Shown: positions 1 through 64,000 of the stretch, in pieces
How the letters are laid out: each line of letters begins with the position of its first letter
Numbering within the stretch: position 1 is the stretch's first letter
Source: an uncultured Gammaproteobacteria bacterium
GTDB taxonomy: Bacteria; Pseudomonadota; Gammaproteobacteria; JACCXJ01
DNA: 64,000 nt
Direction of reading: 5' to 3'
Assembly: GCA_963764725.1 (NCBI GenBank)
Contig: CAVXTM010000012.1
Location: 342,213 to 406,212, forward strand
Position numbers and translations under genes: made by a program
The notes under the pieces: model-generated
Told to the model about the DNA's origin: nothing
Seen by the model: only the letters and a program-made list of their open reading frames with translations
Database searches by the model: none

Positions 1-830
1 TCGCGCTCTAATAAACTCGTGACTCTCGATCTTACGGGTTTAGATTCGTCTCCTGTGTGCCGTGCGTAAACCCTGAGCGAGCCACCATGGGTGAGGAGAT
101 CCTCGACATCGAAGATCGTCAGGCCGTGGTGTACGAAGACTTTGTTTACCGTGATAAATGAGAAGTAGGAGAAGTGCTCGTGATAGATGGTATCAAACTG
201 TTGCTCTTCCATCAGACGCAACAAATGAGGGAACTCCATCGTGACTACGCCTTTGTGGCTAAGCAGGATCTTTAGTCCTTCCACAAAATCGTTTAGAGCT
301 GGAACATGCGCAAGGACGTTATTACCGATGATCAGATCGGCGCGCATCCCGTCTGCCACGAGTTCTTTAGCTGTCGCCGTACCGAAAAATTTTACGAGTG
401 TGGAGACCCCTTTCTCGACCGCGCGCGATGCTACATTGGCGGCGGGTTCTATGCCGAGCACCGGGATCCCGCTGGCGACAAAAAACTGAAGAAGATAACC
501 GTCATTGCTTGCAATCTCGACCACCTGGCTGCGCCGATTCAAGCTCAGGCGTTCCACGATCATTTCAACGTAGTTCTTCGCATGCTGTACCCAAGAATCG
601 GAGAAAGACGAGAAATAGACATAGTCGCTGAAGATATGCTTCGGGGTCTCGAACTCCTCTAGCTGGACTAAGAAGCATTGCTCGCATACAAAGGCGTGCA
701 GAGGATAGAAGGGCTCCATCTGGTTGAGCCCATCAGGCTCGACATTTGAGTTTGCAAGAGGAGACATCCCTAGATCGGCAAAGCTGTGTTTCAAGCCGGC
801 ACCGCAAAAGCGACACTTCTTATGATTCAT
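1..830 (-). CDS. NDP-hexose C-methyltransferase-like class I SAM-dependent methyltransferase (3' part outside window)
   Basis: Not in the ORF track; manual translation from ATG at 830: MNHKKCRFCG...DLGMSPLAN...CEQCFLVQL...YFSSFSDSW...EIASNDGYLL...YHEHFSYFS...THGGSLR. Zn-binding CxxC pairs plus EIASNDG are typical of TcaB9/EryBIII-type sugar C-methyltransferases. Confidence 0.85.
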   Translation of the reverse strand, partial: MNHKKCRFCGAGLKHSFADLGMSPLANSNVEPDGLNQMEPFYPLHAFVCEQCFLVQLEEFETPKHIFSDYVYFSSFSDSWVQHAKNYVEMIVERLSLNRRSQVVEIASNDGYLLQFFVASGIPVLGIEPAANVASRAVEKGVSTLVKFFGTATAKELVADGMRADLIIGNNVLAHVPALNDFVEGLKILLSHKGVVTMEFPHLLRLMEEQQFDTIYHEHFSYFSFITVNKVFVHHGLTIFDVEDLLTHGGSLRVYARHTGDESKPVRSRVTSLLER

Positions 831-891
831 AATCGTCTTGACACCATTTAACGATAACAATAATTATAGATTCTTCTCGATCACCGACTGA

Positions 892-1016
892 GAGGTTGTG
901 AATTAATCGCCGCCAGCAGCCCCGAGCGCCGGGAGCCGCGCAGCGAGCAGCGAGAGATATCAACTCGATAGGCGAGGAGCGAGCGAGCACCCGAGGCGAT
1001 CGGGATGCTCACAACC
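892..1016. repeat. Short intergenic MITE/REP-like element with terminal inverted repeats
   Basis: GGTTGTGA (894-901) and TCACAACC (1009-1016) are inverted repeats. Inner ATCGCC/GGCGAT pairing and GCGAGC-rich interior. Confidence 0.4.
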
Positions 1017-1033
1017 GGCGATGCCATTTGCCT

Positions 1034-1813
1034 TCAACCCGCCGTTAAGCGAAGAGCTTCCTCGGCAATCGCAGTGCTGCACGCGCACAGTATATCCATC
1101 TCGATGCAACGCCAGTCAATTCCGGCACCATTGAGGCGTTTTACAACACCGCCCGCCTCCTCGACGGCTAAAGCCCCAGCCGCAAAGTCCCAGATCCTAC
1201 CCCCCTTGCAGTTTACGTATAGGCTTGTTCGACCCAATATTAACTCGGCAAAGCCGGCAGCACCGCAAGCCAAACATCTCGTGGTTAGCGTTTTGCTGGA
1301 CAATGGATCGATGATCCGACGACGATGTTCGTCCGTCAGGCGCGGATTCAGTTCTGTACCGAGCACTATTTCATTAAAAGCGACTGACGCGCTAAAGCGG
1401 ACTGTCTCACCATTAACCCAGCAACCCTTGCTGCGTTCTGCTGCTATAAGTAGATTCCAGGCGGGTAGAAAGATTACACCATGGGTCGGATGACCTTCGA
1501 TGCGCGCTAATAATACACCCCAATCCCTCATGCCTCTGGCGAAGGGGATTGTGCCATCTAGTTCATCAGCAACAATACATGCGGTATCGGGAATAATTGC
1601 GTTCGCTTGTTCTTCTAGAATCAAAGGGAGGTCTGGGAAGCAGTTTGCGAGTTCCGACTGCAGAAAGGCGTGAGATGCTAGATCCGCTCGTGTTAATAGA
1701 TCTCCCGGACCTTTGAGGGTTTCATTGAGCCGCTGTCCCTGGAGTGCGGTTAGGAGGTTTCCAGCCTTTCTTGCGATAGAGCTGAGGCTTTCCAGGATTG
1801 TTGTCATCGACAA
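1034..1813 (-). CDS. Inositol monophosphatase / CysQ-family (FIG superfamily) phosphatase
   Basis: Motifs T-x-AD, LEE, DELDGT (variant of DPLDGT) and WDFAAG. Confidence 0.8.
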   Translation of the reverse strand: MSMTTILESLSSIARKAGNLLTALQGQRLNETLKGPGDLLTRADLASHAFLQSELANCFPDLPLILEEQANAIIPDTACIVADELDGTIPFARGMRDWGVLLARIEGHPTHGVIFLPAWNLLIAAERSKGCWVNGETVRFSASVAFNEIVLGTELNPRLTDEHRRRIIDPLSSKTLTTRCLACGAAGFAELILGRTSLYVNCKGGRIWDFAAGALAVEEAGGVVKRLNGAGIDWRCIEMDILCACSTAIAEEALRLTAG

Positions 1814-1924
1814 GAGGCCTGAGATGAATCCGCAGGCGCGACAGGCGCCTCAAGGCCTGGAACGGGATAGCAAACGTCCGTGGCGGACACGACGGTAATT
1901 GCTTGAACAGGCAATACCGGCTTT

Positions 1925-2470
1925 TTAAAAGTACCGTTCGGTAACTTCGATTACATCCCCCGGCAACACCGGCGTATCTTGATCCGCCGATTGTTTGGTT
2001 TTTCCTTTATCCGTGGTTCGAGTAATATAGACTTCATCGGTATCCGCACGGTAGGTAAAACCGCCGGCCAAAGCGACTGCGGTCACGACCGTCATATCAT
2101 TCACATAAGGATAGCTACCGGGCTTTGCTACCTCTCCAAGAATGAAGAACGGGCGGTTATCAATGACCTCAACGCTAACACGTGGATTTTTAATGTAATC
2201 TGGCGATAGCTTGGCCACAATGGACCGCTCCAGCTCTTGTACCGTGAGACCACTCGCCTTAACGGACTGGATAAGCGGCAATGCTAGGTTTCCTGTGCTG
2301 TCTATATTCGATTCTCCCGAAAGGTTCTCATGTCCAAACACGGTCACCTTTACTTTGTCACCCGTCCCTAAACGGTAACCCTTTTGGTCACCTTGGGCGC
2401 TTGCAACAGCGACTGACAAGACCAAGACCATTATTAACGTGATAAACCGAAAGAATTGATGACTAACCAT
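1925..2470 (-). CDS. Short OPX/Wza-family polysaccharide export protein (Poly_export + one SLBB domain)
   Basis: Signal peptide; YRLGTGDKVKVTVFG, GNLALPLI, GEVAKPGSYPY, ALAGG, VLPGDVIEVTERYF. Only 181 aa, with no C-terminal membrane helix. Confidence 0.9.
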   Translation of the reverse strand: MVSHQFFRFITLIMVLVLSVAVASAQGDQKGYRLGTGDKVKVTVFGHENLSGESNIDSTGNLALPLIQSVKASGLTVQELERSIVAKLSPDYIKNPRVSVEVIDNRPFFILGEVAKPGSYPYVNDMTVVTAVALAGGFTYRADTDEVYITRTTDKGKTKQSADQDTPVLPGDVIEVTERYF

Positions 2471-2997
2471 GGATGCAGCCTCTTGTTCCGAACAACGTTC
2501 GTCATTATTTAATAGCTAATCGAGATAATGTCAAACGTTGTTTTGGGGCATGAATATGACGCTACATCCGCGCTTGCTAAGTGCCAGCACGATCAACCGA
2601 TGGTTGTCGTGCAGCCCGCCGCAAAGTCGCCTTCAGAGTCTAATAGGGTGCGCGAGCTCGCCGCTCGTGGCACAACGTTGCGGCCTGGTTCCTCAAAGCT
2701 ATCCTGGAATTGAAAATATAGGAATTCACTGACGTTTCACATTTGGCTTATTGATCGGCCGGTAGGTTCAAAGATCTTCAAGCCGCCCGCCCAGAAAATG
2801 GCTAGAAAGACGATGACCCAGGGTACGAGAGCGGCATTATAAACGCGCGCTTTATCATAAACGGGAACGTTCGTGAAGCGTGGGAACCGGTCTATGCTTC
2901 CGCTCGCAAGCGCCTCCTCGAACGATGTCCTAACCGAGCTTGCCTAGCAAGCTGATGTTGTTACTGTCCCAATCCGCGACACTAAGGTGCATGAAGC

Positions 2998-4257
2998 CTA
3001 AAGTTTTAGGTTAAATGTTAGCGTCGCCGTATTCTGCGAGTAGGGATTACCGTCAGGAGAGTCAGAGCTCCGATCCGTATAGCCATAACCGATGGATATG
3101 TCAAGGTAACGATTCATCAAGTACTTAGCCCCTACGGTGGCCCGCAGAACGTCGTCGGTACGAGGAACACCGACGAAATCGTCTTGAATACCGAAAAGGC
3201 TCGCTTGCAGCAGCAGATTTCTAAGGAGTTCGTGGTCTACGATAGCGCCATAGCGGGTGCGAAAGTATCCCGATGCCGGTATGTTGTCCTCATCTGTAAG
3301 GAAGGTCGTCTCTTCAATCGTACGTTCCACTTTGCCTGTAATCGTCGTCAGAGTGGTGACATTCCAGTAGATGGATGCGCCTCCTTGGGGGCCCTCGATC
3401 GTGGGTAAGGTTGGGTCATCGTAGAATTGCGAACGATAACCAACATAGAGGTCTCCGGTAGTCACCCCGGTAAGCGTAAGGTCCATGCCTACGACGACTT
3501 CGTAGCCGTCTGAACTCCGTAGAGTGCCGTCCTGTTGACGCTCGTCGTATGAGCGGTTGATATAGCTACCCAGCAGAAAGGCGGCGTACCCCGGGGTGAG
3601 CTCATAGGCGGCGCGGAGCGTCCCGATGGCGTCAGTGCGGTCACGCGTTGATTGAATGATCGTTGACCCGTCATCAGCGGTGATATTGTCATAGTCGTAC
3701 CGGGCTCCGGTACCTTCGAGCGTGACGGACAGGCGATTGAAGACGTGGTTATAGCCGCCGGTTACCGTAGAGACGTCATAGAAGCCCTGATTTCTCCCCT
3801 TTGGATCGTCCGGATCCCCACGCTCTTGATGAAGATGGGAATATAGAGCGTTTACAAACAGCGATTGGTTGCGGGTAATGTCTAGGCGTCCGTCCGTTCC
3901 AAAAGCATAATCTTCAAAGTCCTCATCTCCGTTGTCGATATATCTGCCGATATTCGCATCCGCTCTAAAATTTAAAGCGTGATTGTTCCAGTCCGATTTC
4001 ACCTTAACACCCGGCGTGATAAAGGTAATAAAAGCGTCTACTTCCCCCGTGTCTTCCGCGAAGATATTGTCGTTGTACTGCTCGCTAAGGGCAAGTGATG
4101 GATAAATCAGGAATCCGGCTGCTCGAATACCGAGTGGATCCAGCTCTGGCCGCTGACGCGACGTGACTGTCTCGCCGTAGCGTAACTGCTGTGCTTGTGC
4201 GGCTGGCATTAGCAGCAACATTAGCCAACAAGACGCAACGCGTGTACTAATTTTCAT
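2998..4257 (-). CDS. Outer-membrane beta-barrel protein associated with polysaccharide export
   Basis: Signal peptide, GIRAAGFLIYPSL...YNDNIF N-terminus, alternating amphipathic strands rich in Y/G/D/T, HELLRNL motif; adjacent to OPX. Confidence 0.8.
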   Translation of the reverse strand: MKISTRVASCWLMLLLMPAAQAQQLRYGETVTSRQRPELDPLGIRAAGFLIYPSLALSEQYNDNIFAEDTGEVDAFITFITPGVKVKSDWNNHALNFRADANIGRYIDNGDEDFEDYAFGTDGRLDITRNQSLFVNALYSHLHQERGDPDDPKGRNQGFYDVSTVTGGYNHVFNRLSVTLEGTGARYDYDNITADDGSTIIQSTRDRTDAIGTLRAAYELTPGYAAFLLGSYINRSYDERQQDGTLRSSDGYEVVVGMDLTLTGVTTGDLYVGYRSQFYDDPTLPTIEGPQGGASIYWNVTTLTTITGKVERTIEETTFLTDEDNIPASGYFRTRYGAIVDHELLRNLLLQASLFGIQDDFVGVPRTDDVLRATVGAKYLMNRYLDISIGYGYTDRSSDSPDGNPYSQNTATLTFNLKL

Positions 4258-4993
4258 TAGAGACCCCTATTCTTAGACCGTAGATGGACACAACTTTGTG
4301 CAAATCGGAGTATGCCCATTGTCCGTCTTGTTGAGAAATGCGCCTTTGGTCTGCCACCATTATCATTTACCCAGAAAGAAAGTCGACCACCGCGAATAGA
4401 TCGGCGTTGGGGAACATCTTCAATAGCTGTTCCAACACCCGCTCGGAACCAGAATAATCAACCAACCATTCATGAACAACCGCAACTTTCAGCATAAGAA
4501 TGAGGATAAAGGGTATAAGATAAGGATACAAAATTCAAGGCATTGTCCTGACTCCAGGCAGAGTGATCGTGCATCCGTCCACGATGAACCACGCGGCTTT
4601 AGCGCTCTGCCGGTCAGTTACCACCTGAGGGTTCCTCAGCGCCAAGGACGTTTTGCTATGAAACGAGATGCGAGTGCGCCGATACTCACCACTGTGCCAC
4701 GTCCGTGGAAGGCGCTGATACTCACGGGCGACGAAAACCTGCATTAGCGTAGCGGCGATGGCACGACGACTCTTGATCCCCTGAAACAGACTTTTTCTAC
4801 CCAGAGCCAGGAGCGCGACATCGAGTACCTCGCCTACCAGACTCGTTTTAATGAGGAAAAGGGCCCCAGTATATGACAGCACTCCCTTATGACTCAGTGC
4901 GGCCAGCATCGGGGGAGTGGCGGCGGCTATACCGTGTGTCGATGCCACTTGCTTCAATCTGCTTACGAATGGGAACATGAGGTGACTACGCTA

Positions 4994-5009
4994 GGCAGGA
5001 GTTGTGCCA
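4994..5009 (-). promoter_or_regulatory. Possible sigma-54 (-24/-12) promoter facing the barrel/OPX genes
   Basis: Minus strand reads TGGCACAACTCCTGCC: GG-N10-GC spacing, with TGGCAC intact and CTGC in place of TTGC. Confidence 0.35.
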
Positions 5010-5075
5010 CGAAATCCATTGCCCGCAAACACAGTGTCTGTAACGGAGCAAAACGAACATCGAAGATCAGCCCGG

Positions 5076-6497
5076 CTACAACCGCGGACGCTCCTCGAGC
5101 AGCTCGTGAGACAGTAGGGCGTCGGCTGTCTCCTTGAGCACTTGGAGCGCAATGCCGGATCGCTCTGCAATGTCCAGGAGCGAGTGCTGGCCGTCAGACA
5201 GGTTCAAAATCCAGAGGAACGCCATTTGCTTGGTCCCGGCGTCTTTATGTCCCCCGATCGCCTTGTACAAACCCCTCTTGCCGAGTTGGGGCTCGCATTT
5301 TGGGTTCCGGTTCACATAGGTCTTGTTGTGCTCCAGGGCTTCGAAGACCGATAGGCAGGTGGCGTAGGACTGAGCCAAGTACTGCGGCCGGACGAAGTCC
5401 AGATTATCCGCGGAGGTGTGATACTCCGGAAACTGTCCGTGCTGCGAACGCATTAAGCAACCGACGGCGAGGTTGAACCCCGGAGAACAAAACTGACGTT
5501 CATCATAGCCATAGGGATAGAAATCGATCACCTGGTGAGTTTGGCCGGAATTTTTCAGGATATGGGCCACCGTCCGGTCGATCTCGGCATCCCCGCGCCG
5601 GGTTTTCTTGTACGTGAATCCGCCTTCGTCGCCGACGCAGGTGAGCACCAAGCCATGTTTGACCCTGGGCACTCGATGTTCGTTTCTGGCGAGCCAGGTG
5701 ATCGAGCCGATGGTGCCGGGAATAAATAGAAACCGGTACGAGTACCAGTGAGGCGCCCGGCTCATCGCGCGCGCGAGATGGATCGCAACGGCTATCCCCG
5801 AGAGGTTATCGTTGCAGAGCGAGGGGTGGCAGGTATGACAGGATATGAGTATCTCATCAGTACTCTCTCCAGGTAGATAACACTCGCCATAGCTTAGAGA
5901 CCCCTCCGCGAGCGTGGCATCGATACAGATCTCGTACTCATCGTCCAGCATCTGCGCGAGTTGATTGTGTGTCAGACAAAAGCCCCAGGTGTCGTTGTAG
6001 TAGGAGGTTCTATACGGGATCCAATCCGGCCGATCCGGCAGCGTAAAGAGGTGCGGCTTTAGCTCATCCAAGCGGAGCCGCCCTTTCACCGGCATGCTGT
6101 AGCCGACCACGTGGAGATTACACCGACCGAAATCGACGATGCGCCGGCCTCGTGAGTCTTTAATATAGGCGTCTCGGATGTTCCACTCCCGAGGCACCGT
6201 CCAGTCGAAGACAACCGTTCCCGTGGGAACCTCATGGACGTCCAGAGGAATCGTCCGCTTGATGATGCCGAGCGTCTCGCGGACGCCATCGCCCGTGATG
6301 CTCCGGCAGATCGGATATAACTCGGACACCAGCCGGTGCATCTCCTGGCCGAGCGTCTCTGGCGCCTCGGTGGGGCTCTGGTGGAGCGGCATCTCCTTCT
6401 CTTTCATGCTTGCGGCAACGGTGGAAACTCGCGCTGCGGATGCAAGGGCTTCTGGTATCGTTCCGGTGTGGCGTGAGCGGCAGTCGCTCGAGCACAA
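5076..6497 (-). CDS. DUF4910 aminopeptidase(M28)-like protein with C-terminal winged helix; true start probably ~6340-6410
   Basis: LYPICRSITGDGVRETL, VFDWTVPREW, IPYRTSYY, HTCHPSLCNDNLSG, YGYDERQFCSPGF, YHTSADNL, PKCEPQLGKRGLY. Confidence 0.85.
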   Translation of the reverse strand: MCSSDCRSRHTGTIPEALASAARVSTVAASMKEKEMPLHQSPTEAPETLGQEMHRLVSELYPICRSITGDGVRETLGIIKRTIPLDVHEVPTGTVVFDWTVPREWNIRDAYIKDSRGRRIVDFGRCNLHVVGYSMPVKGRLRLDELKPHLFTLPDRPDWIPYRTSYYNDTWGFCLTHNQLAQMLDDEYEICIDATLAEGSLSYGECYLPGESTDEILISCHTCHPSLCNDNLSGIAVAIHLARAMSRAPHWYSYRFLFIPGTIGSITWLARNEHRVPRVKHGLVLTCVGDEGGFTYKKTRRGDAEIDRTVAHILKNSGQTHQVIDFYPYGYDERQFCSPGFNLAVGCLMRSQHGQFPEYHTSADNLDFVRPQYLAQSYATCLSVFEALEHNKTYVNRNPKCEPQLGKRGLYKAIGGHKDAGTKQMAFLWILNLSDGQHSLLDIAERSGIALQVLKETADALLSHELLEERPRL

Positions 6498-6519
6498 CCG
6501 GCATCATATAGGCCGACAG

Positions 6520-7206
6520 CTACGACCAGTCGAAGCATCGCAATCGCCAATCGCTGCCTTCGACGGCTAGCGCCCCGGCGTAGCCTTCGTCGAGATGCAA
6601 GCTGCATAAGGTCCAACGCGCGGCCTCGCGCTCGTCGTCGTGGACGCGCAGCGACACGCGCGACTCGTTCGGTGCGAGCGAAACGGTGAAGCAATCGAGC
6701 GGGGCGAACAATCCGGTCCCGGTTGCCTTGATATAGGATTCCTTGCGCGTCCAGCCCGCAAAGAATGCCGCGCGCTGTTGTTCCCGAGGCAGAGCACGGA
6801 GTTCGGCGATTTCGGCGGCAGAAAAGAAACGCTCGGCGATTTCCGGACCTATTGATGCTTTGATGAATTCGACATCGATGCCGAGCTCGCGTTTTTTGGT
6901 CACGGCAAGCAAGACGAGATCATGGGAGTGCGAAAGGTTGAAGCGGAGATCACAGCCTGTGGAAAGCACGGGTTTGCCGCGCACGCCATAATCGAAGCGG
7001 AGATCGGCGGGCGACGTGTCGAGGTAGCGTGCGAGCACTGTTCGCAGCCAGCCGCGAGCCGCGATGAAATGCCTGCTGTCTTTCTCGAAATGAAAACGCG
7101 CCGCGCGGTCCAATTCATCGGGCGAGAGCTGGGCTTGCAGAGCGGGCAAAGCGGGAAGCGACGCGCGCCAGAGGTCGACTCGATCCGCCGCAATGCGAAG
7201 CCTCAC
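6520..7206 (-). CDS. Sfp-type 4'-phosphopantetheinyl transferase
   Basis: GKP, FNLSHS, LGIDVE, WTRKESYIKATG; start overlaps the TE stop. Confidence 0.93.
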   Translation of the reverse strand: MRLRIAADRVDLWRASLPALPALQAQLSPDELDRAARFHFEKDSRHFIAARGWLRTVLARYLDTSPADLRFDYGVRGKPVLSTGCDLRFNLSHSHDLVLLAVTKKRELGIDVEFIKASIGPEIAERFFSAAEIAELRALPREQQRAAFFAGWTRKESYIKATGTGLFAPLDCFTVSLAPNESRVSLRVHDDEREAARWTLCSLHLDEGYAGALAVEGSDWRLRCFDWS

Positions 7207-8309
7207 GCCAAGGACGCTCGTTGAATGCTGGGTTTGTGAGCTAGGCTTCCAGTGGCATCGTCTTGGACCCCGGGGGAGGTGTGCGGCGCCCTTCGCGCCT
7301 CGGCCAGGCAGATCTTCATTTGTTCGGCCAGCGGCCCGACATAAGGATCTTGAAACAGTTCGACATGCATGCCTGGGACCAGGCGATGGGTTGCTTGCGC
7401 GGCAAGCCGGGACCAGGCGTTTTGAATTTCGCGGCGCCGCACCTCGTCCATATCGTCGGCCGCCCAGATAAACCAGATCTTGCCGGCATAGGCTCTCGGC
7501 ACATAGTTCTTTTTCGCGCGCCGATGCGAATCAATAGTATAGCGCGACAAAAGACCGCGCGACAAAGGCAGTCTGCACGCCAGGAAAATAGGAAGCGCGA
7601 TTCTCCTACAGAGGACGTTCAACCCGTACCACACACGCGCCCACACATAGGCGAGCTGCTCGATGACATTTTTATTGACCAGGCTGCGTAAATGCCTTTC
7701 GACACGGTTGCGAGAACGATCGCGTGCCATTGGCGTCTTCGGCGGTGGGGGATCGATCAACACCAGCGCCGCGATCTCTTCGCCTTGGGCGAGCAACTGC
7801 TGCGCCATTTCCAGCGCGATCAGCGTCGACACGCAGTCACTGCTCAAATAATAAGGTCCGTGCGGCTGTACCTTGCGCAGGTGAGTCAGATTAAAAGCGG
7901 CCATTTCTTCAATGCGCGTCATGCGCATCTGCCTCGGGTCCCAGTGAGAGCTGATTCCGTACAGACGCTGATCAGGCCCGAGGCAGCGGCACAACTCGCG
8001 CAGCATCAGTTGCGATGCCCAGCCATACACTGAATAGCGGCGGGGTCGTGCCGTGGGGGTTGAGCGGCACGATCACATCCGAGTCATTGAGAGAATCTCC
8101 CGCCGCCAGGATTCGGCCGATCTGTTCTACGGTCGGTGCCTGGAACAGCGTCGCGACCGACAAACGCCGGCCGCAAGTCTTTTCGATTTCGGCCAACACG
8201 CGCAACACCAGAAACGAATGCCCGCCGAGATCGAAGAAGTTGTCGCGTATGCCAACCTGGTCGAGCTTTAGTACCGAGGCGAAGATCGCGGCGAGTTGCT
8301 GCTCGAGCG
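7178..8309. repeat. Direct repeat copy 1 (T-TE coding region plus first codons of the PPTase)
   Basis: Near-identical to 21175-22305; roughly a dozen substitutions and one 1-nt indel seen by eye. Confidence 0.95.
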
Positions 8310-11300
8310 TGGTGCGTGGTGCAACGTAAGCCGCTTCGAGTTCCGGCCGAGAATCATCGGGGGCCGGCAAAGCCTTGCGGTCGAGCTTGCCGTTCGGCGA
8401 CAAGGGCAGCGCATCGAGTAGAACGAATGCTGAAGGGACCATGTAGTCGGGCAACTTGGCTTGCAGCTGCGCGCGCAGTTCGGCCGTTAGCTTCGGCTGC
8501 TCGCCCGCGTCTGGGGACGCGGCGGCGCCGTCGGCTTTTCGCACCGGAACCAGATAGGCGACGAGCCGTTTGTCGCCGGGCACATCTTCTCTGGCGAGGA
8601 CGACGCTCTCGCGCACGTGCGGGTGCTGAGTCAATACCGCTTCGATTTCGCCTAGTTCGATGCGAAAGCCTCTGATCTTGACCTGGTGGTCGAGCCGGCC
8701 CAGATACTCGATCTCGCCCTGCGGCAGGTAGCGCGCCAAATCGCCGGTCTTATACAGCCGCTCGCCGGCATGAAACGGATTCGGGATGAATTTCTCGGCG
8801 GTCAACTCCGCCCGGTTCAGATAACCGCGCGCGAGCCCCACGCCGCCGATGTGGAGCTCGCCCGGCACTCCGATGGGGACCGGCTGCAGATTACGGTCTA
8901 AAATGTAGATCTGGGTGTTGGCGATCGGGTGGCCAATGGGAACGATTTGGTGCTTGCTCGCAGGATCGCACGCCCAGAACGTCACATCGACGGCGGCCTC
9001 GGTCGGCCCATAAAGGTTGTGCAGATCGACTGCCGGAAGGCGCTCGAAAGAGCGTTGCTGGAGGTCGAACGGCAAGGCCTCGCCGCTGCAGATCACGCGT
9101 TTCAGGCTAGTGCAGTTCTGCACCCACCGCTCGTCCAGAAACACCTGCAGCATGGAGGGCACGAAATGCAACGTGGTGATCTCGTGCTCGATGATGGTGT
9201 TGACCAGATAAGCGCTGTCCTGATGCCCGCCGGGGCGCGCCACTACTAACTGCGCGCCGCTCAAAAGCGGCCAGAAGAATTCCCAGACCGATACGTCGAA
9301 GCTGAAAGGCGTCTTTTGCAGCACTCGGTCGGCGCTGTTCAGCCGATATGCATCCTGCATCCACAACAGGCGATTGACGATGGCGCGATGCGTGTTCATC
9401 GCGCCCTTCGGCTGGCCGGTGGAGCCGGAGGTGTAGATCACATACGCGAGGTTATCGGGAGCAAGATCAGGACTCGGGTTGCTCACCGGATAGCCGCTGA
9501 AGTCCTCAGCGTCGAGCAGCACAAGCTGGGCGCCGTGCTCGGGCAGTCCGCGCCGCAGGCGTTGCTGCGTGAGTAGCACCGGCGCCTTGGCATCGCTCAG
9601 CATGAACGCGAGCCGCTCTTTCGGATAAGCGGGATCGAGCGGCACGTAAGCGCCACCAGCTTTCAGAATCCCATATAGGCCGACGACCATGTCCACCGAG
9701 CGTTCAGCGCAGATGGCAACCAGAACGTCGGGACCCATGCCGAGGCCGATCAAATGATGCGCGAGCTGGTTGGCGCGGCTATTCAGTTCGGCGTAGCTCA
9801 ATTGTTCGTGTCCGAAGATCAGCGCAGTCGCGCTCGGCGTACGGCGAACTTGCGCTTCGAACAATTCGTGGAGCAGCGCATCGGCGGGATAGTCGGTCGC
9901 CGTGTTGTTCCACTCCATTAGCACCTCACGCTGAGCAATTGATATGACCTCAAGTGAACCGATGCCCGATTCTGTGTCAGAGGCCATGACATTCAGTATG
10001 GAGGAATAAGTGTCGAGCCAGCTCTCTACGGACTCTCGGCTATAGAGCTTTTCGTTATGCCAGCAGACCAGCTGAATCTCGCCCTTGCATTCACTAAGAT
10101 TAAAGGCGAGCTCGTGTATGTGAAATGCTCGCTGGATATTTTCAACAGAGACATCCAGATCGCCGAAGCTGAAGTCCTCCCGAGCCTGCTCGAAGTTGAA
10201 CTGCACTGCGAACAGCGGATTTCGATCTGCCCTTCTCGGCAGCTTCAGCTTGGGGAGGAGCGCGCCAAATGTGTAGTGCCCGTGCTCCTGCATATCCAAC
10301 ACGGCGCTTTGCACTTGGCGAACAAACTCTGAACTGGTCTTCGAACCGTCAATATGCACCCGCAGGGGATGCATGTTTACACAATGACCTAGGACGCTGT
10401 CGAAGCCGAGCAGCGCCTGACCAGCCACGGGAACTCCAACGACGATATCGTCTTGACCGCTTACTCGCCCAAGTAGCAGGTACAGACCACTCAAAAGAGC
10501 GGTGAAAAAGCTGCAACCGTTTGATTGACTGAAGAGTCTGAGGCCGGCCACAGTATTCGCGCTTATGCAAGTACGAATTTCCCCGCAGCGAAAAGATTTG
10601 ACCCCACTTCTCTTTCCATCGACTGGCAGGATTAGATCCTCCGGCAAAGTCGAGAACACCGACAAATAATGCGCTTCAGCGGCCCGACCTTCCGGGCCGT
10701 CTTCGAAGTCCCGCTGCTCCCTCATATAGTCGGTGTATCTGGGAGCGGAAGCGGCGGTTGGAGCTTTTCCCACGGAGCACAAGGAATATCCCTGGCTAAA
10801 CTCGTTCAGCAGCGTTCTTATAGAAAAGCCGTCGCATATCAGGTGATGAATGGTCAACAGAAGAGTGTGATTATTCTTGTCAAAAGAAAGCAACTGAGCA
10901 CGAAAAAGCGGTTCCTGGTCTATCTCGAATGGGATAGAAGCTTCCATTCGAGCCAGCTCGTCGATCTGTATGGGATCATCGACCGCGATGGATCGAACCG
11001 AAAGCTCAGCGAGTGTACGAGAGTGCAGGTAACTGATCGGTTCCTTCAGATCAAAGCTCATGCGCAGGGTTTCATGACGGTTAACCAGCCACTGCAGTGC
11101 TTCTTTCAGTGCGCCAACGTCCAACGGACCGCGCAATTCAATGCGATACGGGAGATTCAATGAGCACGATGCTTCAGGGCCAAATTGAACGCCGAGCCAC
11201 AACTCCATCTGTGCCTCGGTAAGCGGCATCGCCACCGGACGGTCACCGGCAGCGCCACTCTCAGGCCGCAACAGCAACAGGCGCGAATCGTGCCTATCAT

Positions 11301-14300
11301 TAGCAGGAGTCATCGGGAACCATTCGAAGCTCTCGGGCTTGAGAGGCTCGACGGCGCGCTGCCACTCAGCCAGGTCCATTAACGGGCTGTCCTTTCGAAT
11401 CGAGTCCTCGAACAACCACCATTGCGGCGTGAGTCCCCAGATCATCTGATCCCAGCGGTAAGTGCCGACATGCTCGATTGCACAGACGACGCCGCCGGGC
11501 GCCAGCGCCACAAACAGATTTCCGAGTACGTTGGCGACGTCTGGCGTCGCGTGGATAACGTTTAGCGCAACTACTACGTCAAAAGACGCAGATTCGATTC
11601 CCTGCTCCAATAAGCTCTTGGTGACGTCGACGACACTGTAAGACATTCTTGCACCATCAACGCTGCTGCCGCGGCTACGAGCATCCTCCACCAGAGTCGG
11701 CGACAAGTCTGTAAAGTGGTAGTGGGCGCCGGCCGGCAGCTGCGACGCGATACGCCAAGTTAGATCACCTCCTCCTCCGCCTACTTCGAGAATTCTTATG
11801 GGCCTTATGGCCGCCAATTTCAATAGCTCCCGTGCAAGTGCATCTTGAACATCGGCAACACCTCGATAGTCGGGCGTCTGTGTCTGCAGGACCTCCTTTA
11901 TCATGGTCCGTGTGCCATCGGGGAGAAGAACAGACACGCCCGGGAGCTCCCCCCGCAAAACTCTCGGCAGGGCAGCCGCGCAGTTTGCCAACAGTTCGCA
12001 GAGCGCGCTAAAGGAAGGGTGCCGCTGCTCGATTTCGTTCGCGAGAGCCCGCGGAGTCTTAACGGCCGATATCGCACCGGTCACTGTCAGCTCGTCTTGC
12101 GAATCACCCTCAACCAAGCCATCGTCCCGTAGCATTTTGAAAAAGTAATTGATCAATTTGCCGTAGGGAGAACGCACCGCCAGGGCGGCCATGACCTGAT
12201 CCCTGGAGAGCGTCGTACGTGCCTCCAGCTGAATACCGCTGCTTCTAAAAAGGTCCACTACCAAAGCTGTACAGAGACTATCCAGGTCCGCCCGCACACG
12301 CCCAAACTCTTCCCTATGGGCTGCCGTCGTAGTCAAAGACGCATTTCGCATATTCGCCGCGAGAGAATGCGCAACCGATTGTTGATCCGCTTCCCCGGCA
12401 CTACCCGCGGCGACCGATATCGCTGTTCGGGCGGGCTCGGACGCCTCGCCCAGCAGGCCAATACCGGCGAGCTCGTCACAGGCCTCCACGATTCGCTCGC
12501 ATATCGCATCGACATCCGCAGCGGTATGGGCGGTGGAAAGGTAACAAGGGAAATCTTCGTAACAGTGGACACCCTTGCTTCGGAGTAGAGGGAACAACAA
12601 CCCGGAATAAGTGAACTCCTCCTGGCAATGCAAATTAAACAAGGAACTGAAGTGATCAATTTTGATTGGATACTGATGGTCACGGAAGTGAGTATTCAGC
12701 CGGTCCGCGAAACTCTGGGTTAGAGCGTTCAGATCGTTTTGAAGTTGTGGGCCGCTGTCTGCCATATGTCGAAGCGCCGCATGCATCGCTGCGACTGACA
12801 GGGGATGCCGAATGAACGTACCGCCCAAATACGTTACCCCGGCTTGTGGGAATGACCCATCACCGAAGTGCCATGACCCGCCGTCGAAGGCATCCAGGTA
12901 CTCCGGCTTGCCGGCAACGACTGACAGCGGCATTCCGGCGGCGACCGCTTTACCGTAGGTGGCGATGTCGGCTGTTACTCCATACCAAGCCTGCGCACCA
13001 CCCGGATGCGTGCGAAAGCCCGTGACTATTTCGTCGAAAACCAGGGCTATATTATGCTGCTCAGTTACAGCTCGCAGCTGATGAAGGAATTCTCTGGGTT
13101 GATTGGAGGGGTTACGGCTCTGAACGGGTTCCACGAGAACCGCCGCCAACTCATCCGCGAAGTTCCGAATGATCTTCACAGAAGCGGGATCACCATAGTC
13201 CAGTATCAGAACGTCGGAGACCATGTGATCTGGTATTCCAGGCACCTGCGGTACGGCGTGGATTTTTCCGTTAATAACCGTGGGTCGGGCAACGACACAA
13301 TCCACCCTGCCGTGGTAAGAACCGGAGAACATGGCGATTCGATCCTTCCCTGTCACCGTGCGGGCTATACGCAACGCTCCCAGAACCGCCTCCGACCCTC
13401 CCTGGGCATAAGTCATTCGGCCAGCACCGGTCGTACGGCAAAGGAGTTCGGCCGCCTCGCCGGCGAGCACGGACTGTGGTCCAAGGGATATGTCGGTATC
13501 CACGGCGTTTGCCAGGGCTTTGCGCAAGAATGCCGGAGAATGGCCGAAAAGGTGTGCGCCAAATCCCATTAGAATGTCGAGGTATTCGTTCCCATCCGCG
13601 TCGACGATCCTGCATCCCTGGCTGCTCTGGGAAACAATCGGATAAACAGCCTCCTTCCATTCGCGCCGAAACCCGGCAACGGTTCGCGGATCCGAGAGGC
13701 AAGCGCGATATCGCTCCGCGTGGCTCTTGGAACTACGAGTCCTTTCGTTGTAGCCGGTAATAAATTCATTGATATATTTCTGTTGGGCATTGGAGAGTGG
13801 CGTGGTCTGTGCCCGCTTGACTGGCTTGAACGGACCAAAGCCCTTGACGCTACGGCCAAATGTTTTAGGTGCGTCGGCTAAACGCACCGATCTTTCCCCA
13901 CCCCCACCGTCGGAGATTGCCGATGTTGCACCGGGAACCTGCTGGCTGAGAATGTCGACCTGCTGCTTCACGAGCTCCAGCTGGCGCTGAATCAGTAGGC
14001 CCATTTCCGCAAGGCTGCCGGGCACCTCGCCCTGTCCCGTCGGTGTCCCTTGGGCCGGAATAGTTTCGATGGCACGGGTGGCCCTGGACGGCGCGGCGGG
14101 CGGCGCAAACCGGCTCGGCGCCTCCCGAGCGAGGTGACTGGCGATCTGCTCGATTGTCGTGAGGTCTTCGAAGAGCCGTCTGAACAGCACTCGGACACCG
14201 AAGCGTTTCTTCATCTCAGCGACCAGCCGGGTCATCAACAGAGAATCGAATCCAAGTTCAACGAGCGTCTTCGATTTCTGCAGACTCCCCTCATCGATGC

Positions 14301-17151
14301 CCGTGAGCTCATTGAGGAGGGCCTTTAGCTCCGCGATCGCTGCCCCAGTAGGATTAGGCGGACTGCCTGTGGCGAGAGGTAACATGGCAACAGAGGGATT
14401 AGGTATCGCCGCGGGCGGCGGGGCAGCGTTGACGATGTCGGGAATCTGACTCGCTAGCGATACAGCCAGGCTACGGAGGGTCGGCGTAGCGCTTGCCTCA
14501 TCGGAGGAAAGCCAATATCTCTGGCGTTCGAATGGGTAAGTCGGCAAAGACACCTTGGAACGGTCGCTGCCGGAAAACAGTAGACGAGTCTCCAGATCCG
14601 CACCATTGGCCCAAAGGTCACCATAGGCCGCCAATAGCATGAGCTGATCGTCGGCATCCATTCGGGCACCACGGACGCAACTGATAATCGGGTATGACGA
14701 CGTCAGTCCAACTTTTTGCCTGACGAAACTCGCCAGTGTGCTCCCGGGCCCCACCTCCATGAATGCGGGATCGTTTAGTTCCAGCAGTGAATCCAGACAG
14801 TGATTGAACAGCACGGGCTGGCGTATATGCTTGCCCCAGTAGGCTGGCTGTGTGGCCTCTTCATCCCGGAGCCACGATCCAGTGACGTTGGAAACTATTG
14901 GGACTGCGGGCGGGTTGAGCGTAAACCGGCCTACGAACTCGGTGAAAGGATCAACGGCGGATTCCATCAGCCGACTATGAAATGCATGGGAAGTACGAAC
15001 CGGCCGCCAGCCCACTTCTCTTTCGTCAAGCACGCCTTGAAAAGCGATAACGTCCTTGTCCGCGCCAGCTACAACCACCAGCTCCGGCGCGTTGACGGCC
15101 GCGATCTCCAACTCCGGCGGCAAAAGTCGCTCTACGTCCTCCGCGGAGAGCTGCACCGCTACCATTTTTCCCGTTGGAACGGCCTGCATCAGAGCAGCTC
15201 GCGTGGCAACAATCGCCATTGCGTCGTCGAACTTGAACACCCCGGCCAGGGTTGCTGCAACTAGCTCCCCGATACTGTGTCCCACCAGTGCTGCCGGCGT
15301 TACGCCTCGCGCCTGGAGCGATCTAGCTACGGAGTACTCCACGGCAAACAAAGCCGCTTGTGTTACATGCGTTTTGTTGAGCGCCTTTTCCGCACGCTCC
15401 AGGTCGCTGTCGGGGCAGAAGATAATCGCCCTAAGGTCGAGACCCAAATGGGACTGCAACCCCTCGCAACAATCGTCAAAGGCCCGTCTGAACACCGGAT
15501 CCTGATCGTAGAGCCCGATGGTCATCCGAGGATACTGACTACCCTGACCCGTGAACATGAAGATTGTGTTGCTGACGTGGCGCGTCCCTAGCGAAGGCGA
15601 ATTGCTGGCCACCGCACTCTGCTCGAGCTTCGAAATGGCTCCCGACAAGTCCTGACAAGCAACGAATTGCCTGACCGGCAGGGACTGACGACCAGTGGCC
15701 AACGAAAACGCCACATCCGAAAAATTGAGGGTGGGGGAAGACACGAGAAAGCGCACCAGATTCTCGGCGCTGCGTGCCAAGGCCGCCGGCGTCTTGGCCG
15801 ACAGCAATAGCAGCTCGGCAGCTCGTGCGGGTGCTGAGCCCTCTGGCTCGGGCGGCTCCTCCAGAATGGCGTGGAAGTTGGTCCCACCGAGCCCAAAAGA
15901 ACTGATTCCGCCACGCCGCGGTCGCTGCTCGCCGGGCCAATCCTTTAAGTCCGTATTGACATAGAAGGGACTGGTCGCCAAGTCGAGCTCTGGGTTAGGC
16001 CTCGAGAAGTTTATGCTTGGCAGCAACTTTCGGCGGCTCAACATTAAGCTCAACTTTATCAGTCCGGCGACGCCGGCGCCGGCATCCAAATGACCAATGT
16101 TTCCCTTCAATGAACCTAGAGCGCAGTACTGGACAGCGTTTGTTCTCTGCCTGAAGGCTCGGGTCAAGGCTGCGACTTCGATAGGGTCTCCGAGGGTCGT
16201 TCCGGTCCCGTGAGCTTCTACATATTGAATAGAATCCGGGTCAATGTCCCCGACCGCCAGAGCTTCAGCGACTACGCGCGCCTGCCCGGAAACACTCGGT
16301 GCGGTGAAGCCGGCCTTGTCCGCCCCGTCGTTGTTCAAGGCTGAGGCCAAGATGACGGAATAAATGCGATCACGATCCTCAATCGCATCCTCGAGGCGCT
16401 TAAGTACCACGGTTGCTACACCGCTGCTATAGATGCAGCCTTGCGCACGTTCATCGAACGGCCTGCAATGCCCGTCCCGGGACGGTATGCCGCCCTCCAC
16501 CCAGTGGTATCCGGCAGTTTGTGGCACATGGACTCGTGCACCCCCTACAATGGCTGCATCACACTCGCCGTTGAGCAGGGATTGGCAGGCTAGGTGCAGG
16601 GCAACCCCTGAACTGGAGCACGCCGACTGCACGGAGAAGGCGGGCCCGGTGAGATTCAGCTTATAGGCTACCCGGGTCGCCGGGAAATCCTTGTCGCTAC
16701 CGAGCGTCGCTTCATAGGTGGCTCCACTCTCTACCAAGTCTCTATAGACCAGGGCGTTGTGCAGGAAATACGTATTCCTAGCTACACCACCGAAAACACC
16801 AATCTGACCATCGAATCGAGTTGGGTCACAGCCTGCGTCTTCCAGCGCCGTCCAGGCCGACTCCAGAAAAATTCGGTGTTGCGGATCCATGAGCTCCGCT
16901 TCCCGCGGAGTAATACCGAAAAAAGAGGCGTCAAACCCATCGGCATCGTCGAGCGGCGCACCAGCATTGACGTAGTCCGGGTCGTTAGTCACCTGAGGAT
17001 CCACACCCGCTTGCCGCAACTCCTCCTCCGAAAAAGGACGAACCGACTCCACACCGCGGCACAAATTGCGCCATAGGGCTTCAATATTGGGCGCTCCTGG
17101 GAACCGCCCCGCCATACCGACAATCGCGATCCGGTGCGTGGCAGTTGTCAT
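7203..17151 (-). CDS. Hybrid PKS-NRPS KS-AT-ACP-AMT-MT-C-A(Ser)-T-TE, split by a +1 frameshift at ~8005 (ORFs 7972..17151 and 7203..8030)
   Basis: KS (SACSSS, HGTGT, GHLDAGAG); AT (GHSIG, HAFH = malonyl); ACP (GFDSL); class III aminotransferase (FDEIVTGFR, TYGK); MT (LEVGGGGG, NVIHAT); C (HHLICDG); A (YTSGSTGQPKG; code read DVWHISLVDK = Ser-type); T (GGHSF). TE continues in another frame after GIAT. Confidence 0.92.
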
Positions 17152-20100
17152 GGCTTGCTCTTTCGATGATGCAATCGCCGCTCACGAATCGCGTTCCGAT
17201 TCCTCTGGGCTTTGATCGAAATCCGATCAGACCCCGGTTGATCAGCGTCTGCTGGGTCATAGCCCAGTTGGCGAGCAAGATCCCAGGTTGCCGGCGCAAG
17301 AGCGTATTTCGTTTGGGCCGCCTTCCAACTGTCGGCGACATCCGGCCGGATCTCGGAGAATGTCAGGAATCGAACGTCGCCCATGGGGGTCGATTCTGGA
17401 TACAGACCAGTCGTCATTTTGCTCTCTTTGTTCCGGTAGGGTTCAACCAATTCCTCTATGTAGGGTAAGTCCAGCATTGTGCAGGCGCGCTCCATTGCCG
17501 TACGGGGATCTGCAACCAAGTCTTCGAACCGAAGGCGGCACTGCCGTTCCTCGGGAACCTTTGTAAGCAGCTCGAGTATATTGAAATGGCTGCGCAGCCA
17601 AACCAGTTCGCCCAACTGACGGGTATTATAAGGATGATCCTTGAGTAAGAGGATCTGGTCCATATGCATTTTCTCGAAGGACCGTGTCGCCGCCAAGGGA
17701 TGGCGGACGAGATGGATAAACTTAGCCTCTTCGAAGTCCAGCTCGGCATGTTCTAAGGCGACCGGGTCGAGGGCATATGAGGGGGTCTTATCTAATAGGA
17801 GCCGTTCACCGATCGCGTCTTGAAGTAGCTTGTAGAATTCGATGGTTGTCAGGTCTTTGCTTTCGTACTCCTCCATCAGACGCCTGGCCGCATCAGCGTC
17901 GACCCCGCGTAACTCCATCAGTACCCGGATCGTTCCCTCTAACCAGGCCTCAAATTTCCCCTGGAATGCCGCCCGGCGACTCCGAAGCGTCTCAAAGTGT
18001 AGTAGCTGCAGCTCCGGTGCGGCGAACAGATCCGGATGTCCAGCCAGCATTACCCGCAACAAGGTGGTTCCGGACCGTGGGGGAGCCAGTATGAACACCG
18101 CGGGCGGATTTAGGGGCGACGCAGAGTCGCGACCGGTAGACCGGAAGATAGGTACCCGCCCCTGAAATCGGCCAATCTCTGCATCGGTCAAAACGCGAGC
18201 GTCAGCAACGCGGCGCGTGTCGTCACGCCCCAGGCCCTTGACGCCGGTGAACAATTCGCGTATCCGATGTGGATACTGCCGCTTCAATAACTCGGCGTAT
18301 TCGGCAATCGTCGGCGCCTCGAATACGGTAACAACGTAGACGAACTCGTTCAGGCGTTGTTGTAGCCGCTGAACCAGCCGCGCCGCCCGCAGCGAGGTGC
18401 CGCCTGCGTCAAAGAATCCGACATGAATTCCGAAATCTTCACGACCGAGGATGGCCGCCCAACTGGCGTGCAGCCAACGCTCCAGCTCATCCCGGGGTGG
18501 GGCTTCCTGGCCGTTGCGGCGAATCGTGGCTTTCTCCGGCAGGTGCAGCGCCGGGCGATCGAGTTTGCCGTTCGGAGTCAAAGGGTACTCATCCAGCATA
18601 ACAATCACATCGGGAACCATGTAGTCGGGAAGCCATTTGGCGCAGTGTTCACGTATGCTGGACTGCAAGTCCTGAACGGAATACCAGTTTTCCGATGCAG
18701 GTAGTCGGGATATGGCGGATGAGCAAACGCTGGCTCGCCGCGCAAAAACTAGCTTCAGTGATGTATCTGCGAGAGGGTCCGCCTGGTCTTCGACGTACTG
18801 GAACCCCTTGTCATCCAGAAGCTGCTTGAACTGCCTAAGGCGATCCCCTGTGTCGTGAACTTCCGCTACGATCTGCCGGATTTTTGGCCAGTCGTCATCC
18901 TCGAGTCCCTGCAGGACCTCGAGTTCGCTTCGCTCTACGTCAATCTTCAGCAGATCGACATGGTCGATTCCCAGGTCAGCTATGGCACCCGATAGCGTTT
19001 TGATCGGACAAGTGAAGGATTCTGTCGTCAGCCGTGCCGCCACCAGTTCATCGAGGACCCGGTGTGACACGCTCCCGGAAAGAGAGGAGTCTGAGGCCGC
19101 CAGGTAACGTGCCACGGTATCTCGGTCTTCCTGCAAATTCGCCTTTGCGCCTGACAATATCGACGCGTGCTCGTAGAACGTAAAGCTGGCGGTCTCCGGG
19201 ATCCGCCCCACACCATATCCCAATGGCTGGATCGATTCTCCGTAGAGCTCCGCATTGGTCGTCAGTATCTCCAGCAGCGGCGGGATGGGCTCAAACGCGA
19301 AGACCTTGGAACCCGGGATCTCGGTAGCAACCAGGATCGAAAATAAGCCAATGTTAGCTCCCACATCGAAAACGCAAGCTCCGTGCCCCAGCTCGATACC
19401 ATGTTGGAAATAACATCGGTCTCGAAATATTTCGTCGTACATGAAATCGGTTTCTGATTTGTTCAAGTGGCGCACCACGAGGCCATTAGGGAGCTCGTAC
19501 AAATCTGCAGCGCCGTTGCATTTCGAACGATAGCGTATCGTGACAACAGCGGCCGTTCGGTCTGGATCAGCCAGCAGATGGGCCGCCAGTTTCTGTTCTT
19601 GATCGTCGCTTGAAAATGTCGTCACAACAGCATCGCGCACGCCGGGATGACGACGTAACGTTTCCTCGATTTCTCCCAGCTCAATCCGAAAGCCCCGAAT
19701 TTTGACTTGATGATCCAGCCGCCCCAGGAACTCGATGGACCCATCCTTGCGCCATCGCGCAAGATCACCCGTCTTGTAGAGCAACGCCTTTGAATCACCG
19801 GCAAAAGGGTCTGTGATGAATCGTTCTGCCGTCAGCTCGGGGCGGTTGTGATATCCACGTCCCACCTGAACGCCGCCAATGTGCAGCTCCCCCGCGTCTC
19901 CGTTGCCAACTGGCTGAAGGTCTTTATCCAGTATGTATAGCTTCGTGTTCAACACGGGCCGCCCGATTGGCACTACCCTGTCCTCTCCACCGGGCTCACA
20001 CTTCCAGTGAGTAACGTCAACCGCGGCTTCCGTCGGTCCATAAAGATTATGTAGTTCCGCGTCTAGGGTACTGAAGAACCGCTCCTTCAAGTCGTAGGAT

Positions 20101-20951
20101 AAAGCCTCGCCGCTACACACGACCGCACGCACCGAACCACAATATTCATTTAGGCTTGGCTGGCCCAAGAACACCGCCAACATGGACGGAACAAAGTGCA
20201 ACAGCGAGATCTTCTGCGCGTCGATGAGCCTCGCCAGATACGCCGGGTCTCTATGCCCGCCAGGCCGAGCCAACACCAGCCGGGAGCCGGTCATGAGCGG
20301 CAGGAAAAATTCCCAGACAGAAACGTCAAAGCTAAAAGGTGTCTTCTGCAGTACCGCGTCGTTTACAGATAGCTGAAAAATACCCTGCATCCAGATCAGG
20401 CGGTTCACAATCGCGCGATGGGTATTCATCGCCCCTTTCGGTTTGCCGGTCGATCCGGAGGTATAAATCATATAGGCGAGATCTTCCGGAGCCAGCTCTA
20501 CCGCTGGCGGATTAGTGGGAAGCGTCTCGACCTTTTTCCAATCGGAATCGAGCCTGAAGACAGCCGCATCGGTCGATGGTAATCGGCGAAAGAGGTGCCG
20601 CTGGGTAAGCAGGACAGGGGGGCTTGCATCCCGGAGCATGAAGTCGATCCGCTCACCTGGATAGTCCGGGTCTATCGGGACATACGCACCACCGGCTTTG
20701 ATAATGGCCAGCAACCCCACCACCATTTCCAATGATCGCTCCGTGCAGATCCCGACCATCACATCCGGCCCAACGCCCATCGATCGCAGATGATGCGCCA
20801 ACTGGCTCGAGCGAGCCTCGAGCTCAGCCCGACTCAGGCTAGCCTCCGCCGTCCACACGGCCTCCCCACCGGGGTTCATACGGCGGCCGCTCTCAAGATG
20901 CGTCAGCAATAGGTCCTGAGCGTTTATCAACGCCAAGTCTTTTCCGACCAT
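17148..20951 (-). CDS. NRPS loading module A(Ser) interrupted by FkbM-type methyltransferase, followed by T and sulfotransferase
   Basis: A code DVWHVSLVDK (Ser-type). VFDVGANIG...LLKIDVE FkbM domain inserted between A8 (GFRIELGEIE) and A9 (LPDYMVP). T (GGTSL); PAPS-binding loop APPRSGTTLL and DKTP. ATGA overlap with the PKS gene. Confidence 0.92.
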   Translation of the reverse strand: MVGKDLALINAQDLLLTHLESGRRMNPGGEAVWTAEASLSRAELEARSSQLAHHLRSMGVGPDVMVGICTERSLEMVVGLLAIIKAGGAYVPIDPDYPGERIDFMLRDASPPVLLTQRHLFRRLPSTDAAVFRLDSDWKKVETLPTNPPAVELAPEDLAYMIYTSGSTGKPKGAMNTHRAIVNRLIWMQGIFQLSVNDAVLQKTPFSFDVSVWEFFLPLMTGSRLVLARPGGHRDPAYLARLIDAQKISLLHFVPSMLAVFLGQPSLNEYCGSVRAVVCSGEALSYDLKERFFSTLDAELHNLYGPTEAAVDVTHWKCEPGGEDRVVPIGRPVLNTKLYILDKDLQPVGNGDAGELHIGGVQVGRGYHNRPELTAERFITDPFAGDSKALLYKTGDLARWRKDGSIEFLGRLDHQVKIRGFRIELGEIEETLRRHPGVRDAVVTTFSSDDQEQKLAAHLLADPDRTAAVVTIRYRSKCNGAADLYELPNGLVVRHLNKSETDFMYDEIFRDRCYFQHGIELGHGACVFDVGANIGLFSILVATEIPGSKVFAFEPIPPLLEILTTNAELYGESIQPLGYGVGRIPETASFTFYEHASILSGAKANLQEDRDTVARYLAASDSSLSGSVSHRVLDELVAARLTTESFTCPIKTLSGAIADLGIDHVDLLKIDVERSELEVLQGLEDDDWPKIRQIVAEVHDTGDRLRQFKQLLDDKGFQYVEDQADPLADTSLKLVFARRASVCSSAISRLPASENWYSVQDLQSSIREHCAKWLPDYMVPDVIVMLDEYPLTPNGKLDRPALHLPEKATIRRNGQEAPPRDELERWLHASWAAILGREDFGIHVGFFDAGGTSLRAARLVQRLQQRLNEFVYVVTVFEAPTIAEYAELLKRQYPHRIRELFTGVKGLGRDDTRRVADARVLTDAEIGRFQGRVPIFRSTGRDSASPLNPPAVFILAPPRSGTTLLRVMLAGHPDLFAAPELQLLHFETLRSRRAAFQGKFEAWLEGTIRVLMELRGVDADAARRLMEEYESKDLTTIEFYKLLQDAIGERLLLDKTPSYALDPVALEHAELDFEEAKFIHLVRHPLAATRSFEKMHMDQILLLKDHPYNTRQLGELVWLRSHFNILELLTKVPEERQCRLRFEDLVADPRTAMERACTMLDLPYIEELVEPYRNKESKMTTGLYPESTPMGDVRFLTFSEIRPDVADSWKAAQTKYALAPATWDLARQLGYDPADADQPGSDRISIKAQRNRNAIRERRLHHRKSKP

Positions 20952-21174
20952 AGACTCTTTTTAATTGCCGACTCCTTCACAACAGAAACGGCTACGTAGG
21001 ATGCAGCGTAGCGACAAAAGCTATGTCCGGGATTTTCGATCCTTGTAACCATGACTTGGCGTCCGTGCCTAGGCTCCGTCTCTGGAGCGTCGTCGAACAA
21101 TGGCTTGATAGAGGCAGGGTCCTAGCGGAATTGCGGGCTGCGATAGCGGGCAAAGCGTCCCGGGAGCCATAATC

Positions 21175-22305
21175 ACTCGATCCGCCGCAATGCGAAGCCT
21201 CACGCCAAGGACGCTCGTTGAATGCTGGGTTTGTGAGCTAGGCTTCCAGTGGCATTGTCTTGGGCCCCGGGGGAGGTGTGCGGCGCCCTTCGCGCCTCGG
21301 CCAGGCAGATCTTCATTTGTTCGGCCAGCGGCCCGACATAAGGATCTTGAAACAGTTCGACATGCATGCCTGGGACCATGCGATGGGTTGCTTGCGCGGC
21401 AAGCCGGGACCAGGCGTTTTGAATTTCGCGGCGCCGCACCTCGTCCATATCGTCGGCCGCCCAGATAAACCAGATCTTGCCGGCATAGGCTCTCGGCACA
21501 TAGTTCTTTTTCGCGCGCCGATGCGAATCAATAGTATAGCGCGACAAAAGACCGCGCGACAAAGGCAGTCTGCACGCCAGGAAAATAGGAAGCGCGATTC
21601 TCCTACAGAGGACGTTCAACCCGTACCACACACGCGCCCACACATAGGCGAGCTGCTCGATGACATTTTTATTGACCAGGCTGCGTAAATGCCTTTCGAC
21701 ACGGTTGCGAGAACGATCGCGTGCCATTGGCGTCTTCGGCGGTGGGGGATCGATCAACACCAGCGCCGCGATCTCTTCGCCTTGGGCGAGCAACTGCTGC
21801 GCCATTTCCAGCGCGATCAGCGTCGACACGCAGTCACTGCTCAAATAATAAGGCCCGTGCGGCTGTACCTTGCGCAGGTGAGTCAGATTAAAAGCGGCCA
21901 TTTCTTCAATGCGCGTCATGCGCATCTGCGTCGGGTCCCAGTGAGAGCTGATTCCGTACAGACGCTGATCAGGCCCGAGGCAGCGGCACAACTCCCTCAA
22001 CTCGGTGGCGATGCCCAGCCATACACTGAATAGCGGCGGGGTCGTGCCGTGGGGGTTGAGCGGCACGATCACATCCGAGTCATTGAGAGAATCTCCCGCC
22101 GCCAGGATTCGGCCGATCTGTTCCACGGTCGGTGCCTGAAACAGCGTCGCGACCGACAAACGCCGGCCGCAAGCCTTTTCGATTTCGGCCAACACGCGCA
22201 ACACCAGAAACGAATGCCCGCCGAGATCGAAGAAGTTGTCGCGTATGCCAACCTGGTCGAGCTTTAGTACCGAGGCGAAGATCGCGGCGAGTTGCTGCTC
22301 GAGCG
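21175..22305. repeat. Direct repeat copy 2 (T-TE)
   Basis: Offset 13,997/13,996 nt from copy 1; in frame here. Confidence 0.95.
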
Positions 22306-25300
22306 GCGTGCGCGGAGCCGCATAAACCGCGGCGTCAGAGCGTGCGCTGTCAGGCTTGGGCAGCGCCTTCCGGTCGAGCTTGCCGTTCGGGGTGAGCGGC
22401 ATCTCGTCGAGCACGACAAAAGCCAATGGCAGCATGTAATCGGGCAGACGCTCTTTCAGATACTTCCGCAGGTCAGCGCCGCTCAAGGCAGTTGTGGAAG
22501 ATGCCCCCACCACATAGGCGACCAAGCGCTTGTCGCCGGATGAGTCTTCTCGCGCAATGACTACAGCTTCCTTGACGTCTGCGTGTTGCGATAACATGGC
22601 CTCGATCTCCCCCAGCTCGATCCGGAAACCTCGAATCTTCACTTGATGGTCGATGCGCCCCAGGTATTCGATATCCCGCTCTGGCAGATAGCGCGCCAGG
22701 TCCCCGGTCTTGTACAGGCGCGCCCCTGGTTCGCTGCTGAAGGGATGGGCGATGAAGCGCTCGGCGGTCAGTTCAGGGCGATTCAGATAGCCCCTGGCAA
22801 GCCCCGCACCCCCGACATAGAGTTCGCCGGCGATGCCGATGGGGACCGGTTGCAGGTAGGGATCGAGGATGTAAAGCTCTAGATCGGGAATCGGAACACC
22901 GATCAAGCTGCCCTTGGACGCCTCGATGTCGGCCCGGGCGAGCGGCCGGTAGGTGACGTGCACGGTCGTCTCGGTGATGCCGTACATGTTGATCAAGCGC
23001 GGACGCGCATCGCTGTGGACATCGATCCAGGGCTTCAGACTGTGCAGTTCCAACGGCTCGCCGCCGAAGATCACATAGCGTAAAGCCAGCGCCTTTCTCC
23101 TCGCGCTCTGCTCGACGTCGATCAGCGGGCGGAAGGCCGAGGGTGTCTGATTCAGTACCGACACCCGCTGCTGGACGAGCAGGTCGTAGAAGGCCTCCGG
23201 GGAACGGCTAACCCAGTACGGTACCACCACCAGGCGTCCGCCGTAGAGCAAGGCGCCCCAAATCTCCCAGGTCGAGAAGTCAAACGCATAGGAATGGAAC
23301 AAGGTCCACACGTCGCTTGCCTGGAAGTCAAACCAGACTTCGGTTGCCGCCAACAGGCGGGTGACATTGCCGTGCGTGACCAGGACACCTTTTGGCCGGC
23401 CGGTCGAGCCCGAGGTGTAGATGACATAGGCGAGGTTGTCCGGCTTAAGCGCGGATTCAGGGTCGCTATCGGGATAGTTTTCGAAATCGTGCTCGAAGGC
23501 GTCAACAAATACGAGCTTGGCGTGATGCGCAGGCAAGCGTTCTTCGAGGTTTCGCTGCGTGAGCAACACGGGGATTTTCGCGTCTTCGAGCATGAACGCC
23601 AGGCGCTCTTCAGGGTAGTCAGGGTCGAGCGGCAGGTAGGCGCCGCCGGCTTTCAAGATCGCGAGCAGCGCGACCACCATCTCGATCGAGCGCTCGACGC
23701 ATAGTCCGACCAGTGCTTCCGGGCCGACGCCTAACGAAATGAGTTGATGGCTGAGTTGATTCGCGCATGCATTGAGTTCCCGATAAGAAAGCTTCCGGCC
23801 CTCGAACACGAGCGCGATGTTGTCGGGCGTTTTTTCGACTTGTTGTTCGAACAGCTCGACGATCGTCTTGTCTTTCGGATAATCGATCCGAGTTTGGTTC
23901 CAGTCGTGGATCAAGGCATGGCGTTCGGCGTCGGGCAGAAGCGCCAGCCGCGATATCTTCTTCTCGGGGTTCTTGACGATACTTTTGAGCAGCGTTTCGA
24001 AGTGCCCGACCATGCGGACGATGGTCGCCGCATCGAACAAATCGCTGCTGTATTCGACACTGATCTTCAGGCCTTCGCTGGTTTCAATCGCATAAAGGGT
24101 CAGATCGAATCTGCTGGTTTCGCGACCCAAGTCCATGCGCTCGACCTCGAGACCGGGAAGCAGAAGCGGCACTTGCGTCGTGTTCTGCAGCGCGAACATC
24201 ACTTGGAACAACGGCGAGTACGACAGGCTGCGCTCAGGCTTCAACTCTTCGACCAACTTCTCGAAAGGCAGGTCTTGGTGCGAATAGGCGGAAAGCGCCA
24301 TCTCGCGCACTCGCGAGAGGTACTCACGAAAGCTCGGATCGCCGGACAAATCAGTCCGCAGCGTCAGGGTATTGACGAAAAAGCCGATCAGGTGCTCGGT
24401 TTCAGTGCGCGTGCGCCCGGCAATCGGCGAGCCTATGACGATATCATCGGAGCGGCAATACCTTGACAGCAGCACCGAAAACGCCGCGAGCAGCGTCATG
24501 AATAGCGTTGCGCGATCGGCTTGACCGACTGTTTTAACAGCGTCGAGCAGCGCGTTATCAAGCATCCGGTTCAAGCGCGCGCCCTTGAAGCTTTGCAGCG
24601 CTGGACGCGGCCGGTCGGTCGGCAGCTCCAAAAGCGGTGGCGCACCTGACAGTTGCTTCTTCCAGTACGCGAGCTGGGGCTTGAGCACTTCCTCGGACAG
24701 ATGGCCGCGCTGCCAGACTGCGTAATCCGGGTACTGGATCGGAAGCTCGGGGAGCGATACCGCCTTGGAATTTGCAAGAGCCTGATAGAGGGCGGCGACT
24801 TCGCGATAGAAAACTCCGATCGACCAGCCGTCAGAAATAATGTGATGCAGCGTCGTCAGCGTGACATGCCGCGTATCCTCCAATTGCAGCAGCAAGACCC
24901 GAATCAGCGGCGCGCGCGACAGATCGAATGGACGCTCTGACTCTTCGGCGGCGAGCCTGCGCATCTCGGCGTCGCGCTCGGATGGTGAGAAGCCGCGCAG
25001 ATCAACGAACGAAACTTTGGCGTCGGCCGACGGGTGGATGATCTGGACGGCTTCGTTTTCCTGCGTCGTGAAAGACGTGCGCAGCGATTCGTGGCGCTTG
25101 ACGATTTCGTTGATGCAGCGTTCAAAGGCCGCAACATCGAGCTCGCCTTCGAGCTTGAGCGCCGAACTGATGTTGTAGAACGCACTGTGCGGCTCCCATT
25201 GACAGAGAAACCACAGCCGTTGCTGGGCAAACGACTGCGCAAAGGCCGGCGCCTCCCCGCTGCGCGGGAGAGTGGGAATGGTGTGCTTGTTGGCGCGCGT

Positions 25301-25378
25301 TTTTTGCCTGAGCTTCGCTTCGAAAAGCGCACGCGCTTCGGGAGGAAGATTAGCGATGCGATTGACAAGGTCGTTCAT
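21200..25378 (-). CDS. NRPS termination module C-A(Thr)-T-TE
   Basis: C (SFAQQRLWFL, HHIISDGWS); A code DFWNIGMVHK (Thr-type); T (GGHSF); TE (GPYYLSSDCVS, VLID, PGMH). Confidence 0.93.
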   Translation of the reverse strand: MNDLVNRIANLPPEARALFEAKLRQKTRANKHTIPTLPRSGEAPAFAQSFAQQRLWFLCQWEPHSAFYNISSALKLEGELDVAAFERCINEIVKRHESLRTSFTTQENEAVQIIHPSADAKVSFVDLRGFSPSERDAEMRRLAAEESERPFDLSRAPLIRVLLLQLEDTRHVTLTTLHHIISDGWSIGVFYREVAALYQALANSKAVSLPELPIQYPDYAVWQRGHLSEEVLKPQLAYWKKQLSGAPPLLELPTDRPRPALQSFKGARLNRMLDNALLDAVKTVGQADRATLFMTLLAAFSVLLSRYCRSDDIVIGSPIAGRTRTETEHLIGFFVNTLTLRTDLSGDPSFREYLSRVREMALSAYSHQDLPFEKLVEELKPERSLSYSPLFQVMFALQNTTQVPLLLPGLEVERMDLGRETSRFDLTLYAIETSEGLKISVEYSSDLFDAATIVRMVGHFETLLKSIVKNPEKKISRLALLPDAERHALIHDWNQTRIDYPKDKTIVELFEQQVEKTPDNIALVFEGRKLSYRELNACANQLSHQLISLGVGPEALVGLCVERSIEMVVALLAILKAGGAYLPLDPDYPEERLAFMLEDAKIPVLLTQRNLEERLPAHHAKLVFVDAFEHDFENYPDSDPESALKPDNLAYVIYTSGSTGRPKGVLVTHGNVTRLLAATEVWFDFQASDVWTLFHSYAFDFSTWEIWGALLYGGRLVVVPYWVSRSPEAFYDLLVQQRVSVLNQTPSAFRPLIDVEQSARRKALALRYVIFGGEPLELHSLKPWIDVHSDARPRLINMYGITETTVHVTYRPLARADIEASKGSLIGVPIPDLELYILDPYLQPVPIGIAGELYVGGAGLARGYLNRPELTAERFIAHPFSSEPGARLYKTGDLARYLPERDIEYLGRIDHQVKIRGFRIELGEIEAMLSQHADVKEAVVIAREDSSGDKRLVAYVVGASSTTALSGADLRKYLKERLPDYMLPLAFVVLDEMPLTPNGKLDRKALPKPDSARSDAAVYAAPRTPLEQQLAAIFASVLKLDQVGIRDNFFDLGGHSFLVLRVLAEIEKACGRRLSVATLFQAPTVEQIGRILAAGDSLNDSDVIVPLNPHGTTPPLFSVWLGIATELRELCRCLGPDQRLYGISSHWDPTQMRMTRIEEMAAFNLTHLRKVQPHGPYYLSSDCVSTLIALEMAQQLLAQGEEIAALVLIDPPPPKTPMARDRSRNRVERHLRSLVNKNVIEQLAYVWARVWYGLNVLCRRIALPIFLACRLPLSRGLLSRYTIDSHRRAKKNYVPRAYAGKIWFIWAADDMDEVRRREIQNAWSRLAAQATHRMVPGMHVELFQDPYVGPLAEQMKICLAEARRAPHTSPGAQDNATGSLAHKPSIQRASLA

Positions 25379-25786
25379 CTCGACGTTTTCATTCCGTTGC
25401 TGTCAAGCCCTAACTGCGCTGCCCACGTCTGACCGCCGCAGCCGACCGAGTTCAGACTTTGTCGTTGGGCAGCATAACCGACTTCTGCACTGAATGCCAA
25501 TTTCGGTGCGACTCGAATACCCGCGCCTGGCGCGCACCCCTGCTGCATGGCGGCAACTGACGTGCCACTTCCTCGATAATGCGGCCAACGAGGCACAATA
25601 TCGTTGTCTCTCAGGTACGGCGATGCGAGGTAATGCAGACGATCACAATTTTGCTCGTCGGGTCCGAATACAAGCTGCAGGCTGGCGAGCGCTGCTCTAA
25701 ATCGCTGATCCCGTACTCATAAATGGTTTTCAAAAACTCAGCCGAAGCCGAAGGCCCCATGCCGCCCAGAATACCCAGAAGCTTTA

Positions 25787-27795
25787 TCACGATCGCCCCT
25801 CGAGATTTTGCGCCTGCGATCCCTCTCCTTGCGCCTCGGTAAGAAGCTGCGCCAGCTCATCGTCACTGAGCGCTTCGGCCTGCTTTCGCACGATTAACGC
25901 CGACATGCCTGCCACGGTAGGCGACTCGAACACAGCGCGCAGCGGGATGTCGGCGTCCAAGGTCTTTTTCACGCGCGAAATGACCTGTGTCGCCAGCAGC
26001 GAATCTCCGCCCAACCGGAAAAAATCATCGTGTATGCCGACCCGCGCCAAGTTCAGCACTTCAGCGAAAATGTCCGCGATAAGCTGCTCATTCGGCGTCC
26101 GTGGAGCGATATGTTCGAGGCGGTTCTGTCAGGATCGGGCGCCGGCAAAGCCTGGCGATCGACTTTGCCGTTGCGAGTCAGCGGCAAAGCAGAGAGGGGC
26201 ACATAAGCGGCCGGTACCATGTAGTGCGGCAATTTCTCGCCGAGGAAGGCGCGCAAATCGTCGGTGGAGGGCAACGCCTCTCCCGTCAGATAAGCAACCA
26301 GCCTTTTCTCGTCGGGTTTATCTTCGCGCGTCGAGACCACGGCTTGCCGCACGGCCGGGTGCGATCTCAACGCCGCTTCGATCTCGCCGGGTTCGATTCG
26401 AAAGCCGCGAATCTTCACCTGGTCATCGGTTCGCCCGAGAAACTCGATGTCGCCGGTTGTAAGATAGCGAGCCCGGTCGCCTGTTTTGTACAGTCGCCCC
26501 GCCGAGCCGGCCGCATAGGGATCGGCGATGAAGCGATCGGCGGTCTGCTCCGGCTCATTAATGTAGCCGCGCGCAACCCCGGCGCCGCCGATGTAGAGTT
26601 CTCCGGGTTCCCCTATAGCTACGGGCTGCAGGTCTTCACCGAGAATATAAGCGCGCGTATTCGCGATCGGCCGACCGATTGGGACGGTTGCGCAGCGATC
26701 GGTGCGGGAGCCGTGGTCCACATCGAGAGTCAACGCGCCTATTGTCGTTTCAGTGGGTCCATAGTGATTGATGATTCGGCAGGCAGCGCCGGTCTGCTCG
26801 ATGCGGCGGACGAGTTGCCAAGGCAAAGCCTCGCCGCCGAATATCAGGTACTTTCCTGGCAGGATGTCGTTTCCATCGCCTCCATCGCGCGATGCAAGCA
26901 AGGCGGCAAAGTGAGACGGTACGATTTTCAGCACATCGATCGGATGCCTCGAGAAATAGTCCGCCAACCTGTCCGCATCGGTGACCGTCTCATAGTCAAG
27001 AATATGCAGACAACCGCCGGAAATGAGGCTAGTGAAAATGCAGGTATTGCCCAGATCGGCGGTCAGCGTCGTCACCGTCGCAAAGTGAAAAGGAGCGATT
27101 TTCTGCAACTGCAGCCTGGTACGTATGAAGTGAGCATAGTTGACGATATTGGAATGGGTGATGGCCACGCCTTTCGGATTGCCGGTGGAGCCCGAAGTGA
27201 AGATGATGTAGGCGAGGTGGTTTGCGGCAACCTCGGCTTCGGGATTTTCGGTGGACTCGCTTTCACCCGACTCGCGATCGAGGTACAACACGCGGCCGCC
27301 GAAATCCGGTAAATCACTGAACAGCTTCTCCTGAGTCAACAAGATCGAAGCCTTGACTTGCTCAAGTTGCCGCGCCAACCGGCTTTTCGGGTATTCCGGA
27401 TTCAGAGGGACATACGCGCCTCCCGCCTTCAATATGCCGAGCAGCCCTACCAGCATGGCGGAAGAGCGATCGGTGCACAGACCGACCGGTATATCCGCAG
27501 TCACGCCCAAACCTTGCAGATGATGAGCGAGTTTGTTGGCTTTGGCGTTTAACTCTGCGTAACACCACCGTCCGTCGCCGCAAACGAGCGCGATCGCGCC
27601 GGGCGTCTTTTCAACCTGCGCTTCGAACAATTGATGGAGGCATCTATCGCGCGGAAAGTCCGCTTCGGTCGCATTCCATTCAACGAGCAAGCGATGGCGC
27701 TCGGCTTCAGTCAATATCGATCCTGAAAGCTGCTGCTCACAGTTGCGTGGATCCGATTTCGGTGCGGAAGAATCGCCGACGCAAACGTCATTCAT
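25787..27795 (-). CDS. NRPS A(Asp)-T didomain, frameshifted at ~26120-26135 (ORFs 26053..27795 and 25787..26059)
   Basis: A code DLTKIGHIGK (Asp-type). After PAPDPD the frame shifts to ...HIAPRTPNEQLIADIFAEVLNLARVGIHDDFFRLGGDSLL. GAAGGGAG RBS before ATG 27795. Confidence 0.85.
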
Positions 27796-28081
27796 TTATT
27801 GTCTCCCTTCAGATCGAGTGCCTGTGCCTAAAAAACTTCCAAAGTCTGTTGTTCTCTTTTGCGAAGAAAAACCTTGCGCCAAATATGAGCTTGCAGGAAG
27901 GGCCATATAGCTTGCCCATCTCCCCAGACCCATGCGTTCGCGTGCTGCTTCGCTTCCACGAAGGTGCGTATCGCGCGGCCGTAACCGGGCGAGACGATCG
28001 ATTTGAGGCGCTTTGCCTTTATCGTCTGTTAGCAAAGGCGATTGCGACAACCGCGCACTACTCGTTTGCCCAGCGTCTATG

Positions 28082-29377
28082 GGGCACTTCGATAAATTCG
28101 TTTCCAGTGGTAGCTAACCGTTAAATAACCAAGGATGATTAAAGTCGGGTAAGTGGTGTTTTGTACACGGCTACCGCTTGCCTTATAGGATGCCGTTTAC
28201 CATCGCTGCTTTAGGTTGCGTGGGCAAGCCGATTTCCTGGCTTGCGTCGCTCCAGTTGCAGATAGCGCATGATGTTGTAGGTGAGGTTCATCAGCGCGAT
28301 CATGGTCTTGGCCCTAGCCAGTCCTATGGTGCGGATGAGTTTGCCGCCCATGGAGTTATGCTGAAAGCCAAAGACATGCTCGACCCGGGCGCGGATGGTG
28401 GAGCGCAGGCGGTTGAGGCGCTTTTTGTGCGCACTCAGCGGTTTGCCCCGCTGGCCTTTGTAGTGGATCTGGCTCTTGAAGCCAGCCTCCCCAAGCCGCT
28501 GTTCGGTTTCCTCGGACCGATAGGCACTGTCGGCCCAGACAGAGGCTCCGGTGTTGGCTTCATCGAGCACCTCCGCTAAGAGCTGGCTATCGTGGATGGC
28601 GGCATCGGTGACGGTAAAGTTGCGGATGAGCTTGTGCTTGTTGTCCACGTTGATGTGGTTCTTGTACCCAAAGTAGCTCTTGCCGTGTTTCTTGGTCCAA
28701 CGGACGTCGGTGTCCTTCTGCCGGCGCATCGCGGGGTTGTTTTCCCAGTCCTCAGGCAGCTCGCCGCCTTTGATCGCCGCATTCTCTTCCCGAGTATTCC
28801 TCTGGCGGGGCACCGGCACGATGCTGGCATCGATGATCTGCCCGGCTTTTGCCTGATAGCCGCGCTCGCTGAGATAGGCATTGAAGCGCTCAAAGAGCCC
28901 CTCCAAGAGGCCTTGCTCGGCCAACACCTGCCTATAGGCCCACAGCGTGGTGGCATCGGGCACGTTGTCCTGCAGGTTGAGCCCGAGAAAGCGCATGAAC
29001 GACATCCGTCTTTGATTTGATACTCCATCTGCTGATCGGAGATGTTATACAGACTCTGCAACACTAACGCCTTGAACATCATCACCGGGTCCAAAGGCTT
29101 GCGACCGGCGGGTGATTTACGCTCCTTCTCATGGATCTTGGCGCATAGCGGACGAAATTCCTCCCACGGGACCGACTCCTTGAGCACCACCAACGGGTCA
29201 CCCATCGCGTCCAGTGCGTCATAGCGCTCCTCTACATCAAACAACCCCGGTTGCCCCATGATCATCTCCCCTTGCTGCTCTTATGGATGAGGGCCCATAT
29301 TCTAACACGAGTTATATATCCGATCAGCTACTAAAAGCTATACTAAGGCCCGAGTCGAGGAATTAATCGAAGTGCCC
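28082..29377 (-). mobile_element. IS5-family element; transposase frameshifted at ~29005
   Basis: TIRs GGGCACTTCGATAAATTC / GAATTAATCGAAGTGCCC (17/18). ORF pieces 28576..29265 (N-term) and 28211..29005 (IIDASIV, FGYKNH, ADSAY, RARVEHVF). TSD ambiguous. Confidence 0.9.
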
Positions 29378-29471
29378 TATATGGTGGGCTCCTGTTTCAA
29401 CGCACTTTCTCTCCCGGTCTATCGCTGTCGGAACGGGATTCAAGTGACGATCGAGAACATGGATCCGAGTG

Positions 29472-31722
29472 TTAAATCACCCCCGGCAAAGCCGGGGGCT
29501 TATTGGGTGAGCGCCTCAAAGGCGCCATAACAGCATGAGCCGCCCAAGGCGGCGGGTCTACATTCCAAGCTTCATCTGCTCGTAGCGCTCGTCTTCTTCC
29601 TCTTGGTTGCGGATATAGGCTCGGACCATGTTTTCCTCCAAACCCACGGTGGAGACGAAGTAACCGCGTGCCCAAAAGTTCTCGCCGGTGAAATTGCGCT
29701 GTCGACCACCAAACGTCTTGGCTATCTGAATGGCACTCTTCCCCTTGATGTACCCGACCACATTCGCCACCGCATACTTCGGCGGAATACTCAGACACAC
29801 ATGCACGTGATCCCCCATCAGGTGCCCTTCGACAATCTTCGATTCCTTGTGCCTCGCTAGCTCGTGGAATATCTCCCGCAACTGTCGTCGCAGCACCCCG
29901 AAAATCTGCTTCCTCCTTCGCTTCGGTATAAACCTTCCAGTTGCATAAATTTCTGCGGTTAACCGCAAAAAATGGCGTGAAGGCGGGGGGTTCGTCGAGT
30001 TTTGCGTTGTCCTCTGGATTTCACCAGGGGTGAAATCCAGCGATTCAGTTAAAGAGGCTGATCTTGCGATCAGCTAAGTAGAAGAAGCGGTCTGCACGTT
30101 GCGGTATAATATGTTTGCTAAAACAAAACGATCCGCAAAGGAGACCGCTCCCGTGAAGTGTAGCAGAACCGATGTTCACTGCAAGACCCACAGCCTTCCA
30201 GTACTCCGATTCGAAGAGAGCCAACTCACTTCGTTCTCGGGCTTGGTCCTTATCCAAGAGCTCTTTCGCCGTCTGGATCTCAAGGAGCGGTTACGCCGGT
30301 GTTTTGAGCATCTTGTTGTCAGTCCCATCTTTGGGCACGCCACCGTTGTGCTCTCTCTGGTGCTGCACCTGCTGATGGGGTTTCGGGAATTGCGCGATAT
30401 TCGGTATTATGCCGATGACCCGTTGGTCCGACGCACTCTGGGCCTGCGCCGGCTGCCCGACGTGGCCACCCTCAGTCGGGCCTTGGCACAGGCCGACCCG
30501 AAGAGTGTCGAGCAGCTGCACCGCCTGCTGCGCGAGTTGGTGGTGGCTCGGCTGGCGAAGCTTGATCTCCCACGGGTCACCTTGGAGGCTCGGTCATCGG
30601 TACTGGAAGATTCGCCGAGGGGACGGCCGTGGGATTCAACCGTAAGAAGAAAGGACAGCGCAGTTATTACCCGTTGTTTTGCACGGTGGCCCAAACCGGG
30701 CAAGTGCTCGATGTGCTGCACCGCTCCGGTAATGTCCATGACTCCCATGGCGCGCAGGCCTTTATCCGCGACTCTATCGCCACCGTGCGTTCGGCCCTCC
30801 CCGGGGTCTGCATCGAGGTACGCGTGGATAGCGCCTTCTTCAGTGACGCGATCATCACGAGCCTCGATGCCCAGGGCGTTGAGTATACGGTCAGCGTCCC
30901 CTTCGAGCGCTTCGGAGAACTCAAAGAACGCATTGAAGCGCGTCGATGGTGGCATCGGATCGAGGCGGGATGCGCCTACTTTGAGGCGCAGTGGAAGCCC
31001 AAGGCTTGGAATGTTCGCCATCGCTTCCTCTTCATTCGCACTCGGGTCAAACAGCAACACAAAGACCCCGTGCAGCTCGATCTCTTTATCCCCCAAGCCT
31101 ATGGCTACGAGTTCAAGGTTATCCTCACCAACAAGCCCCTCCGCGCCCGCAAGGTGCTCGCCTTCCATAACGGGCGGGGCAGCCAGGAGGGTATCTTCGC
31201 CGAGCTCAAATCCGACAACCAGCTCGACTATGTCCCCACGCGTACTTGGGTCGGCAATCAGATCTACCTGCTCTCAGTCCTCCTGGCTCACAACTTCGGC
31301 CGAGAGCTGCAAATGATCGCCCATCCTCCTTCGCGTACTACCCTTGAGAAGCGCCCGGCGTTTTGGGACTTCGCACGCCTTGACACCCTGCGGCGTCGCC
31401 TTATTCAGCGTGCAGGCCGTTTGATCCGGCCGCAGGGACAGCTCACGCTCAGTATGGCTGTAAACCCAGTCGTTCGCGACGAGCTGTTGCATTACCTGGA
31501 GACTTTGAAAGCCGCATGAGTTCGCCAAACAACCGGATTTTTTGCAACGCTAGGGTAAACACTACGTGATATTTGCAGTCCCATCTCGTATGACTCAAAC
31601 TCTGATATTCTTTCATCTGTGAATCCCCTTCTCTTGGCGGAGATCGGAGATTCACACCGACCGTAGTACAGGTCAAACCACGGTGAGTCCCCCGGCAAAG
31701 CCGGGGGCTTACCTCACTGAGT
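29472..31722 (-). mobile_element. tnpA: IS200/IS605-family element (tnpA only), interrupted by IS1380
   Basis: Subterminal hairpins CCCCCGGCAAAGCCGGGGG at 29480-29498 and 31689-31707. N-term MKEYQSLSHTRWDCKYHVVF (31616-31557) joins IPKRRRK...DHVH (HUH)...WARGYFVSTVG (to 29558). Exact ends approximate. Confidence 0.9.
29933..31555 (+). mobile_element. IS1380-family element; transposase disrupted near 30585
   Basis: 4-bp TSD TAAA (29929-29932, 31556-31559); imperfect TIRs CCTTCCAGTTGCATAAAT / rc CCCTAGCGTTGCAAAAAA. LTSFSGL...; after VTL a frameshift/small deletion, then GFNRKKKGQRSYYPL, RVDSAF, RGSQEGIFAELK. Confidence 0.88.
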
Positions 31723-31723
31723 T

Positions 31724-31777
31724 ACTCGCAAACTGCGTTCATCTCGGATACGGCGAATCGGGATTCACGCGAACGTT
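31724..31777. repeat. ~55-bp copy of the 3' end of the ThDP-enzyme gene (37750-37803)
   Basis: ACTCGCAAAYTGCRTTCATCTCGGATACGGCGAATCGGGATTCACGCGRACGTT at both sites. Confidence 0.85.
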
Positions 31778-31779
31778 TA

Positions 31780-32050
31780 TACCGCCAGACGGCAAAATCG
31801 GCATATTGGATCGCAAGCCTGGGGAGCGGCGACTCGTGGCCTGTCCGATAGGCGCGGTGGCGCTTTACGATTTCGTTCAAGCTCCACGTCAACGCGGCGA
31901 CGTCAAGCGGACCTCGTAGATGCACGACATTGGCGATGTTGTAGGAGCCACTCCCCGCTGCCTGGTGGCCGTTTTCCGCCTGAGCTTCGCTTCGAAAAGC
32001 GCACGCGCTTCCGGAGAAAGATTGGCGATATGCTCCTTGAAATCGTTCAT
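31780..32050 (-). pseudogene. Internally deleted relic of an NRPS C-domain gene
   Basis: ATGA overlap with the upstream NRPS. MNDFKEHIANLSPEARALFEAKLRRK (cf. MNDLVNRIANLPPEARALFEAKLRQK at 25378), then out-of-frame patches SYNIANVVHLRGPLDVAAL...EIVKRH and PLPRLAIQYADFAVW. Confidence 0.8.
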
Positions 32051-35000
32051 TCTCGCAATGCTTGTTCTTGGGCATCGGTAAGAAGCTGCGCTAGCTCATC
32101 GTCACTGAGCGCTTCGGCCTGCTTTCGCAAGATTAACGCCGACAGGCCGGCCACGGTAGGCGACTCGAACAGGGCGCGCAGCGGAATGTCGAGCTCGAAG
32201 GTCTTTTTCACGCGCGAAACGACCTGCGTTGCAAGCAGCGAATGACCGCCGAGATCAAAAAAGTTGTCGTGAATGCCAACCCGGTCGCGCTGCAGCACCT
32301 CCGCCCAGATGGCGGCGAGCGTTTCTTCATTGGCCGTGCGCGCTGCAACGAAAGACTCAATCGATCGCGTGTTGTCCGACGCCGGCAGCGCTTTGCGGTC
32401 AACCTTGCCATTAGCCGTGAGTGGCAGCGAATCAAGAAACACGAAAGCCGAGGGCACTGCAGGCGCAGGTAGTTTAGAGCTCAGGAAGGCTCGAAGTTGG
32501 GAGGTGTTAACCTCGCGTTTGGCGACGACATACGCGGCCAGAAAAATCTCGCCTCGATCGTCCTTGCGCGCCATGACAAAGCACGCTTCCAGCGCTTCGT
32601 GCTGGGCGAGGAGCGCGCCGGCTTCACCCGGTTCGACGCGCACGCCGTTGATCTTGACCTGATCGTCGAGCCGGCCTTCCATCATCAGCGCTCCATCGGG
32701 ACGGTAGCGCCCGCGATCTCCGGTCAAATACAGCAGATCCTGCTCGTCATCGCGAAACGGATTCCTGATGAAACGTTTTTGGTTCTCGTCAAGCGCGTTG
32801 ATATACCCCAGAGTGCGAAACGGAGTTCGGATCGCGATCTCGCCGGGCTCGCCGATTCCGCATCGTTGGTTGCCTGTCCTCATGACCAGCACCTGGGTCT
32901 GCGGGAGCGGACGGCCCACTGGCTGTATGCCCAACGGCTCTTCGTCTATGACCCGGTGGAAACACTTGGCCATCGTCGTCTCCGTCGGACCGTAAAGATT
33001 GACGATGGCGCCGGTGTGCGAGAACGCCCTGCGCCAGCGCTCGATGAGTGTGTCCTGCAGCGGCTCTCCCGAGAAGAAAACCCAGCGCAAATCGGAAAGC
33101 GAGAGATCGTGCGGCACATCCGCGAGCCACGATTGCGCGAGCGCCGGAACGGTGTGCAACACGCTGATTCGCTCACGCACGAGCCACGGCAGAATGTAAC
33201 CCGGCGCCAAACCTTCGGCTTCGTCCGGCAGGTGCAAACTTGCGCCGCTGGTCAACGGCAGGAAAACATCGCGCAGTAACACGTCGAACGACAGCGCTGT
33301 CAGTTGCGCGACCCGATCATCCGGACCGATTGCGAACGTCTCGCGCTGCCACGCGAGAAAATGACTCAAGCTCTTATGCGATCCTAAAATTCCCTTGGGC
33401 ACGCCGGTCGTTCCCGAAGTAAAGAAGATGTAAGCGGGATCGTCTGGCGCCAGCTTTGGTAGACCGCTCGCCCCGCGATCTATAGTGGCAAGCGGATGCA
33501 CTGGAAGCGCACCGCCCGCATCGATCTCGATGATCGTTGCAGCATCCAGCTCGCGGATCCACGCATCTTCGCGTTGGAAATCGCCGATATAAAGAATCTG
33601 TTTGGCGCCCGTTTCGCGCACCAGCAGCCGCTGCCGCTCGGCCGGAAATCGGCGATCGACCGTCAGCATCACCCCGCCGCTCAACAAGACTGCAACCATA
33701 CAGGCGATCAAGCCGAAGCTTTTGGGACCGCTGATCGCGACAACATCCGAGCGTTTTAGTCCATGTGCGCGCATCTCCGATGCGATCGCCTGCGCCGCCT
33801 GCCAAAGCTCACCGTAGCTCAACGCTTTCCCGTCGTGATAAAGCGCAGTCTTGGCGGGGGTACGGTGCGCCCAATCGGCGATGGCGTCGGCCGTCAATCC
33901 ATGGAGCGGCTCATGAATTTGCACCGACGGATCAGGCAGCAGCACGCGCGATGCCGGGTCCACAAGCGAATACGCAAGCAGCGGCCGCGCTGGGTCTGCG
34001 CAAATCTGCTCGAGCAAAGTGCAGTAGTGGCCGATCAGACGGCTTATCGTCTCCGCCGCGAACAAGTTGGTGTTGTACTCGATGACGAGCTTGAATGCCT
34101 CATCGCTCTCGATAAAGGTGAAACTCAAGTCGAATTTGGCGCTATCGCGCTCGAATTCAAAAGGAACGATCTCGAGCCCTGATAAATTCAATTCGCCCCA
34201 GCCTCGGTGATGCAGCACGACCAGCACCTGGAACAGCGGCGGATAGCTCAGGCTGCGTTGGGGCTTCAGTTCTTCGACGAGTTTCTCGAACGGCAGGTCC
34301 TGGTGCGCATACGCTTCGACCGCGCTCGCGCGCACGCGCGCCAGAAGTTCGAGGAAGGTCGGGTCGCCCGAGCAATCGGTGCGCAGAACGAGGGTATTGA
34401 CGAAAAGCCCGATTAGGTTTTCAGTGCTCGTGTGAGTGCGGCCGGCGATCGGCGAACCGACGACGGTGTCGTCGCTGCGCGCATAGCGTGCCAGCAAGAG
34501 CTTCACGACCGAGAGCAGTGCCATGAACAACGTCGCGCCCTTAGCCCGCGCCAGTGCGCGCAAGTCTGAGATCAAACGCTTCGGCAGCAGCCTGGTTCGG
34601 CGCGCGCCATTGAAGGTTTGAGCTGCAGGGCGCGGATAGTCGGTCGGTAATTCGAGAAGCGGCGGCGCACCGGCCAAGTAATTCTTCCAATGGGTGACCT
34701 GCTGGTCCAGCACTTCGCCTCTTAACCGCTCCCGCTCCGAGATCGCGTAATGCGCGTACTGCATCGGAAGCTCCGCGAGTGGAGATGGTGCACCTTCGGC
34801 ATAGGCTTGGTATAGCGCGCCCAGCTCGCGATAAAGGATGCTCATCGACCAGCCGTCGGAGACGATATGATGAAGGTTGACGATCAGCACGTGGTGGCCG
34901 GGAGCGAGGCGCAGCAGGCTCGCGCGCAGCAAGGGCGCGCGCGCCAGATCGAACGCGCTGCCTGCTTCCTCGGTTGCCAGACGCATGGCCTCGATTTCAC

Positions 35001-35406
35001 GCGTGGCCGGCGCGAAATGCGTCAGGTCGATGATGGGTAGCGCAAAGGGGACGCTGTCATGAATGGTCTGAACGGGCTCGTCATCAACTGCGGCGAAGCT
35101 GGCACGCAGCACGTCATGGCGCCGCAGGATTTCCACGAAGCATCGTTCCAGAGCGCCCGCATCGAGCGCCCCTTTCACGCTGAAGGCGTCGGGTATGTTG
35201 TAAAACGGACTGCCGGGCTCCAACTGGTGGAGGAACCACATGCGCTGCTGCGCGAAGGACAAGCAGTTCGGATCCCTCTCAGCTTTTTCCGAGACGATGG
35301 GCGTTTTTGCTGTTCTAATTCCTGCGCGCAGCCAGCGATCGAGCAGCGTCTGCTTGATCGACGTGAGCTCGGTGCGCTGCACCGGAAGATTCTCTCGTTC
35401 GGACAC
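32047..35406 (-). CDS. NRPS elongation module C-A-T with an atypical A-domain code
   Basis: C (HHIVSDGWS); A (FTSGTTGVPKG; code read DVRHFSLMAK); T (GGHSLL); acidic C-terminal helix. Confidence 0.92.
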   Translation of the reverse strand: MSERENLPVQRTELTSIKQTLLDRWLRAGIRTAKTPIVSEKAERDPNCLSFAQQRMWFLHQLEPGSPFYNIPDAFSVKGALDAGALERCFVEILRRHDVLRASFAAVDDEPVQTIHDSVPFALPIIDLTHFAPATREIEAMRLATEEAGSAFDLARAPLLRASLLRLAPGHHVLIVNLHHIVSDGWSMSILYRELGALYQAYAEGAPSPLAELPMQYAHYAISERERLRGEVLDQQVTHWKNYLAGAPPLLELPTDYPRPAAQTFNGARRTRLLPKRLISDLRALARAKGATLFMALLSVVKLLLARYARSDDTVVGSPIAGRTHTSTENLIGLFVNTLVLRTDCSGDPTFLELLARVRASAVEAYAHQDLPFEKLVEELKPQRSLSYPPLFQVLVVLHHRGWGELNLSGLEIVPFEFERDSAKFDLSFTFIESDEAFKLVIEYNTNLFAAETISRLIGHYCTLLEQICADPARPLLAYSLVDPASRVLLPDPSVQIHEPLHGLTADAIADWAHRTPAKTALYHDGKALSYGELWQAAQAIASEMRAHGLKRSDVVAISGPKSFGLIACMVAVLLSGGVMLTVDRRFPAERQRLLVRETGAKQILYIGDFQREDAWIRELDAATIIEIDAGGALPVHPLATIDRGASGLPKLAPDDPAYIFFTSGTTGVPKGILGSHKSLSHFLAWQRETFAIGPDDRVAQLTALSFDVLLRDVFLPLTSGASLHLPDEAEGLAPGYILPWLVRERISVLHTVPALAQSWLADVPHDLSLSDLRWVFFSGEPLQDTLIERWRRAFSHTGAIVNLYGPTETTMAKCFHRVIDEEPLGIQPVGRPLPQTQVLVMRTGNQRCGIGEPGEIAIRTPFRTLGYINALDENQKRFIRNPFRDDEQDLLYLTGDRGRYRPDGALMMEGRLDDQVKINGVRVEPGEAGALLAQHEALEACFVMARKDDRGEIFLAAYVVAKREVNTSQLRAFLSSKLPAPAVPSAFVFLDSLPLTANGKVDRKALPASDNTRSIESFVAARTANEETLAAIWAEVLQRDRVGIHDNFFDLGGHSLLATQVVSRVKKTFELDIPLRALFESPTVAGLSALILRKQAEALSDDELAQLLTDAQEQALRE

Positions 35407-35408
35407 TT

Positions 35409-37574
35409 TCAGGCTTCCTTTTGCATGCTGTTCATCAGCGTTGTTGATCCGCGCTTTGCGCCCGCGTCGACATCGTTTTGCAGCAGAGACTCCGCCTCAC
35501 GCTCGGATAGTCCCTGGAGTTTTTCGATCAGCGTTTCTTCGATGACTTCGGCAAGCTTGGCAATCGTCGAACATTCGAGAAGAATGCGGCCTAGCGGTAT
35601 TTCGACCGGGAAAGCATCGCGCAGCCGACCCCAAATCTGCATGGCTTTCAGCGAATCGCCGCCGCGATCCAAGAAGTCGTCGTGAATTCCGATCTGCCTC
35701 ACATCCAGTGCCTGTTCCCAAATTTCGGCCAGCCAAGACTCCAGTTCGGTGCGCGGCGCAACGCGGGCCGCGCTGGCCTCGCGCGCCGCAATAGTTTTCA
35801 AGATCTCGTTGAAATCACCAGCGGCGAGCCCGGTCTTTAGTTGCGTGCGCTGGATTTTGCCGCTGGTTGTCTTGGGAAATGCCGCTTTTGCGATTGGAAC
35901 AAAGTAGCGTGGGTTCACACCCAGCTCGCGAGCGACGTTGGCGCGGATGTTCTTGATCACTTCAAGCTGCCGCTCGATGCCTTCGTGCCGGCACGAGAAA
36001 AAAATCGCCAGCTCTTCGGTGCCGGCGCGAGCATCCGCGATGCCGCAAGCAGCGGCATAGGTAGATACAACGCCTTCGGTCCGATTGACGATATCTTCGA
36101 TCTCGTGACTGTAATAATTGACGCCGTAGAGAACGATCATCTCCTTTTCTCTGCCGGTGATGGTCAGGCGGTGATCGAGGATGAAACCGAGATCGCCGGT
36201 GTTGAACCAGCCGTCGCCAACGAACGCCTCCTGATTGGCAGCAGCATTGTTCAAATAGCCGGGCGTTACGATATCGCCTTCGATCTGCAAACGGCCGATG
36301 ACGGCTTCGGGCAGCACGCGGCCGTGCTTATCGACGATTCGAATCCGTACGCCCGGAATCGGCGGTCCGAGATCGATGAAATCGATCGCGTTCTGGTCGC
36401 CGTCGCTGGCCCTGACCAGCTTGCCGCCGAGCGACGATTTCCTGAAACGATGAACGCCGGTTACGAAATCGAAATGGTTCTGGTACGTTATGCAGGTGGC
36501 GACTTCGGCCATGCCGAAGGCCGGCTGCATGACGCGCGGCGGAACGTTAAAGCAGGCAAGCGACCGCAACAACGCGTGCACGACCAACAGCGTGACCTGC
36601 TCGCCCGCGTTCATGAAATACTTGAGTGACGAAAGCCGCCAGGTCCTGTTTCCGGATCTTGCCAATGCGTCGCTGAGTAGTTTGTAGCCGAAATTCGGCG
36701 ACCACGAATGCGTGACCCGATGCCGGTCGATCAAATCGAGCCAGGTCAGCGGATCCTCGAGGATCGAAGCCGGCGGAGCCTGGATCTGCTGAATGCCGAG
36801 GTAGACATCCTTGACGTGAAAGGTCAGCAAAGGGACGACGTGGTCCATGGCAAGCCAGTTGAGCGTAACGTCGTCCGGCCCATACCCATTGAACTGCCGT
36901 GAGGCTTGGATATGAGAAATGACAGCGCGATGCGTTTCCTTAATGCATTTCGGCATCGCGGTGCTGCCCGAGCTCAACTGTAAAAATGCTGTATCGTCGG
37001 GGCTTACCGGCGCTGTCGATTGCACAGGCGGATGAGCGCGCAGCGCGGAGACGGACAGCAGCTTCGGCCGGTCGGCCTGCGCGACACCCGCAATCCGAGA
37101 CAGCGGCGCCATCAGGCTTTCGCTGGCAATGATGGACGGACGACCTAGCGATTTCCAGGCGTTCAGCATTTTCAGGACGACGCTGTTTTCCACGTCGTAC
37201 GTGGGAGCAACCGCGACGCTGACCGGCGTGATCCCTCCCAGGATGCACGCCCAGAAGGCGGGGAAAAAATCCTGCAGCGATTCTATCTGCAGAATCGCCC
37301 GGTCTTTGGCTACCAAGCCCTCACTGTACAAACCGCTGAGTAAGCGTCTTGCATCTTGCAGAAGCGCCGGATAGCTCTGGAACACTTCAGACCCATTGAA
37401 TTGAACGTGCACGATGCCTTTAGCCGGCTCGTTCGCGCTCGTCCTGAGCAGGGCTTCGGAAAGCGTTTTAGGCATGCCGTCTTCCGAAACTAATGGGCCG
37501 CCGTCGCTGAAGGCGGCGGGCTCATCCGGTACCACTCCGAACTCTTCAACCACTCGCATTGTTCTTCCGGCCAT
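35409..37574 (-). CDS. Fatty acyl-AMP ligase-like adenylation enzyme fused to ACP
   Basis: FLQLSSGSTAMPK, WSPNFGY, PAFGMAE followed by an insertion, TGDLGF, PKTTSGKIQR, ACP GGDSL. Confidence 0.8.
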   Translation of the reverse strand: MAGRTMRVVEEFGVVPDEPAAFSDGGPLVSEDGMPKTLSEALLRTSANEPAKGIVHVQFNGSEVFQSYPALLQDARRLLSGLYSEGLVAKDRAILQIESLQDFFPAFWACILGGITPVSVAVAPTYDVENSVVLKMLNAWKSLGRPSIIASESLMAPLSRIAGVAQADRPKLLSVSALRAHPPVQSTAPVSPDDTAFLQLSSGSTAMPKCIKETHRAVISHIQASRQFNGYGPDDVTLNWLAMDHVVPLLTFHVKDVYLGIQQIQAPPASILEDPLTWLDLIDRHRVTHSWSPNFGYKLLSDALARSGNRTWRLSSLKYFMNAGEQVTLLVVHALLRSLACFNVPPRVMQPAFGMAEVATCITYQNHFDFVTGVHRFRKSSLGGKLVRASDGDQNAIDFIDLGPPIPGVRIRIVDKHGRVLPEAVIGRLQIEGDIVTPGYLNNAAANQEAFVGDGWFNTGDLGFILDHRLTITGREKEMIVLYGVNYYSHEIEDIVNRTEGVVSTYAAACGIADARAGTEELAIFFSCRHEGIERQLEVIKNIRANVARELGVNPRYFVPIAKAAFPKTTSGKIQRTQLKTGLAAGDFNEILKTIAAREASAARVAPRTELESWLAEIWEQALDVRQIGIHDDFLDRGGDSLKAMQIWGRLRDAFPVEIPLGRILLECSTIAKLAEVIEETLIEKLQGLSEREAESLLQNDVDAGAKRGSTTLMNSMQKEA

Positions 37575-37764
37575 TCATGATCGCTTGCCTGCGATCTGGA
37601 AACGACGGTCCGAATGATGCTCCGGACGGATTCGGCATTTCGCCTCGCAAATGCCGAGAGAACGCCTGCTTGGCGCCGCGACGCGCTCCAACCATTTACC
37701 GCCGGTTCTCAATTCCAAGCGGTAGGTCGCATTTTCGATTCTCATATTCACTCGCAAATTGCAT

Positions 37765-39483
37765 TCATCTCGGATACGGCGAATCGGGATTCACGCGGAC
37801 GTTGATGCACGCCGCCAGGCCCGATGCCGCGGCACGCGCTAGTGCGGGTTTGATCTGTTCCGCCCGATCGACGTATTCGCCGTGCCCGCCAAAAGCCCGC
37901 ATCATCTGGTCGTAATGAATGTCCGGCGCGAACATGGTGACGCGATCGGGATAATCTTCCGCATAGAACATTTTTTCGTTGGCCGTGCCCCCGTTGCCGT
38001 CGTTATTCGCCACCACGATAATCACTGGAACGCGCAGTCTGACCGCGGTCTCCATTTCCATCGCGCTGAGACCAAAAGCAAAGTCGCCGCAGATCGCGAT
38101 TACCATGCGCGTCGGCAAAGCCAGTTTGGCAGCGATTCCGAATGGGACGCCGACACCCATGCAGCCGTTATTGCCCGCTGTTAATCGCGAAACCGGAAGA
38201 TAGCTCGGCAAGAGATGCTGCGCCGCGGCCAGTATGATGTTCCCATCAATGACGCAGATCGCATCACGCGGAATGAAATCGCGGATTTCGGCGATCAAAC
38301 GAAGCGGTGAAATCGGGCCACCCTGTTTCGCCAGCGTTTCCCATTTGGCAGCGCTTTCATCGCGTTTCTGATCGAGAGGCACACGCCAGGAAAGATGAGG
38401 CGCAGCCGCCTCGCGTGTGTTCCGCACGCGATCGATTTCCTTCACCAAGCGCCGCAACACCTGCTTGATGTCACCGACGATGGCGACTTCCGGCGTAACG
38501 TTGGCCCCGATCTCGTTTTCGTGAATCGCGATCTGAACCAGTTTTGCATCGCGCGCGATTTCGGCGCCGAAGCGGAAGGTCCAGTCGAGTCTTGCACCGA
38601 TGAGCAAAACGGCATTCGCCGCGGAAAGCAGATACGATCGTGCATTGCTATAACATCGCGGATGATCGTCAGGCACGTAGCCCCGTCCCATAGGCGAAGC
38701 CGCGAACGGGGCATCCAGATAATCCACCAACTGATTAAGCTCGGCATACGGCTCGGACCAGCGAATCGCTTCACCGATAACGATTGCCGGGCGCGTCGCT
38801 TGCGCCAGCAGCTCAGCCGCGCGGCGGATCGCATCTTCATCGAACTGGCGCGCCATCGGCGTAAGACGCTGGGGTCGGCACAGCGCTATGTCCTTCTGAT
38901 TCAGAATTTCCTCCACCAAATCCAAATATACCGGTCCTGGCCGACCGCCTGTGGCGACTTCAACTGCGTTTTCAAGGGCCGGGCAGATGGCGCCGGCGGA
39001 TTTCACCGTTCCGCAAAACTTGGTGATCGATTGAAAAATCGGGATCGCATCGAGGTACTGGAAGCCCCCCATTGCATGCATGACCTCTGCGCGCCTGGCA
39101 CCCAACGCGACCAGCGGCCAACCGTTGTCGCGTGCAACCAGGATCGCGGTCGTAAGATTGGTGATTGCCGGGCCGCTCGAAACGAGCGCCACTGCGCTCA
39201 CCCGGCCTTCGATATAGTTCTGTGCGGCTGCCATCAGACCTGCTGCCTGTTGGTGCCGCACGCCGATCACCCGAATGCCGTTTTTGGCACACGCGGAGAG
39301 TGTTTCGTGAATCGGGATGCCGGCGACGCCATAAACATGGTTGATGCCGAGTTCTTGCAGGCTGAACGCGATCAAGGCATGGCCATCGGCCTCCCGGCCT
39401 TGCAATGTTTGCACGCGCTTACCGGGCCCGGCGGCGCTCATCCGATTGTCTCCGCCATTATCTGTCGCCCTCGCGCGTTTCAT
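37765..39483 (-). CDS. ThDP-dependent enzyme of the oxalyl-CoA decarboxylase / 2-hydroxyacyl-CoA lyase family
   Basis: YGVAGIPI, GRPGPVYLDL, PMGRGYVPDDHP, RLTAGNNGCMGVG, GDFAFGLSAMEMET...NN (OXC-like GDSAFGFSGME). Canonical RHEQ reads RHQQ. Confidence 0.85.
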   Translation of the reverse strand: MKRARATDNGGDNRMSAAGPGKRVQTLQGREADGHALIAFSLQELGINHVYGVAGIPIHETLSACAKNGIRVIGVRHQQAAGLMAAAQNYIEGRVSAVALVSSGPAITNLTTAILVARDNGWPLVALGARRAEVMHAMGGFQYLDAIPIFQSITKFCGTVKSAGAICPALENAVEVATGGRPGPVYLDLVEEILNQKDIALCRPQRLTPMARQFDEDAIRRAAELLAQATRPAIVIGEAIRWSEPYAELNQLVDYLDAPFAASPMGRGYVPDDHPRCYSNARSYLLSAANAVLLIGARLDWTFRFGAEIARDAKLVQIAIHENEIGANVTPEVAIVGDIKQVLRRLVKEIDRVRNTREAAAPHLSWRVPLDQKRDESAAKWETLAKQGGPISPLRLIAEIRDFIPRDAICVIDGNIILAAAQHLLPSYLPVSRLTAGNNGCMGVGVPFGIAAKLALPTRMVIAICGDFAFGLSAMEMETAVRLRVPVIIVVANNDGNGGTANEKMFYAEDYPDRVTMFAPDIHYDQMMRAFGGHGEYVDRAEQIKPALARAAASGLAACINVRVNPDSPYPR

Positions 39484-41377
39484 CCGCGAGCAGTTGCTCG
39501 ATCTCGGCGTCGCTGAGATTTTCCAGCCCAGCCGGAATTTCCTCGGCGTTGCCGATCAATCCGCCGATCTCGCCGGCGAGCTCGGCGACCGTCGGTTTCC
39601 GAAACACGGCGACGTTGGGCAGATCGACACCGAAGACTGCGAAAACGCGCACCATGACTTGCGTGGCTCGCAGCGAATCGCCGCCCAAAGCGAAAAAGTT
39701 GTCATCGATTCCGAAGCCGTCGATCTTCAGGACTTCGGCAAAAACCTTTGCCACGGCGTGTTCTATTTCATTTCTCGGCGCAACCGGTGCTGGCTGTAGA
39801 AATTCGCCCAGTTTGTCGGCGAGGCCAATGCGTTGCAATTTTCCGGTCGGGCCTTTCGGAATCGCAGGCACGATGACGACTTGACTGGGGATCTTGAAGT
39901 CGGTTAGGCGCTCGAACAAGAATTCGCGGATAGCATTCGGCTCCATCGAATTTTTCTCCTTCAGCACCACGGCCGCGGCGATATCCTCGCCGAGGGTCGG
40001 GTGCGGCAGCGCGAAGGCGACCGCCTGCGCCACCGCTGGATGTTCGAGCAACGCTTCATCGACTTCGCGCGGAGAAATTTTTTCGCCCCCGCGATTGATG
40101 ATTTCCTTCAGCCGTCCGGTTAGGAACAGATAGCCGGCGGCGTCGAGATAGCCCTGATCACCGGTGCGAAACCACCCATTGCTGAAGCTCGCGCGATTGG
40201 CGGGCGCGTTATTTTCGTAACCCGGTGTCACGTTGGCGCCGCGAATCACGACCTCACCGCTTTGCTCTTGCGGGAGCTGCGCTCCCGCAGCGTCCATGAT
40301 TGCGATTTCCGGACCTGCTGCGACACCGACCGAGCGCGGCTTACGCTGCGCTGGAGGCAAGGGATTGCTCGCCATCTGATGCGCGGCTTCGGTCATACCG
40401 TAGGATTCGATGACCGGCACCCCGAAAAGCCGTTCGAGCTCCGTCATCACCGGTGCTGGCAGCGCAGCTGACGACGAACGGATGAAGCGCAGACGATGAT
40501 CCGCGATGACGTCGGCGTGTTCTTTGGCGCGCGCCAGGACCGCCTGATGGATGGTCGGCACCGCCGTATACCAGCTTGGGCTAAATTCGGACATCCACTC
40601 GAAAAATCCCCAGTCATAAAAATCGGGCGCACACACAACGCGTGCGCCGGCCGCGAGCGACGACAGCAAAGCCGCAACGAGCCCGTGAATGTGAAACAAG
40701 GGCATCACGTTCAGGCAGCAATCGTCCGGGGAAAGCCGCAGCGTGCGGCTAATGTTGAACGCCGATGCGCAGAGATTCTTGTGCAGCAGGGGTACGAGCT
40801 TAGGCCGCGAGGTCGTGCCCGAGGTGTGCAGCAGCAAAGCGACATCCTCGCCTTGCGCTGGCCTCGAATCGACGGCTTGTCCCGCACGACCATGCAATGA
40901 GAAAACCCCGGCCCGAGCGTCGCCCGTGGGCGCGAGTTCGATCACCTCAATCCCCCGCGAGCGCGCCACGGCGCATGCCGCAGAATCACTGCCGGCCTCG
41001 ACGATCAGTGCTTTGACCCCCAAGTCGGACAGGTAAAAATCGAATTCCTCGACGCGGTAGTGGGGATTCAGAGGCGCGCAGACCGCGCCGCCGGCAACGG
41101 CGAGAAATGCCACCGCCATCTCGGGCCCGTTCGGCAGCACGAGCGCGATGCGATCGCCGTGGCCCAGACCGCACTCCCTCAAAGCAGCTTGCGCACAACC
41201 AATATGAGCCGCCAAGGCTCGGTAGCTAAGCCACGTCCTCTCCGGCGCCGCCAGTGCTGGTCTACCGGGAAATTTTGTCGCGAGGCTGTGCAGCAACTCG
41301 GGCAGTGTTACCGCCAATCCGTGGGTTGATGTGTTATTCACACATTTCTCTCCTCTCTTTGACACCACCGTGCCCAC
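39458..41377 (-). CDS. Oxalate-CoA-ligase-like (AAE3/Pcs60-type) adenylation enzyme fused to a C-terminal carrier domain
   Basis: LHTSGTTSRPKLVPL, PLFHIHGL, WYTAVPTIHQ, RFIRSSSAAL, ESYGMTEAAHQMASNPLPP, INRGGEKISPREVD, PKGPTGKLQR; then T domain FFALGGDSLRA. Confidence 0.8.
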   Translation of the reverse strand: MGTVVSKRGEKCVNNTSTHGLAVTLPELLHSLATKFPGRPALAAPERTWLSYRALAAHIGCAQAALRECGLGHGDRIALVLPNGPEMAVAFLAVAGGAVCAPLNPHYRVEEFDFYLSDLGVKALIVEAGSDSAACAVARSRGIEVIELAPTGDARAGVFSLHGRAGQAVDSRPAQGEDVALLLHTSGTTSRPKLVPLLHKNLCASAFNISRTLRLSPDDCCLNVMPLFHIHGLVAALLSSLAAGARVVCAPDFYDWGFFEWMSEFSPSWYTAVPTIHQAVLARAKEHADVIADHRLRFIRSSSAALPAPVMTELERLFGVPVIESYGMTEAAHQMASNPLPPAQRKPRSVGVAAGPEIAIMDAAGAQLPQEQSGEVVIRGANVTPGYENNAPANRASFSNGWFRTGDQGYLDAAGYLFLTGRLKEIINRGGEKISPREVDEALLEHPAVAQAVAFALPHPTLGEDIAAAVVLKEKNSMEPNAIREFLFERLTDFKIPSQVVIVPAIPKGPTGKLQRIGLADKLGEFLQPAPVAPRNEIEHAVAKVFAEVLKIDGFGIDDNFFALGGDSLRATQVMVRVFAVFGVDLPNVAVFRKPTVAELAGEIGGLIGNAEEIPAGLENLSDAEIEQLLADETREGDR

Positions 41378-41612
41378 CTTCGTCCTAATCCGAAGCTTCT
41401 GTACCCGTCTGCCGTTAACGTGGCGTGGTCAACGCTTTTCGGCCGCGTTCCGGTTATGACGGGAAAAGGCCGAAGCTCTGCGTAATACTACACTACTAAA
41501 CGACCAAGCAGGTGGCATGAACCGAACGTTTCAGACAACCCATTGATTCAATGGGAAAAACAGGGGTGATCAAACCCTCAAATTGAGGAAACGTATCAGT
41601 CGGTCCGATGCC

Positions 41613-41975
41613 TTACGCGATCTCATGCAGCCTGCTAGAGGGGATAATGAGTGGGCCTTTTGGATGTTCAAATCGAACAAACTCAATGATCCGTCCGGCG
41701 ACGGAGGCCGCGCCCGGATGGCGGTCCGCGCCGTCGATGCTGAACTCAAAGCGGTACCAGCGGTGCACTAAGAGATGGCCTCGCGCGTCACGCTTGAGTC
41801 TGGTATGAGCGAGCGCCACGGTCTCTTCGAGCAGCTGAATATCCAAATCGCGGCAGGCATCGCGACAATATTTCAGGGTTTGCTCCCGCGTCCGCGCTGA
41901 ATCGTTCCAGAACCACAACGCAACGGCCAGAACTAGGAGAGCGATCGTATCCGCCACAAGAGTTCCCAAAATCAA
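41613..41975 (-). CDS. DUF3301-family membrane-anchored protein
   Basis: N-terminal TM helix, W...RE...C...QLLEETVAL, YRFEFSIDG. Confidence 0.7.
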   Translation of the reverse strand: MILGTLVADTIALLVLAVALWFWNDSARTREQTLKYCRDACRDLDIQLLEETVALAHTRLKRDARGHLLVHRWYRFEFSIDGADRHPGAASVAGRIIEFVRFEHPKGPLIIPSSRLHEIA

Positions 41976-42052
41976 GGTGCGCGGTCCGAGGTCGCCTCGC
42001 GCGGGGTAAACAGCATCGACACAAACCTCGCACGCGCGGGGTTATCGCGATG

Positions 42053-42742
42053 TCACCGGGCGATGATATCATCCGTTGGAGGCAACGACATGCGCACGAT
42101 GAGATCGGCGTGGTCGTTCTTTGGGCTGTTCACCCGCGTGCTCACGGGATACGCTTCCATGAGCTCACTCGGATATGGCGCGAGCAGCAGTTTGAGCCGA
42201 ACGGGATCGGCCAACCCGGGATCCATCCAGGTATCGTAGTGCTCAGGTGAGAGGATGACCGGCATCCGGTCGTGAATATCCCGAAGAGTCTCGGCCGCAT
42301 CGGTGACGATGATACTGCACGAATCGATACGCTCTTCCCCGCGTTCCCAGCGCTCCCAAAGACCCGCGAACGCGAACGGAGCGGCATCTTTAAGCCGTAT
42401 GAAGTAGGGGGTGCGTTCGAGCCTTTTCCATTCGTAGTAACCATCGCTCCCGATGAGGCAGCGTCGGCGCCGAATGGCATGCCGAAAGGCCGGCTTTGTA
42501 TCCACCGTCTCGGCCCGCGCATTGATCGTGCTGTAAGGCGTTTTAGGCCCCTTAGACCAGTATGGGATCAGGCCCCAGTGGAGTAGCGCGAGCTCCCGGC
42601 CTCCCCCCTCGCCATTGCGCGCGACGAGCACGGATTCGGAGGGAGCAACGTTGTAGCTTGGCGCAATGTTCAGCATCCCCTGCGCCTCCAACAGCTCCGC
42701 AAAGGTCTCGGGCGAAGAATAACGCACGAAGCGACCACACAT
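42053..42742 (-). CDS. SOS response-associated peptidase (SRAP/YedK-HMCES family)
   Basis: MCGRF N-terminus, YNVAP, WGLIP, INARAET, GYYEW, IHDRMPVIL. Confidence 0.93.
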   Translation of the reverse strand: MCGRFVRYSSPETFAELLEAQGMLNIAPSYNVAPSESVLVARNGEGGGRELALLHWGLIPYWSKGPKTPYSTINARAETVDTKPAFRHAIRRRRCLIGSDGYYEWKRLERTPYFIRLKDAAPFAFAGLWERWERGEERIDSCSIIVTDAAETLRDIHDRMPVILSPEHYDTWMDPGLADPVRLKLLLAPYPSELMEAYPVSTRVNSPKNDHADLIVRMSLPPTDDIIAR

Positions 42743-43463
42743 ATATCAACATTATGGCATGCCCCGCTTACCCGCTGAGCCATTCCGATTGCGAACGACA
42801 CATCGTGAACCCGCGAGCGCGCGGAAACTGAAGGCGCTGGAGAGATCTTCCGGTTGGGCTCGCGTTTCTGAATCTATGTTGCAAGCGCGGCGCAGCCAGT
42901 CGCCGACATGACGTGGAACGTCGGCGCCTACTCTGCTCAGCACTGCGACACCAACGACGACCCGCAGAATCATCACGTCAAGGACAAGAGCTACGGCGTG
43001 CAATGGCGGCTCTCGGCGCGCGCCATTATCGAATGCAGCAACGCCAAGGGGGACAAGACGGGCCAGGCTATAGTCTGGCCCGTCTTGCTTATTCGTTCGT
43101 TCTCTATACTTAACTTTGACTCGCTTTTACGCGATCAACAACACAGTATCCCATAAAAAATGCAAATAGCGCCTGCGATCTACTGAATTGAAGCCTGTCT
43201 AAAAGGGTCTTAATGGAGACAATAAGACCAGCTAAAAGAGAACGGTAACGTCATTAGTCCTCTGAACCTCCACTACCCCTATGGGGAGCACGGGGACCAC
43301 CACGCCCGTGAGAACCACCACCTCCCCGGGAACCACCCTCATCGCTATCTCCTGCTCGATTGGTCGCTATTAACGCGGCAAAGCAGACAACGGACATAGC
43401 TAACAATACCCACATTCCAGCATCGCCCATAATCGTTCCTCCTTCCGGTTCGTTATAGTTTAG

Positions 43464-44622
43464 GGAACCTCTGCAAAAGTCCACGATCTGATCGGTAGGC
43501 GTACCGAATTCGGACGAGGACGATAATGATCAAACAGATGACACTGGCTACGGGCTTTGAGAAATACAGCAAGAGCACGCGTCGGGAGAAATTTCTCACT
43601 GAGATGGACCGCATTGTGCCGTGGAGCGAGCTGTGCGCGTTGATTGCGCCGGTGTACCCGAAGGCCGGGGACGGGTCGCCCGCCGAAGGAGCTGGAGATG
43701 ATGCTGCGGGTGTACTTTCTGCAGCAGTGGTTCAACCTCTCGGATCCGGGCGTGGAAGAAGCGCTGTATGACTCGGTGTCGATGCGTCGGTTTGCAGGCA
43801 TTGACCTTGGAGAGATGCCGGTGCCTGATGAATCCACGGTGCTGCGCTTCCGCCATCTGCTGGAGGCGCATGGGCTGGGCGAGAAGCTCTTCGAGCAGGT
43901 GCATGCATACTTGGAGCGCCAGGGCATCAAGATCGGCACGGGCACCATCGTCGATGCGACGATCATCAGCGCTCCAGCCTCCACTAAGAACAAGGGCAAG
44001 CAACGCGACCCGGACATGCATCAGACCAAGAAAGGCAATCAGTGGTATTTCGGGATGAAGGCGCACATCGGCGTGGACAGCCAGACCAAGGTCATCCATG
44101 CGGTGGCCGCCACCTCTGCCAATGTGCACGACTCGGTGTGTCTGCCCGATCTCTTGCACGGGGAGGAGACACGCGTCTGGGGCGACTCGGCCTATCAAGG
44201 GCAGAGCGAGGTCATACGCAAGCACGCACCGAAGGCCACCGATTTCACCCATCGACGTTACCGTTACAAGGATACGGTCGATGAGGAAGAACGGGCGAAG
44301 AACAAAACCAAGTCCAGCGTGCGCGCCAAGGTCGAGCACCCCTTTCTCATCATTAAGCGCATCTTTGGTTTCGTGAAGACCCGCTACAAGGGGTTGGCGA
44401 AGAACGCACACCGACTGTTCGTGACCTGTGCGCTGACCAATCTGTACCTGATGCGCCGGCGGCTGTGGCGACTGGCGGGGGCGTAGTGTGTCTGCAGTAT
44501 GGCAAACGGGGCGAAAATGGCCCCCTGAACGATGACAAACAGACCTCACGGCCGCGTTTCCGTCTGAAATCGATTCGTATGTATACTGCCCGACCATTTT
44601 TGGTTACTTGTTCAGAGGTTCC
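43464..44622 (+). mobile_element. IS5-family element; transposase 43526..44486 with a +1 shift in a G run at ~43667-43670
   Basis: TIRs GGAACCTCTGCAAAAGT / rc GGAACCTCTGAACAAGT; TSD TTAG at 43460-43463 and 44623-44626. IVDATII, WYFGMKAHIGVD, GDSAYQG, RAKVEHPF. Confidence 0.93.
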
Positions 44623-44895
44623 TTAGGTTACACGACGACGAAAACCGCTTTTTTCCGGTTTTTATCGGCTCGACTTTCTTAAGGCAATTTGCATCCGGCA
44701 GCGAACAGATGGGACATGCCCGCATATAATATACAGAAATTATCTGGGATGCGGAATAGAGAACGGTTTCTGGTAGTGTCCTAGGACACTACCCGGTTTC
44801 CGCGATACCCGCGTCGGCGCAGCTCACGCGGCGTGACGCGATAATTCGTGACATGAGGATGCGTGCGTAGCTAGGCGTTAGTCACGCTGACCACG

Positions 44896-45576
44896 TCACG
44901 CATTTAGTATTTTCCGCAGCCAGACCCCAATATCACCGATTTCCTGCGGGCAGACCGAGTGCTGCATCGGATACTGGTGCCACTCGATGGAATAGCCGAG
45001 CCCGACCAGAAAGGTCTTCGAACCCGCGCCTATCGTCAGCGGCACGACCGTATCGTAGAGGCCGTGGGCCATGAAGATGGGCGTTTCTTTGTTGGCCGCC
45101 GGCGCTTCCTGCGGCAACGACTCCGCGAGCGGCAGGTAGGCCGACAGCGCCATCACGCCCGCGAGCGTATCGGGGTGGCGCAGCCCGGTCTGCAGCGCGA
45201 TCGCGCCGCCCTGCGAGAATCCGGCGAGCACGATCCGTGACGCGGCGACCCCGCGCGCTACTTCGCGACCGATCAGGGCGTTGATCTGCGTTTGCGATTC
45301 GCGGACGCCCCGCTCGTCGGTGCGGCGCGAGGAGCCTTCGAGCTCGCCGAAAGAAACGTCGTACCAGGCGCGCATGACGGCGCCCCCGTTAATCGTCACC
45401 GGCCGCATCGGCGCGTGCGGGAATACGAAACGGAGCGCCGGCGCCGCCTCGATCCCAAGCTCGTCCACAATAGGCACGAAATCGCCGCCGTCGGCGCCCA
45501 GGCCGTGCATCCAGATGACGCTGGCCGAGGGGTTCTGCCCGGTCTCTATCTCGATGGCGTCCAGTAATCTTGGCAT
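44896..45576 (-). CDS. Phospholipase/carboxylesterase (alpha/beta hydrolase)
   Basis: WMHGLGADG, FPHAP, AWYD, GFSQGG nucleophile elbow, HG..D, MQHSV. Confidence 0.9.
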   Translation of the reverse strand: MPRLLDAIEIETGQNPSASVIWMHGLGADGGDFVPIVDELGIEAAPALRFVFPHAPMRPVTINGGAVMRAWYDVSFGELEGSSRRTDERGVRESQTQINALIGREVARGVAASRIVLAGFSQGGAIALQTGLRHPDTLAGVMALSAYLPLAESLPQEAPAANKETPIFMAHGLYDTVVPLTIGAGSKTFLVGLGYSIEWHQYPMQHSVCPQEIGDIGVWLRKILNA

Positions 45577-45605
45577 AGTTCGAGAAACCCGCACAGCAAA
45601 GGGGC

Positions 45606-46367
45606 TCACACCTTAAGCCGGTATCCGGTATTGAAGATCCACCACACAACACCTAGACACAGGGCAAAGAACCCGAGCGTCACTGTCACGCTTACACCGA
45701 CGCCCACGTCGGCAATCTCGTAGAAGCTCCAGCGGAAACCGCTGATCAAATAGACGACAGGATTAACCAGCGTTACGGTCTGCCAAAATGGAGGCAGCAT
45801 GTTCACCGAGTAAAACGTACCGCCGAGGAAGGTGAGCGGGGTGATGACGAGCAAGGGCACGACCTGCAGCTTCTCAAAGCCATCCGCCCAAATGCCAATG
45901 ATGAACCCGAGCAGACTGAACGTGACCGCCGTCAGCACGAGGAAGCTGAGCATCCATACGGGGTGAGCGATGCGCAGGGGCACAAACAAGCCCGCGGTTG
46001 CCAGTATGATCAAACCCAACACAACGGACTTGGTGGCTGCCGCGCCGACATAGCCGAGTATGATCTCGAAAGGGGAGACGGGTGCCGACAACAGCTCATA
46101 GATAGTACCCGTAAACCGCGGGAAGTAGATCCCGAACGAGGCATTGGCGATGCTCTGCGTTAGCAGCGAAAGCATGATCAGACCCGGTACGATAAATGCC
46201 CCATAACTCACCCCGTCGATCTCGGCAATGCGTGAGCCAATGGCGGCTCCGAAAACCACGAAATACAGTGAAGTCGAAATTACCGGAGAGACGATGCTTT
46301 GCATCAAGGTACGCCATGTGCGCGCCATCTCGAACAAGTAGATCGCTCGGACGGCCCGAAAGTTCAT
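45606..46367 (-). CDS. ABC-2 type transporter permease (YadH-like)
   Basis: Multiple TM segments; [26 protein letters not shown]. Confidence 0.9.
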
Positions 46368-47308
46368 TTCGATTTTCTCACCAGATCGATGAAGATGTCC
46401 TCAAGCGAGCTCTGCGTCGTATTGAGGTCGGTGAACACAATCCCTGCCGTGCTCAGGTCCTCTAAGAGTGCGCTGATGCCGGTGCGCTCGGCCCGCGTAT
46501 CGTAGGTATACATAAGCTCGCTGCCGTCTGCATTCACTTCCAGGCCATAGATTGCGAGATTCGGAGGAATGCTGGTGAGTCGGTTGTGCAGCTGGAGCAC
46601 GAGCTGCTTTTTTCCGAGCTTGCGCATCAGCTCATCTTTCCGTTCGACCAGGATGATCTCACCCTTTGCCATGACCCCGATTCGATCAGCCATCTCTTCG
46701 GCTTCTTCGATGTAGTGGGTGGTCAAGATGATTGTCACCCCGGACGCGCGCAGCGTTCGCACGACCTGCCACATGTCCTTGCGCAGCTCGACATCGACGC
46801 CGGCCGTTGGCTCATCAAGGAACAGAATCTGCGGCTCGTGCGAGAGAGCCTTCGCAATCAAGAGCCGGCGCTTCATCCCGCCGGACAGGGTCATAATCCT
46901 GCTGTCCTTCTTGTTCCACAAGGACAAATCCTTGAGCACCTTTTCGATGTAGCCGGGGTTCGCCGGCTTGCCAAACAATCCCCGGCTGAATGTGACCGTC
47001 GCCCAAACGCTCTCGAATGCGTCCGTCGTCAGTTCCTGAGGAACCAGACCGATCATCGATCGCACCGTTCGGTACGCGGCGACAATGTCGTGACCATCGA
47101 CCGAGACCGCGCCCTCGCTTGGGTTCACGATGCCGCAGATGATGCTGATCAGGGTCGTCTTGCCGGCGCCGTTTGGACCGAGCAGGGCGAAAATCTCGGC
47201 GCGGCGAATCTCCAGGTTGATGCTCTTCAGAGCCTGGAATCCGGAGGCATAGGTTTTGGAAAGTTTCGAGACGGAGATGATTGGAATCACCGCGGTGATT
47301 CTTCCCAC
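46364..47308 (-). CDS. ABC transporter ATP-binding protein (YadG-like)
   Basis: Walker [30 protein letters not shown]. Confidence 0.93.
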
Positions 47309-47334
47309 ATCGTGTGCATATGCCGCCGATCCGA

Positions 47335-48285
47335 TCAGGGCAAATGAGCTCGATCGACCCCTCGAAGGACCTGCTCCAAGAGCTTCAAAGACTGCGGCGA
47401 CTCGAATACGGCCGAGTGCGCGTTTTCCCTCTTAATCAGATTCGACACATCGATGTCGAACACGTTATCCCATACGGTATCCCGATCGGCGAGGCCGCTG
47501 CGCCCCAAACGCCGCGTCCCAAAATGCTTGAGGCCCGCGGATGCACCCAGCACCTGATCGAGCCCCGTGTACAGGGCACCGACGCGATAGCAGACATTCG
47601 CGATCAGACTACCATCGCTGTCGACGGGCTTGTCGCGCTGGAAAAGGTCGTTATCGACGTCGGCCGCGACCATTGCGAGCTGCGTGATCAGCGTCATCAG
47701 CTGGGGGCTGTTCATCGTCCGAGCAGCAACGGCCAGCGCTTTCTGAACGACGTAATTGCCCAAGCTGTGGGCAATGATGGAGACCTTCGCTCGGCAGCCC
47801 TTCGGAGGGTCTTTGAGTCGCGCCGCCGCTCGCTGCATCGTGACCAGGTGGTCGTGCAGATCGACCAGTTCCTGGGCGAACGCGCTCGCACTCTCGCGCG
47901 CGTCCTCCCGGTCAGGCAGGTAGTCGGCCGGGCTGCCGTTGGAGGGCCAGGTGAAAAGCACAAGTTGGCCGAGCTGTTGTTTGTCATACAGCTCGGTCTG
48001 GAGCTGTTCATAGCGCGTCACCGCGGCCTTCCACGAGTTGTTGTAGCCGTGGACGAATACGCTGACGTGCTGCTGGTCCTCGTTTTTTTCGTCGGGGATA
48101 AGGGGAAACTGGCTCGCGATCTCGATCAGACGTTCCACGAACTGTTTTTTGGTGAGCCTCTGCCAGCTTGCGAGGCTTGTCATCGAACCGGTCTTGTTCT
48201 CGAAGTAGCGCATCTCGGCGAGGCGGTCGCCGAGCGCATCCCCCGAGATCCCTCGGTTGGTCATCATCAGTCGAGCATATGCCAT
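47335..48285 (-). CDS. DUF900-like alpha/beta hydrolase
   Basis: [29 protein letters not shown]; GGAGG RBS before ATG 48285. Confidence 0.75.
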
Positions 48286-48808
48286 GTCGCCTCCGTTAAT
48301 CGTCTTTTTTTGCGGCAGTATGGGCCGCGAGTTGTCGCAGTAGGTCCAGCAAGCCACCCCCGTATAGGCGACTATCGTGCCCTAGGCTGCCGTCCAGTTA
48401 ATCTGGGCAGATTAATAAGGCTTTTTTCTTCAAAAGGGAAGATACGACTGGACCTGTTAGCTGTCAAACACGCGAATCCTGAGTCCGGGATCGGGGAATT
48501 TTCAGGAGGGGTCTGCGGGTACCCGGGCTTCCGCAACAGAGCCGTTGGCTCGGAATTTTGTCCGGGCGGAAAGGCGCCACCGCGTGCGCGCCACGTTATT
48601 GACCGCCGGGGGGGACCGATTCTATAGTACTTCATCGCGGTTCGGATAAAGACGGGGACCAGGTTCATGGTCAACGAGTGCACGAGCGAGACTGCGTGCC
48701 CCAGATGTCATGGATGGCGCAAACTCTGAAGATACTTGCGACCACTCGACGGAAACCTGCGACCTCGACCGAAGGATAAACCTAACAATTAAGGCAGGAG
48801 ACAAACCC

Positions 48809-49312
48809 ATGAGCACATTAGTTGTCGTCGGTTACAACGATGTTCACAAGGCGGAGGAGGTCCGGCTCACCCTGCGCAAGCTGCAGCGCGATTATTTGGT
48901 CGAGCTGGAGGACGCGGTCGTTGCGGTCAAGGATGCCAAGGGCAAGATCAAACTGCACCAAGCGGTGAACCTGACCGCGGCCGGGGCGGTGAGCGGCGGC
49001 TTCTGGGGCTCGCTCATCGGTCTGATCTTCCTGAATCCGCTGCTCGGCCTGGCGGTTGGTGCGGCGGCGGGCACGGCCTCGGGCGCGCTCACCGACATTG
49101 GTATTAACGACAACTTCATGAAAGAGCTGGCGGCCACGATAACGCCGGGCAGTTCCGTGCTGTTTGTCCTCGTGCACAAGGCGACACCGGACAAGGTGCT
49201 GGCGGAGTTGCAAGGCACGGGTGGCAAGGTTCTCAAGACCTCGCTCTCGCACGAGGATGAGGCGAAGCTGCAGGCGGCTTTGAATGCGACGAAACCCCAG
49301 ACCCAGACATAA
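48809..49312 (+). CDS. DUF1269-family membrane protein
   Basis: AGGAG RBS; MSTLVVVGY, LEDAVV, GGFWGSLIGLIFLNPL, DIGIND, TSLSHEDE. Confidence 0.8.
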   Translation: MSTLVVVGYNDVHKAEEVRLTLRKLQRDYLVELEDAVVAVKDAKGKIKLHQAVNLTAAGAVSGGFWGSLIGLIFLNPLLGLAVGAAAGTASGALTDIGINDNFMKELAATITPGSSVLFVLVHKATPDKVLAELQGTGGKVLKTSLSHEDEAKLQAALNATKPQTQT

Positions 49313-49557
49313 ATCCCTGGGCGAGAAAAGGCGCCCGCTGAACCGGCGCATCCCACGCTAACGCTATTCGATCGGCACCAAGAACGAGGCGCTCGAGTAC
49401 GGAGCCGACGGCTCGCTCACCATTTACGTCAGAGCGATTCGCCGGGCAAGGCCAAAGAGAGTAATTGGTCGTGAAGATCCAGTGGTCAAGAGGAAACGCG
49501 TACAAACGGGTGGCGCGCATGAGCACACTCCATGGCTAGGGAGATCAGCCTCCGGTG

Positions 49558-51072
49558 TCAACCGACGCTGGCGTTCAAATCAGTCAGCGTGTCGATGCCC
49601 CCAGACCGATCGAGCTTGGCTTGGTCAGAACGCAGTGCCGCGATGCGCTCTAAATAATCCGGACTCACATCCCCGGTCACATAACGGCCGGTAAAACACG
49701 AGGAATCGAAAGCCGTGATGTCGGGATTTCCGCGCTGGGCGGCATCGATCAAGTCTTCGATGTTCTGGTAGATCAGGCGATCGGCACCTATCATGTTGCC
49801 GACTTCTTCCTCGGAACGACCATGGGCGATCAACTCCTCGGCCGAGGGCATATCGATGCCGTACACGTTCGCGTAGCGCACGGGCGGCGCGGCGGAGGCG
49901 AAGTAAACCTTCTTGGCGCCGGCCTCACGCGCCATCTGGATGATCTGTTTACAGGTGGTCCCGCGCACGATCGAGTCATCGACGAGCAGGACGTTGCGTC
50001 CGCGGAATTCCAGATCGATGGCGTTGAGCTTTTGGCGCACGGATTTCTTGCGCATCGCCTGACCAGGCATGATGAAGGTACGCGGGATATACCGGTTCTT
50101 AATGAATCCCTCCCGGTACTTGAGCCCCAATTCGTAGGCCAGTTGCAAGGCCACGGTGCGACTCGTGTCCGGGATCGGGATGATGACATCGATATCGTGA
50201 CCGGGCCAGGTGTTGCGAATCTTTTGCGCCAGCGTCTCACCCATGCGCATGCGTGCCTTGTGGACCGAGATCCCATCGATGATCGAGTCCGGCCGGGCGA
50301 GATAAACATACTCGAAGATGCACGGCGCGTGTGACCAATGCTGCGCGCATTGACGCGTCTTGAGCGTGCCGTCAGCGCCGATAAAAACCGCCTCTCCGGG
50401 CTCGATGTCACGCACGAGCTTGTATCCCAGGGTGTCGATCGCGACGCTTTCCGAAGCGATGACATACTCGGGGCCGGCTGCGCTCATGCGGCTCCCGAAC
50501 ACGATAGGCCGGATCCCACGGGGATCGCGAAACCCGACGATACCGATCCCCGTGATCATGGCGACCGCGGCGTAAGCGCCCTGACAGCGCCTATGTACTT
50601 GGCTGACCGCATGAAAGACATCCGTGGCATCCACCTTGAGCTTTCCCAGACGCTGGAGCTCGTGGGCCAACACATTCAGCAACACCTCGGAATCCGAGTC
50701 GGTGTTGACATGCCGCAGATCGTCTCGGAACAACTCCCGTTTCAGCGCTTCGGCATTGGTGAGATTGCCGTTATGGGCCAGGCAGATCCCATAGGGGGAA
50801 TTGACGTAGAAGGGTTGCGCCTCAGCCATCGACGCGCACCCCGCGGTCGGGTAGCGAACATGCCCGATGCCCATGTGGCCTACCAGCTCGAGCATATGGC
50901 GGGTCTGAAAGACATCGCGCACCAGGCCGCTGGATTTGTGCAAGTGCAAGCGCCCTTCGTGGCAGGTCACGATGCCGGCGGCATCCTGGCCGCGATGCTG
51001 CAATACGGTCAGCCCGTCGTATAAGGACTGGTTCACGCTCGCGCCCGCTACGATTCCGATGATTCCGCACAT
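49558..51072 (-). CDS. purF: Amidophosphoribosyltransferase
   Basis: MCGI N-terminal Cys, [35 protein letters not shown]. Confidence 0.97.
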
Positions 51073-51189
51073 AGGCTATTGCCTCGCCTGGCCACTATCC
51101 CGATGCTAACGATTTCCGCTCGGCCGACGCCGTGCGGAATCGAATTGTATAGCGCCTCCCAGTCACCCACAATGCGGCGTGCCCGTCGA

Positions 51190-51678
51190 TTAAAACGTAA
51201 AATACGCCGCGACCGCGGGCGGCAAGTAGCTCCGCAACCATAGCGCCAGGGTCTCGAAACGGCCCAAGAGAACCGATTGCTCCCACCAGGGGTCCTGAGG
51301 CAGCGGTGTCAAACCGGCCATGAGCACCAATACCCCCACTACGAGGGCGCCGCGGGCGATCCCGAACACGATCCCCAGCACCCGGTCTGTCCCAGAGAGG
51401 CCTGAGCTCATCACTAGTTTAGCAATAATGAAATTAATGATGGCCCCGCACAGCAAGGTCGCGATGAACAGTGCCATGAATGCGATGATCAAGCGCGCCG
51501 AGGCCACCGAGATGTAAGGGGTCAATTGATCCGCGAGCGGCCGCATAAACGTCATTGCAACCAACATGGCCAAGATCCACGCCAAGAGCGAGAGGACCTC
51601 GCGAATCAATCCGCGCCAAATACTGATGAGTGCGGACAAGCCTATGATGGCGAGGATGGCGTAATCCACCCAGATCAT
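51190..51678 (-). CDS. cvpA: CvpA family membrane protein
   Basis: RGLIREVLSL, GLSGTDRVLG..FG..RG; classic position upstream of purF. Confidence 0.92.
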   Translation of the reverse strand: MIWVDYAILAIIGLSALISIWRGLIREVLSLLAWILAMLVAMTFMRPLADQLTPYISVASARLIIAFMALFIATLLCGAIINFIIAKLVMSSGLSGTDRVLGIVFGIARGALVVGVLVLMAGLTPLPQDPWWEQSVLLGRFETLALWLRSYLPPAVAAYFTF

Positions 51679-51841
51679 CGGTTGGCCGGGTTCAAACTCA
51701 CCAGGCCCCTACGCGCGGTCGCCGGCCGGTTATAAGGACGCTGTAGAAAAACCCCATTGTTCATCCTTGGGAGAGAGAGATTTGGGAGCTGCCCAAATTC
51801 CAAGTATTATCGGCCAGAAACTAGACGATAGCGATCATCGC

Positions 51842-52858
51842 ATGCCACTCCAATCGGCCATCGGCAAACTTGTGGCGGGCCAAGACCTCTCCGGAGACGA
51901 TATGAGCACGGCCATGGAGCTCATCATGGGCGGGCGAGCCTCCGCGGCGCAGATTGGGGGTTTTCTGGTCGCGCTGCGGATAAAAGGAGAGACCGTGGCG
52001 GAGATCACCGCGGCGGCGCGGGTCATGCGGGATCTCTCCGAGCCCGTCGAAGCCTCCGCTGGCCATCTGGTCGACACTTGCGGTACCGGCGGAGATGGCG
52101 CAGGTACATTCAATATATCCACGACCAGTGCGTTGGTCGTGGCTGCTGCCGGTGGCCGGGTTGCGAAACACGGTAATCGCGGCGTTTCAAGCCGCTCGGG
52201 GAGCGCGGATCTCCTGGAGGCCGCAGGCGTTAACATAGCCCTCACCCCTACGCAAGTCAGCGCGTGTATCGCCGAAATCGGCATTGGTTTCATGTTCGCA
52301 CCCGCGCATCACCAAGCCATGCGGCATGCCGTCGCACCGCGCCGCGAGTTGGGGATCCGCACTCTCTTCAATCTCCTCGGGCCGTTGACGAATCCGGCCG
52401 GCGCGAGCGCCCAGCTTATCGGCGTTTTTCAAGCACGCTGGACCGAGCCCTTGGCCCAGGTATCGCGTAACCTCGGCAGTACCCACGTGATGGTCGTTCA
52501 CGGTGAGGACGGGTTGGATGAAATCAGCATCAGCGCGCCGACGCGAGTGACCGAATTGCGTGATGGAGCGATCGCCAACTATTGGCTGACGCCGGAGCAG
52601 TTCGGGATCGGCTCGGCCGATCTCAGCGCAATCAAGGCTGGCGATGCCTTGGAAAGTCTAGCGCGCATGCGGTCCGTGCTCGATAACGATCCCGGACCAG
52701 CTTTGGATGTCGTGCTACTCAATGCGGGGGCGGCCCTCTATGTGTGCGGAGTCGCCCGGGAAATTTCCGCGGGCATCAGCTTGGCGCGGGAAGCCCTCGC
52801 TCAAGGGAACGCGCGGCGGAAATTGGAGCAACTAATCAAGGTGACCAACGCTTTCTAA
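51842..52858 (+). CDS. trpD: Anthranilate phosphoribosyltransferase
   Basis: KGET, DTCGTGGDG, FNIST, KHGNR, SGSADLLE, GLDEIS. Confidence 0.95.
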   Translation: MPLQSAIGKLVAGQDLSGDDMSTAMELIMGGRASAAQIGGFLVALRIKGETVAEITAAARVMRDLSEPVEASAGHLVDTCGTGGDGAGTFNISTTSALVVAAAGGRVAKHGNRGVSSRSGSADLLEAAGVNIALTPTQVSACIAEIGIGFMFAPAHHQAMRHAVAPRRELGIRTLFNLLGPLTNPAGASAQLIGVFQARWTEPLAQVSRNLGSTHVMVVHGEDGLDEISISAPTRVTELRDGAIANYWLTPEQFGIGSADLSAIKAGDALESLARMRSVLDNDPGPALDVVLLNAGAALYVCGVAREISAGISLAREALAQGNARRKLEQLIKVTNAF

Positions 52859-53063
52859 TCCTACTGTGTTACAAACTGCTGAAGGGCCCCCTGCTTCGCT
52901 CGCATCGGGCTCGAACTGCGCTTGACTCCGGGCATCCTGCCCTTTGCACTTTGGGCCAGCTTCGCTGTTCAAAATAGCTCCCGGCGATTTTATCCCGCCC
53001 GATTCCCCCTCGCACGGCATCCCTTGATCGCCTTGTAATACAGTAGGACTGCCCGCTGGTTAT

Positions 53064-53711
53064 TTATGGCTTAGCAGCGGCGCGCTCTTTGTCGATGAGG
53101 AAATCGATCACCTTAAGCATGTCATTAAAGCCGATACCCACTTCTCCGGGCGTGCGAAACTTTCCGTTGATGACGACCTTAGGCACGCCATCGATCCCAT
53201 ACTGTTTAACCGATTGGATGGCCTGTTGGACTTTGGCATCCACCGCAAAGGAGTTGAACGCCTCAGTAAACGCTTCCTTCGAGACGCCGTTTTCGGCAAA
53301 AAACTCGGCGAGTGACGCCTCATCGTCCAGTCGCCGCTTGGACTCGTGCAGCGCCTTGAAGAAAGGAGCGTGAATTTTATCGACGACCCCCAATGCCTCG
53401 GCGGCGTAGTAGGCTTTGGCATGGATATGCCAGGCTTTATTGAAGGCCGCCGGTATGCGGCGAAATTCGACATCCGAGGCCTTGCTCGCGGCCCATGCAT
53501 TAATGTACGGCTCGAAATCGTAACAATGAGGGCATCCGTACCAGAACACCTCAATGACCTCGATCTTCCCGTCCGTCGCGACCGGCTGGGCAGGAACGAT
53601 TTCCTCATAATGCTTGCCGAGCTGGTAGCCAGCGTTCGATACTGGTCCTTCCGCGAAACCGTTACTAGCAAAGAACATAAGTGCGACTACCCACCGAAAG
53701 CTTACGTGCAT
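53064..53711 (-). CDS. dsbA: Thiol:disulfide interchange protein DsbA
   Basis: Signal peptide, FWYGCPHC, GVP cis-Pro, INGK. Confidence 0.92.
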   Translation of the reverse strand: MHVSFRWVVALMFFASNGFAEGPVSNAGYQLGKHYEEIVPAQPVATDGKIEVIEVFWYGCPHCYDFEPYINAWAASKASDVEFRRIPAAFNKAWHIHAKAYYAAEALGVVDKIHAPFFKALHESKRRLDDEASLAEFFAENGVSKEAFTEAFNSFAVDAKVQQAIQSVKQYGIDGVPKVVINGKFRTPGEVGIGFNDMLKVIDFLIDKERAAAKP

Positions 53712-53822
53712 AACACCCCCCATAAAGTGGTTTGAATCGAAGTGGCCGACGCCTGAATCGAAAGGGTTCCGAGGGCGGCAGGTTCTTGCCTGAGGCGCGG
53801 TCACGGGTCCGGCTGTCCCACT

Positions 53823-54416
53823 CTACCGTAATCCCGCGATATATGACGCCACAGCCTCGATTTCCGATTCAGACATTCTGGCGGCGATCGTCTGCATCGT
53901 CTGTCCGTTCCGCCGCTCCGAGGAGCGATAGGCGTTCAGTTGGTTGCGCGTGTAAGCGGCATGCTGACTGCTGAGGGCCGGAAACCCGGCCGCCGGATTA
54001 CCGGCGCCCGCGGGTCCATGACATGCCATACAGGCCGGGACCCCGGTGCTGGCGTTCCCGCCGCGATATAAGCGCTCACCCAATTCCACAAGCCCTGGGT
54101 CCGCCATCGCCGTTTGTCGTTTCTGAGCCGAGTAGAATTCCGCAATATCGGCGATGTCCGTTTCACTAAGCGGGGCCGCTATCGGACTCATTACCTCATT
54201 CTTGCGCGCTCCCGATTTGAAGTCGCGAAGCTGTTGCGCGAGATAATTCGGATGCTGGCCGGCGAGCTTTGGCCACTCGGGATTTTGGCTGTTTCCGCGC
54301 TCCCCGTGGCAGGCCGCGCACACCGCCGCCTTGGCCTCCCCCGGCGTCGGGTGCGCTTGCCCCTCGGCAGGGGCCAGCGCCAGTGCCACGACAAGGAAGG
54401 CTATAGATTCGCTCAT
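53823..54416 (-). CDS. Diheme cytochrome c4
   Basis: Signal peptide; CAACH and CMACH; PKLAGQH; conserved adjacency to dsbA. Confidence 0.92.
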   Translation of the reverse strand: MSESIAFLVVALALAPAEGQAHPTPGEAKAAVCAACHGERGNSQNPEWPKLAGQHPNYLAQQLRDFKSGARKNEVMSPIAAPLSETDIADIAEFYSAQKRQTAMADPGLVELGERLYRGGNASTGVPACMACHGPAGAGNPAAGFPALSSQHAAYTRNQLNAYRSSERRNGQTMQTIAARMSESEIEAVASYIAGLR

Positions 54417-54424
54417 GTAGTCAA

Positions 54425-54568
54425 GGGAACTAATACTAATGCGTCTTTTGTCCCGCTACTGCGTTGCGGTGCTTTCTGCGACGCTCATTAGCTATTCGTG
54501 TTAACTTTGCTTCTCGAACGCACCGCGCCTTGTCCAATGGCCAAAATCCAGCAATTTTAGAGGTCCCC
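54425..54568. repeat. MITE-like element with IS5-type ends
   Basis: Ends GGGAACTAAT... and ...TTTTAGAGGTCCC resemble the GGAACCTCT/AGAGGTTCC termini of the IS5 at 43464-44622; ~145 bp with no coding capacity. Confidence 0.4.
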
Positions 54569-55045
54569 TTCAAGATAGCTTTTTTTCTGATTGGTCGAAG
54601 GATACAACATGCCTTCGCGGCTTGACATCCGGCAGCACGAAGTTTGCGCGGGGCAGCGGACCCGGCGGTAGGAAAAAAAAGGCCTCGGTGCAACTAGGGG
54701 AGAAATACTTACCGAGGCCAACTTGGCCCGGTTGGGGATACCGGGCAGAAAGTCCCGCTCAGGGAGGGAGAGCGGGAACGTTCATAACGAACGTAACTGC
54801 TAAGACGCGGGGGCTCGCGGAAAGTTCCAACGACGCTGTCCCGGCCGCGCTCCGCCAGCATGCTTATTCACCGGCCACCGATTGCGATCCCAGCACTGAA
54901 CGCGCGCCTCACGGATCTCGATTAATCACATGACAAAAATTATTTAACCCATTATAAATAAGCTAGAAAATAGAAATACAATTGAATATTCGCTAATTCC
55001 GCCGCCGGTCAAGCGGCGTGCGAGAATGGCCGCATTCAAAACGAA

Positions 55046-55080
55046 TAGTCCACAAAGTTATCCACAGATTTTGCGGATTA
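55046..55080. promoter_or_regulatory. Three-DnaA-box cluster (DARS-core-like)
   Basis: TAGTCCACA-aag-TTATCCACA-gattt-TGCGGATTA: one perfect box and two 2-mismatch boxes, the third inverted, in an AT-rich intergenic region. Confidence 0.55.
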
Positions 55081-55195
55081 ATGGGTTTAGTCAAGCGAGT
55101 ACAGAATGTTACAAATATTACATAAAAAAGACGTTCAACATAGTTCCTAAATTTGAGAATGCTAAGAGAATATCTCAATCCCCATGCGGTCGATA

Positions 55196-55660
55196 TCACA
55201 TCTCGGGGAGCGGTAAGCGGAACAGGAGATGCAAGCGATTCTTCTCTCCGCGGCGCTCGTAGTGACAGCGGTCGGAGAACTCACGGATCATATGCACTCC
55301 CCAGCCACCGATTTTTGCCTCGGCAAGGGTTGATGGACGCACTAAGACCGGAACGCTCAACGGATCGAAGGCAATACCGTCGTCCTCGACCTCCAAGGCA
55401 AGAGAATCCGCATCGTAGCTGATCTTCACATCGATTTGGTGGGGTCCTTGATCGGAATATCCGTAGCTAATGATGTTATGCACCGCCTCTTCTAAACAGA
55501 GGTCCAACCGGGACGTGATGTCGTCCGGCAAAGCGAGGCGATAACTGATATCCCGGACCCACTGCCCCAACCGCCGCATCTCGGAAGTGTCGTTGATGAC
55601 ACTAACGGCAAAGTAATCCAAAAAAACTTTCCCCGGTGAGATAGCGCCTAGGTTCAACAA
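55196..55660 (-). CDS. RsbW-like anti-sigma factor / Ser kinase (HATPase_c_2)
   Basis: EEAVHNII, EDDGIAFDP, GGWGVHMI; start uncertain. Confidence 0.85.
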   Translation of the reverse strand: MLNLGAISPGKVFLDYFAVSVINDTSEMRRLGQWVRDISYRLALPDDITSRLDLCLEEAVHNIISYGYSDQGPHQIDVKISYDADSLALEVEDDGIAFDPLSVPVLVRPSTLAEAKIGGWGVHMIREFSDRCHYERRGEKNRLHLLFRLPLPEM

Positions 55661-55686
55661 CCCTCCCGAGACCGGGCCGGGTGCGT

Positions 55687-56031
55687 TTAGGCTTGCTGAA
55701 ATAGTTGCAGCGCAGATTCGATATCGTCACATAGAGGAATCAACGTATCGATGCCGGTGATCACGAGCGTTTTTCTTACCATCGGGTCGGGCTTGAATAT
55801 GACCATCTTGTGACCTCGCCGGTTGAGCGCCTTGGCGTTTGATAACAGCATTCGGATAGCGATAGAGGCGAGGAAGCTGACCGCGGACATGTCAACGACC
55901 ACACCGGACTTGGCGCTCGCGGTCACTGCCGTAAAGTGAAGGTCCACGGCATCGGTTCCCGCGATGTCCAAGCGGCCGGCAAGAATGACCTTCATGATAC
56001 CGTCGCGGAGCTGCTCAGTTTGCAATTCCAT
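55687..56031 (-). CDS. STAS anti-sigma-factor antagonist (RsbV-like)
   Basis: GRLD, VDMSAVSFLAS, L.ITGID. Confidence 0.85.
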   Translation of the reverse strand: MELQTEQLRDGIMKVILAGRLDIAGTDAVDLHFTAVTASAKSGVVVDMSAVSFLASIAIRMLLSNAKALNRRGHKMVIFKPDPMVRKTLVITGIDTLIPLCDDIESALQLFQQA

Positions 56032-56181
56032 GATCTATCCTCGGCCGTTGGGGGTACGCATGCGGTATAGTGTTTGTGCGCCGCCAGAGGCTAACGCTAG
56101 AAACTAAGATACCGATTTTACATCCGATCAGCAACAGACCCGAGACCACCACCGGTTCTGGGGTAAATTGCGTCTCGTTCG

Positions 56182-57945
56182 ATGAAAACCTCGCTCATCC
56201 AGCACCGCGTCGCCGACTTCCTCAAGCAGTATCCACCCTGTTGCTACATGGAGGCACCCAACCTCCTCGCCCTTGCCGGCAGTGGGCGGGTCAGCTTCCA
56301 CGAAAGCGGCGAATTCATTTTCCGCGAAGGCCAGGAGCGCAGGCCGTTCATTTGGGTCATCCAACAAGGCCAGGTCGAGCTGTTGGGCCCGCATCTTGTC
56401 GATCTCCTCGGCGCCGGCGATCTCCTCGGTCTCGGCCAGTTCCTCGGCCACCCCGCTCATCGCCACTCCGCCCGTACCGCAAGCGACGTGATCCTTTATG
56501 CCCTCGATGCCGTAATTTTCGAGCGCATGGTCCACGAATACCCGCAAGCATCGGCCTACCTCGGCGCACACTTCTCGTTACGCGCCCCTTCCATAGAGGA
56601 GAAAACCTCTTCGATCGACCAAGCCAGCCCGCCAGCGCACCTGCTTGCCTGCCCGCCGGAGACGCCCATCCGCGAAGCGGCCCGCATCCTATCCCGTCAT
56701 CATGCCGACGCAATTGCCGTCATCGGCGTCGGCGGCAAACCGCTCGGCCTCATCACCACTCGGCAGCTCAGCGATCGAGTCGCCACCGGGGACCTCTCCA
56801 TCGACGCCCGCTGCGACGCCCTGATGCAGCCCGTGGTCACCGCCCGCGCAGACATCAGCCTCGGCGCCTCGATGCTCGAAATGGTGCGCACCGGCGCGCC
56901 CTGCCTCGCCATCACCCGCGACGGCAGCAGCGATTCCGAGCTTGCCGGTCTCCTCACCGCCTCGGATCTCGCCCTGTTCTGCGGTAATCACCCCGCGTTG
57001 CTCCTCGAAGAGGTGCGGAATGCAGACTCCCTCGGCAATCTCGCACGCCTGCGCGCTCGTGCCGCATCGCTCGTTGCCGAAGGGCTCACCGGCGCGCCGA
57101 CCGTGAGCTGGTTCACCGAGTATGCGAGCGAGTTTCTGCGCGCCCTCTTCGCTCGCCTCGTGATGCTCACCCGAGGGGATCATCCGGATTGTTGCTGGCT
57201 CTTTTTCGGCAGCGCCGCGCGCAAAGAGATCTTGACGCCCACCGCCCCCGAGTGCGGCCTCGTCTATGGGCATGGCCCGCCCGAGGCCTTCCTCGCGCTC
57301 GCGAGTGAAGTCGCCGCCGGACTGGAACGCCGCGGACTTTCGCGCGCGCCCCGTCCCGGCCGTCTTGCCGCTCGCCGCATGGAAGGAGTTTTATTCTCAG
57401 ACCATCACCGATCCGATCGTGAATTCGGTCTATGACTCGCGCTCGCGCTTCGACCTCCTTGCCGCCTGCGGCAACCCGTCGCTCGCCGCAGATCTCTTCC
57501 GCCACATCAGCGCCGAGCTCGAACGCCACCCGGTACTCATCGCCGTGCTCGCCGACGACTCGATGGTCAATCTTCCGCCGCTGACCTTTTTCAGGATCGT
57601 GGTCGAGCTCGACGGGGCCCGCACGCAGACCCTCAATCTCGCGCGCACCGCTCTCGACCCCCTGGTCAACGTCGGCCGCGTCTTCGGTCTCGCTCGCAAT
57701 GAGATTTCCGTGACCGCCACGCTGAGCGCCTCGCGCGCGCCGGCGAGTCTCTCCCGCGCCATCAAGCGCTGTTCCTTGATGCCGCCGAAGCCTTTCGCAT
57801 CGCTCTCTATCGGCAGGGCCGACTGGGCTCCGCGAAGCGAGCGACGGCGTCAACATCCACCCCGCCATGCTGAGCCGGATCGATCGGCAGCTCCTCAAAA
57901 GCGCGTTCCGCTCCATCCACCAATTATTGGAATTTACCTGGTCGC
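56182..57945 (+). CDS. cNMP-CBS-DUF294 nucleotidyltransferase-like protein, multiply frameshifted
   Basis: cNMP domain (FREG, VIQQGQVEL, GDLLG), CBS pair, WLFFGSAARKE, then PPLTFF and DRQLLKSAFRSI in shifted frames. Confidence 0.75.
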
Positions 57946-58624
57946 ACAAGACTCCATCGCACGCCTGTGGCGCGGGCTTCGCTTCGAGTACTGCGCTTGT
58001 TTCGACCGCACCTGGACCGATGACACGCCCGCCGAGCGCGTGCGTTTCGTCGTTCTGGATTCGGAAACCACCGGACTCGACCCCAAGCGTGACCGGCTCA
58101 TCAGCCTCGGCGCCGTCGCTGTCTTGCAAGGGGAAATTCACCTGGCCGATGCCTTTGAGACACTGCTCACCGTCGCTTACAACAGCGCTTCGGTCACCGT
58201 GCACGGCCTCACGCGCGACCAGGCCCACGACGGTCTCGGCGAACCCGAGGCGCTCGAGCAATTTATTGCCTACCTCAAGGACGGCGTCATCGTCGGCCAC
58301 CACATAGGACACGACATCGCCGTCCTTAATGCGGCCTGCGGGCGTCACTTCGGCTTCGCACTGCGCAACCGCTGGATCGACACCATGGACCTGACGCTCC
58401 ACCTCGAGCGCGACGGTGCCTTCGCCGGCGGCGCCGAAATCAAGAGCTTCTCCCTCGATGCACTCTGCCAACGTTTCGGCGTCATACCCCACGACCGCCA
58501 CACCGCGGGCGGTGACGCCTTCCTCACCGCCCAGGTGTTCCTGAAGCTCCTGCGCCTCGCGCAGCGATCGGGCCGCCGCACTCTCGCCGCGCTCACTGAA
58601 CGCTACGTTGCAGACGAGCATTGA
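57940..58624 (+). CDS. DEDDh 3'-5' exonuclease (DNA pol III epsilon-like); start uncertain
   Basis: VVLDSETTGLD, VGHHIGHD, DT, SLDALC, RHTAGGDA; usual partner of DUF294. Confidence 0.85.
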
Positions 58625-58633
58625 GGCGGCTGG

Positions 58634-58674
58634 ACCCGCGCGTGTAGCGGTCGATCCGGCTAGCGGGTTTTTTT
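58634..58674 (+). terminator. Possible intrinsic terminator
   Basis: ACCCGC...GCGGGT stem followed by a T run just after the exonuclease stop. Confidence 0.4.
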
Positions 58675-58736
58675 GGGGGTGTCAAATCGTGCCGCTGAGG
58701 GACTCTCGATAACAGCCGGGACGGTAGAGCGCCGAG

Positions 58737-59190
58737 CTAATGCGAAGCGTCTAGCGGACTGGTTACCCCACGCCCGCCCCGGTTGAGCACATGGGTATAG
58801 ATCATGGTGGTACTCACGTCCTGATGGCCGAGCAGCTCTTGCACCGTGCGAATGTCATAGCCGGCCTCCAGTAGATCGGTCGCAAAGGAATGGCGAAAGG
58901 TGTGGCAGGTCGCCGGTTTTGCTATTCGAGAGGCGCGCACGGCGCTTTTCACCGCCCGTTGCAGTGACTTCTCGTCGATGTGATGACGCCGCTCCTTCCC
59001 GGAACGCGGGTCAACCGAGCGCTTGGAGGCCCGGGAACATACTGCCAGCCCCACTCCCTGGCGGCATTTTGGTACTTTTTCTCCAAGGCAAACGGCAAGT
59101 AGACCTCGCCAAAGCCCTCGGCCAGATTTTTCTCGTGGATGGCCCGCACCTTCTCCAGATGGTTCTTCGAGCGAACTCGAGCCCGTTTCA
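58737..59190 (-). pseudogene. intI: Integron integrase, C-terminal fragment, frameshifted
   Basis: IntI-specific insertion ([18 protein letters not shown]...EWGWQY; SVDPRSG..RRHH) and [46 protein letters not shown]; N-terminal half absent. Confidence 0.85.
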
Positions 59191-59272
59191 TGAACTTGTT
59201 CTTGGCTTGTCTCCAGTCGGAGTTTCGTCATGAGAAGAAGGCGGTGCCGCATCTATTCATCGATCAAACGAC

Positions 59273-59900
59273 GTGGTCACCGACCGGCGCCTCCTCGACC
59301 AGCAGATCAAGGACACCATCAAGCAGTTCGCGCAGGTGGGCGCGATTATGGGCCACGCCGAGCATTCCGGCGATCTGCGCAGGTTCATCGCCGCAGGGAA
59401 GAAGATCATCATCTCCACGGTGCAGAAGTTCCCGTTCATCTTGGACGAGATCGGCAGCGAGCACCGCGGGCGGAGTTTCGCGATCGACATGGACAGCTAC
59501 CGGGTCGAGAAGCGGGCGGCGGCGAAGATCCAGCTCCCGGACACGGACGCGGAGATCGAGGCGATCCAGGCCGCTGGCGGCGGACGCAAGCCCGAACCGA
59601 AGCTCGACCGCCTCTCGAACATCCTCAAGACCTTCAACGACCAGTTCGGCAACATCCCGTGGACTGACGCCGACCGCGTGCACAAGCTGATCACCGAGGA
59701 CATCCCGAATCGCGTCGCAGCCGATACGGCCTACCAGAACGCGAAGAAGAACTCGGATAAGCAGAACGCTCGCATCGAGCACGACAAGGCGCTCGCGCGC
59801 GTGATGACGGCGGTGCTGAAGCACGCTCTTCAAGCAGTTCATGGACAACGAGTCGTTCCGGCGGTGGATGACCGACACGGTCTTCGGGCTTACCTACGAA
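59273..59900 (+). pseudogene. hsdR: Type I restriction enzyme R subunit remnant with a large internal deletion
   Basis: VVTDRRLLDQQI...ISTVQKFPFI...RSFAI fused directly to C-terminal DMDSYRVEK...LSNILKTFNDQFGNI.W, and LFKQFMDNESF in another frame. Confidence 0.75.
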
Positions 59901-60067
59901 TCATCGGGGGAAGGTCCGCGAGCGAGCATGCGACGCAGCGATCGGGATCTCCGGTAGATTCATGCACAATTTCCCGAGAAGCTCTCAAGAACGACTCGAG
60001 CGGTTGACGCGGCGAGTTTACTCGCTAAAAATGATGCCTTTGTGCACTGCGGCAATTGTTGACCCGA

Positions 60068-61230
60068 ATGCGACCCGCCGTACGCCCGACGCGACCGTTT
60101 TTCTCTTCGGGGCCTTGCGCCAAACGGCCCGGTTGGAGCCCGGAGGTACTGGCGGGCTCGCTACCGGCCGTTCACACCGATCTCGCGCGGGCAAGGCTAA
60201 GCTTACGGAAGTCTTGGAGCGTACACGTTCGCTCTTGCGATTGCCGGACGGTTACCGCATCGGCCTCGTCCCGGCTTCGGATACGGGGGCCGTGGAAGCG
60301 GCGTTGTGGTCGTTGCTCGGGGCGCGCGGCGTGGATTGTCTCGGCTGGGACAGCTTCGGACACAGCTGGCAGCGGGAAATAGTTGATGAGTTGCGGATCC
60401 AGGACGTTCGCTGCCTGAGCGCCGATTACGGCGCGCTGCCCGATCTCACCGAGGTTGACTTCGATCGTGACGTCGTGTTCGTCTGGAACGGCACGACCTC
60501 GGGAGTCAAGGTGCCCAATGGTGACTGGATCGCCGATGCGCGCACTGGGCTCACCGTCTGCGACGCTACCTCGGCCGTATTCTCGGTCGATCTCCCCTGG
60601 CCCAAGCTCGATGTGACCACGTTCTCGTGGCAGAAGGTGCTCGGCGGCGAGGCTCAGCACGGCATGATCGTGTTGAGCCCGCGCGCGGTCAGCAGGCTGA
60701 GGAATACACACCTCCGTGGCCCGTTCCGAAGGTGTTGAGCCTCAAGAGCAGAGGCCGGATCAATGAGGATATTTTTAGCGGCGGCGCGACCAACACGCCC
60801 TCGCTGCTCTGCGTGGAAGACTATCTAGACGCGTTGCGCTGGGCAGAAATGGCCGGGGGCGCAGCCTGCGTCATGCGACGTTGCTCCCAAAACTTCGCTG
60901 CGCTCGCCGCGTGGGTGGAACGGACCCCGTGGATTGAGTCTCCTGGCTACGCTACCCGCCACGCGCTCGACGACTTCTGGCTGCCCCAGATTCGACGCCC
61001 GTGGTTCACTGCGCAGCCGGATCCAAAGCGCCGGGAGCTTGTACATGATCTTTGCAGCTTGCTGGAGGCCGAGGGTGTCGCCTTCGACATCGCTGCTCAC
61101 CGGAACGCGCCCCCGGGTATTCGCATCTGGCGCGGGCTACGGTGGAAATCACGGACCTCGTGGCGGTGCTCCCGTGGTTGGAATGGGGAATCGAGTGCTG
61201 CAGGCAACCGCAATCGAGATCAGGAAATGA
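60068..61230 (+). CDS. serC: Phosphoserine aminotransferase ([10 protein letters not shown] type), multiply frameshifted
   Basis: [76 protein letters not shown]. Confidence 0.85.
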
Positions 61231-62809
61231 CGCGGGTGCTCATCGCCGAAGCGATCGCGCCGGACGGCATTGCTTACCTTAGGTCGCGTCCGGGATCGAA
61301 GTGGATGCTCCCAGCGGATCGGATTATGCCGATCTCTCCGCACGGCTCCAAGGTTGCGATGCTTTGATTGTGCGTAGCGCGACGCGCGTGACCGGGGCGC
61401 TCCTAGCCAAAGCGCCGCGGCTCAAGGTGATCGGCCGGGGCGGGGATCTGGGGTAGACAATATCGATGTCGGCGCGGCCACCGAACGCGGCATCGTGGTG
61501 TTGAACACCCCAGATGCCAACGCCACGACCACTGCCGAGTTAACGGTCGCGCATCTCTTGTCGCTCAGTCGCCATCTCCCGCAAGCCGATCGATCCGTGC
61601 GCGCCACGGAGTGGAAACGAACCCAATTCATGGGCACGGAGGTCGCCTGGCAAGACCATAGGCAACGATCGGCTTCGGCGCCATTGGGCGGGTGGTAGCG
61701 TCACGCTGTCTCGGGCTCAAGATGCGCGTCATCGCTTACGATCCCATGGTGACGCACGAGGTGATGCTGCACGAAGGCGTCGAAGCGATCGCGCTCCAGG
61801 AACTGCTCGAACAATCCGACTATGTGAGCCTACATTGTCCCCTCAACGACAAGACTCGCGGTCTCATCAACGCCGTAGCGCTTGGCGCGCATGCGGGGGC
61901 GCGCGGCTCATCAATTGTGCCCGCGGCGGCCTGGTTGACGAGGCGGCGCTGCTCAAGGCCTCGACAAGGGGCAGCTCGCCGGCGCCGCGTTGGACGTCTT
62001 TGAGCGAGAACCCCCGCTCGGATCACCTCTCATCGAACATCCGAAAATCGTGCTAACACCACATCTTGGCGCCTCCACGGCTGAGGCTCAAATCGCTGCG
62101 GGTCTCGCCATCGCCAAGCAAGTCGCGCAATTTCTGGAAACCGGAGAGGCGATCAACGCAGTCAACCTACCCCGGATCCCGGCCAGGATCTCAAGCGCCT
62201 GCACCCTTATCTGGCGCTGGCCCGCCGCCTCGGGAGGGTGCTGGCGGCCTTAGCCTCCAGCCCTTGACCCGCGTCAGGGGAAACATTAAGGGGGCGCGCG
62301 GCCGAGCTCGATTCGCGGCCGCTGTCAAGCGAACTCTTGGTAGGTCTACTGGAAAGCGAGCTCTCAATCCCGGTGAATCGCGTAAACGCGTGTCATCTCG
62401 CGCACCGTCAGGGGATCTCGCTAGTCGAAAGCCGCTCCGAGGAGACCGAGGAATATGTGTCGCTAATCACCGCGGCGGGACACTACGACGGCGGATCAAC
62501 CTCGGTCGCGGGAACGCTGATCGGTGACAGACAACACCTCCGTCTCGTCCGCATCGACGACTACGAAGTGGAAACCGTGCTCGAATACCTTATTAATCAC
62601 GCGCCACGAGGATCGTCCAGGCGTGATCGGGGCCTTGGGTACCTTGCTCGGCCAGGATAATGTCAACATCTCACGCATGCAGGTCGGCATCGCACAGGGC
62701 CCCGAGGCAATCGCGGGTGATCGGGATCTCGCGGCCGTTACCGCAAACCACGCGCGATCGAATCGCGCAGCTCCTGGCCATCCACCAGGTATTTCAAGTC
62801 AGCTTGTAA
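61227..62809 (+). CDS. serA: D-3-phosphoglycerate dehydrogenase with C-terminal regulatory (ACT) region, multiply frameshifted
   Basis: LIVRSATRVT, GVDNIDV, VLNTP.AN, IGFGAIG, SLHCPL, INCARGG, DVFEREP, TPHLGAST.EAQ, DRPGVIG...NISRMQVG, spread over several frames. Confidence 0.85.
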
Positions 62810-62822
62810 TCCGCCGGGCTGT

Positions 62823-63506
62823 ATGGCGGCGCGTGCCGGGTTTGAGGTTATTTTTTTCGATTGCGACAGCACCTTGAGCTCGATCGAGGGCATTGATGCG
62901 CTCGCGCGCGTGTGGTCCCGCCAGCAGGAGATTAGCGCGCTCACGCATGCGGCCATGGACGGGGAACAACCCCTCTCAGATTTTTATCTACGGCCGGCGC
63001 CTTGAGACGCTCCGGCCGGACCGCCAGGCGATCGCCTGTTAGGAAATCAGTATGTGGCCGCGAAAGTGCCGGAAGCGAGGGCGGTGGTAGCCGCATTGAT
63101 CTCCTCGGCAAAGAAGTGCATATCGTCAGCGGCGGGGTCGCCAGGCGGTCGTGCCGCTCGCCGCCGTCCTCTCCATCCCTCTCGCGTGCGTGCATGCCGT
63201 GGATGTGTTTCATGATGCGTCCGGTAACTACACCGGTTAATGACGCATCCTCACCCCTGACGCGCTCCAGAGGAAAAGGCGCCGTTTGCCACCGCGTGGC
63301 AAAAGGCCGCCGTGGGGCGATCGTCGGGGGCTGGGATCACGGATCTCGATCCCCGGCGCCTACGGTATCTTCACCGTCGGTTTCGGGGGGATAGTCCTGG
63401 CGCGGTGCAGCGCCGCGCCGATGCTTACGTCGCCGATCGCGCCTTGACCGGGGTGCCTCAGTTTCTCCTCACCCGCGAAGAATTTCGGCGACTGCCGACA
63501 GCGTGA
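62823..63506 (+). CDS. serB: HAD phosphoserine phosphatase, frameshifted
   Basis: FDCDSTLSSIEGIDAL (DxD motif I), T..AMDG, IVSGG; follows serC-serA. Confidence 0.75.
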
Positions 63507-63529
63507 CTAAAAATGATAGCTCAATCGCA

Positions 63530-64000
63530 CTAAATGGAAATTGATGCCGGGGTTACAATCGCCGATCCCGGCATTGGATGGATGCTGATACCGGTACCCA
63601 ATCTCTGTATTGGCCCTCGTGCCCGAAGCGTATACCGGCCCCCCCAGCTTGATCCGAAAGCGAATTCCGTATCGAAGTTCTTGTCCCCAATCTCGGTATC
63701 CGTCATGCCGTGGACGCCGACGGCCGCTTCTAGATAGGGCAGTACGCCATAGATCGGCGTTTGTGTCTGCCAGCGAAAGACCGGTGTCAAGCCGAACTCC
63801 CCCAAGGAGTCGTTACCGGTAAGGCCATCGTCCCCGTCCCAGTAACTGGCGCTTAGCTCCCAATACCCGCCGAGATGCCAGTCTCCCAGCGGCAGCCATT
63901 GCACCCCCCAATCCCATTGCAACGCCATCCCTGACCGGTTAATCCCGTCATCACCGCTGCCGCCTTCGACTGCGACGGCATCGAGCGCGCATACAGGCTG
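63530..64000 (-). CDS. PagL-like lipid A 3-O-deacylase (acyloxyacyl hydrolase), 5' end outside window, frameshifted near the 3' end
   Basis: LQWDWG..W, GGYWELSASYW, GLTPVFR, PYLEAAVG; shifted frame gives YQHPSNAGI...NPGIN (H-x-S-N-A catalytic motif). Confidence 0.75.
   Translation of the reverse strand, partial: QPVCALDAVAVEGGSGDDGINRSGMALQWDWGVQWLPLGDWHLGGYWELSASYWDGDDGLTGNDSLGEFGLTPVFRWQTQTPIYGVLPYLEAAVGVHGMTDTEIGDKNFDTEFAFGSSWGGRYTLRARGPIQRLGTGISIHPMPGSAIVTPASISI

Follow-up and report, generated by a model that had tools for sequence, protein, structure and literature searches.

A condensation-less NRPS loading module with an embedded FkbM-type methyltransferase and a terminal sulfotransferase that may make an O-methyl, N-sulfo-seryl starter

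Organization of the locus

The window (the whole stretch of DNA analysed here, 64,000 nucleotides from an uncultured Gammaproteobacteria bacterium) contains at 17148-20951 an NRPS loading module without condensation (C) domain. Its predicted Ser-specific adenylation (A) domain is interrupted between motifs A8 and A9 by an FkbM-type methyltransferase (M) and is followed by a thiolation (T) domain and a sulfotransferase (ST). This architecture, already proposed in the initial annotation, is confirmed by the ORF, the Pfam matches, the motif positions and the specificity code. The features of the loader (protein P0001) and of the genes behind it are as follows.

17148..20951, minus strand: loading-module gene A(Ser)[M]-T-ST, P0001, 1267 aa (ORF list, translation, Pfam)
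19548..20876, minus strand: adenylation core, residues 26-468, motifs A1-A8, Ser code DVWHVSLVDK (Pfam, TIGR01733)
18690..19547, minus strand: embedded FkbM-type M domain (type II, predicted Ser/Thr O-methylating), residues 469-754, 286 aa (PF05050)
18507..18689, minus strand: C-terminal part of the A domain, residues 755-815, A9 LPDYMVP, A10 NGKLDR (Pfam, motifs)
18285..18479, minus strand: thiolation (carrier) domain, residues 825-889, Ppant site in FFDAGGTSL (Pfam PP-binding, 8.7e-11)
17232..18134, minus strand: PAPS-dependent sulfotransferase domain of the CurM/OLS family, residues 940-1240 (PDB sequence search)
17151..17231, minus strand: basic C-terminal tail, residues 1241-1267 (alignment of homologues)
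7972..17151, minus strand: megasynthase KS-AT-ACP-AmT-MT-C-A(Ser)-T, 3059 aa (Pfam)
7203..8030, minus strand: thioesterase (Pfam Thioesterase)
6520..7206, minus strand: Sfp/HetI-type phosphopantetheinyl transferase (Pfam ACPS)

Pfam detected no Condensation domain in P0001, and the A domain begins about 25 residues after the N-terminus (AMP-binding, residues 26-368, 1.6e-86; TIGR01733, 5.8e-137). Methyltransf_21/FkbM covers residues 529-719 (5.1e-13), AMP-binding_C residues 760-796 and Sulfotransfer_3 residues 950-1164 (2.5e-29). The loader gene stops and the KS gene starts within a shared ATGA, in agreement with the translational coupling claimed earlier. The R/K-rich C-terminal tail, conserved in six homologues of P0001 (alignment), may serve in docking to the KS protein.

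The megasynthase carries the KS residues C177/H314/H351, the AT motifs GHSIG and HAFH, LGFDSL in the ACP, HHLICDG in the C domain and the A code DVWHISLVDK (Ser). The thioesterase lies in another frame than the preceding T domain, whereas relatives have a fused T-TE; that of locus L118 aligns to the window in two frames, with the switch near 8009-8026. The phosphopantetheinyl transferase matches the NCBIfam model HetI (2.6e-56, under the curated cut-off), and such a gene also trails the assembly line in 9 related loci.

Judged from its domains, P0001 initiates a short NRPS-PKS-NRPS assembly line. The KS, whose Cys-His-His triad is intact, would receive the starter, two carbons would be added by the malonyl-type AT and the ACP, and the class III aminotransferase (AmT) domain would turn the beta-keto group into an amine. 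C-A(Ser)-T would then append serine, and the thioesterase would release the product. The same KS-AT-ACP-AmT-C-A-T logic, making a beta-amino acyl unit, is described in the accessible text of PMC11356792 for MycA, ItuA, McyE and NdaF. However, those modules extend fatty or polyketide chains, while the KS of the window would extend a single modified amino acid, so that a vicinal diamine would be formed. The Methyltransf_12 domain between AmT and C also sets the window megasynthase apart from them, and may add further methylation.

Serine specificity and the embedded methyltransferase

The A code of P0001 agrees with the Ser code of EntF (DVWHFSLVDK; PMC3795760) at 9 of 10 positions. Only position 299 differs, and 299 and 330 are the positions given as variable in Ser codes in the available part of PMC12283262. 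The A domain would activate L-Ser and then load its own T domain, and the predicted code has the Ser/Thr specificity expected of family 2a of interrupted A domains.

Type II M domains are defined by six motifs (i-vi) and by their length, 290 +/- 13 aa (PMC8341866, Table 1 in the accessible text). All six motifs are present in P0001 (EIFRDRCYFQHG, VFDVGANIGLFSI, EPIPPLLEILTTN, FTFYEHASILSG, VDLLKIDVERSE and WPKIRQIVAEVH), with single-residue departures in motif ii (last L to I), motif iii (T at the R/A/E position) and motif iv (P to E), and the insert of 286 aa falls within the size range. It lies between A8 (GRLDHQVKIRG, 410) and A9/A10 (LPDYMVP, 774; NGKLDR, 794), which is the insertion site of family 2a (A8-Ms(O,Ser/Thr)-A9). 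The earlier comparison with KtzH and ColG is thus correct. KtzH(A4) and ColG (family 2a/5a) likewise contain a Ser-specific A domain with an FkbM-type M insert (about 290 aa) at A8-A9, which carries the SAM motif DVGx(N/H)xG and all six family motifs. They differ in being ordinary modules without sulfotransferase, whereas P0001 lacks a C domain and has a C-terminal ST, with a KS next in line; the word "sulfotransferase" has 0 occurrences in the accessible text of PMC8341866. According to the same text, Ser O-methylation was demonstrated biochemically for both family representatives, and the N-methylation in ColG is done by a separate type I domain. Among the FkbM-family enzymes of MIBiG, 29 O-methyltransferases and 1 N-methyltransferase (EreM) are reported in the available part of PMC9259500. 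Since the tested family members O-methylate T-bound Ser, the embedded domain of P0001 would probably make O-methyl-Ser-S-T.

Protein P0004 lacks precisely residues 469-754 of P0001, and its sequences on the two sides of this gap are 91% and 81% identical to P0001; a clean indel of the MT insert is seen between proteins 84% identical. The MT label needs at least 3 forced changes on the ST tree, suggesting that the ST clade of P0001 acquired or lost the O-MT insert on at least three occasions. The ELQLL motif of the ST is retained in all 7 MT-bearing members, and the other ST motifs in the 6 that were aligned. L118 is a further, independent MT-bearing loader with the full KS-AmT context.

The sulfotransferase domain

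In the PDB sequence search the ST of P0001 matches the STs of CurM (4GBM, 7e-65) and OLS (4GOX, 6.5e-58), with about 48% identity to both. It contains PPRSGTT and RHP..S (the PAPS-binding 5'-PSB and 3'-PB motifs) and E980 of PELxLL, where PELHLL of CurM reads PELQLL. The structure paper of the CurM ST is said to name this Glu as the catalytic base. In the alignment, PPRSGTT, PELQLL, DKTPSY and RHP..S are invariant across 6 MT-bearing homologues (overall identity 48-95%). Every PAPS-binding and catalytic motif examined is present in P0001. An APS kinase is also encoded in the genome (228 bits).

In the accessible text of PMC3903477, the CurM and OLS STs O-sulfonate a beta-hydroxyacyl-ACP and are activating enzymes, the sulfate of which leaves. 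They share with P0001 the ST family, the position directly behind a carrier, the PAPS motifs and the Glu of PELxLL. In contrast, their domains form an ACP-ST-TE end of a PKS, acting on a KR-made beta-hydroxyacyl chain with decarboxylative elimination, while the ST of P0001 follows the aminoacyl carrier of the first module, without KR or adjacent TE. Serine does offer a beta-hydroxyl, but the predicted O-MT of P0001 would target the same oxygen. The Q of ELQLL marks the clade, but is also found in the elongation-module STs P0279 and P0242-P0244, and is therefore not a signature of N-sulfonation.

Related assembly lines in other genomes

A search for the loader architecture in other genomes, suggested in the initial annotation, yielded A-T-ST ahead of KS lines in 33 loci, MT-bearing examples included. 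The order A-T-ST, KS-AT-ACP-AmT-C-A-T-TE is distributed over several phyla (Bacteroidota, Deinococcota, Acidobacteriota, Gemmatimonadota, Calditrichota and Pseudomonadota), with AmT present in 27 loci, absent in 1 and beyond the available sequence in 5. All 33 loci have the ELQLL or ELKLL motif, and in long proteins every ST preceding a KS (30 of 30) is of this type. The window cluster shows the full family pattern, an ELQLL/ELKLL loader followed by KS-AT-ACP-AmT-C-A-T and a TE. No published description of this family was found in the literature searched.

Comparative evidence on the sulfate acceptor

In total, 85 stand-alone A-T-ST proteins were retrieved by T-ST similarity, and the A code could be read in 83 of them.

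Loader A codes (n=85)
Ser: 60
Gly: 10
Thr: 3
Ala-like: 2
His-type: 2
beta-Ala-like: 2
Hse-like: 1
other: 3
too short to read: 2

Ser (71% of the 85 loaders) and Thr (4%) make up 63 of the 83 readable codes, the enrichment to be expected of an O-sulfotransferase. On the other side, hydroxyl-free residues (Gly, Ala-like, His and beta-Ala-like) are loaded by 16 of the 85 proteins (16 of 83 readable). All five ST motifs are intact in the 10 Gly and 2 Ala-like loaders, and the PAPS-binding and catalytic motifs are present in 18 of 20 non-Ser/Thr loaders examined. The Gly loaders, which are known from protein sequences alone, are scattered amid Ser loaders on the ST tree (at least 3 forced changes). 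Full genomic context is available for a single Ala-like loader, L146, and its ST is frameshifted. In the Saprospiraceae members the A1 codes (DGLLSAQVGK and DVLLNSLVNK) have no assigned residue type.

In order to compare, we also summarized 90 STs within elongation modules, where the alpha-N is acylated. Their codes are Thr (28), Tyr-like (25), Ser (15), Hse-like (2), Thr-like (2) and unassigned (18), with neither Gly nor Ala among the 90; these counts, as well as those of the loaders, overstate the support because related sequences are non-independent. The loader codes, taken with the intact ST motifs, favour an ST activity that is independent of a side-chain hydroxyl. From the above, the three comparative results (hydroxyl-free loaders, the elongation control and the recurrent O-MT insert) suggest a sulfamate rather than the default of O-sulfonation.

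The proposed starter and alternative explanations

Our favoured, still tentative, reading is that P0001 makes an O-methyl, N-sulfo-seryl starter. After O-methylation the alpha-amine would be the sole nucleophile left for the ST, and its sulfonation would turn the O-methyl-seryl unit into a sulfamate; the expected product would be a small 4-(sulfoamino)-3-amino-5-methoxypentanoyl-Ser peptide. The sulfamate plausibly caps the amine, blocking cyclisation or self-condensation of the alpha-amino-beta-keto thioester and leaving a permanent anionic group. The initial annotation had reached the sulfamate by elimination only, the free amine being what remains once the Ser hydroxyl is methylated. That argument is now backed by the Gly and Ala-like loaders with intact STs, the elongation control and the recurrent O-MT insert, whereas the CurM-ST homology, the Ser-rich loaders and the OciA-like protein P0123 speak against it; the sulfamate is thus a favoured proposal. 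In particular, the hydroxyl of seryl-S-T occupies the beta position that CurM/OLS STs sulfonate.

The cited precedent for N-sulfonation on an NRPS is upheld: in the accessible text of PMC11298585, SulN of sulfazecin biosynthesis N-sulfonates the beta-amine of a carrier-bound NRPS intermediate in a PAPS-dependent manner. The likeness lies in this described reaction; SulN differs in being a free-standing enzyme that works in trans and modifies the final residue at its beta-amine, before the beta-lactam is closed.

It is unlikely that, as an OciA-like scheme would have it, the ST O-sulfonates the Ser beta-hydroxyl and the M domain methylates the amine, giving N-methyl-O-sulfo-Ser with the sulfate kept or leaving. 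The strong matches to CurM and OLS and the share of Ser and Thr among the loaders agree with it, as does P0123, an OciA relative (FkbM-MT, FkbH, T, ST) with a related ST and an FkbM-type MT (5 of 6 type II motifs close, the fourth partial). The OciA loader (Planktothrix cyanopeptolin/oscillapeptin; GA-loading with ST) also combines in-line methylation and sulfonation on a carrier-bound three-carbon unit. The side chain of the oci product is HO3SO-CH2-CH(OMe)-CO, alpha-O-methyl and beta-O-sulfo (PMC2533009, Table 1), and by analogy Ser would become N-methyl, O-sulfo. However, OciA uses glycerate via FkbH, the two hydroxyls of which provide separate oxygens for methyl and sulfate, and it has a C domain next instead of a KS and an ST of the PPELELL subtype. 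EreM shows that an FkbM enzyme can N-methylate, and two tandem FkbM domains within one A domain (P0176, P0204 and P0219) imply that the targets need not all be equal. Nevertheless, the tested A8-A9 type II domains methylate the Ser oxygen, the MT of P0001 groups with other A8-A9 inserts apart from that of P0123 in the MT tree, and an O-sulfonating ST has no target in the 12 Gly and Ala-like loaders with intact STs or in the 2 His-type and 2 beta-Ala-like ones.

Improbable, too, is an ST that acts later, on the AmT-made beta-amine or on the released product, with O-methyl-Ser as the starter and the sulfamate off the starter amine. AmT is paired with the ST clade in 27 of the 28 loci having enough downstream sequence, and SulN does act on a beta-amine of a carrier-bound peptide. 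On the other hand, the ST is fused straight behind the first T domain in 33 of 33 loci, and CurM-type STs work on the carrier immediately upstream. Moreover, L117 retains the ST and lacks AmT, indicating that the ST has no need of an AmT-made amine.

We also give little credence to a competition of MT and ST for one hydroxyl, leading to two congeners, or to an O-sulfate that leaves to form dehydroalanine or an aziridine (Wenker-like amine attack) while the MT diverts flux. The sulfate added by CurM-type STs is an activating group that leaves, Ser and Thr are over-represented in the loader codes, and C-A(Ser/Thr)-T-ST-TE modules (L128, P0008, P0065, P0064 and P0178) show that NRPS lines, too, can use ST-TE logic like that of CurM. 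But elimination is impossible from Gly, Ala-like and His starters, and if a leaving group were essential, an O-MT that blocks it is unlikely to be gained repeatedly and retained beside an intact ST. It is very unlikely that the ST of P0001 is catalytically inactive and retained as a structural or docking element before the KS protein: its C-terminal site adjoins a tail that must touch this protein, but its PAPS-binding and catalytic motifs are invariant in the MT-bearing homologues and ST motifs persist in most non-Ser/Thr loaders.

Returning to the N-sulfo starter, quite possibly the ELQLL-type ST is a cis-acting N-sulfotransferase and the whole family makes sulfamate-capped vicinal-diamine peptides, with the window cluster as an O-methylated member.

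Significance

The P0001 module is a new combination of known domain kinds. Sulfamates are rare among natural products, and in the monobactams, antibiotics in clinical use, the sulfamate is the pharmacophore. For N-sulfonation on assembly lines, only the free-standing SulN was found in the literature searched. P0001 is the best test case, because its predicted O-methyltransferase would take away the competing hydroxyl; if the sulfate lands on oxygen, two tailoring domains would target one atom, which itself would need explanation. If the N-sulfo reading is true, this ST would represent the first N-sulfotransferase domain built into an assembly line, with a tailoring reaction new to such domains. 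It would also be a portable engineering part for anionic caps, as well as the key to a widespread, large and untouched family of small NRPS-PKS clusters making sulfamate natural products.

Domain organization of the loading module and its downstream line

The loading module P0001 was described in the initial annotation as a Ser-code A domain with a methyltransferase (MT) between motifs A8 and A9, a carrier (T) domain and a terminal sulfotransferase (ST), without a C domain, and Pfam, motif positions and the specificity code confirm all of these elements. The core motifs flank the MT (A8 at residue 410; A9/A10 at 774 and 794), and no condensation domain was found by Pfam in the whole 1267-residue protein. 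The loader is also translationally coupled to the KS gene as proposed, with the stop codon of P0001 and the following start codon sharing the sequence ATGA.

Features of P0001 and the genes 3' of it
17148–20951, minus strand: ORF of P0001, 1267 residues encoded
P0001 residues 26–368: AMP-binding (Pfam E 1.6e-86)
P0001 residues 529–719: FkbM methyltransferase, PF05050 (Pfam E 5.1e-13)
P0001 residues 760–796: AMP-binding_C (Pfam E 3.4e-07)
P0001 residues 825–889: PP-binding (Pfam E 8.7e-11)
P0001 residues 950–1164: Sulfotransfer_3 (Pfam E 2.5e-29)
7972–17151, minus strand: megasynthase, KS-AT-ACP-AmT-Methyltransf_12-C-A-T (Pfam)
7203–8030, minus strand: thioesterase (TE), 3' of the megasynthase
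6520–7206, minus strand: PPTase, 3' of the thioesterase

The megasynthase contains a KS with an intact triad, an AT with the motifs GHSIG/HAFH, an ACP, a condensation domain with HHLICDG, and an A domain with a second Ser code (DVWHISLVDK). By the motif rule as cited in part of PMC11356792, the AT is predicted to be malonyl-type. The T domain and the TE lie in different frames with a 59-nt overlap (window 7972–8030), T and TE are fused in relatives such as locus L118, and homology changes frame near 8009–8026; this may reflect a frameshift, whether genuine or due to sequencing error, or else a natural split. Between AmT and C lies a Methyltransf_12-type domain (window 11360–12460, megasynthase residues ~1565–1930), in which no type I N-MT motifs were found, and tblastn mapping detected no Methyltransf_12 at this position in 33 related loci. 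An MT within a similar KS-AmT protein occurs in a few long proteins (P0242, P0244).

Upstream, window 21200–41377 holds an NRPS set (A-T, a ThDP-dependent enzyme, a FAAL-like A-T, C-A-T, a lone Asp-like A and C-A(Thr)-T-TE), which is probably a separate assembly line because it has its own TE. Two transposase genes (28211–29005 and 30099–31316) split this set, which may be disrupted. An inositol-monophosphatase-family gene (1034–1813) scored below every curated cut-off for both HisN and CysQ and was therefore rejected as a clear CysQ, and a gene for an outer-membrane protein of the PEP-CTERM/EpsL type is found directly past the cluster (2998–4257).

Distribution of the A-T-ST loader family

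A protein search was performed with the MT-T-ST part of P0001, and the best 120 matches were considered. They are mostly stand-alone A-T-ST proteins of 950–1050 aa, and A[FkbM]-T-ST appears among them in P0001, P0002, P0003, P0006, P0007, P0010 and the partial P0122. For the genome scan, alignment A1 picked generic A-domain patterns and the ST-only alignment A2 was used instead, giving 50 loci, 46 of which were domain-mapped, with a Pfam check on some. A-T-ST is followed by KS in 33 of the 46 mapped loci; KS-AT-AmT-C-A is visible in 27 of these 33, frequently with TE and PPTase, and five end at contig ends. L117 (KS-AT-ACP-C-A-T) is the sole locus among the 33 without AmT. Among additional long proteins, every KS-followed ST (30 of 30) lies within an A-T-ST loader. 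As their records name them, the loci belong to Bacteroidota (Saprospiraceae and others), Trueperaceae, Acidobacteriota (Thermoanaerobaculia and others), Burkholderiales, Gammaproteobacteria, Calditrichia and Gemmatimonadetes. The architecture of P0001 recurs elsewhere, for example in P0002, P0003 and L118. The last of these (Thermoanaerobaculia), which shares at most 58% identity with the others, combines the MT insert with a complete downstream line.

The MT-T-ST region is absent from all 40 related genomes searched (five of them unpublished), where the best match, in genome G036, covers the MT-A9-T part only (38%). In our literature searches neither an A-T-ST loader nor its assembly-line family turned up. 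Judged by domain content, the window cluster is a member of the A-T-ST/KS family with two methyltransferase domains added; the domains are of known kinds, and the novelty is one of variation: how they are combined, where the ST sits and which family this reveals.

Had P0007 been an elongation module (C-A[M]-T-ST), as was first considered, N-sulfonation would have been ruled out; this argument was dropped because the Pfam C match of P0007 is only a remnant (32.5 bits, model positions 229–278). Such a C-terminal half-C stands at the start of many A-T-ST loaders (P0007, P0148, P0167, P0168, P0182, P0199, P0201 and locus L146); these segments span model positions ~190–455 and are remnants rather than functional C domains, since the HHxxxDG region is missing.

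ST domains also occur in C-A(Ser/Thr)-T-ST-TE termination modules (loci L128 and L064; proteins P0008, P0065, P0064 and P0178), the peptide counterpart of the CurM ACP-ST-TE; by this analogy, decarboxylative elimination could set free a product with a C-terminal enamide. L064 holds two STs (A-T-ST-C-A-T-ST-TE). P0242, P0243 and P0244 (KS-AT-AmT-...-C-A(Ser)-T-ST-ST) carry tandem C-terminal STs of the PPELQLL type, together with a luciferase-like monooxygenase in the precomputed Pfam list.

Predicted starter and its methylation

The specificity code of P0001 is DVWHVSLVDK (residues 209, 210, 213, 252, 278, 280, 303, 311, 312 and 417), with a single mismatch, at position 299, to the code DVWHFSLVDK given for the Ser-activating domain of enterobactin synthetase in part of PMC3795760. 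A survey of 201 Ser/Dha domains, in a section of PMC12283262, reports code variation at positions 299 and 330. With Asp235 in place, the substrate should be an alpha-amino acid, and Ser is clearly predicted.

According to part of Lundy et al. (PMC8341866), the "type II" M domain is inserted between A8 and A9 of A domains specific for Ser or Thr, measures 290 ± 13 aa and has six motifs; the two members that were tested, those of KtzH and ColG, methylate Ser on oxygen, and N-methylation in ColG is done by a separate type I domain. The P0001 insert has 286 aa and all six motifs (EIFRDRCYFQHG, VFDVGANIGLFSI, EPIPPLLEILTTN, FTFYEHASILSG, VDLLKIDVERSE and WPKIRQIVAEVH), and the earlier comparison with KtzH and ColG was correct. 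FkbM-family entries in MIBiG, as counted in part of PMC9259500, comprise 29 documented or inferred O-methyltransferases and one N-methyltransferase, EreM. O-methylation is thus the default prediction for the M domain of P0001.

In the MT tree, one clade (support 94) unites five of the six MTs that are linked to an ST, and a long branch leads to P0001–P0003. P0176, P0204 and P0219 contain two tandem FkbM-type M domains within one A domain, and each copy clusters with its counterparts in the tree, which suggests two distinct methylations of one residue.

The sulfotransferase domain

The best PDB match of the P0001 ST is the CurM ST (4GBM; 7e-65, ~48% identity counted from the alignment), followed by the olefin-synthase (OLS) ST (4GOX; 6.5e-58), and all others are no better than 2e-5. 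It carries the PAPS-binding loop PPRSGTT, the RHP..S motif and the Glu of PELxLL, all unchanged across six homologues. This Glu reportedly serves as the catalytic base of CurM, according to the structure paper. The 4.2-Mb genome (19 contigs) has one copy of this ST, and it encodes an APS kinase, so PAPS should be available.

The STs of CurM and OLS sulfonate the beta-hydroxyl of an acyl-ACP to make a leaving group (part of PMC3903477). The side-chain hydroxyl of seryl-S-T occupies the same beta position, so O-sulfonation is the default for this ST family, and it collides with the M-domain default because both target the single Ser oxygen.

The Q of ELQLL was considered as a mark of a distinct reaction and dropped, as Q is also found in the elongation-module STs P0279 and P0242–P0244. 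Among the loci, Q divides the KS-followed STs (33 of 33) from those followed by C or TE (11 of 11), and it is a clade marker only, not diagnostic of N-sulfonation.

Position of the sulfate

By T-ST similarity alone, 85 stand-alone A-T-ST loaders were retrieved; 83 have readable codes and 16 of these are predicted to take hydroxyl-free starters, counts that overstate the evidence because of kinship.

Starter codes of the 85 loaders
Ala-like, as we take DLFNNAL... to be: 2
beta-Ala-like, presumably (VDWTVSLADK): 2
Other, unassigned: 3
Too short for a code: 2
Ser: 60 (parts of PMC3795760 and PMC12283262)
Gly, DILQ...IWK: 10 (part of PMC12283262)
Thr: 3 (part of PMC12283262)
His-type, DSALIAEVWK: 2 (part of PMC12283262)
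Hse-like: 1 (part of PMC12283262)

DILQLGMIWK is Gly-activating in part of PMC12283262. Literature searches gave no match for DLFNNALTYK, DGLLSAQVGK or DVLLNSLVNK. All five ST motifs are kept in every Gly loader (10 of 10) and Ala-like loader (2 of 2), and Gly loaders are dispersed among Ser loaders across the ST tree. A metagenome scan with Gly-loader proteins, in which generic A-domain patterns were chosen, gave 73 loci, none reaching an ST.

As a control, we summarized 90 STs within elongation modules, in which the alpha-amine carries an acyl group. Their codes are Thr (28), Ser (15), what we take to be Tyr-like (25), Hse-like (2), Thr-like (2) and unassigned (18), with no Gly or Ala code among the 90. 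O-sulfonating STs follow residues that bear a hydroxyl; the loader clade is not strict in this.

On the ST tree, at least three changes between presence and absence of the MT are required. Closest to P0001 by ST are two proteins that carry the MT, P0002 and P0003, and two that lack it, P0004 and P0014; P0004 shows 91% and 81% identity to P0001 on the two sides of a clean deletion of residues 469–754, and P0014 has a Thr code. If the insert blocked the ST's own target, its repeated gain and its retention with an intact ST would be unlikely. Starter codes, the elongation control and MT gain and loss jointly point to the starter amine, which is common to all starters, as the candidate ST target.

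The sulfamate starter of the initial annotation therefore gained comparative support, and is opposed by the Ser/Thr enrichment, the CurM homology and the analogy with OciA. That P0001 makes an O-methyl, N-sulfo-seryl starter is a serious but tentative reading, with somewhat less than an even chance. Of the 83 readable loaders, 63 take Ser or Thr, a strong enrichment; the ST is highly homologous to CurM, the Gly loaders were examined as protein sequences, and the commonest Saprospiraceae starter codes match no assigned code. Moreover, only one Ala-like loader, L146, could be viewed with its complete genomic surroundings, and its ST is frameshifted. This locus (A(Ala-like)-T-ST / KS-AT-AmT-C-A), from a metagenome-assembled genome, has a single frameshift at L146:4241, which falls within the RHP motif of a generally well-conserved ST and reflects either faulty assembly or recent loss of function; the ST is intact in its homologues P0167 and P0182.

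An N-methyl, O-sulfo starter is unlikely, and draws on P0123 (FkbM-type MT, FkbH, T, ST, C), which resembles the OciA loader. The oci product bears HO3SO-CH2-CH(OMe)-CO (part of PMC2533009), with the MT acting on the alpha substituent and the ST on the beta hydroxyl, a regiochemistry that by analogy would give this starter from Ser. The MT of P0123 is not within an A domain, and its match to the six type II motifs is close for all but the fourth, which it fits only partly; its FkbH motif is LDCDYTLW, and its C domain has a proline-rich repeat insertion. Sulfonation of a later amine is improbable too, as the ST of L117 is present without AmT and so would be independent of an AmT-made amine. A similarly small chance is left for competition of MT and ST for the hydroxyl, or for sulfate as a leaving group, since repeated gain of a target-blocking MT beside an intact ST would be unexpected. 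An idle ST is very improbable, and a small share of the probability falls to none of these readings.

For the N-sulfo reading and the alternative of O-sulfonation, P0001 is an unusually clean test case for the sulfate position, because its own predicted O-methyltransferase would remove the competing nucleophile.

What the first reader, a model, noticed from the sequence alone, without database searches (positions are those of the whole stretch)
37765..41377. Oxalate-catabolism enzyme pair recruited as an NRPS starter: oxalyl-/formyl-carrier protein route
Seen: the first two genes are an AAE3/Pcs60-like ligase fused to a phosphopantetheinylatable T domain with a docking tail, overlapping an OXC/HACL-like ThDP enzyme. 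Known: free oxalate-CoA ligase plus oxalyl-CoA decarboxylase convert oxalate to formyl-CoA; OXC/HACL can also condense the C1 intermediate with aldehydes; NRPS formylation normally uses formyl-THF F domains. Inference: oxalate is loaded as oxalyl-S-T and then passed on as an N-oxalyl cap, decarboxylated to formyl-S-T (folate-independent formylation), or carboligated. I do not recognise a characterised pathway with this logic.
Basis: partly seen in the sequence, partly recalled or inferred. Interest (0 to 1): 0.85.

Follow-up and report, generated by a model that had tools for sequence, protein, structure and literature searches.

The report
Oxalate-loading NRPS starter with dedicated thiamine enzyme
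A peptide-assembly gene cluster starts with an oxalate-activating enzyme fused to a carrier domain, followed by an unusual thiamine-dependent enzyme; the same two-gene cassette recurs in many bacterial phyla, and I found no paper describing it.

Summary
Gene 39458-41377(-) is an AAE3/Pcs60-type ligase fused to a carrier (T) domain. Gene 37765-39483(-) belongs to the OXC/HACL thiamine-diphosphate (ThDP) family.

- **Ligase substrate.** All eight oxalate-pocket positions of plant AAE3 are kept or conservatively changed. Both oxalate-specific residues are kept in 108 of 108 homologues.
- **The pair is conserved.** In 51 of 63 loci holding a ThDP homologue, the ligase-T gene lies beside it on the same strand. 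These loci come from many phyla, and NRPS modules usually follow.
- **A distinct ThDP clade.** The ligase-linked enzymes are HACL-like (Phe-Gln), not OXC-like (Tyr-Glu). They have lost the C-terminal lid. An Arg invariant in the unlinked relatives is Gln here. The canonical cofactor-activating Glu is also Gln: 46 of 47 linked members, against Glu in 13 of 13 unlinked.
- **The ThDP step is optional.** Ligase-T also occurs without the ThDP enzyme, directly before C-A-T modules.

Best reading: oxalate is loaded as oxalyl-S-T and the ThDP enzyme processes it on the carrier. Decarboxylation to a formyl cap is most likely; decarboxylative carboligation is the main rival. No chemistry is shown.

In this genome the downstream assembly line is interrupted by insertion sequences.

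The parts
39458..41377 (-). Ligase-T: AAE3/Pcs60-type oxalate-activating adenylation domain fused to a carrier (T) domain, with a C-terminal tail
   Evidence: Pfam AMP-binding, AMP-binding_C and PP-binding. Best solved relatives are oxalate-CoA ligases. The oxalate pocket is kept.
39839..41281 (-). Adenylation (ANL) part of ligase-T, aa 33-513
   Evidence: Pocket residues are I230, H231, S302, S303, G327, M328, H333 and K513.
39572..39757 (-). T (carrier) domain, aa 541-602, with GGDSL Ser568
   Evidence: PP-binding E 1e-13. G565, G566, D567 and S568 are invariant in alignment A2.
39461..39571 (-). Acidic C-terminal tail, aa 603-639; possible docking element
   Evidence: Sequence shown; partly conserved L-x-D-x-E pattern. 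Function is inferred, not tested.
37765..39483 (-). ThDP enzyme of a ligase-T-linked clade of the OXC/HACL family. It has Gln78 at the canonical Glu position, Phe141-Gln142, Gln422 and a short C-terminus. The start may instead be the ATG at 39441.
35409..37574 (-). FAAL-T: fatty acyl-AMP ligase fused to a carrier domain (a second initiation module)
   Evidence: Pfam AMP-binding and PP-binding. NCBIfam fatty acyl-AMP ligase and FadD-type hits, all below cut-off. 98% identical in L146.
32047..35406 (-). NRPS module C-A-T
   Evidence: Pfam Condensation, AMP-binding and PP-binding
31722..32075 (-). Remnant of a condensation domain (N-terminal fragment)
   Evidence: Condensation, 20.5 bits, below the cut-off, profile positions 23-60. 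Sequence.
28211..31519 (.). Nest of insertion sequences interrupting the second NRPS module: two DDE transposases (one in two frames) and an IS200-type Y1 transposase
25787..27795 (-). A domain (26053-27795) and, in another frame, a T domain (25787-26059): the rest of the interrupted module
21200..25378 (-). NRPS termination module C-A-T-TE
6520..8030 (-). Type II thioesterase (7203-8030) and Sfp-type phosphopantetheinyl transferase (6520-7206)

Best explanation
This is an oxalate-primed NRPS initiation cassette.
1. The ligase adenylates oxalate and loads it on its own T domain as oxalyl-S-T (inferred from pocket conservation; about 0.75).
2. The neighbouring ThDP enzyme comes from the HACL/OXC family but has been re-tooled to work on the carrier-bound thioester instead of a CoA ester (inferred; about 0.65).
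3. It adds ThDP to the thioester carbonyl and expels CO2. The C1 intermediate is most likely protonated and released as formyl-S-T (about 0.4).
4. The next condensation domain then uses formyl-S-T to N-formylate the first amino acid without folate.

Where the ThDP gene is absent, the oxalyl group itself is probably transferred, giving an N-oxalyl cap. In this window a FAAL-T and three NRPS modules follow, but the second module is broken by insertion sequences.
For: Oxalate loading:
- The AtAAE3 pocket is V215-H216, C288-S289, A313-M314, H319, K500. S289 and H319 are stated to be specific to oxalyl-CoA synthetases (PMC8905533, passages).
- The window ligase has I-H, S-S, G-M, H, K at these positions (counted by me on the printed alignment).
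- The two specific residues are kept in 108 of 108 homologues: 33 fused with ThDP nearby, 27 fused without, 48 free-standing.
- The Lathyrus enzyme prefers oxalate over glyoxylate 61-fold and over malonate about 10^4-fold. Glycolate and lactate were not detectable (PMC8905533, section 8).

Functional coupling:
- 51 of 63 distinct loci with a ThDP homologue (at least 35% identity) have ligase-T beside it on the same strand. It lies upstream in 48 and downstream in 3; the median gap is about 92 nt.
- 8 of 9 metagenome loci show the same arrangement.
- The linked enzymes form one clade: 42 rows, of which 40 are linked, separated by SH-aLRT 100 on a quick tree.
- No other accessory family recurs among 105 neighbouring ORFs from 43 loci. 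The most frequent are MbtH and one other family (PF02312 CBF_beta), 4 members each. The two genes therefore look self-sufficient.

A carrier rather than CoA as substrate handle:
- The C-terminal lid is lost. The tail has a median of 7 aa in 45 linked members, against 18-20 aa in 8 unlinked relatives including E. coli OXC.
- The Arg at E. coli OXC position 403 is Arg in 8 of 8 unlinked relatives but Gln in 38 of 47 linked and in 119 of 120 close homologues.
- In the actinobacterial HACL, lid residues and several Arg residues hold the CoA moiety (PMC8760513, passage).

The ThDP step is optional:
- Linked and unlinked fused ligases intermix on the ligase tree, with 12-14 label changes.
- Five genomes with ligase-T-only clusters hold no clade member. 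Their best hits are 29-31% identical.

Precedent for decarboxylation with Phe-Gln: the plant OXC, partner of AAE3, has Phe120-Gln121 (PMC9090294, passage).
Against: - No chemistry is shown.
- The enzyme lacks every residue that marks bacterial OXC: Tyr-Glu, the Tyr after NNGGI, and the lid Ser.
- Human HACL, which also has Phe-Gln, decarboxylates oxalyl-CoA at under 1 per min, against 98 per s for OXC. Removing the OXC Tyr favours carboligation over formyl release (PMC7154664, passages).
- The canonical Glu is Gln. In other ThDP enzymes this change lowers activity strongly (recalled), so the enzyme could be slow or work differently.
- The condensation domains after the cassette do not form a class of their own.
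- In 4 loci with enough flank (L012, L089, L110, L121) no NRPS module lies within the fetched flank.
- The mapping of E. coli OXC R403 to a CoA-binding residue is my inference, not checked on a structure.
Confidence: 0.42

Rival explanations
1. Decarboxylative carboligation. The ThDP enzyme uses oxalyl-S-T as a C1 donor and adds the carbanion to an aldehyde or ketone taken from metabolism. This builds a 2-hydroxyacyl-S-T starter such as glycolyl, lactyl or glyceryl. It would be the natural counterpart of the engineered oxalyl-CoA synthetase plus OXC/HACS cascades.
For: - The active site is HACL/HACS-like. Phe141-Gln142 is invariant in 38 of 38 sequences and in 119 of 119.
- The Tyr and Ser that promote protonation and formyl release in OXC are absent. 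The OXC Y497A variant gains carboligation (PMC7154664, passages).
- The only natural ThDP family known to lack the canonical Glu, glyoxylate carboligase, is a decarboxylating carboligase (PMC3534367, passages).
Against: - No aldehyde-supplying gene recurs beside the cassette.
- The acceptor pocket of HACL/HACS is partly formed by the lid, which is missing here.
- HACL-type enzymes do release formyl thioester in the lyase direction.
Confidence: 0.25
2. The oxalyl group is passed on unchanged as an N-oxalyl cap even when the ThDP gene is present. The ThDP protein, weakened by Glu-to-Gln, would then act as an editing enzyme that clears mis-primed or stalled carrier, or as a non-catalytic partner.
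For: - Ligase-T directly followed by C-A-T(-TE) without any ThDP gene is common: 27 of 60 fused ligases.
- Those genomes lack a clade member.
- The canonical Glu is replaced.
Against: - The cofactor-binding GD...NN motif, Phe-Gln and many active-site columns are invariant across phyla. That argues for catalysis.
- A conserved gene placed between the loading module and the first C domain looks like an on-pathway step.
Confidence: 0.12
3. The ligase loads another small acid, such as glyoxylate, oxamate or malonate, and the ThDP enzyme acts on that.
For: - The Lathyrus enzyme shows measurable glyoxylate activity.
- Three pocket positions differ conservatively from AtAAE3: V to I, C to S, A to G.
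- The ligase scores below the NCBIfam FadD7 cut-off, 421 against 650 bits.
Against: - The pocket signature is the same in free-standing bacterial homologues and in fused ones.
- Both oxalate-specific residues are kept in 108 of 108.
Confidence: 0.15
4. An ordinary CoA-dependent oxalate-catabolism pair that merely sits next to an NRPS.
For: Family resemblance to the AAE3 plus OXC pairs of plants and yeast, and (recalled) to the adjacent fadD7 and oxcA genes of Mycobacterium tuberculosis. The best NCBIfam hits are FadD7 and PRK05858.
Against: - The ligase is fused to a carrier domain.
- The pair is followed by C-A-T modules in most loci.
- The ThDP clade has lost the lid and the conserved Arg.
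- In this genome no ThDP-family protein reaches the OXC cut-off, and no second AAE3-like ligase was found.
- The cassette is patchy: 1 of 8 same-genus genomes and 0 of 32 others searched.
Confidence: 0.03

Closest known systems
CoA-dependent oxalate catabolism: oxalyl-CoA synthetase (AAE3, Lathyrus OCS, Pcs60, M. extorquens OXS) plus oxalyl-CoA decarboxylase
   Same: The same two enzyme families in the same order. The oxalate pocket is kept. Plant OXC also has Phe-Gln.
   Different: The thiol acceptor is a fused carrier domain, not CoA. The ThDP enzyme lacks the lid, the conserved Arg and the canonical Glu. The pair is embedded in NRPS clusters. No formyl-CoA transferase gene was seen in the window; none was specifically searched for.
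2-hydroxyacyl-CoA lyase/synthase (HACL1, RuHACL, HACS; solved entries 6xn8 and 8vz*)
   Same: Closest solved relatives, 289-297 bits. Phe-Gln active-site pair.
   Different: - The canonical Glu is Gln.
- The C-terminal tail is about 7 aa, against 12-14 aa after the aligned end in 8vzj and 6xn8.
- The partner is an oxalate-type ligase, not a 2-hydroxyacyl-CoA source.
- The score against the only HACL model in NCBIfam (actinobacterial type, not this RuHACL/HACS group) is below its cut-off, 274 against 600 bits.
Glyoxylate carboligase
   Same: A natural ThDP enzyme family without the canonical Glu at standard position 51 (PMC3534367, passages). It acts on a C2 acid and decarboxylates it.
   Different: It has Val, not Gln. 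It is a distant relative, 136-139 bits. It uses free glyoxylate and involves no thioester or carrier.
Formylation (F) domain of linear gramicidin synthetase LgrA and similar NRPS starters (recalled)
   Same: Would give the same outcome, an N-formyl cap on the first residue.
   Different: F domains use N10-formyl-tetrahydrofolate and act on the aminoacyl-S-T. Here a formyl thioester would be made from oxalate and transferred by a C domain.
Glycolyl starter unit of quinocarcin and naphthyridinomycin (ThDP enzyme QncN/L loading ACP QncM; recalled)
   Same: A ThDP enzyme supplies a very small acyl unit to a carrier protein for an NRPS start.
   Different: That system is transketolase/E1-like with a lipoyl relay and a sugar-phosphate donor. 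Here an OXC/HACL-family enzyme would act on an already loaded oxalyl carrier.

Membership tests
Oxalate-CoA ligase (AAE3/OCS/Pcs60 type, ANL superfamily) | AMP-binding N- and C-domains, with closest similarity to characterised oxalyl-CoA synthetases | tested here: met
   5ie0 scores 406 bits against about 207 bits for malonyl-CoA synthetases.
Oxalate-CoA ligase (AAE3/OCS/Pcs60 type, ANL superfamily) | Oxalate pocket with the equivalents of Ser289 and His319, plus the catalytic Lys500 | tested here: met
   S303, H333 and K513. Kept in 108 of 108 homologues.
Oxalate-CoA ligase (AAE3/OCS/Pcs60 type, ANL superfamily) | Free-standing enzyme that makes a CoA thioester | tested here: not met
   It is fused to a PP-binding domain. 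Fused forms are separate from 45 of 48 free-standing forms on the tree. Whether it can still use CoA cannot be tested here.
Oxalate-CoA ligase (AAE3/OCS/Pcs60 type, ANL superfamily) | Activity with oxalate | not testable with these tools
   Needs an adenylation or loading assay.
NCBIfam FadD7 family (NF004511) | Score over the curated cut-off | tested here: not met
   420.8 bits against a cut-off of 650.
Oxalyl-CoA decarboxylase (TIGR03254 / NF006721) | Score over the curated cut-off | tested here: not met
   315 against 739 bits and 336 against 557 bits.
Oxalyl-CoA decarboxylase (TIGR03254 / NF006721) | Tyr-Glu pair (OfOXC Y120-E121), the Tyr after NNGGI (Y483) and the lid Ser (S553) | tested here: not met
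   Phe141-Gln142. NNDGNG with no Tyr at that place. The tail ends 6 aa after NVRVNP.
2-hydroxyacyl-CoA lyase/synthase | Phe-Gln at the active-site floor and closest similarity to solved HACL/HACS | tested here: met
   FQ in 119 of 119 close homologues.
2-hydroxyacyl-CoA lyase/synthase | CoA-ester substrate held by a C-terminal lid and Arg residues | tested here: not met
   The lid is absent. The equivalent of E. coli OXC R403 is Gln. The mapping of the Arg to CoA binding is inferred.
ThDP-dependent decarboxylase superfamily | Three-domain architecture and the GD...NN cofactor motif | tested here: met
   G466, D467, N493 and N494 are invariant.
ThDP-dependent decarboxylase superfamily | Canonical cofactor-activating Glu (standard position 51) | tested here: not met
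   Gln78 in the motif RHQQ. Gln in 46 of 47 linked members and 118 of 118 close homologues. Glu in 13 of 13 unlinked relatives.
NRPS initiation module | An adenylating domain with a carrier domain bearing the phosphopantetheine Ser, a downstream C-domain partner, and a PPTase at hand | tested here: met
   GGDSL. C-A-T modules follow in the window and in most related loci. An Sfp-type PPTase lies at 6520-7206.

The most novel reading that the evidence does not exclude
A whole clade of HACL/OXC-family enzymes has exchanged CoA for an NRPS carrier domain and given up the canonical ThDP-activating glutamate. It performs decarboxylative C1 carboligation on the assembly line, building 2-hydroxyacyl (or, with an acyl-thioester acceptor such as the adjacent FAAL-T, 2-oxoacyl) starter units from oxalate. 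This would be nature's own version of the engineered formyl-CoA/oxalyl-CoA one-carbon elongation cascades.
Probability: 0.22. Interest if true: 0.9.

Novelty: new variant of a known kind. Interest (0 to 1): 0.78.

Why it matters
If the reading is right, three things follow.
- NRPS lines in at least ten phyla, mostly uncultured, would start from oxalate, a substrate not known for adenylation-carrier modules. Oxalate would then link to peptide natural products carrying N-oxalyl, N-formyl or 2-hydroxyacyl caps.
- The ThDP clade would be the first OXC/HACL-family enzyme shown to work on a carrier protein.
- It would also be a second natural ThDP lineage without the canonical glutamate, which bears on how that residue is used in catalysis.

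The OXC/HACL family is the workhorse of synthetic one-carbon assimilation. A lid-less, carrier-directed natural variant is therefore of practical interest too.

Tried and rejected
- **Complex prediction.** Complex prediction with the ThDP monomer (alignment A1) and the ligase T domain (A2, residues 528-615) gave no answer (score 0.00, mark 0.32). This is no evidence either way. The dimer that forms the active site exceeded the size limit.
- **Condensation-domain tree.** 66 C domains were compared: first C after ligase-T, first C after ligase-T plus ThDP, later C domains, and the window's own. There is no separate starter class and the labels intermix. Uninformative.
- **N-terminal docking regions.** I compared those of the window's C-A-T and C-A-T-TE with modules that follow the cassette elsewhere. 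The C-A-T-TE type is commoner, but it also occurs on later modules, and L087 has the C-A-T type. The module order in the window could not be settled.
- **Neighbour tally for a recurrent aldehyde-supplying or other partner gene.** None found.
- **Single-protein scan of genome contigs with the ThDP enzyme.** It found only one locus. The profile scan was needed.
- **Literature.** One search for OXC Arg403/Arg408 returned only unrelated papers. The CoA-contact role of that Arg therefore stays an inference.
- **Rejected idea: the Glu aligned with RuHACL E477 is catalytic.** That position is Gln in most clade members (consensus).


Full report
**What is there**

On the minus strand the window holds a run of genes:
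- ligase-T, 39458-41377
- a ThDP enzyme, 37765-39483
- FAAL-T, 35409-37574
- C-A-T, 32047-35406
- a nest of insertion sequences, 28211-31519
- an A domain with a T domain in another frame, 25787-27795
- C-A-T-TE, 21200-25378
- an A-methyltransferase-T-sulfotransferase protein, 17148-20951
- a PKS/NRPS hybrid, 7972-17151
- a type II thioesterase and an Sfp-type PPTase, 6520-8030

The two genes of the finding are intact and full-length against their relatives.

**The ligase**

- Its best solved relatives are the three characterised oxalyl-CoA synthetases: AtAAE3 at 406 bits, Lathyrus OCS at 398 and Pcs60 at 360. Malonyl-CoA synthetases score about 207 bits.
- The Lathyrus paper (PMC8905533; passages and section 8 read) lists the AtAAE3 oxalate pocket as V215-H216, C288-S289, A313-M314, H319, K500. 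It states that S289 and H319 are conserved only in oxalyl-CoA synthetases.
- On the alignment printed the window protein has I230-H231, S302-S303, G327-M328, H333, K513.
- I examined 108 homologues pooled from the loci. Rows with stops or matches under 450 aa were dropped, and two duplicate loci were removed. The signature is I/V-H-S/C/A-S-G/A/S-M-H-K throughout, and both specific residues are kept in 108 of 108.
- The characterised plant enzyme prefers oxalate over glyoxylate 61-fold and over malonate about 10^4-fold.
- The ligase scores below the NCBIfam FadD7 cut-off, 421 against 650 bits.
- The T domain has GGDSL, invariant in 12 of 12 sequences.

Oxalate loading onto the enzyme's own carrier is therefore the best-supported step. 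It remains an inference.

**The ThDP enzyme**

It has the three ThDP Pfam domains. Its nearest solved relatives are HACL/HACS entries at 289-297 bits, ahead of E. coli, O. formigenes and M. extorquens OXC at 226-239 bits. It fails both OXC model cut-offs.

Published markers (PMC8760513 and PMC7154664, passages) are these: bacterial OXC has Tyr-Glu, a Tyr after NNGGI and a lid Ser, while HACL has Phe-Gln. The window enzyme has Phe141-Gln142, NNDGNG, and only six residues after NVRVNP.

So it is HACL-like, not OXC-like. This does not by itself exclude decarboxylation. The plant OXC that partners AAE3 also has Phe-Gln (PMC9090294, passage). Human HACL, however, decarboxylates oxalyl-CoA at under 1 per min.

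**A distinct, ligase-linked clade**

- A database search gave 1430 homologues at E 1e-30 or better among 8000 scored candidates. The 120 listed are at least 51% identical.
- A profile of 38 of them (A1) retrieved 59 loci from species genomes. A metagenome scan gave 9 more.
- Pooled with the ligase-derived loci, 63 distinct loci hold a ThDP homologue of at least 35% identity. In 51 of them ligase-T lies beside it on the same strand: upstream in 48, downstream in 3 cyanobacterial loci, with a median gap of about 92 nt.
- The 12 exceptions are five Dehalococcoidia loci, five Chloroflexia loci, one 3-kb contig (L106), and L130, where NRPS modules but no ligase flank the gene.
- I built a quick IQ-TREE of 51 rows. 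Nine rows were dropped: three distant, two truncated, four over-long ORF calls. The careful search did not finish, and the root is at the midpoint. On this tree 40 linked rows plus L106 and L130 form one group, split from the unlinked rows and E. coli OXC by SH-aLRT 100.
- Taxa include Gemmatimonadota, Acidobacteriota, Binatota, Chloroflexota, Nitrospirota, Verrucomicrobiota, Planctomycetota, Cyanobacteriota, Myxococcota and several classes of Pseudomonadota.
- C-A-T modules follow in most loci. In four loci with enough flank (L012, L089, L110, L121) none lies within the fetched DNA.

**Three clade-defining changes**

1. *The C-terminal lid is gone.* The tail after the NVxVDP motif has a median of 7 aa in 45 linked members with complete ends (range 1-36). 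It is 18-20 aa in the 8 unlinked relatives, E. coli OXC included. In the 120 close homologues it is 5-8 aa in nearly all.
2. *A conserved Arg is lost.* The Arg at E. coli OXC position 403 is Arg in 8 of 8 unlinked rows. It is Gln in 38 of 47 linked rows and in 119 of 120 close homologues. In the actinobacterial HACL, lid residues (D561, K564) and several Arg residues hold the CoA moiety (PMC8760513, passage). I infer, without structural proof, that the lost Arg is one of these.
3. *The canonical Glu is Gln.* The cofactor-activating Glu (RHEQ in E. coli OXC) is Gln78 (RHQQ) in the window. It is Gln in 46 of 47 linked rows, with one His. It is Gln in 38 of 38 rows of A1 and in 118 of 118 close homologues with a residue there. 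It is Glu in 13 of 13 unlinked rows.

The standard-numbering paper (PMC3534367, passages) treats this Glu as conserved across the superfamily, with glyoxylate carboligase (Val) the only exception it notes. The cofactor-binding GD...NN motif stays invariant. I therefore read the clade as active but mechanistically altered.

**The ThDP step is optional**

- Of 60 fused ligases, 27 have no ThDP gene within the fetched flanks. Most of these are followed directly by C-A-T or C-A-T-TE.
- On a FastTree of the ligase domains, 45 of 48 free-standing forms make one clade. Fused forms with and without ThDP intermix, with 12-14 label changes.
- In five genomes with ligase-T-only clusters, the best match to the ThDP enzyme is 29-31% identical in four, and there is none at E 1e-40 in the fifth.

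The same loaded group thus seems to be used either directly or after ThDP processing.

**Mechanism**

- *Inferred, likely:* oxalate is adenylated and loaded as oxalyl-S-T.
- *Inferred from conserved adjacency, the separate clade and the loss of CoA-holding elements:* the ThDP enzyme acts on that carrier-bound thioester.
- *Open:* the fate of the C1 carbanion.
  - Protonation would give formyl-S-T and an N-formyl cap. I prefer this (about 0.4) because no acceptor-supplying gene recurs among 105 neighbouring ORFs from 43 loci, and because HACL-type enzymes release formyl thioester.
  - Carboligation to a 2-hydroxyacyl starter (about 0.25) is favoured by the absence of the residues that drive protonation in OXC and by the parallel with glyoxylate carboligase.
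  - An editing or non-catalytic role is a minor rival, as is a different acid substrate.

**The window's own cluster**

- The cassette is accessory. No second AAE3-like ligase and no protein over the OXC cut-off occur in the 4.2-Mb genome.
- The ThDP gene was found in 1 of 8 same-genus genomes and 0 of 32 others searched.
- The line downstream is damaged. A C-domain remnant (31722-32075, 20.5 bits, below the cut-off) is followed by DDE and IS200-type transposase genes. Then come an A domain and a T domain in a different frame. The product may therefore not be made in this strain.
- The near-identical contig L146 ends before this point.
- FAAL-T between the cassette and the first C domain is peculiar to this lineage. 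I cannot say how the two initiation modules share the line.

**Literature**

Six full-text searches found no paper describing an oxalate-activating NRPS module or an OXC/HACL enzyme in an NRPS cluster. The library holds open-access papers and bioRxiv only, so this is not proof of absence.

Noticed in passing
window 25787-32075: The second NRPS module is broken. A condensation-domain remnant is followed by a nest of transposase genes (a DDE_Tnp_1_4 gene in two frames, an IS200 Y1 gene and a DDE_Tnp_1 gene). Then come an A domain and a T domain in a different frame. The assembly line is probably inactive in this genome, or the frameshift is an assembly error.
   Followed up: partly
window 7972-20951: An unusual pair of megasynthases: A-FkbM-type methyltransferase-T-sulfotransferase (1267 aa), then KS-AT-carrier-class III aminotransferase-methyltransferase-C-A-T (3059 aa). 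A type II thioesterase and the PPTase follow. It may be a second pathway or the end of the same one.
   Followed up: no
L097 (same-genus genome G003), whole locus: The same-genus relative has the flanking SRAP gene at 92% and ligase-T at 86% identity, but its ThDP enzyme is only 56% identical and groups elsewhere on the tree. The cassette looks mosaic, with the ThDP gene and what follows exchanged between lineages.
   Followed up: partly
L006, L009, L017, L036, L045 and others: Minimal clusters of ligase-T plus a single C-A-T-TE, with no ThDP gene, occur in several phyla. They would be predicted to make N-oxalyl amino acids, which are mimics of 2-oxoglutarate or glutamate.
   Followed up: partly
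window 39441-39483: The ThDP ORF's first ATG overlaps the ligase gene by 26 nt. An in-frame ATG 42 nt downstream has a GGAG about 8 nt before it, and the first 25 or so residues are not conserved in the family. The overlap may not be real.
   Followed up: partly
L107, L111, L136 (betaproteobacterial MAGs): Three clade members have Phe-Met instead of Phe-Gln at the active-site floor.
   Followed up: no
L012:8314-9846 and L094:6497-7897: In L012 a DAO-family FAD oxidoreductase sits directly upstream of ligase-T, and no NRPS module lies within the flank. In L094 a free-standing condensation domain lies between ligase-T and the ThDP gene.
   Followed up: no
window 5076-6497: A DUF4910/DUF2172/winged-helix protein lies directly downstream of the PPTase. 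Its role in the cluster, if any, is unknown.
   Followed up: no
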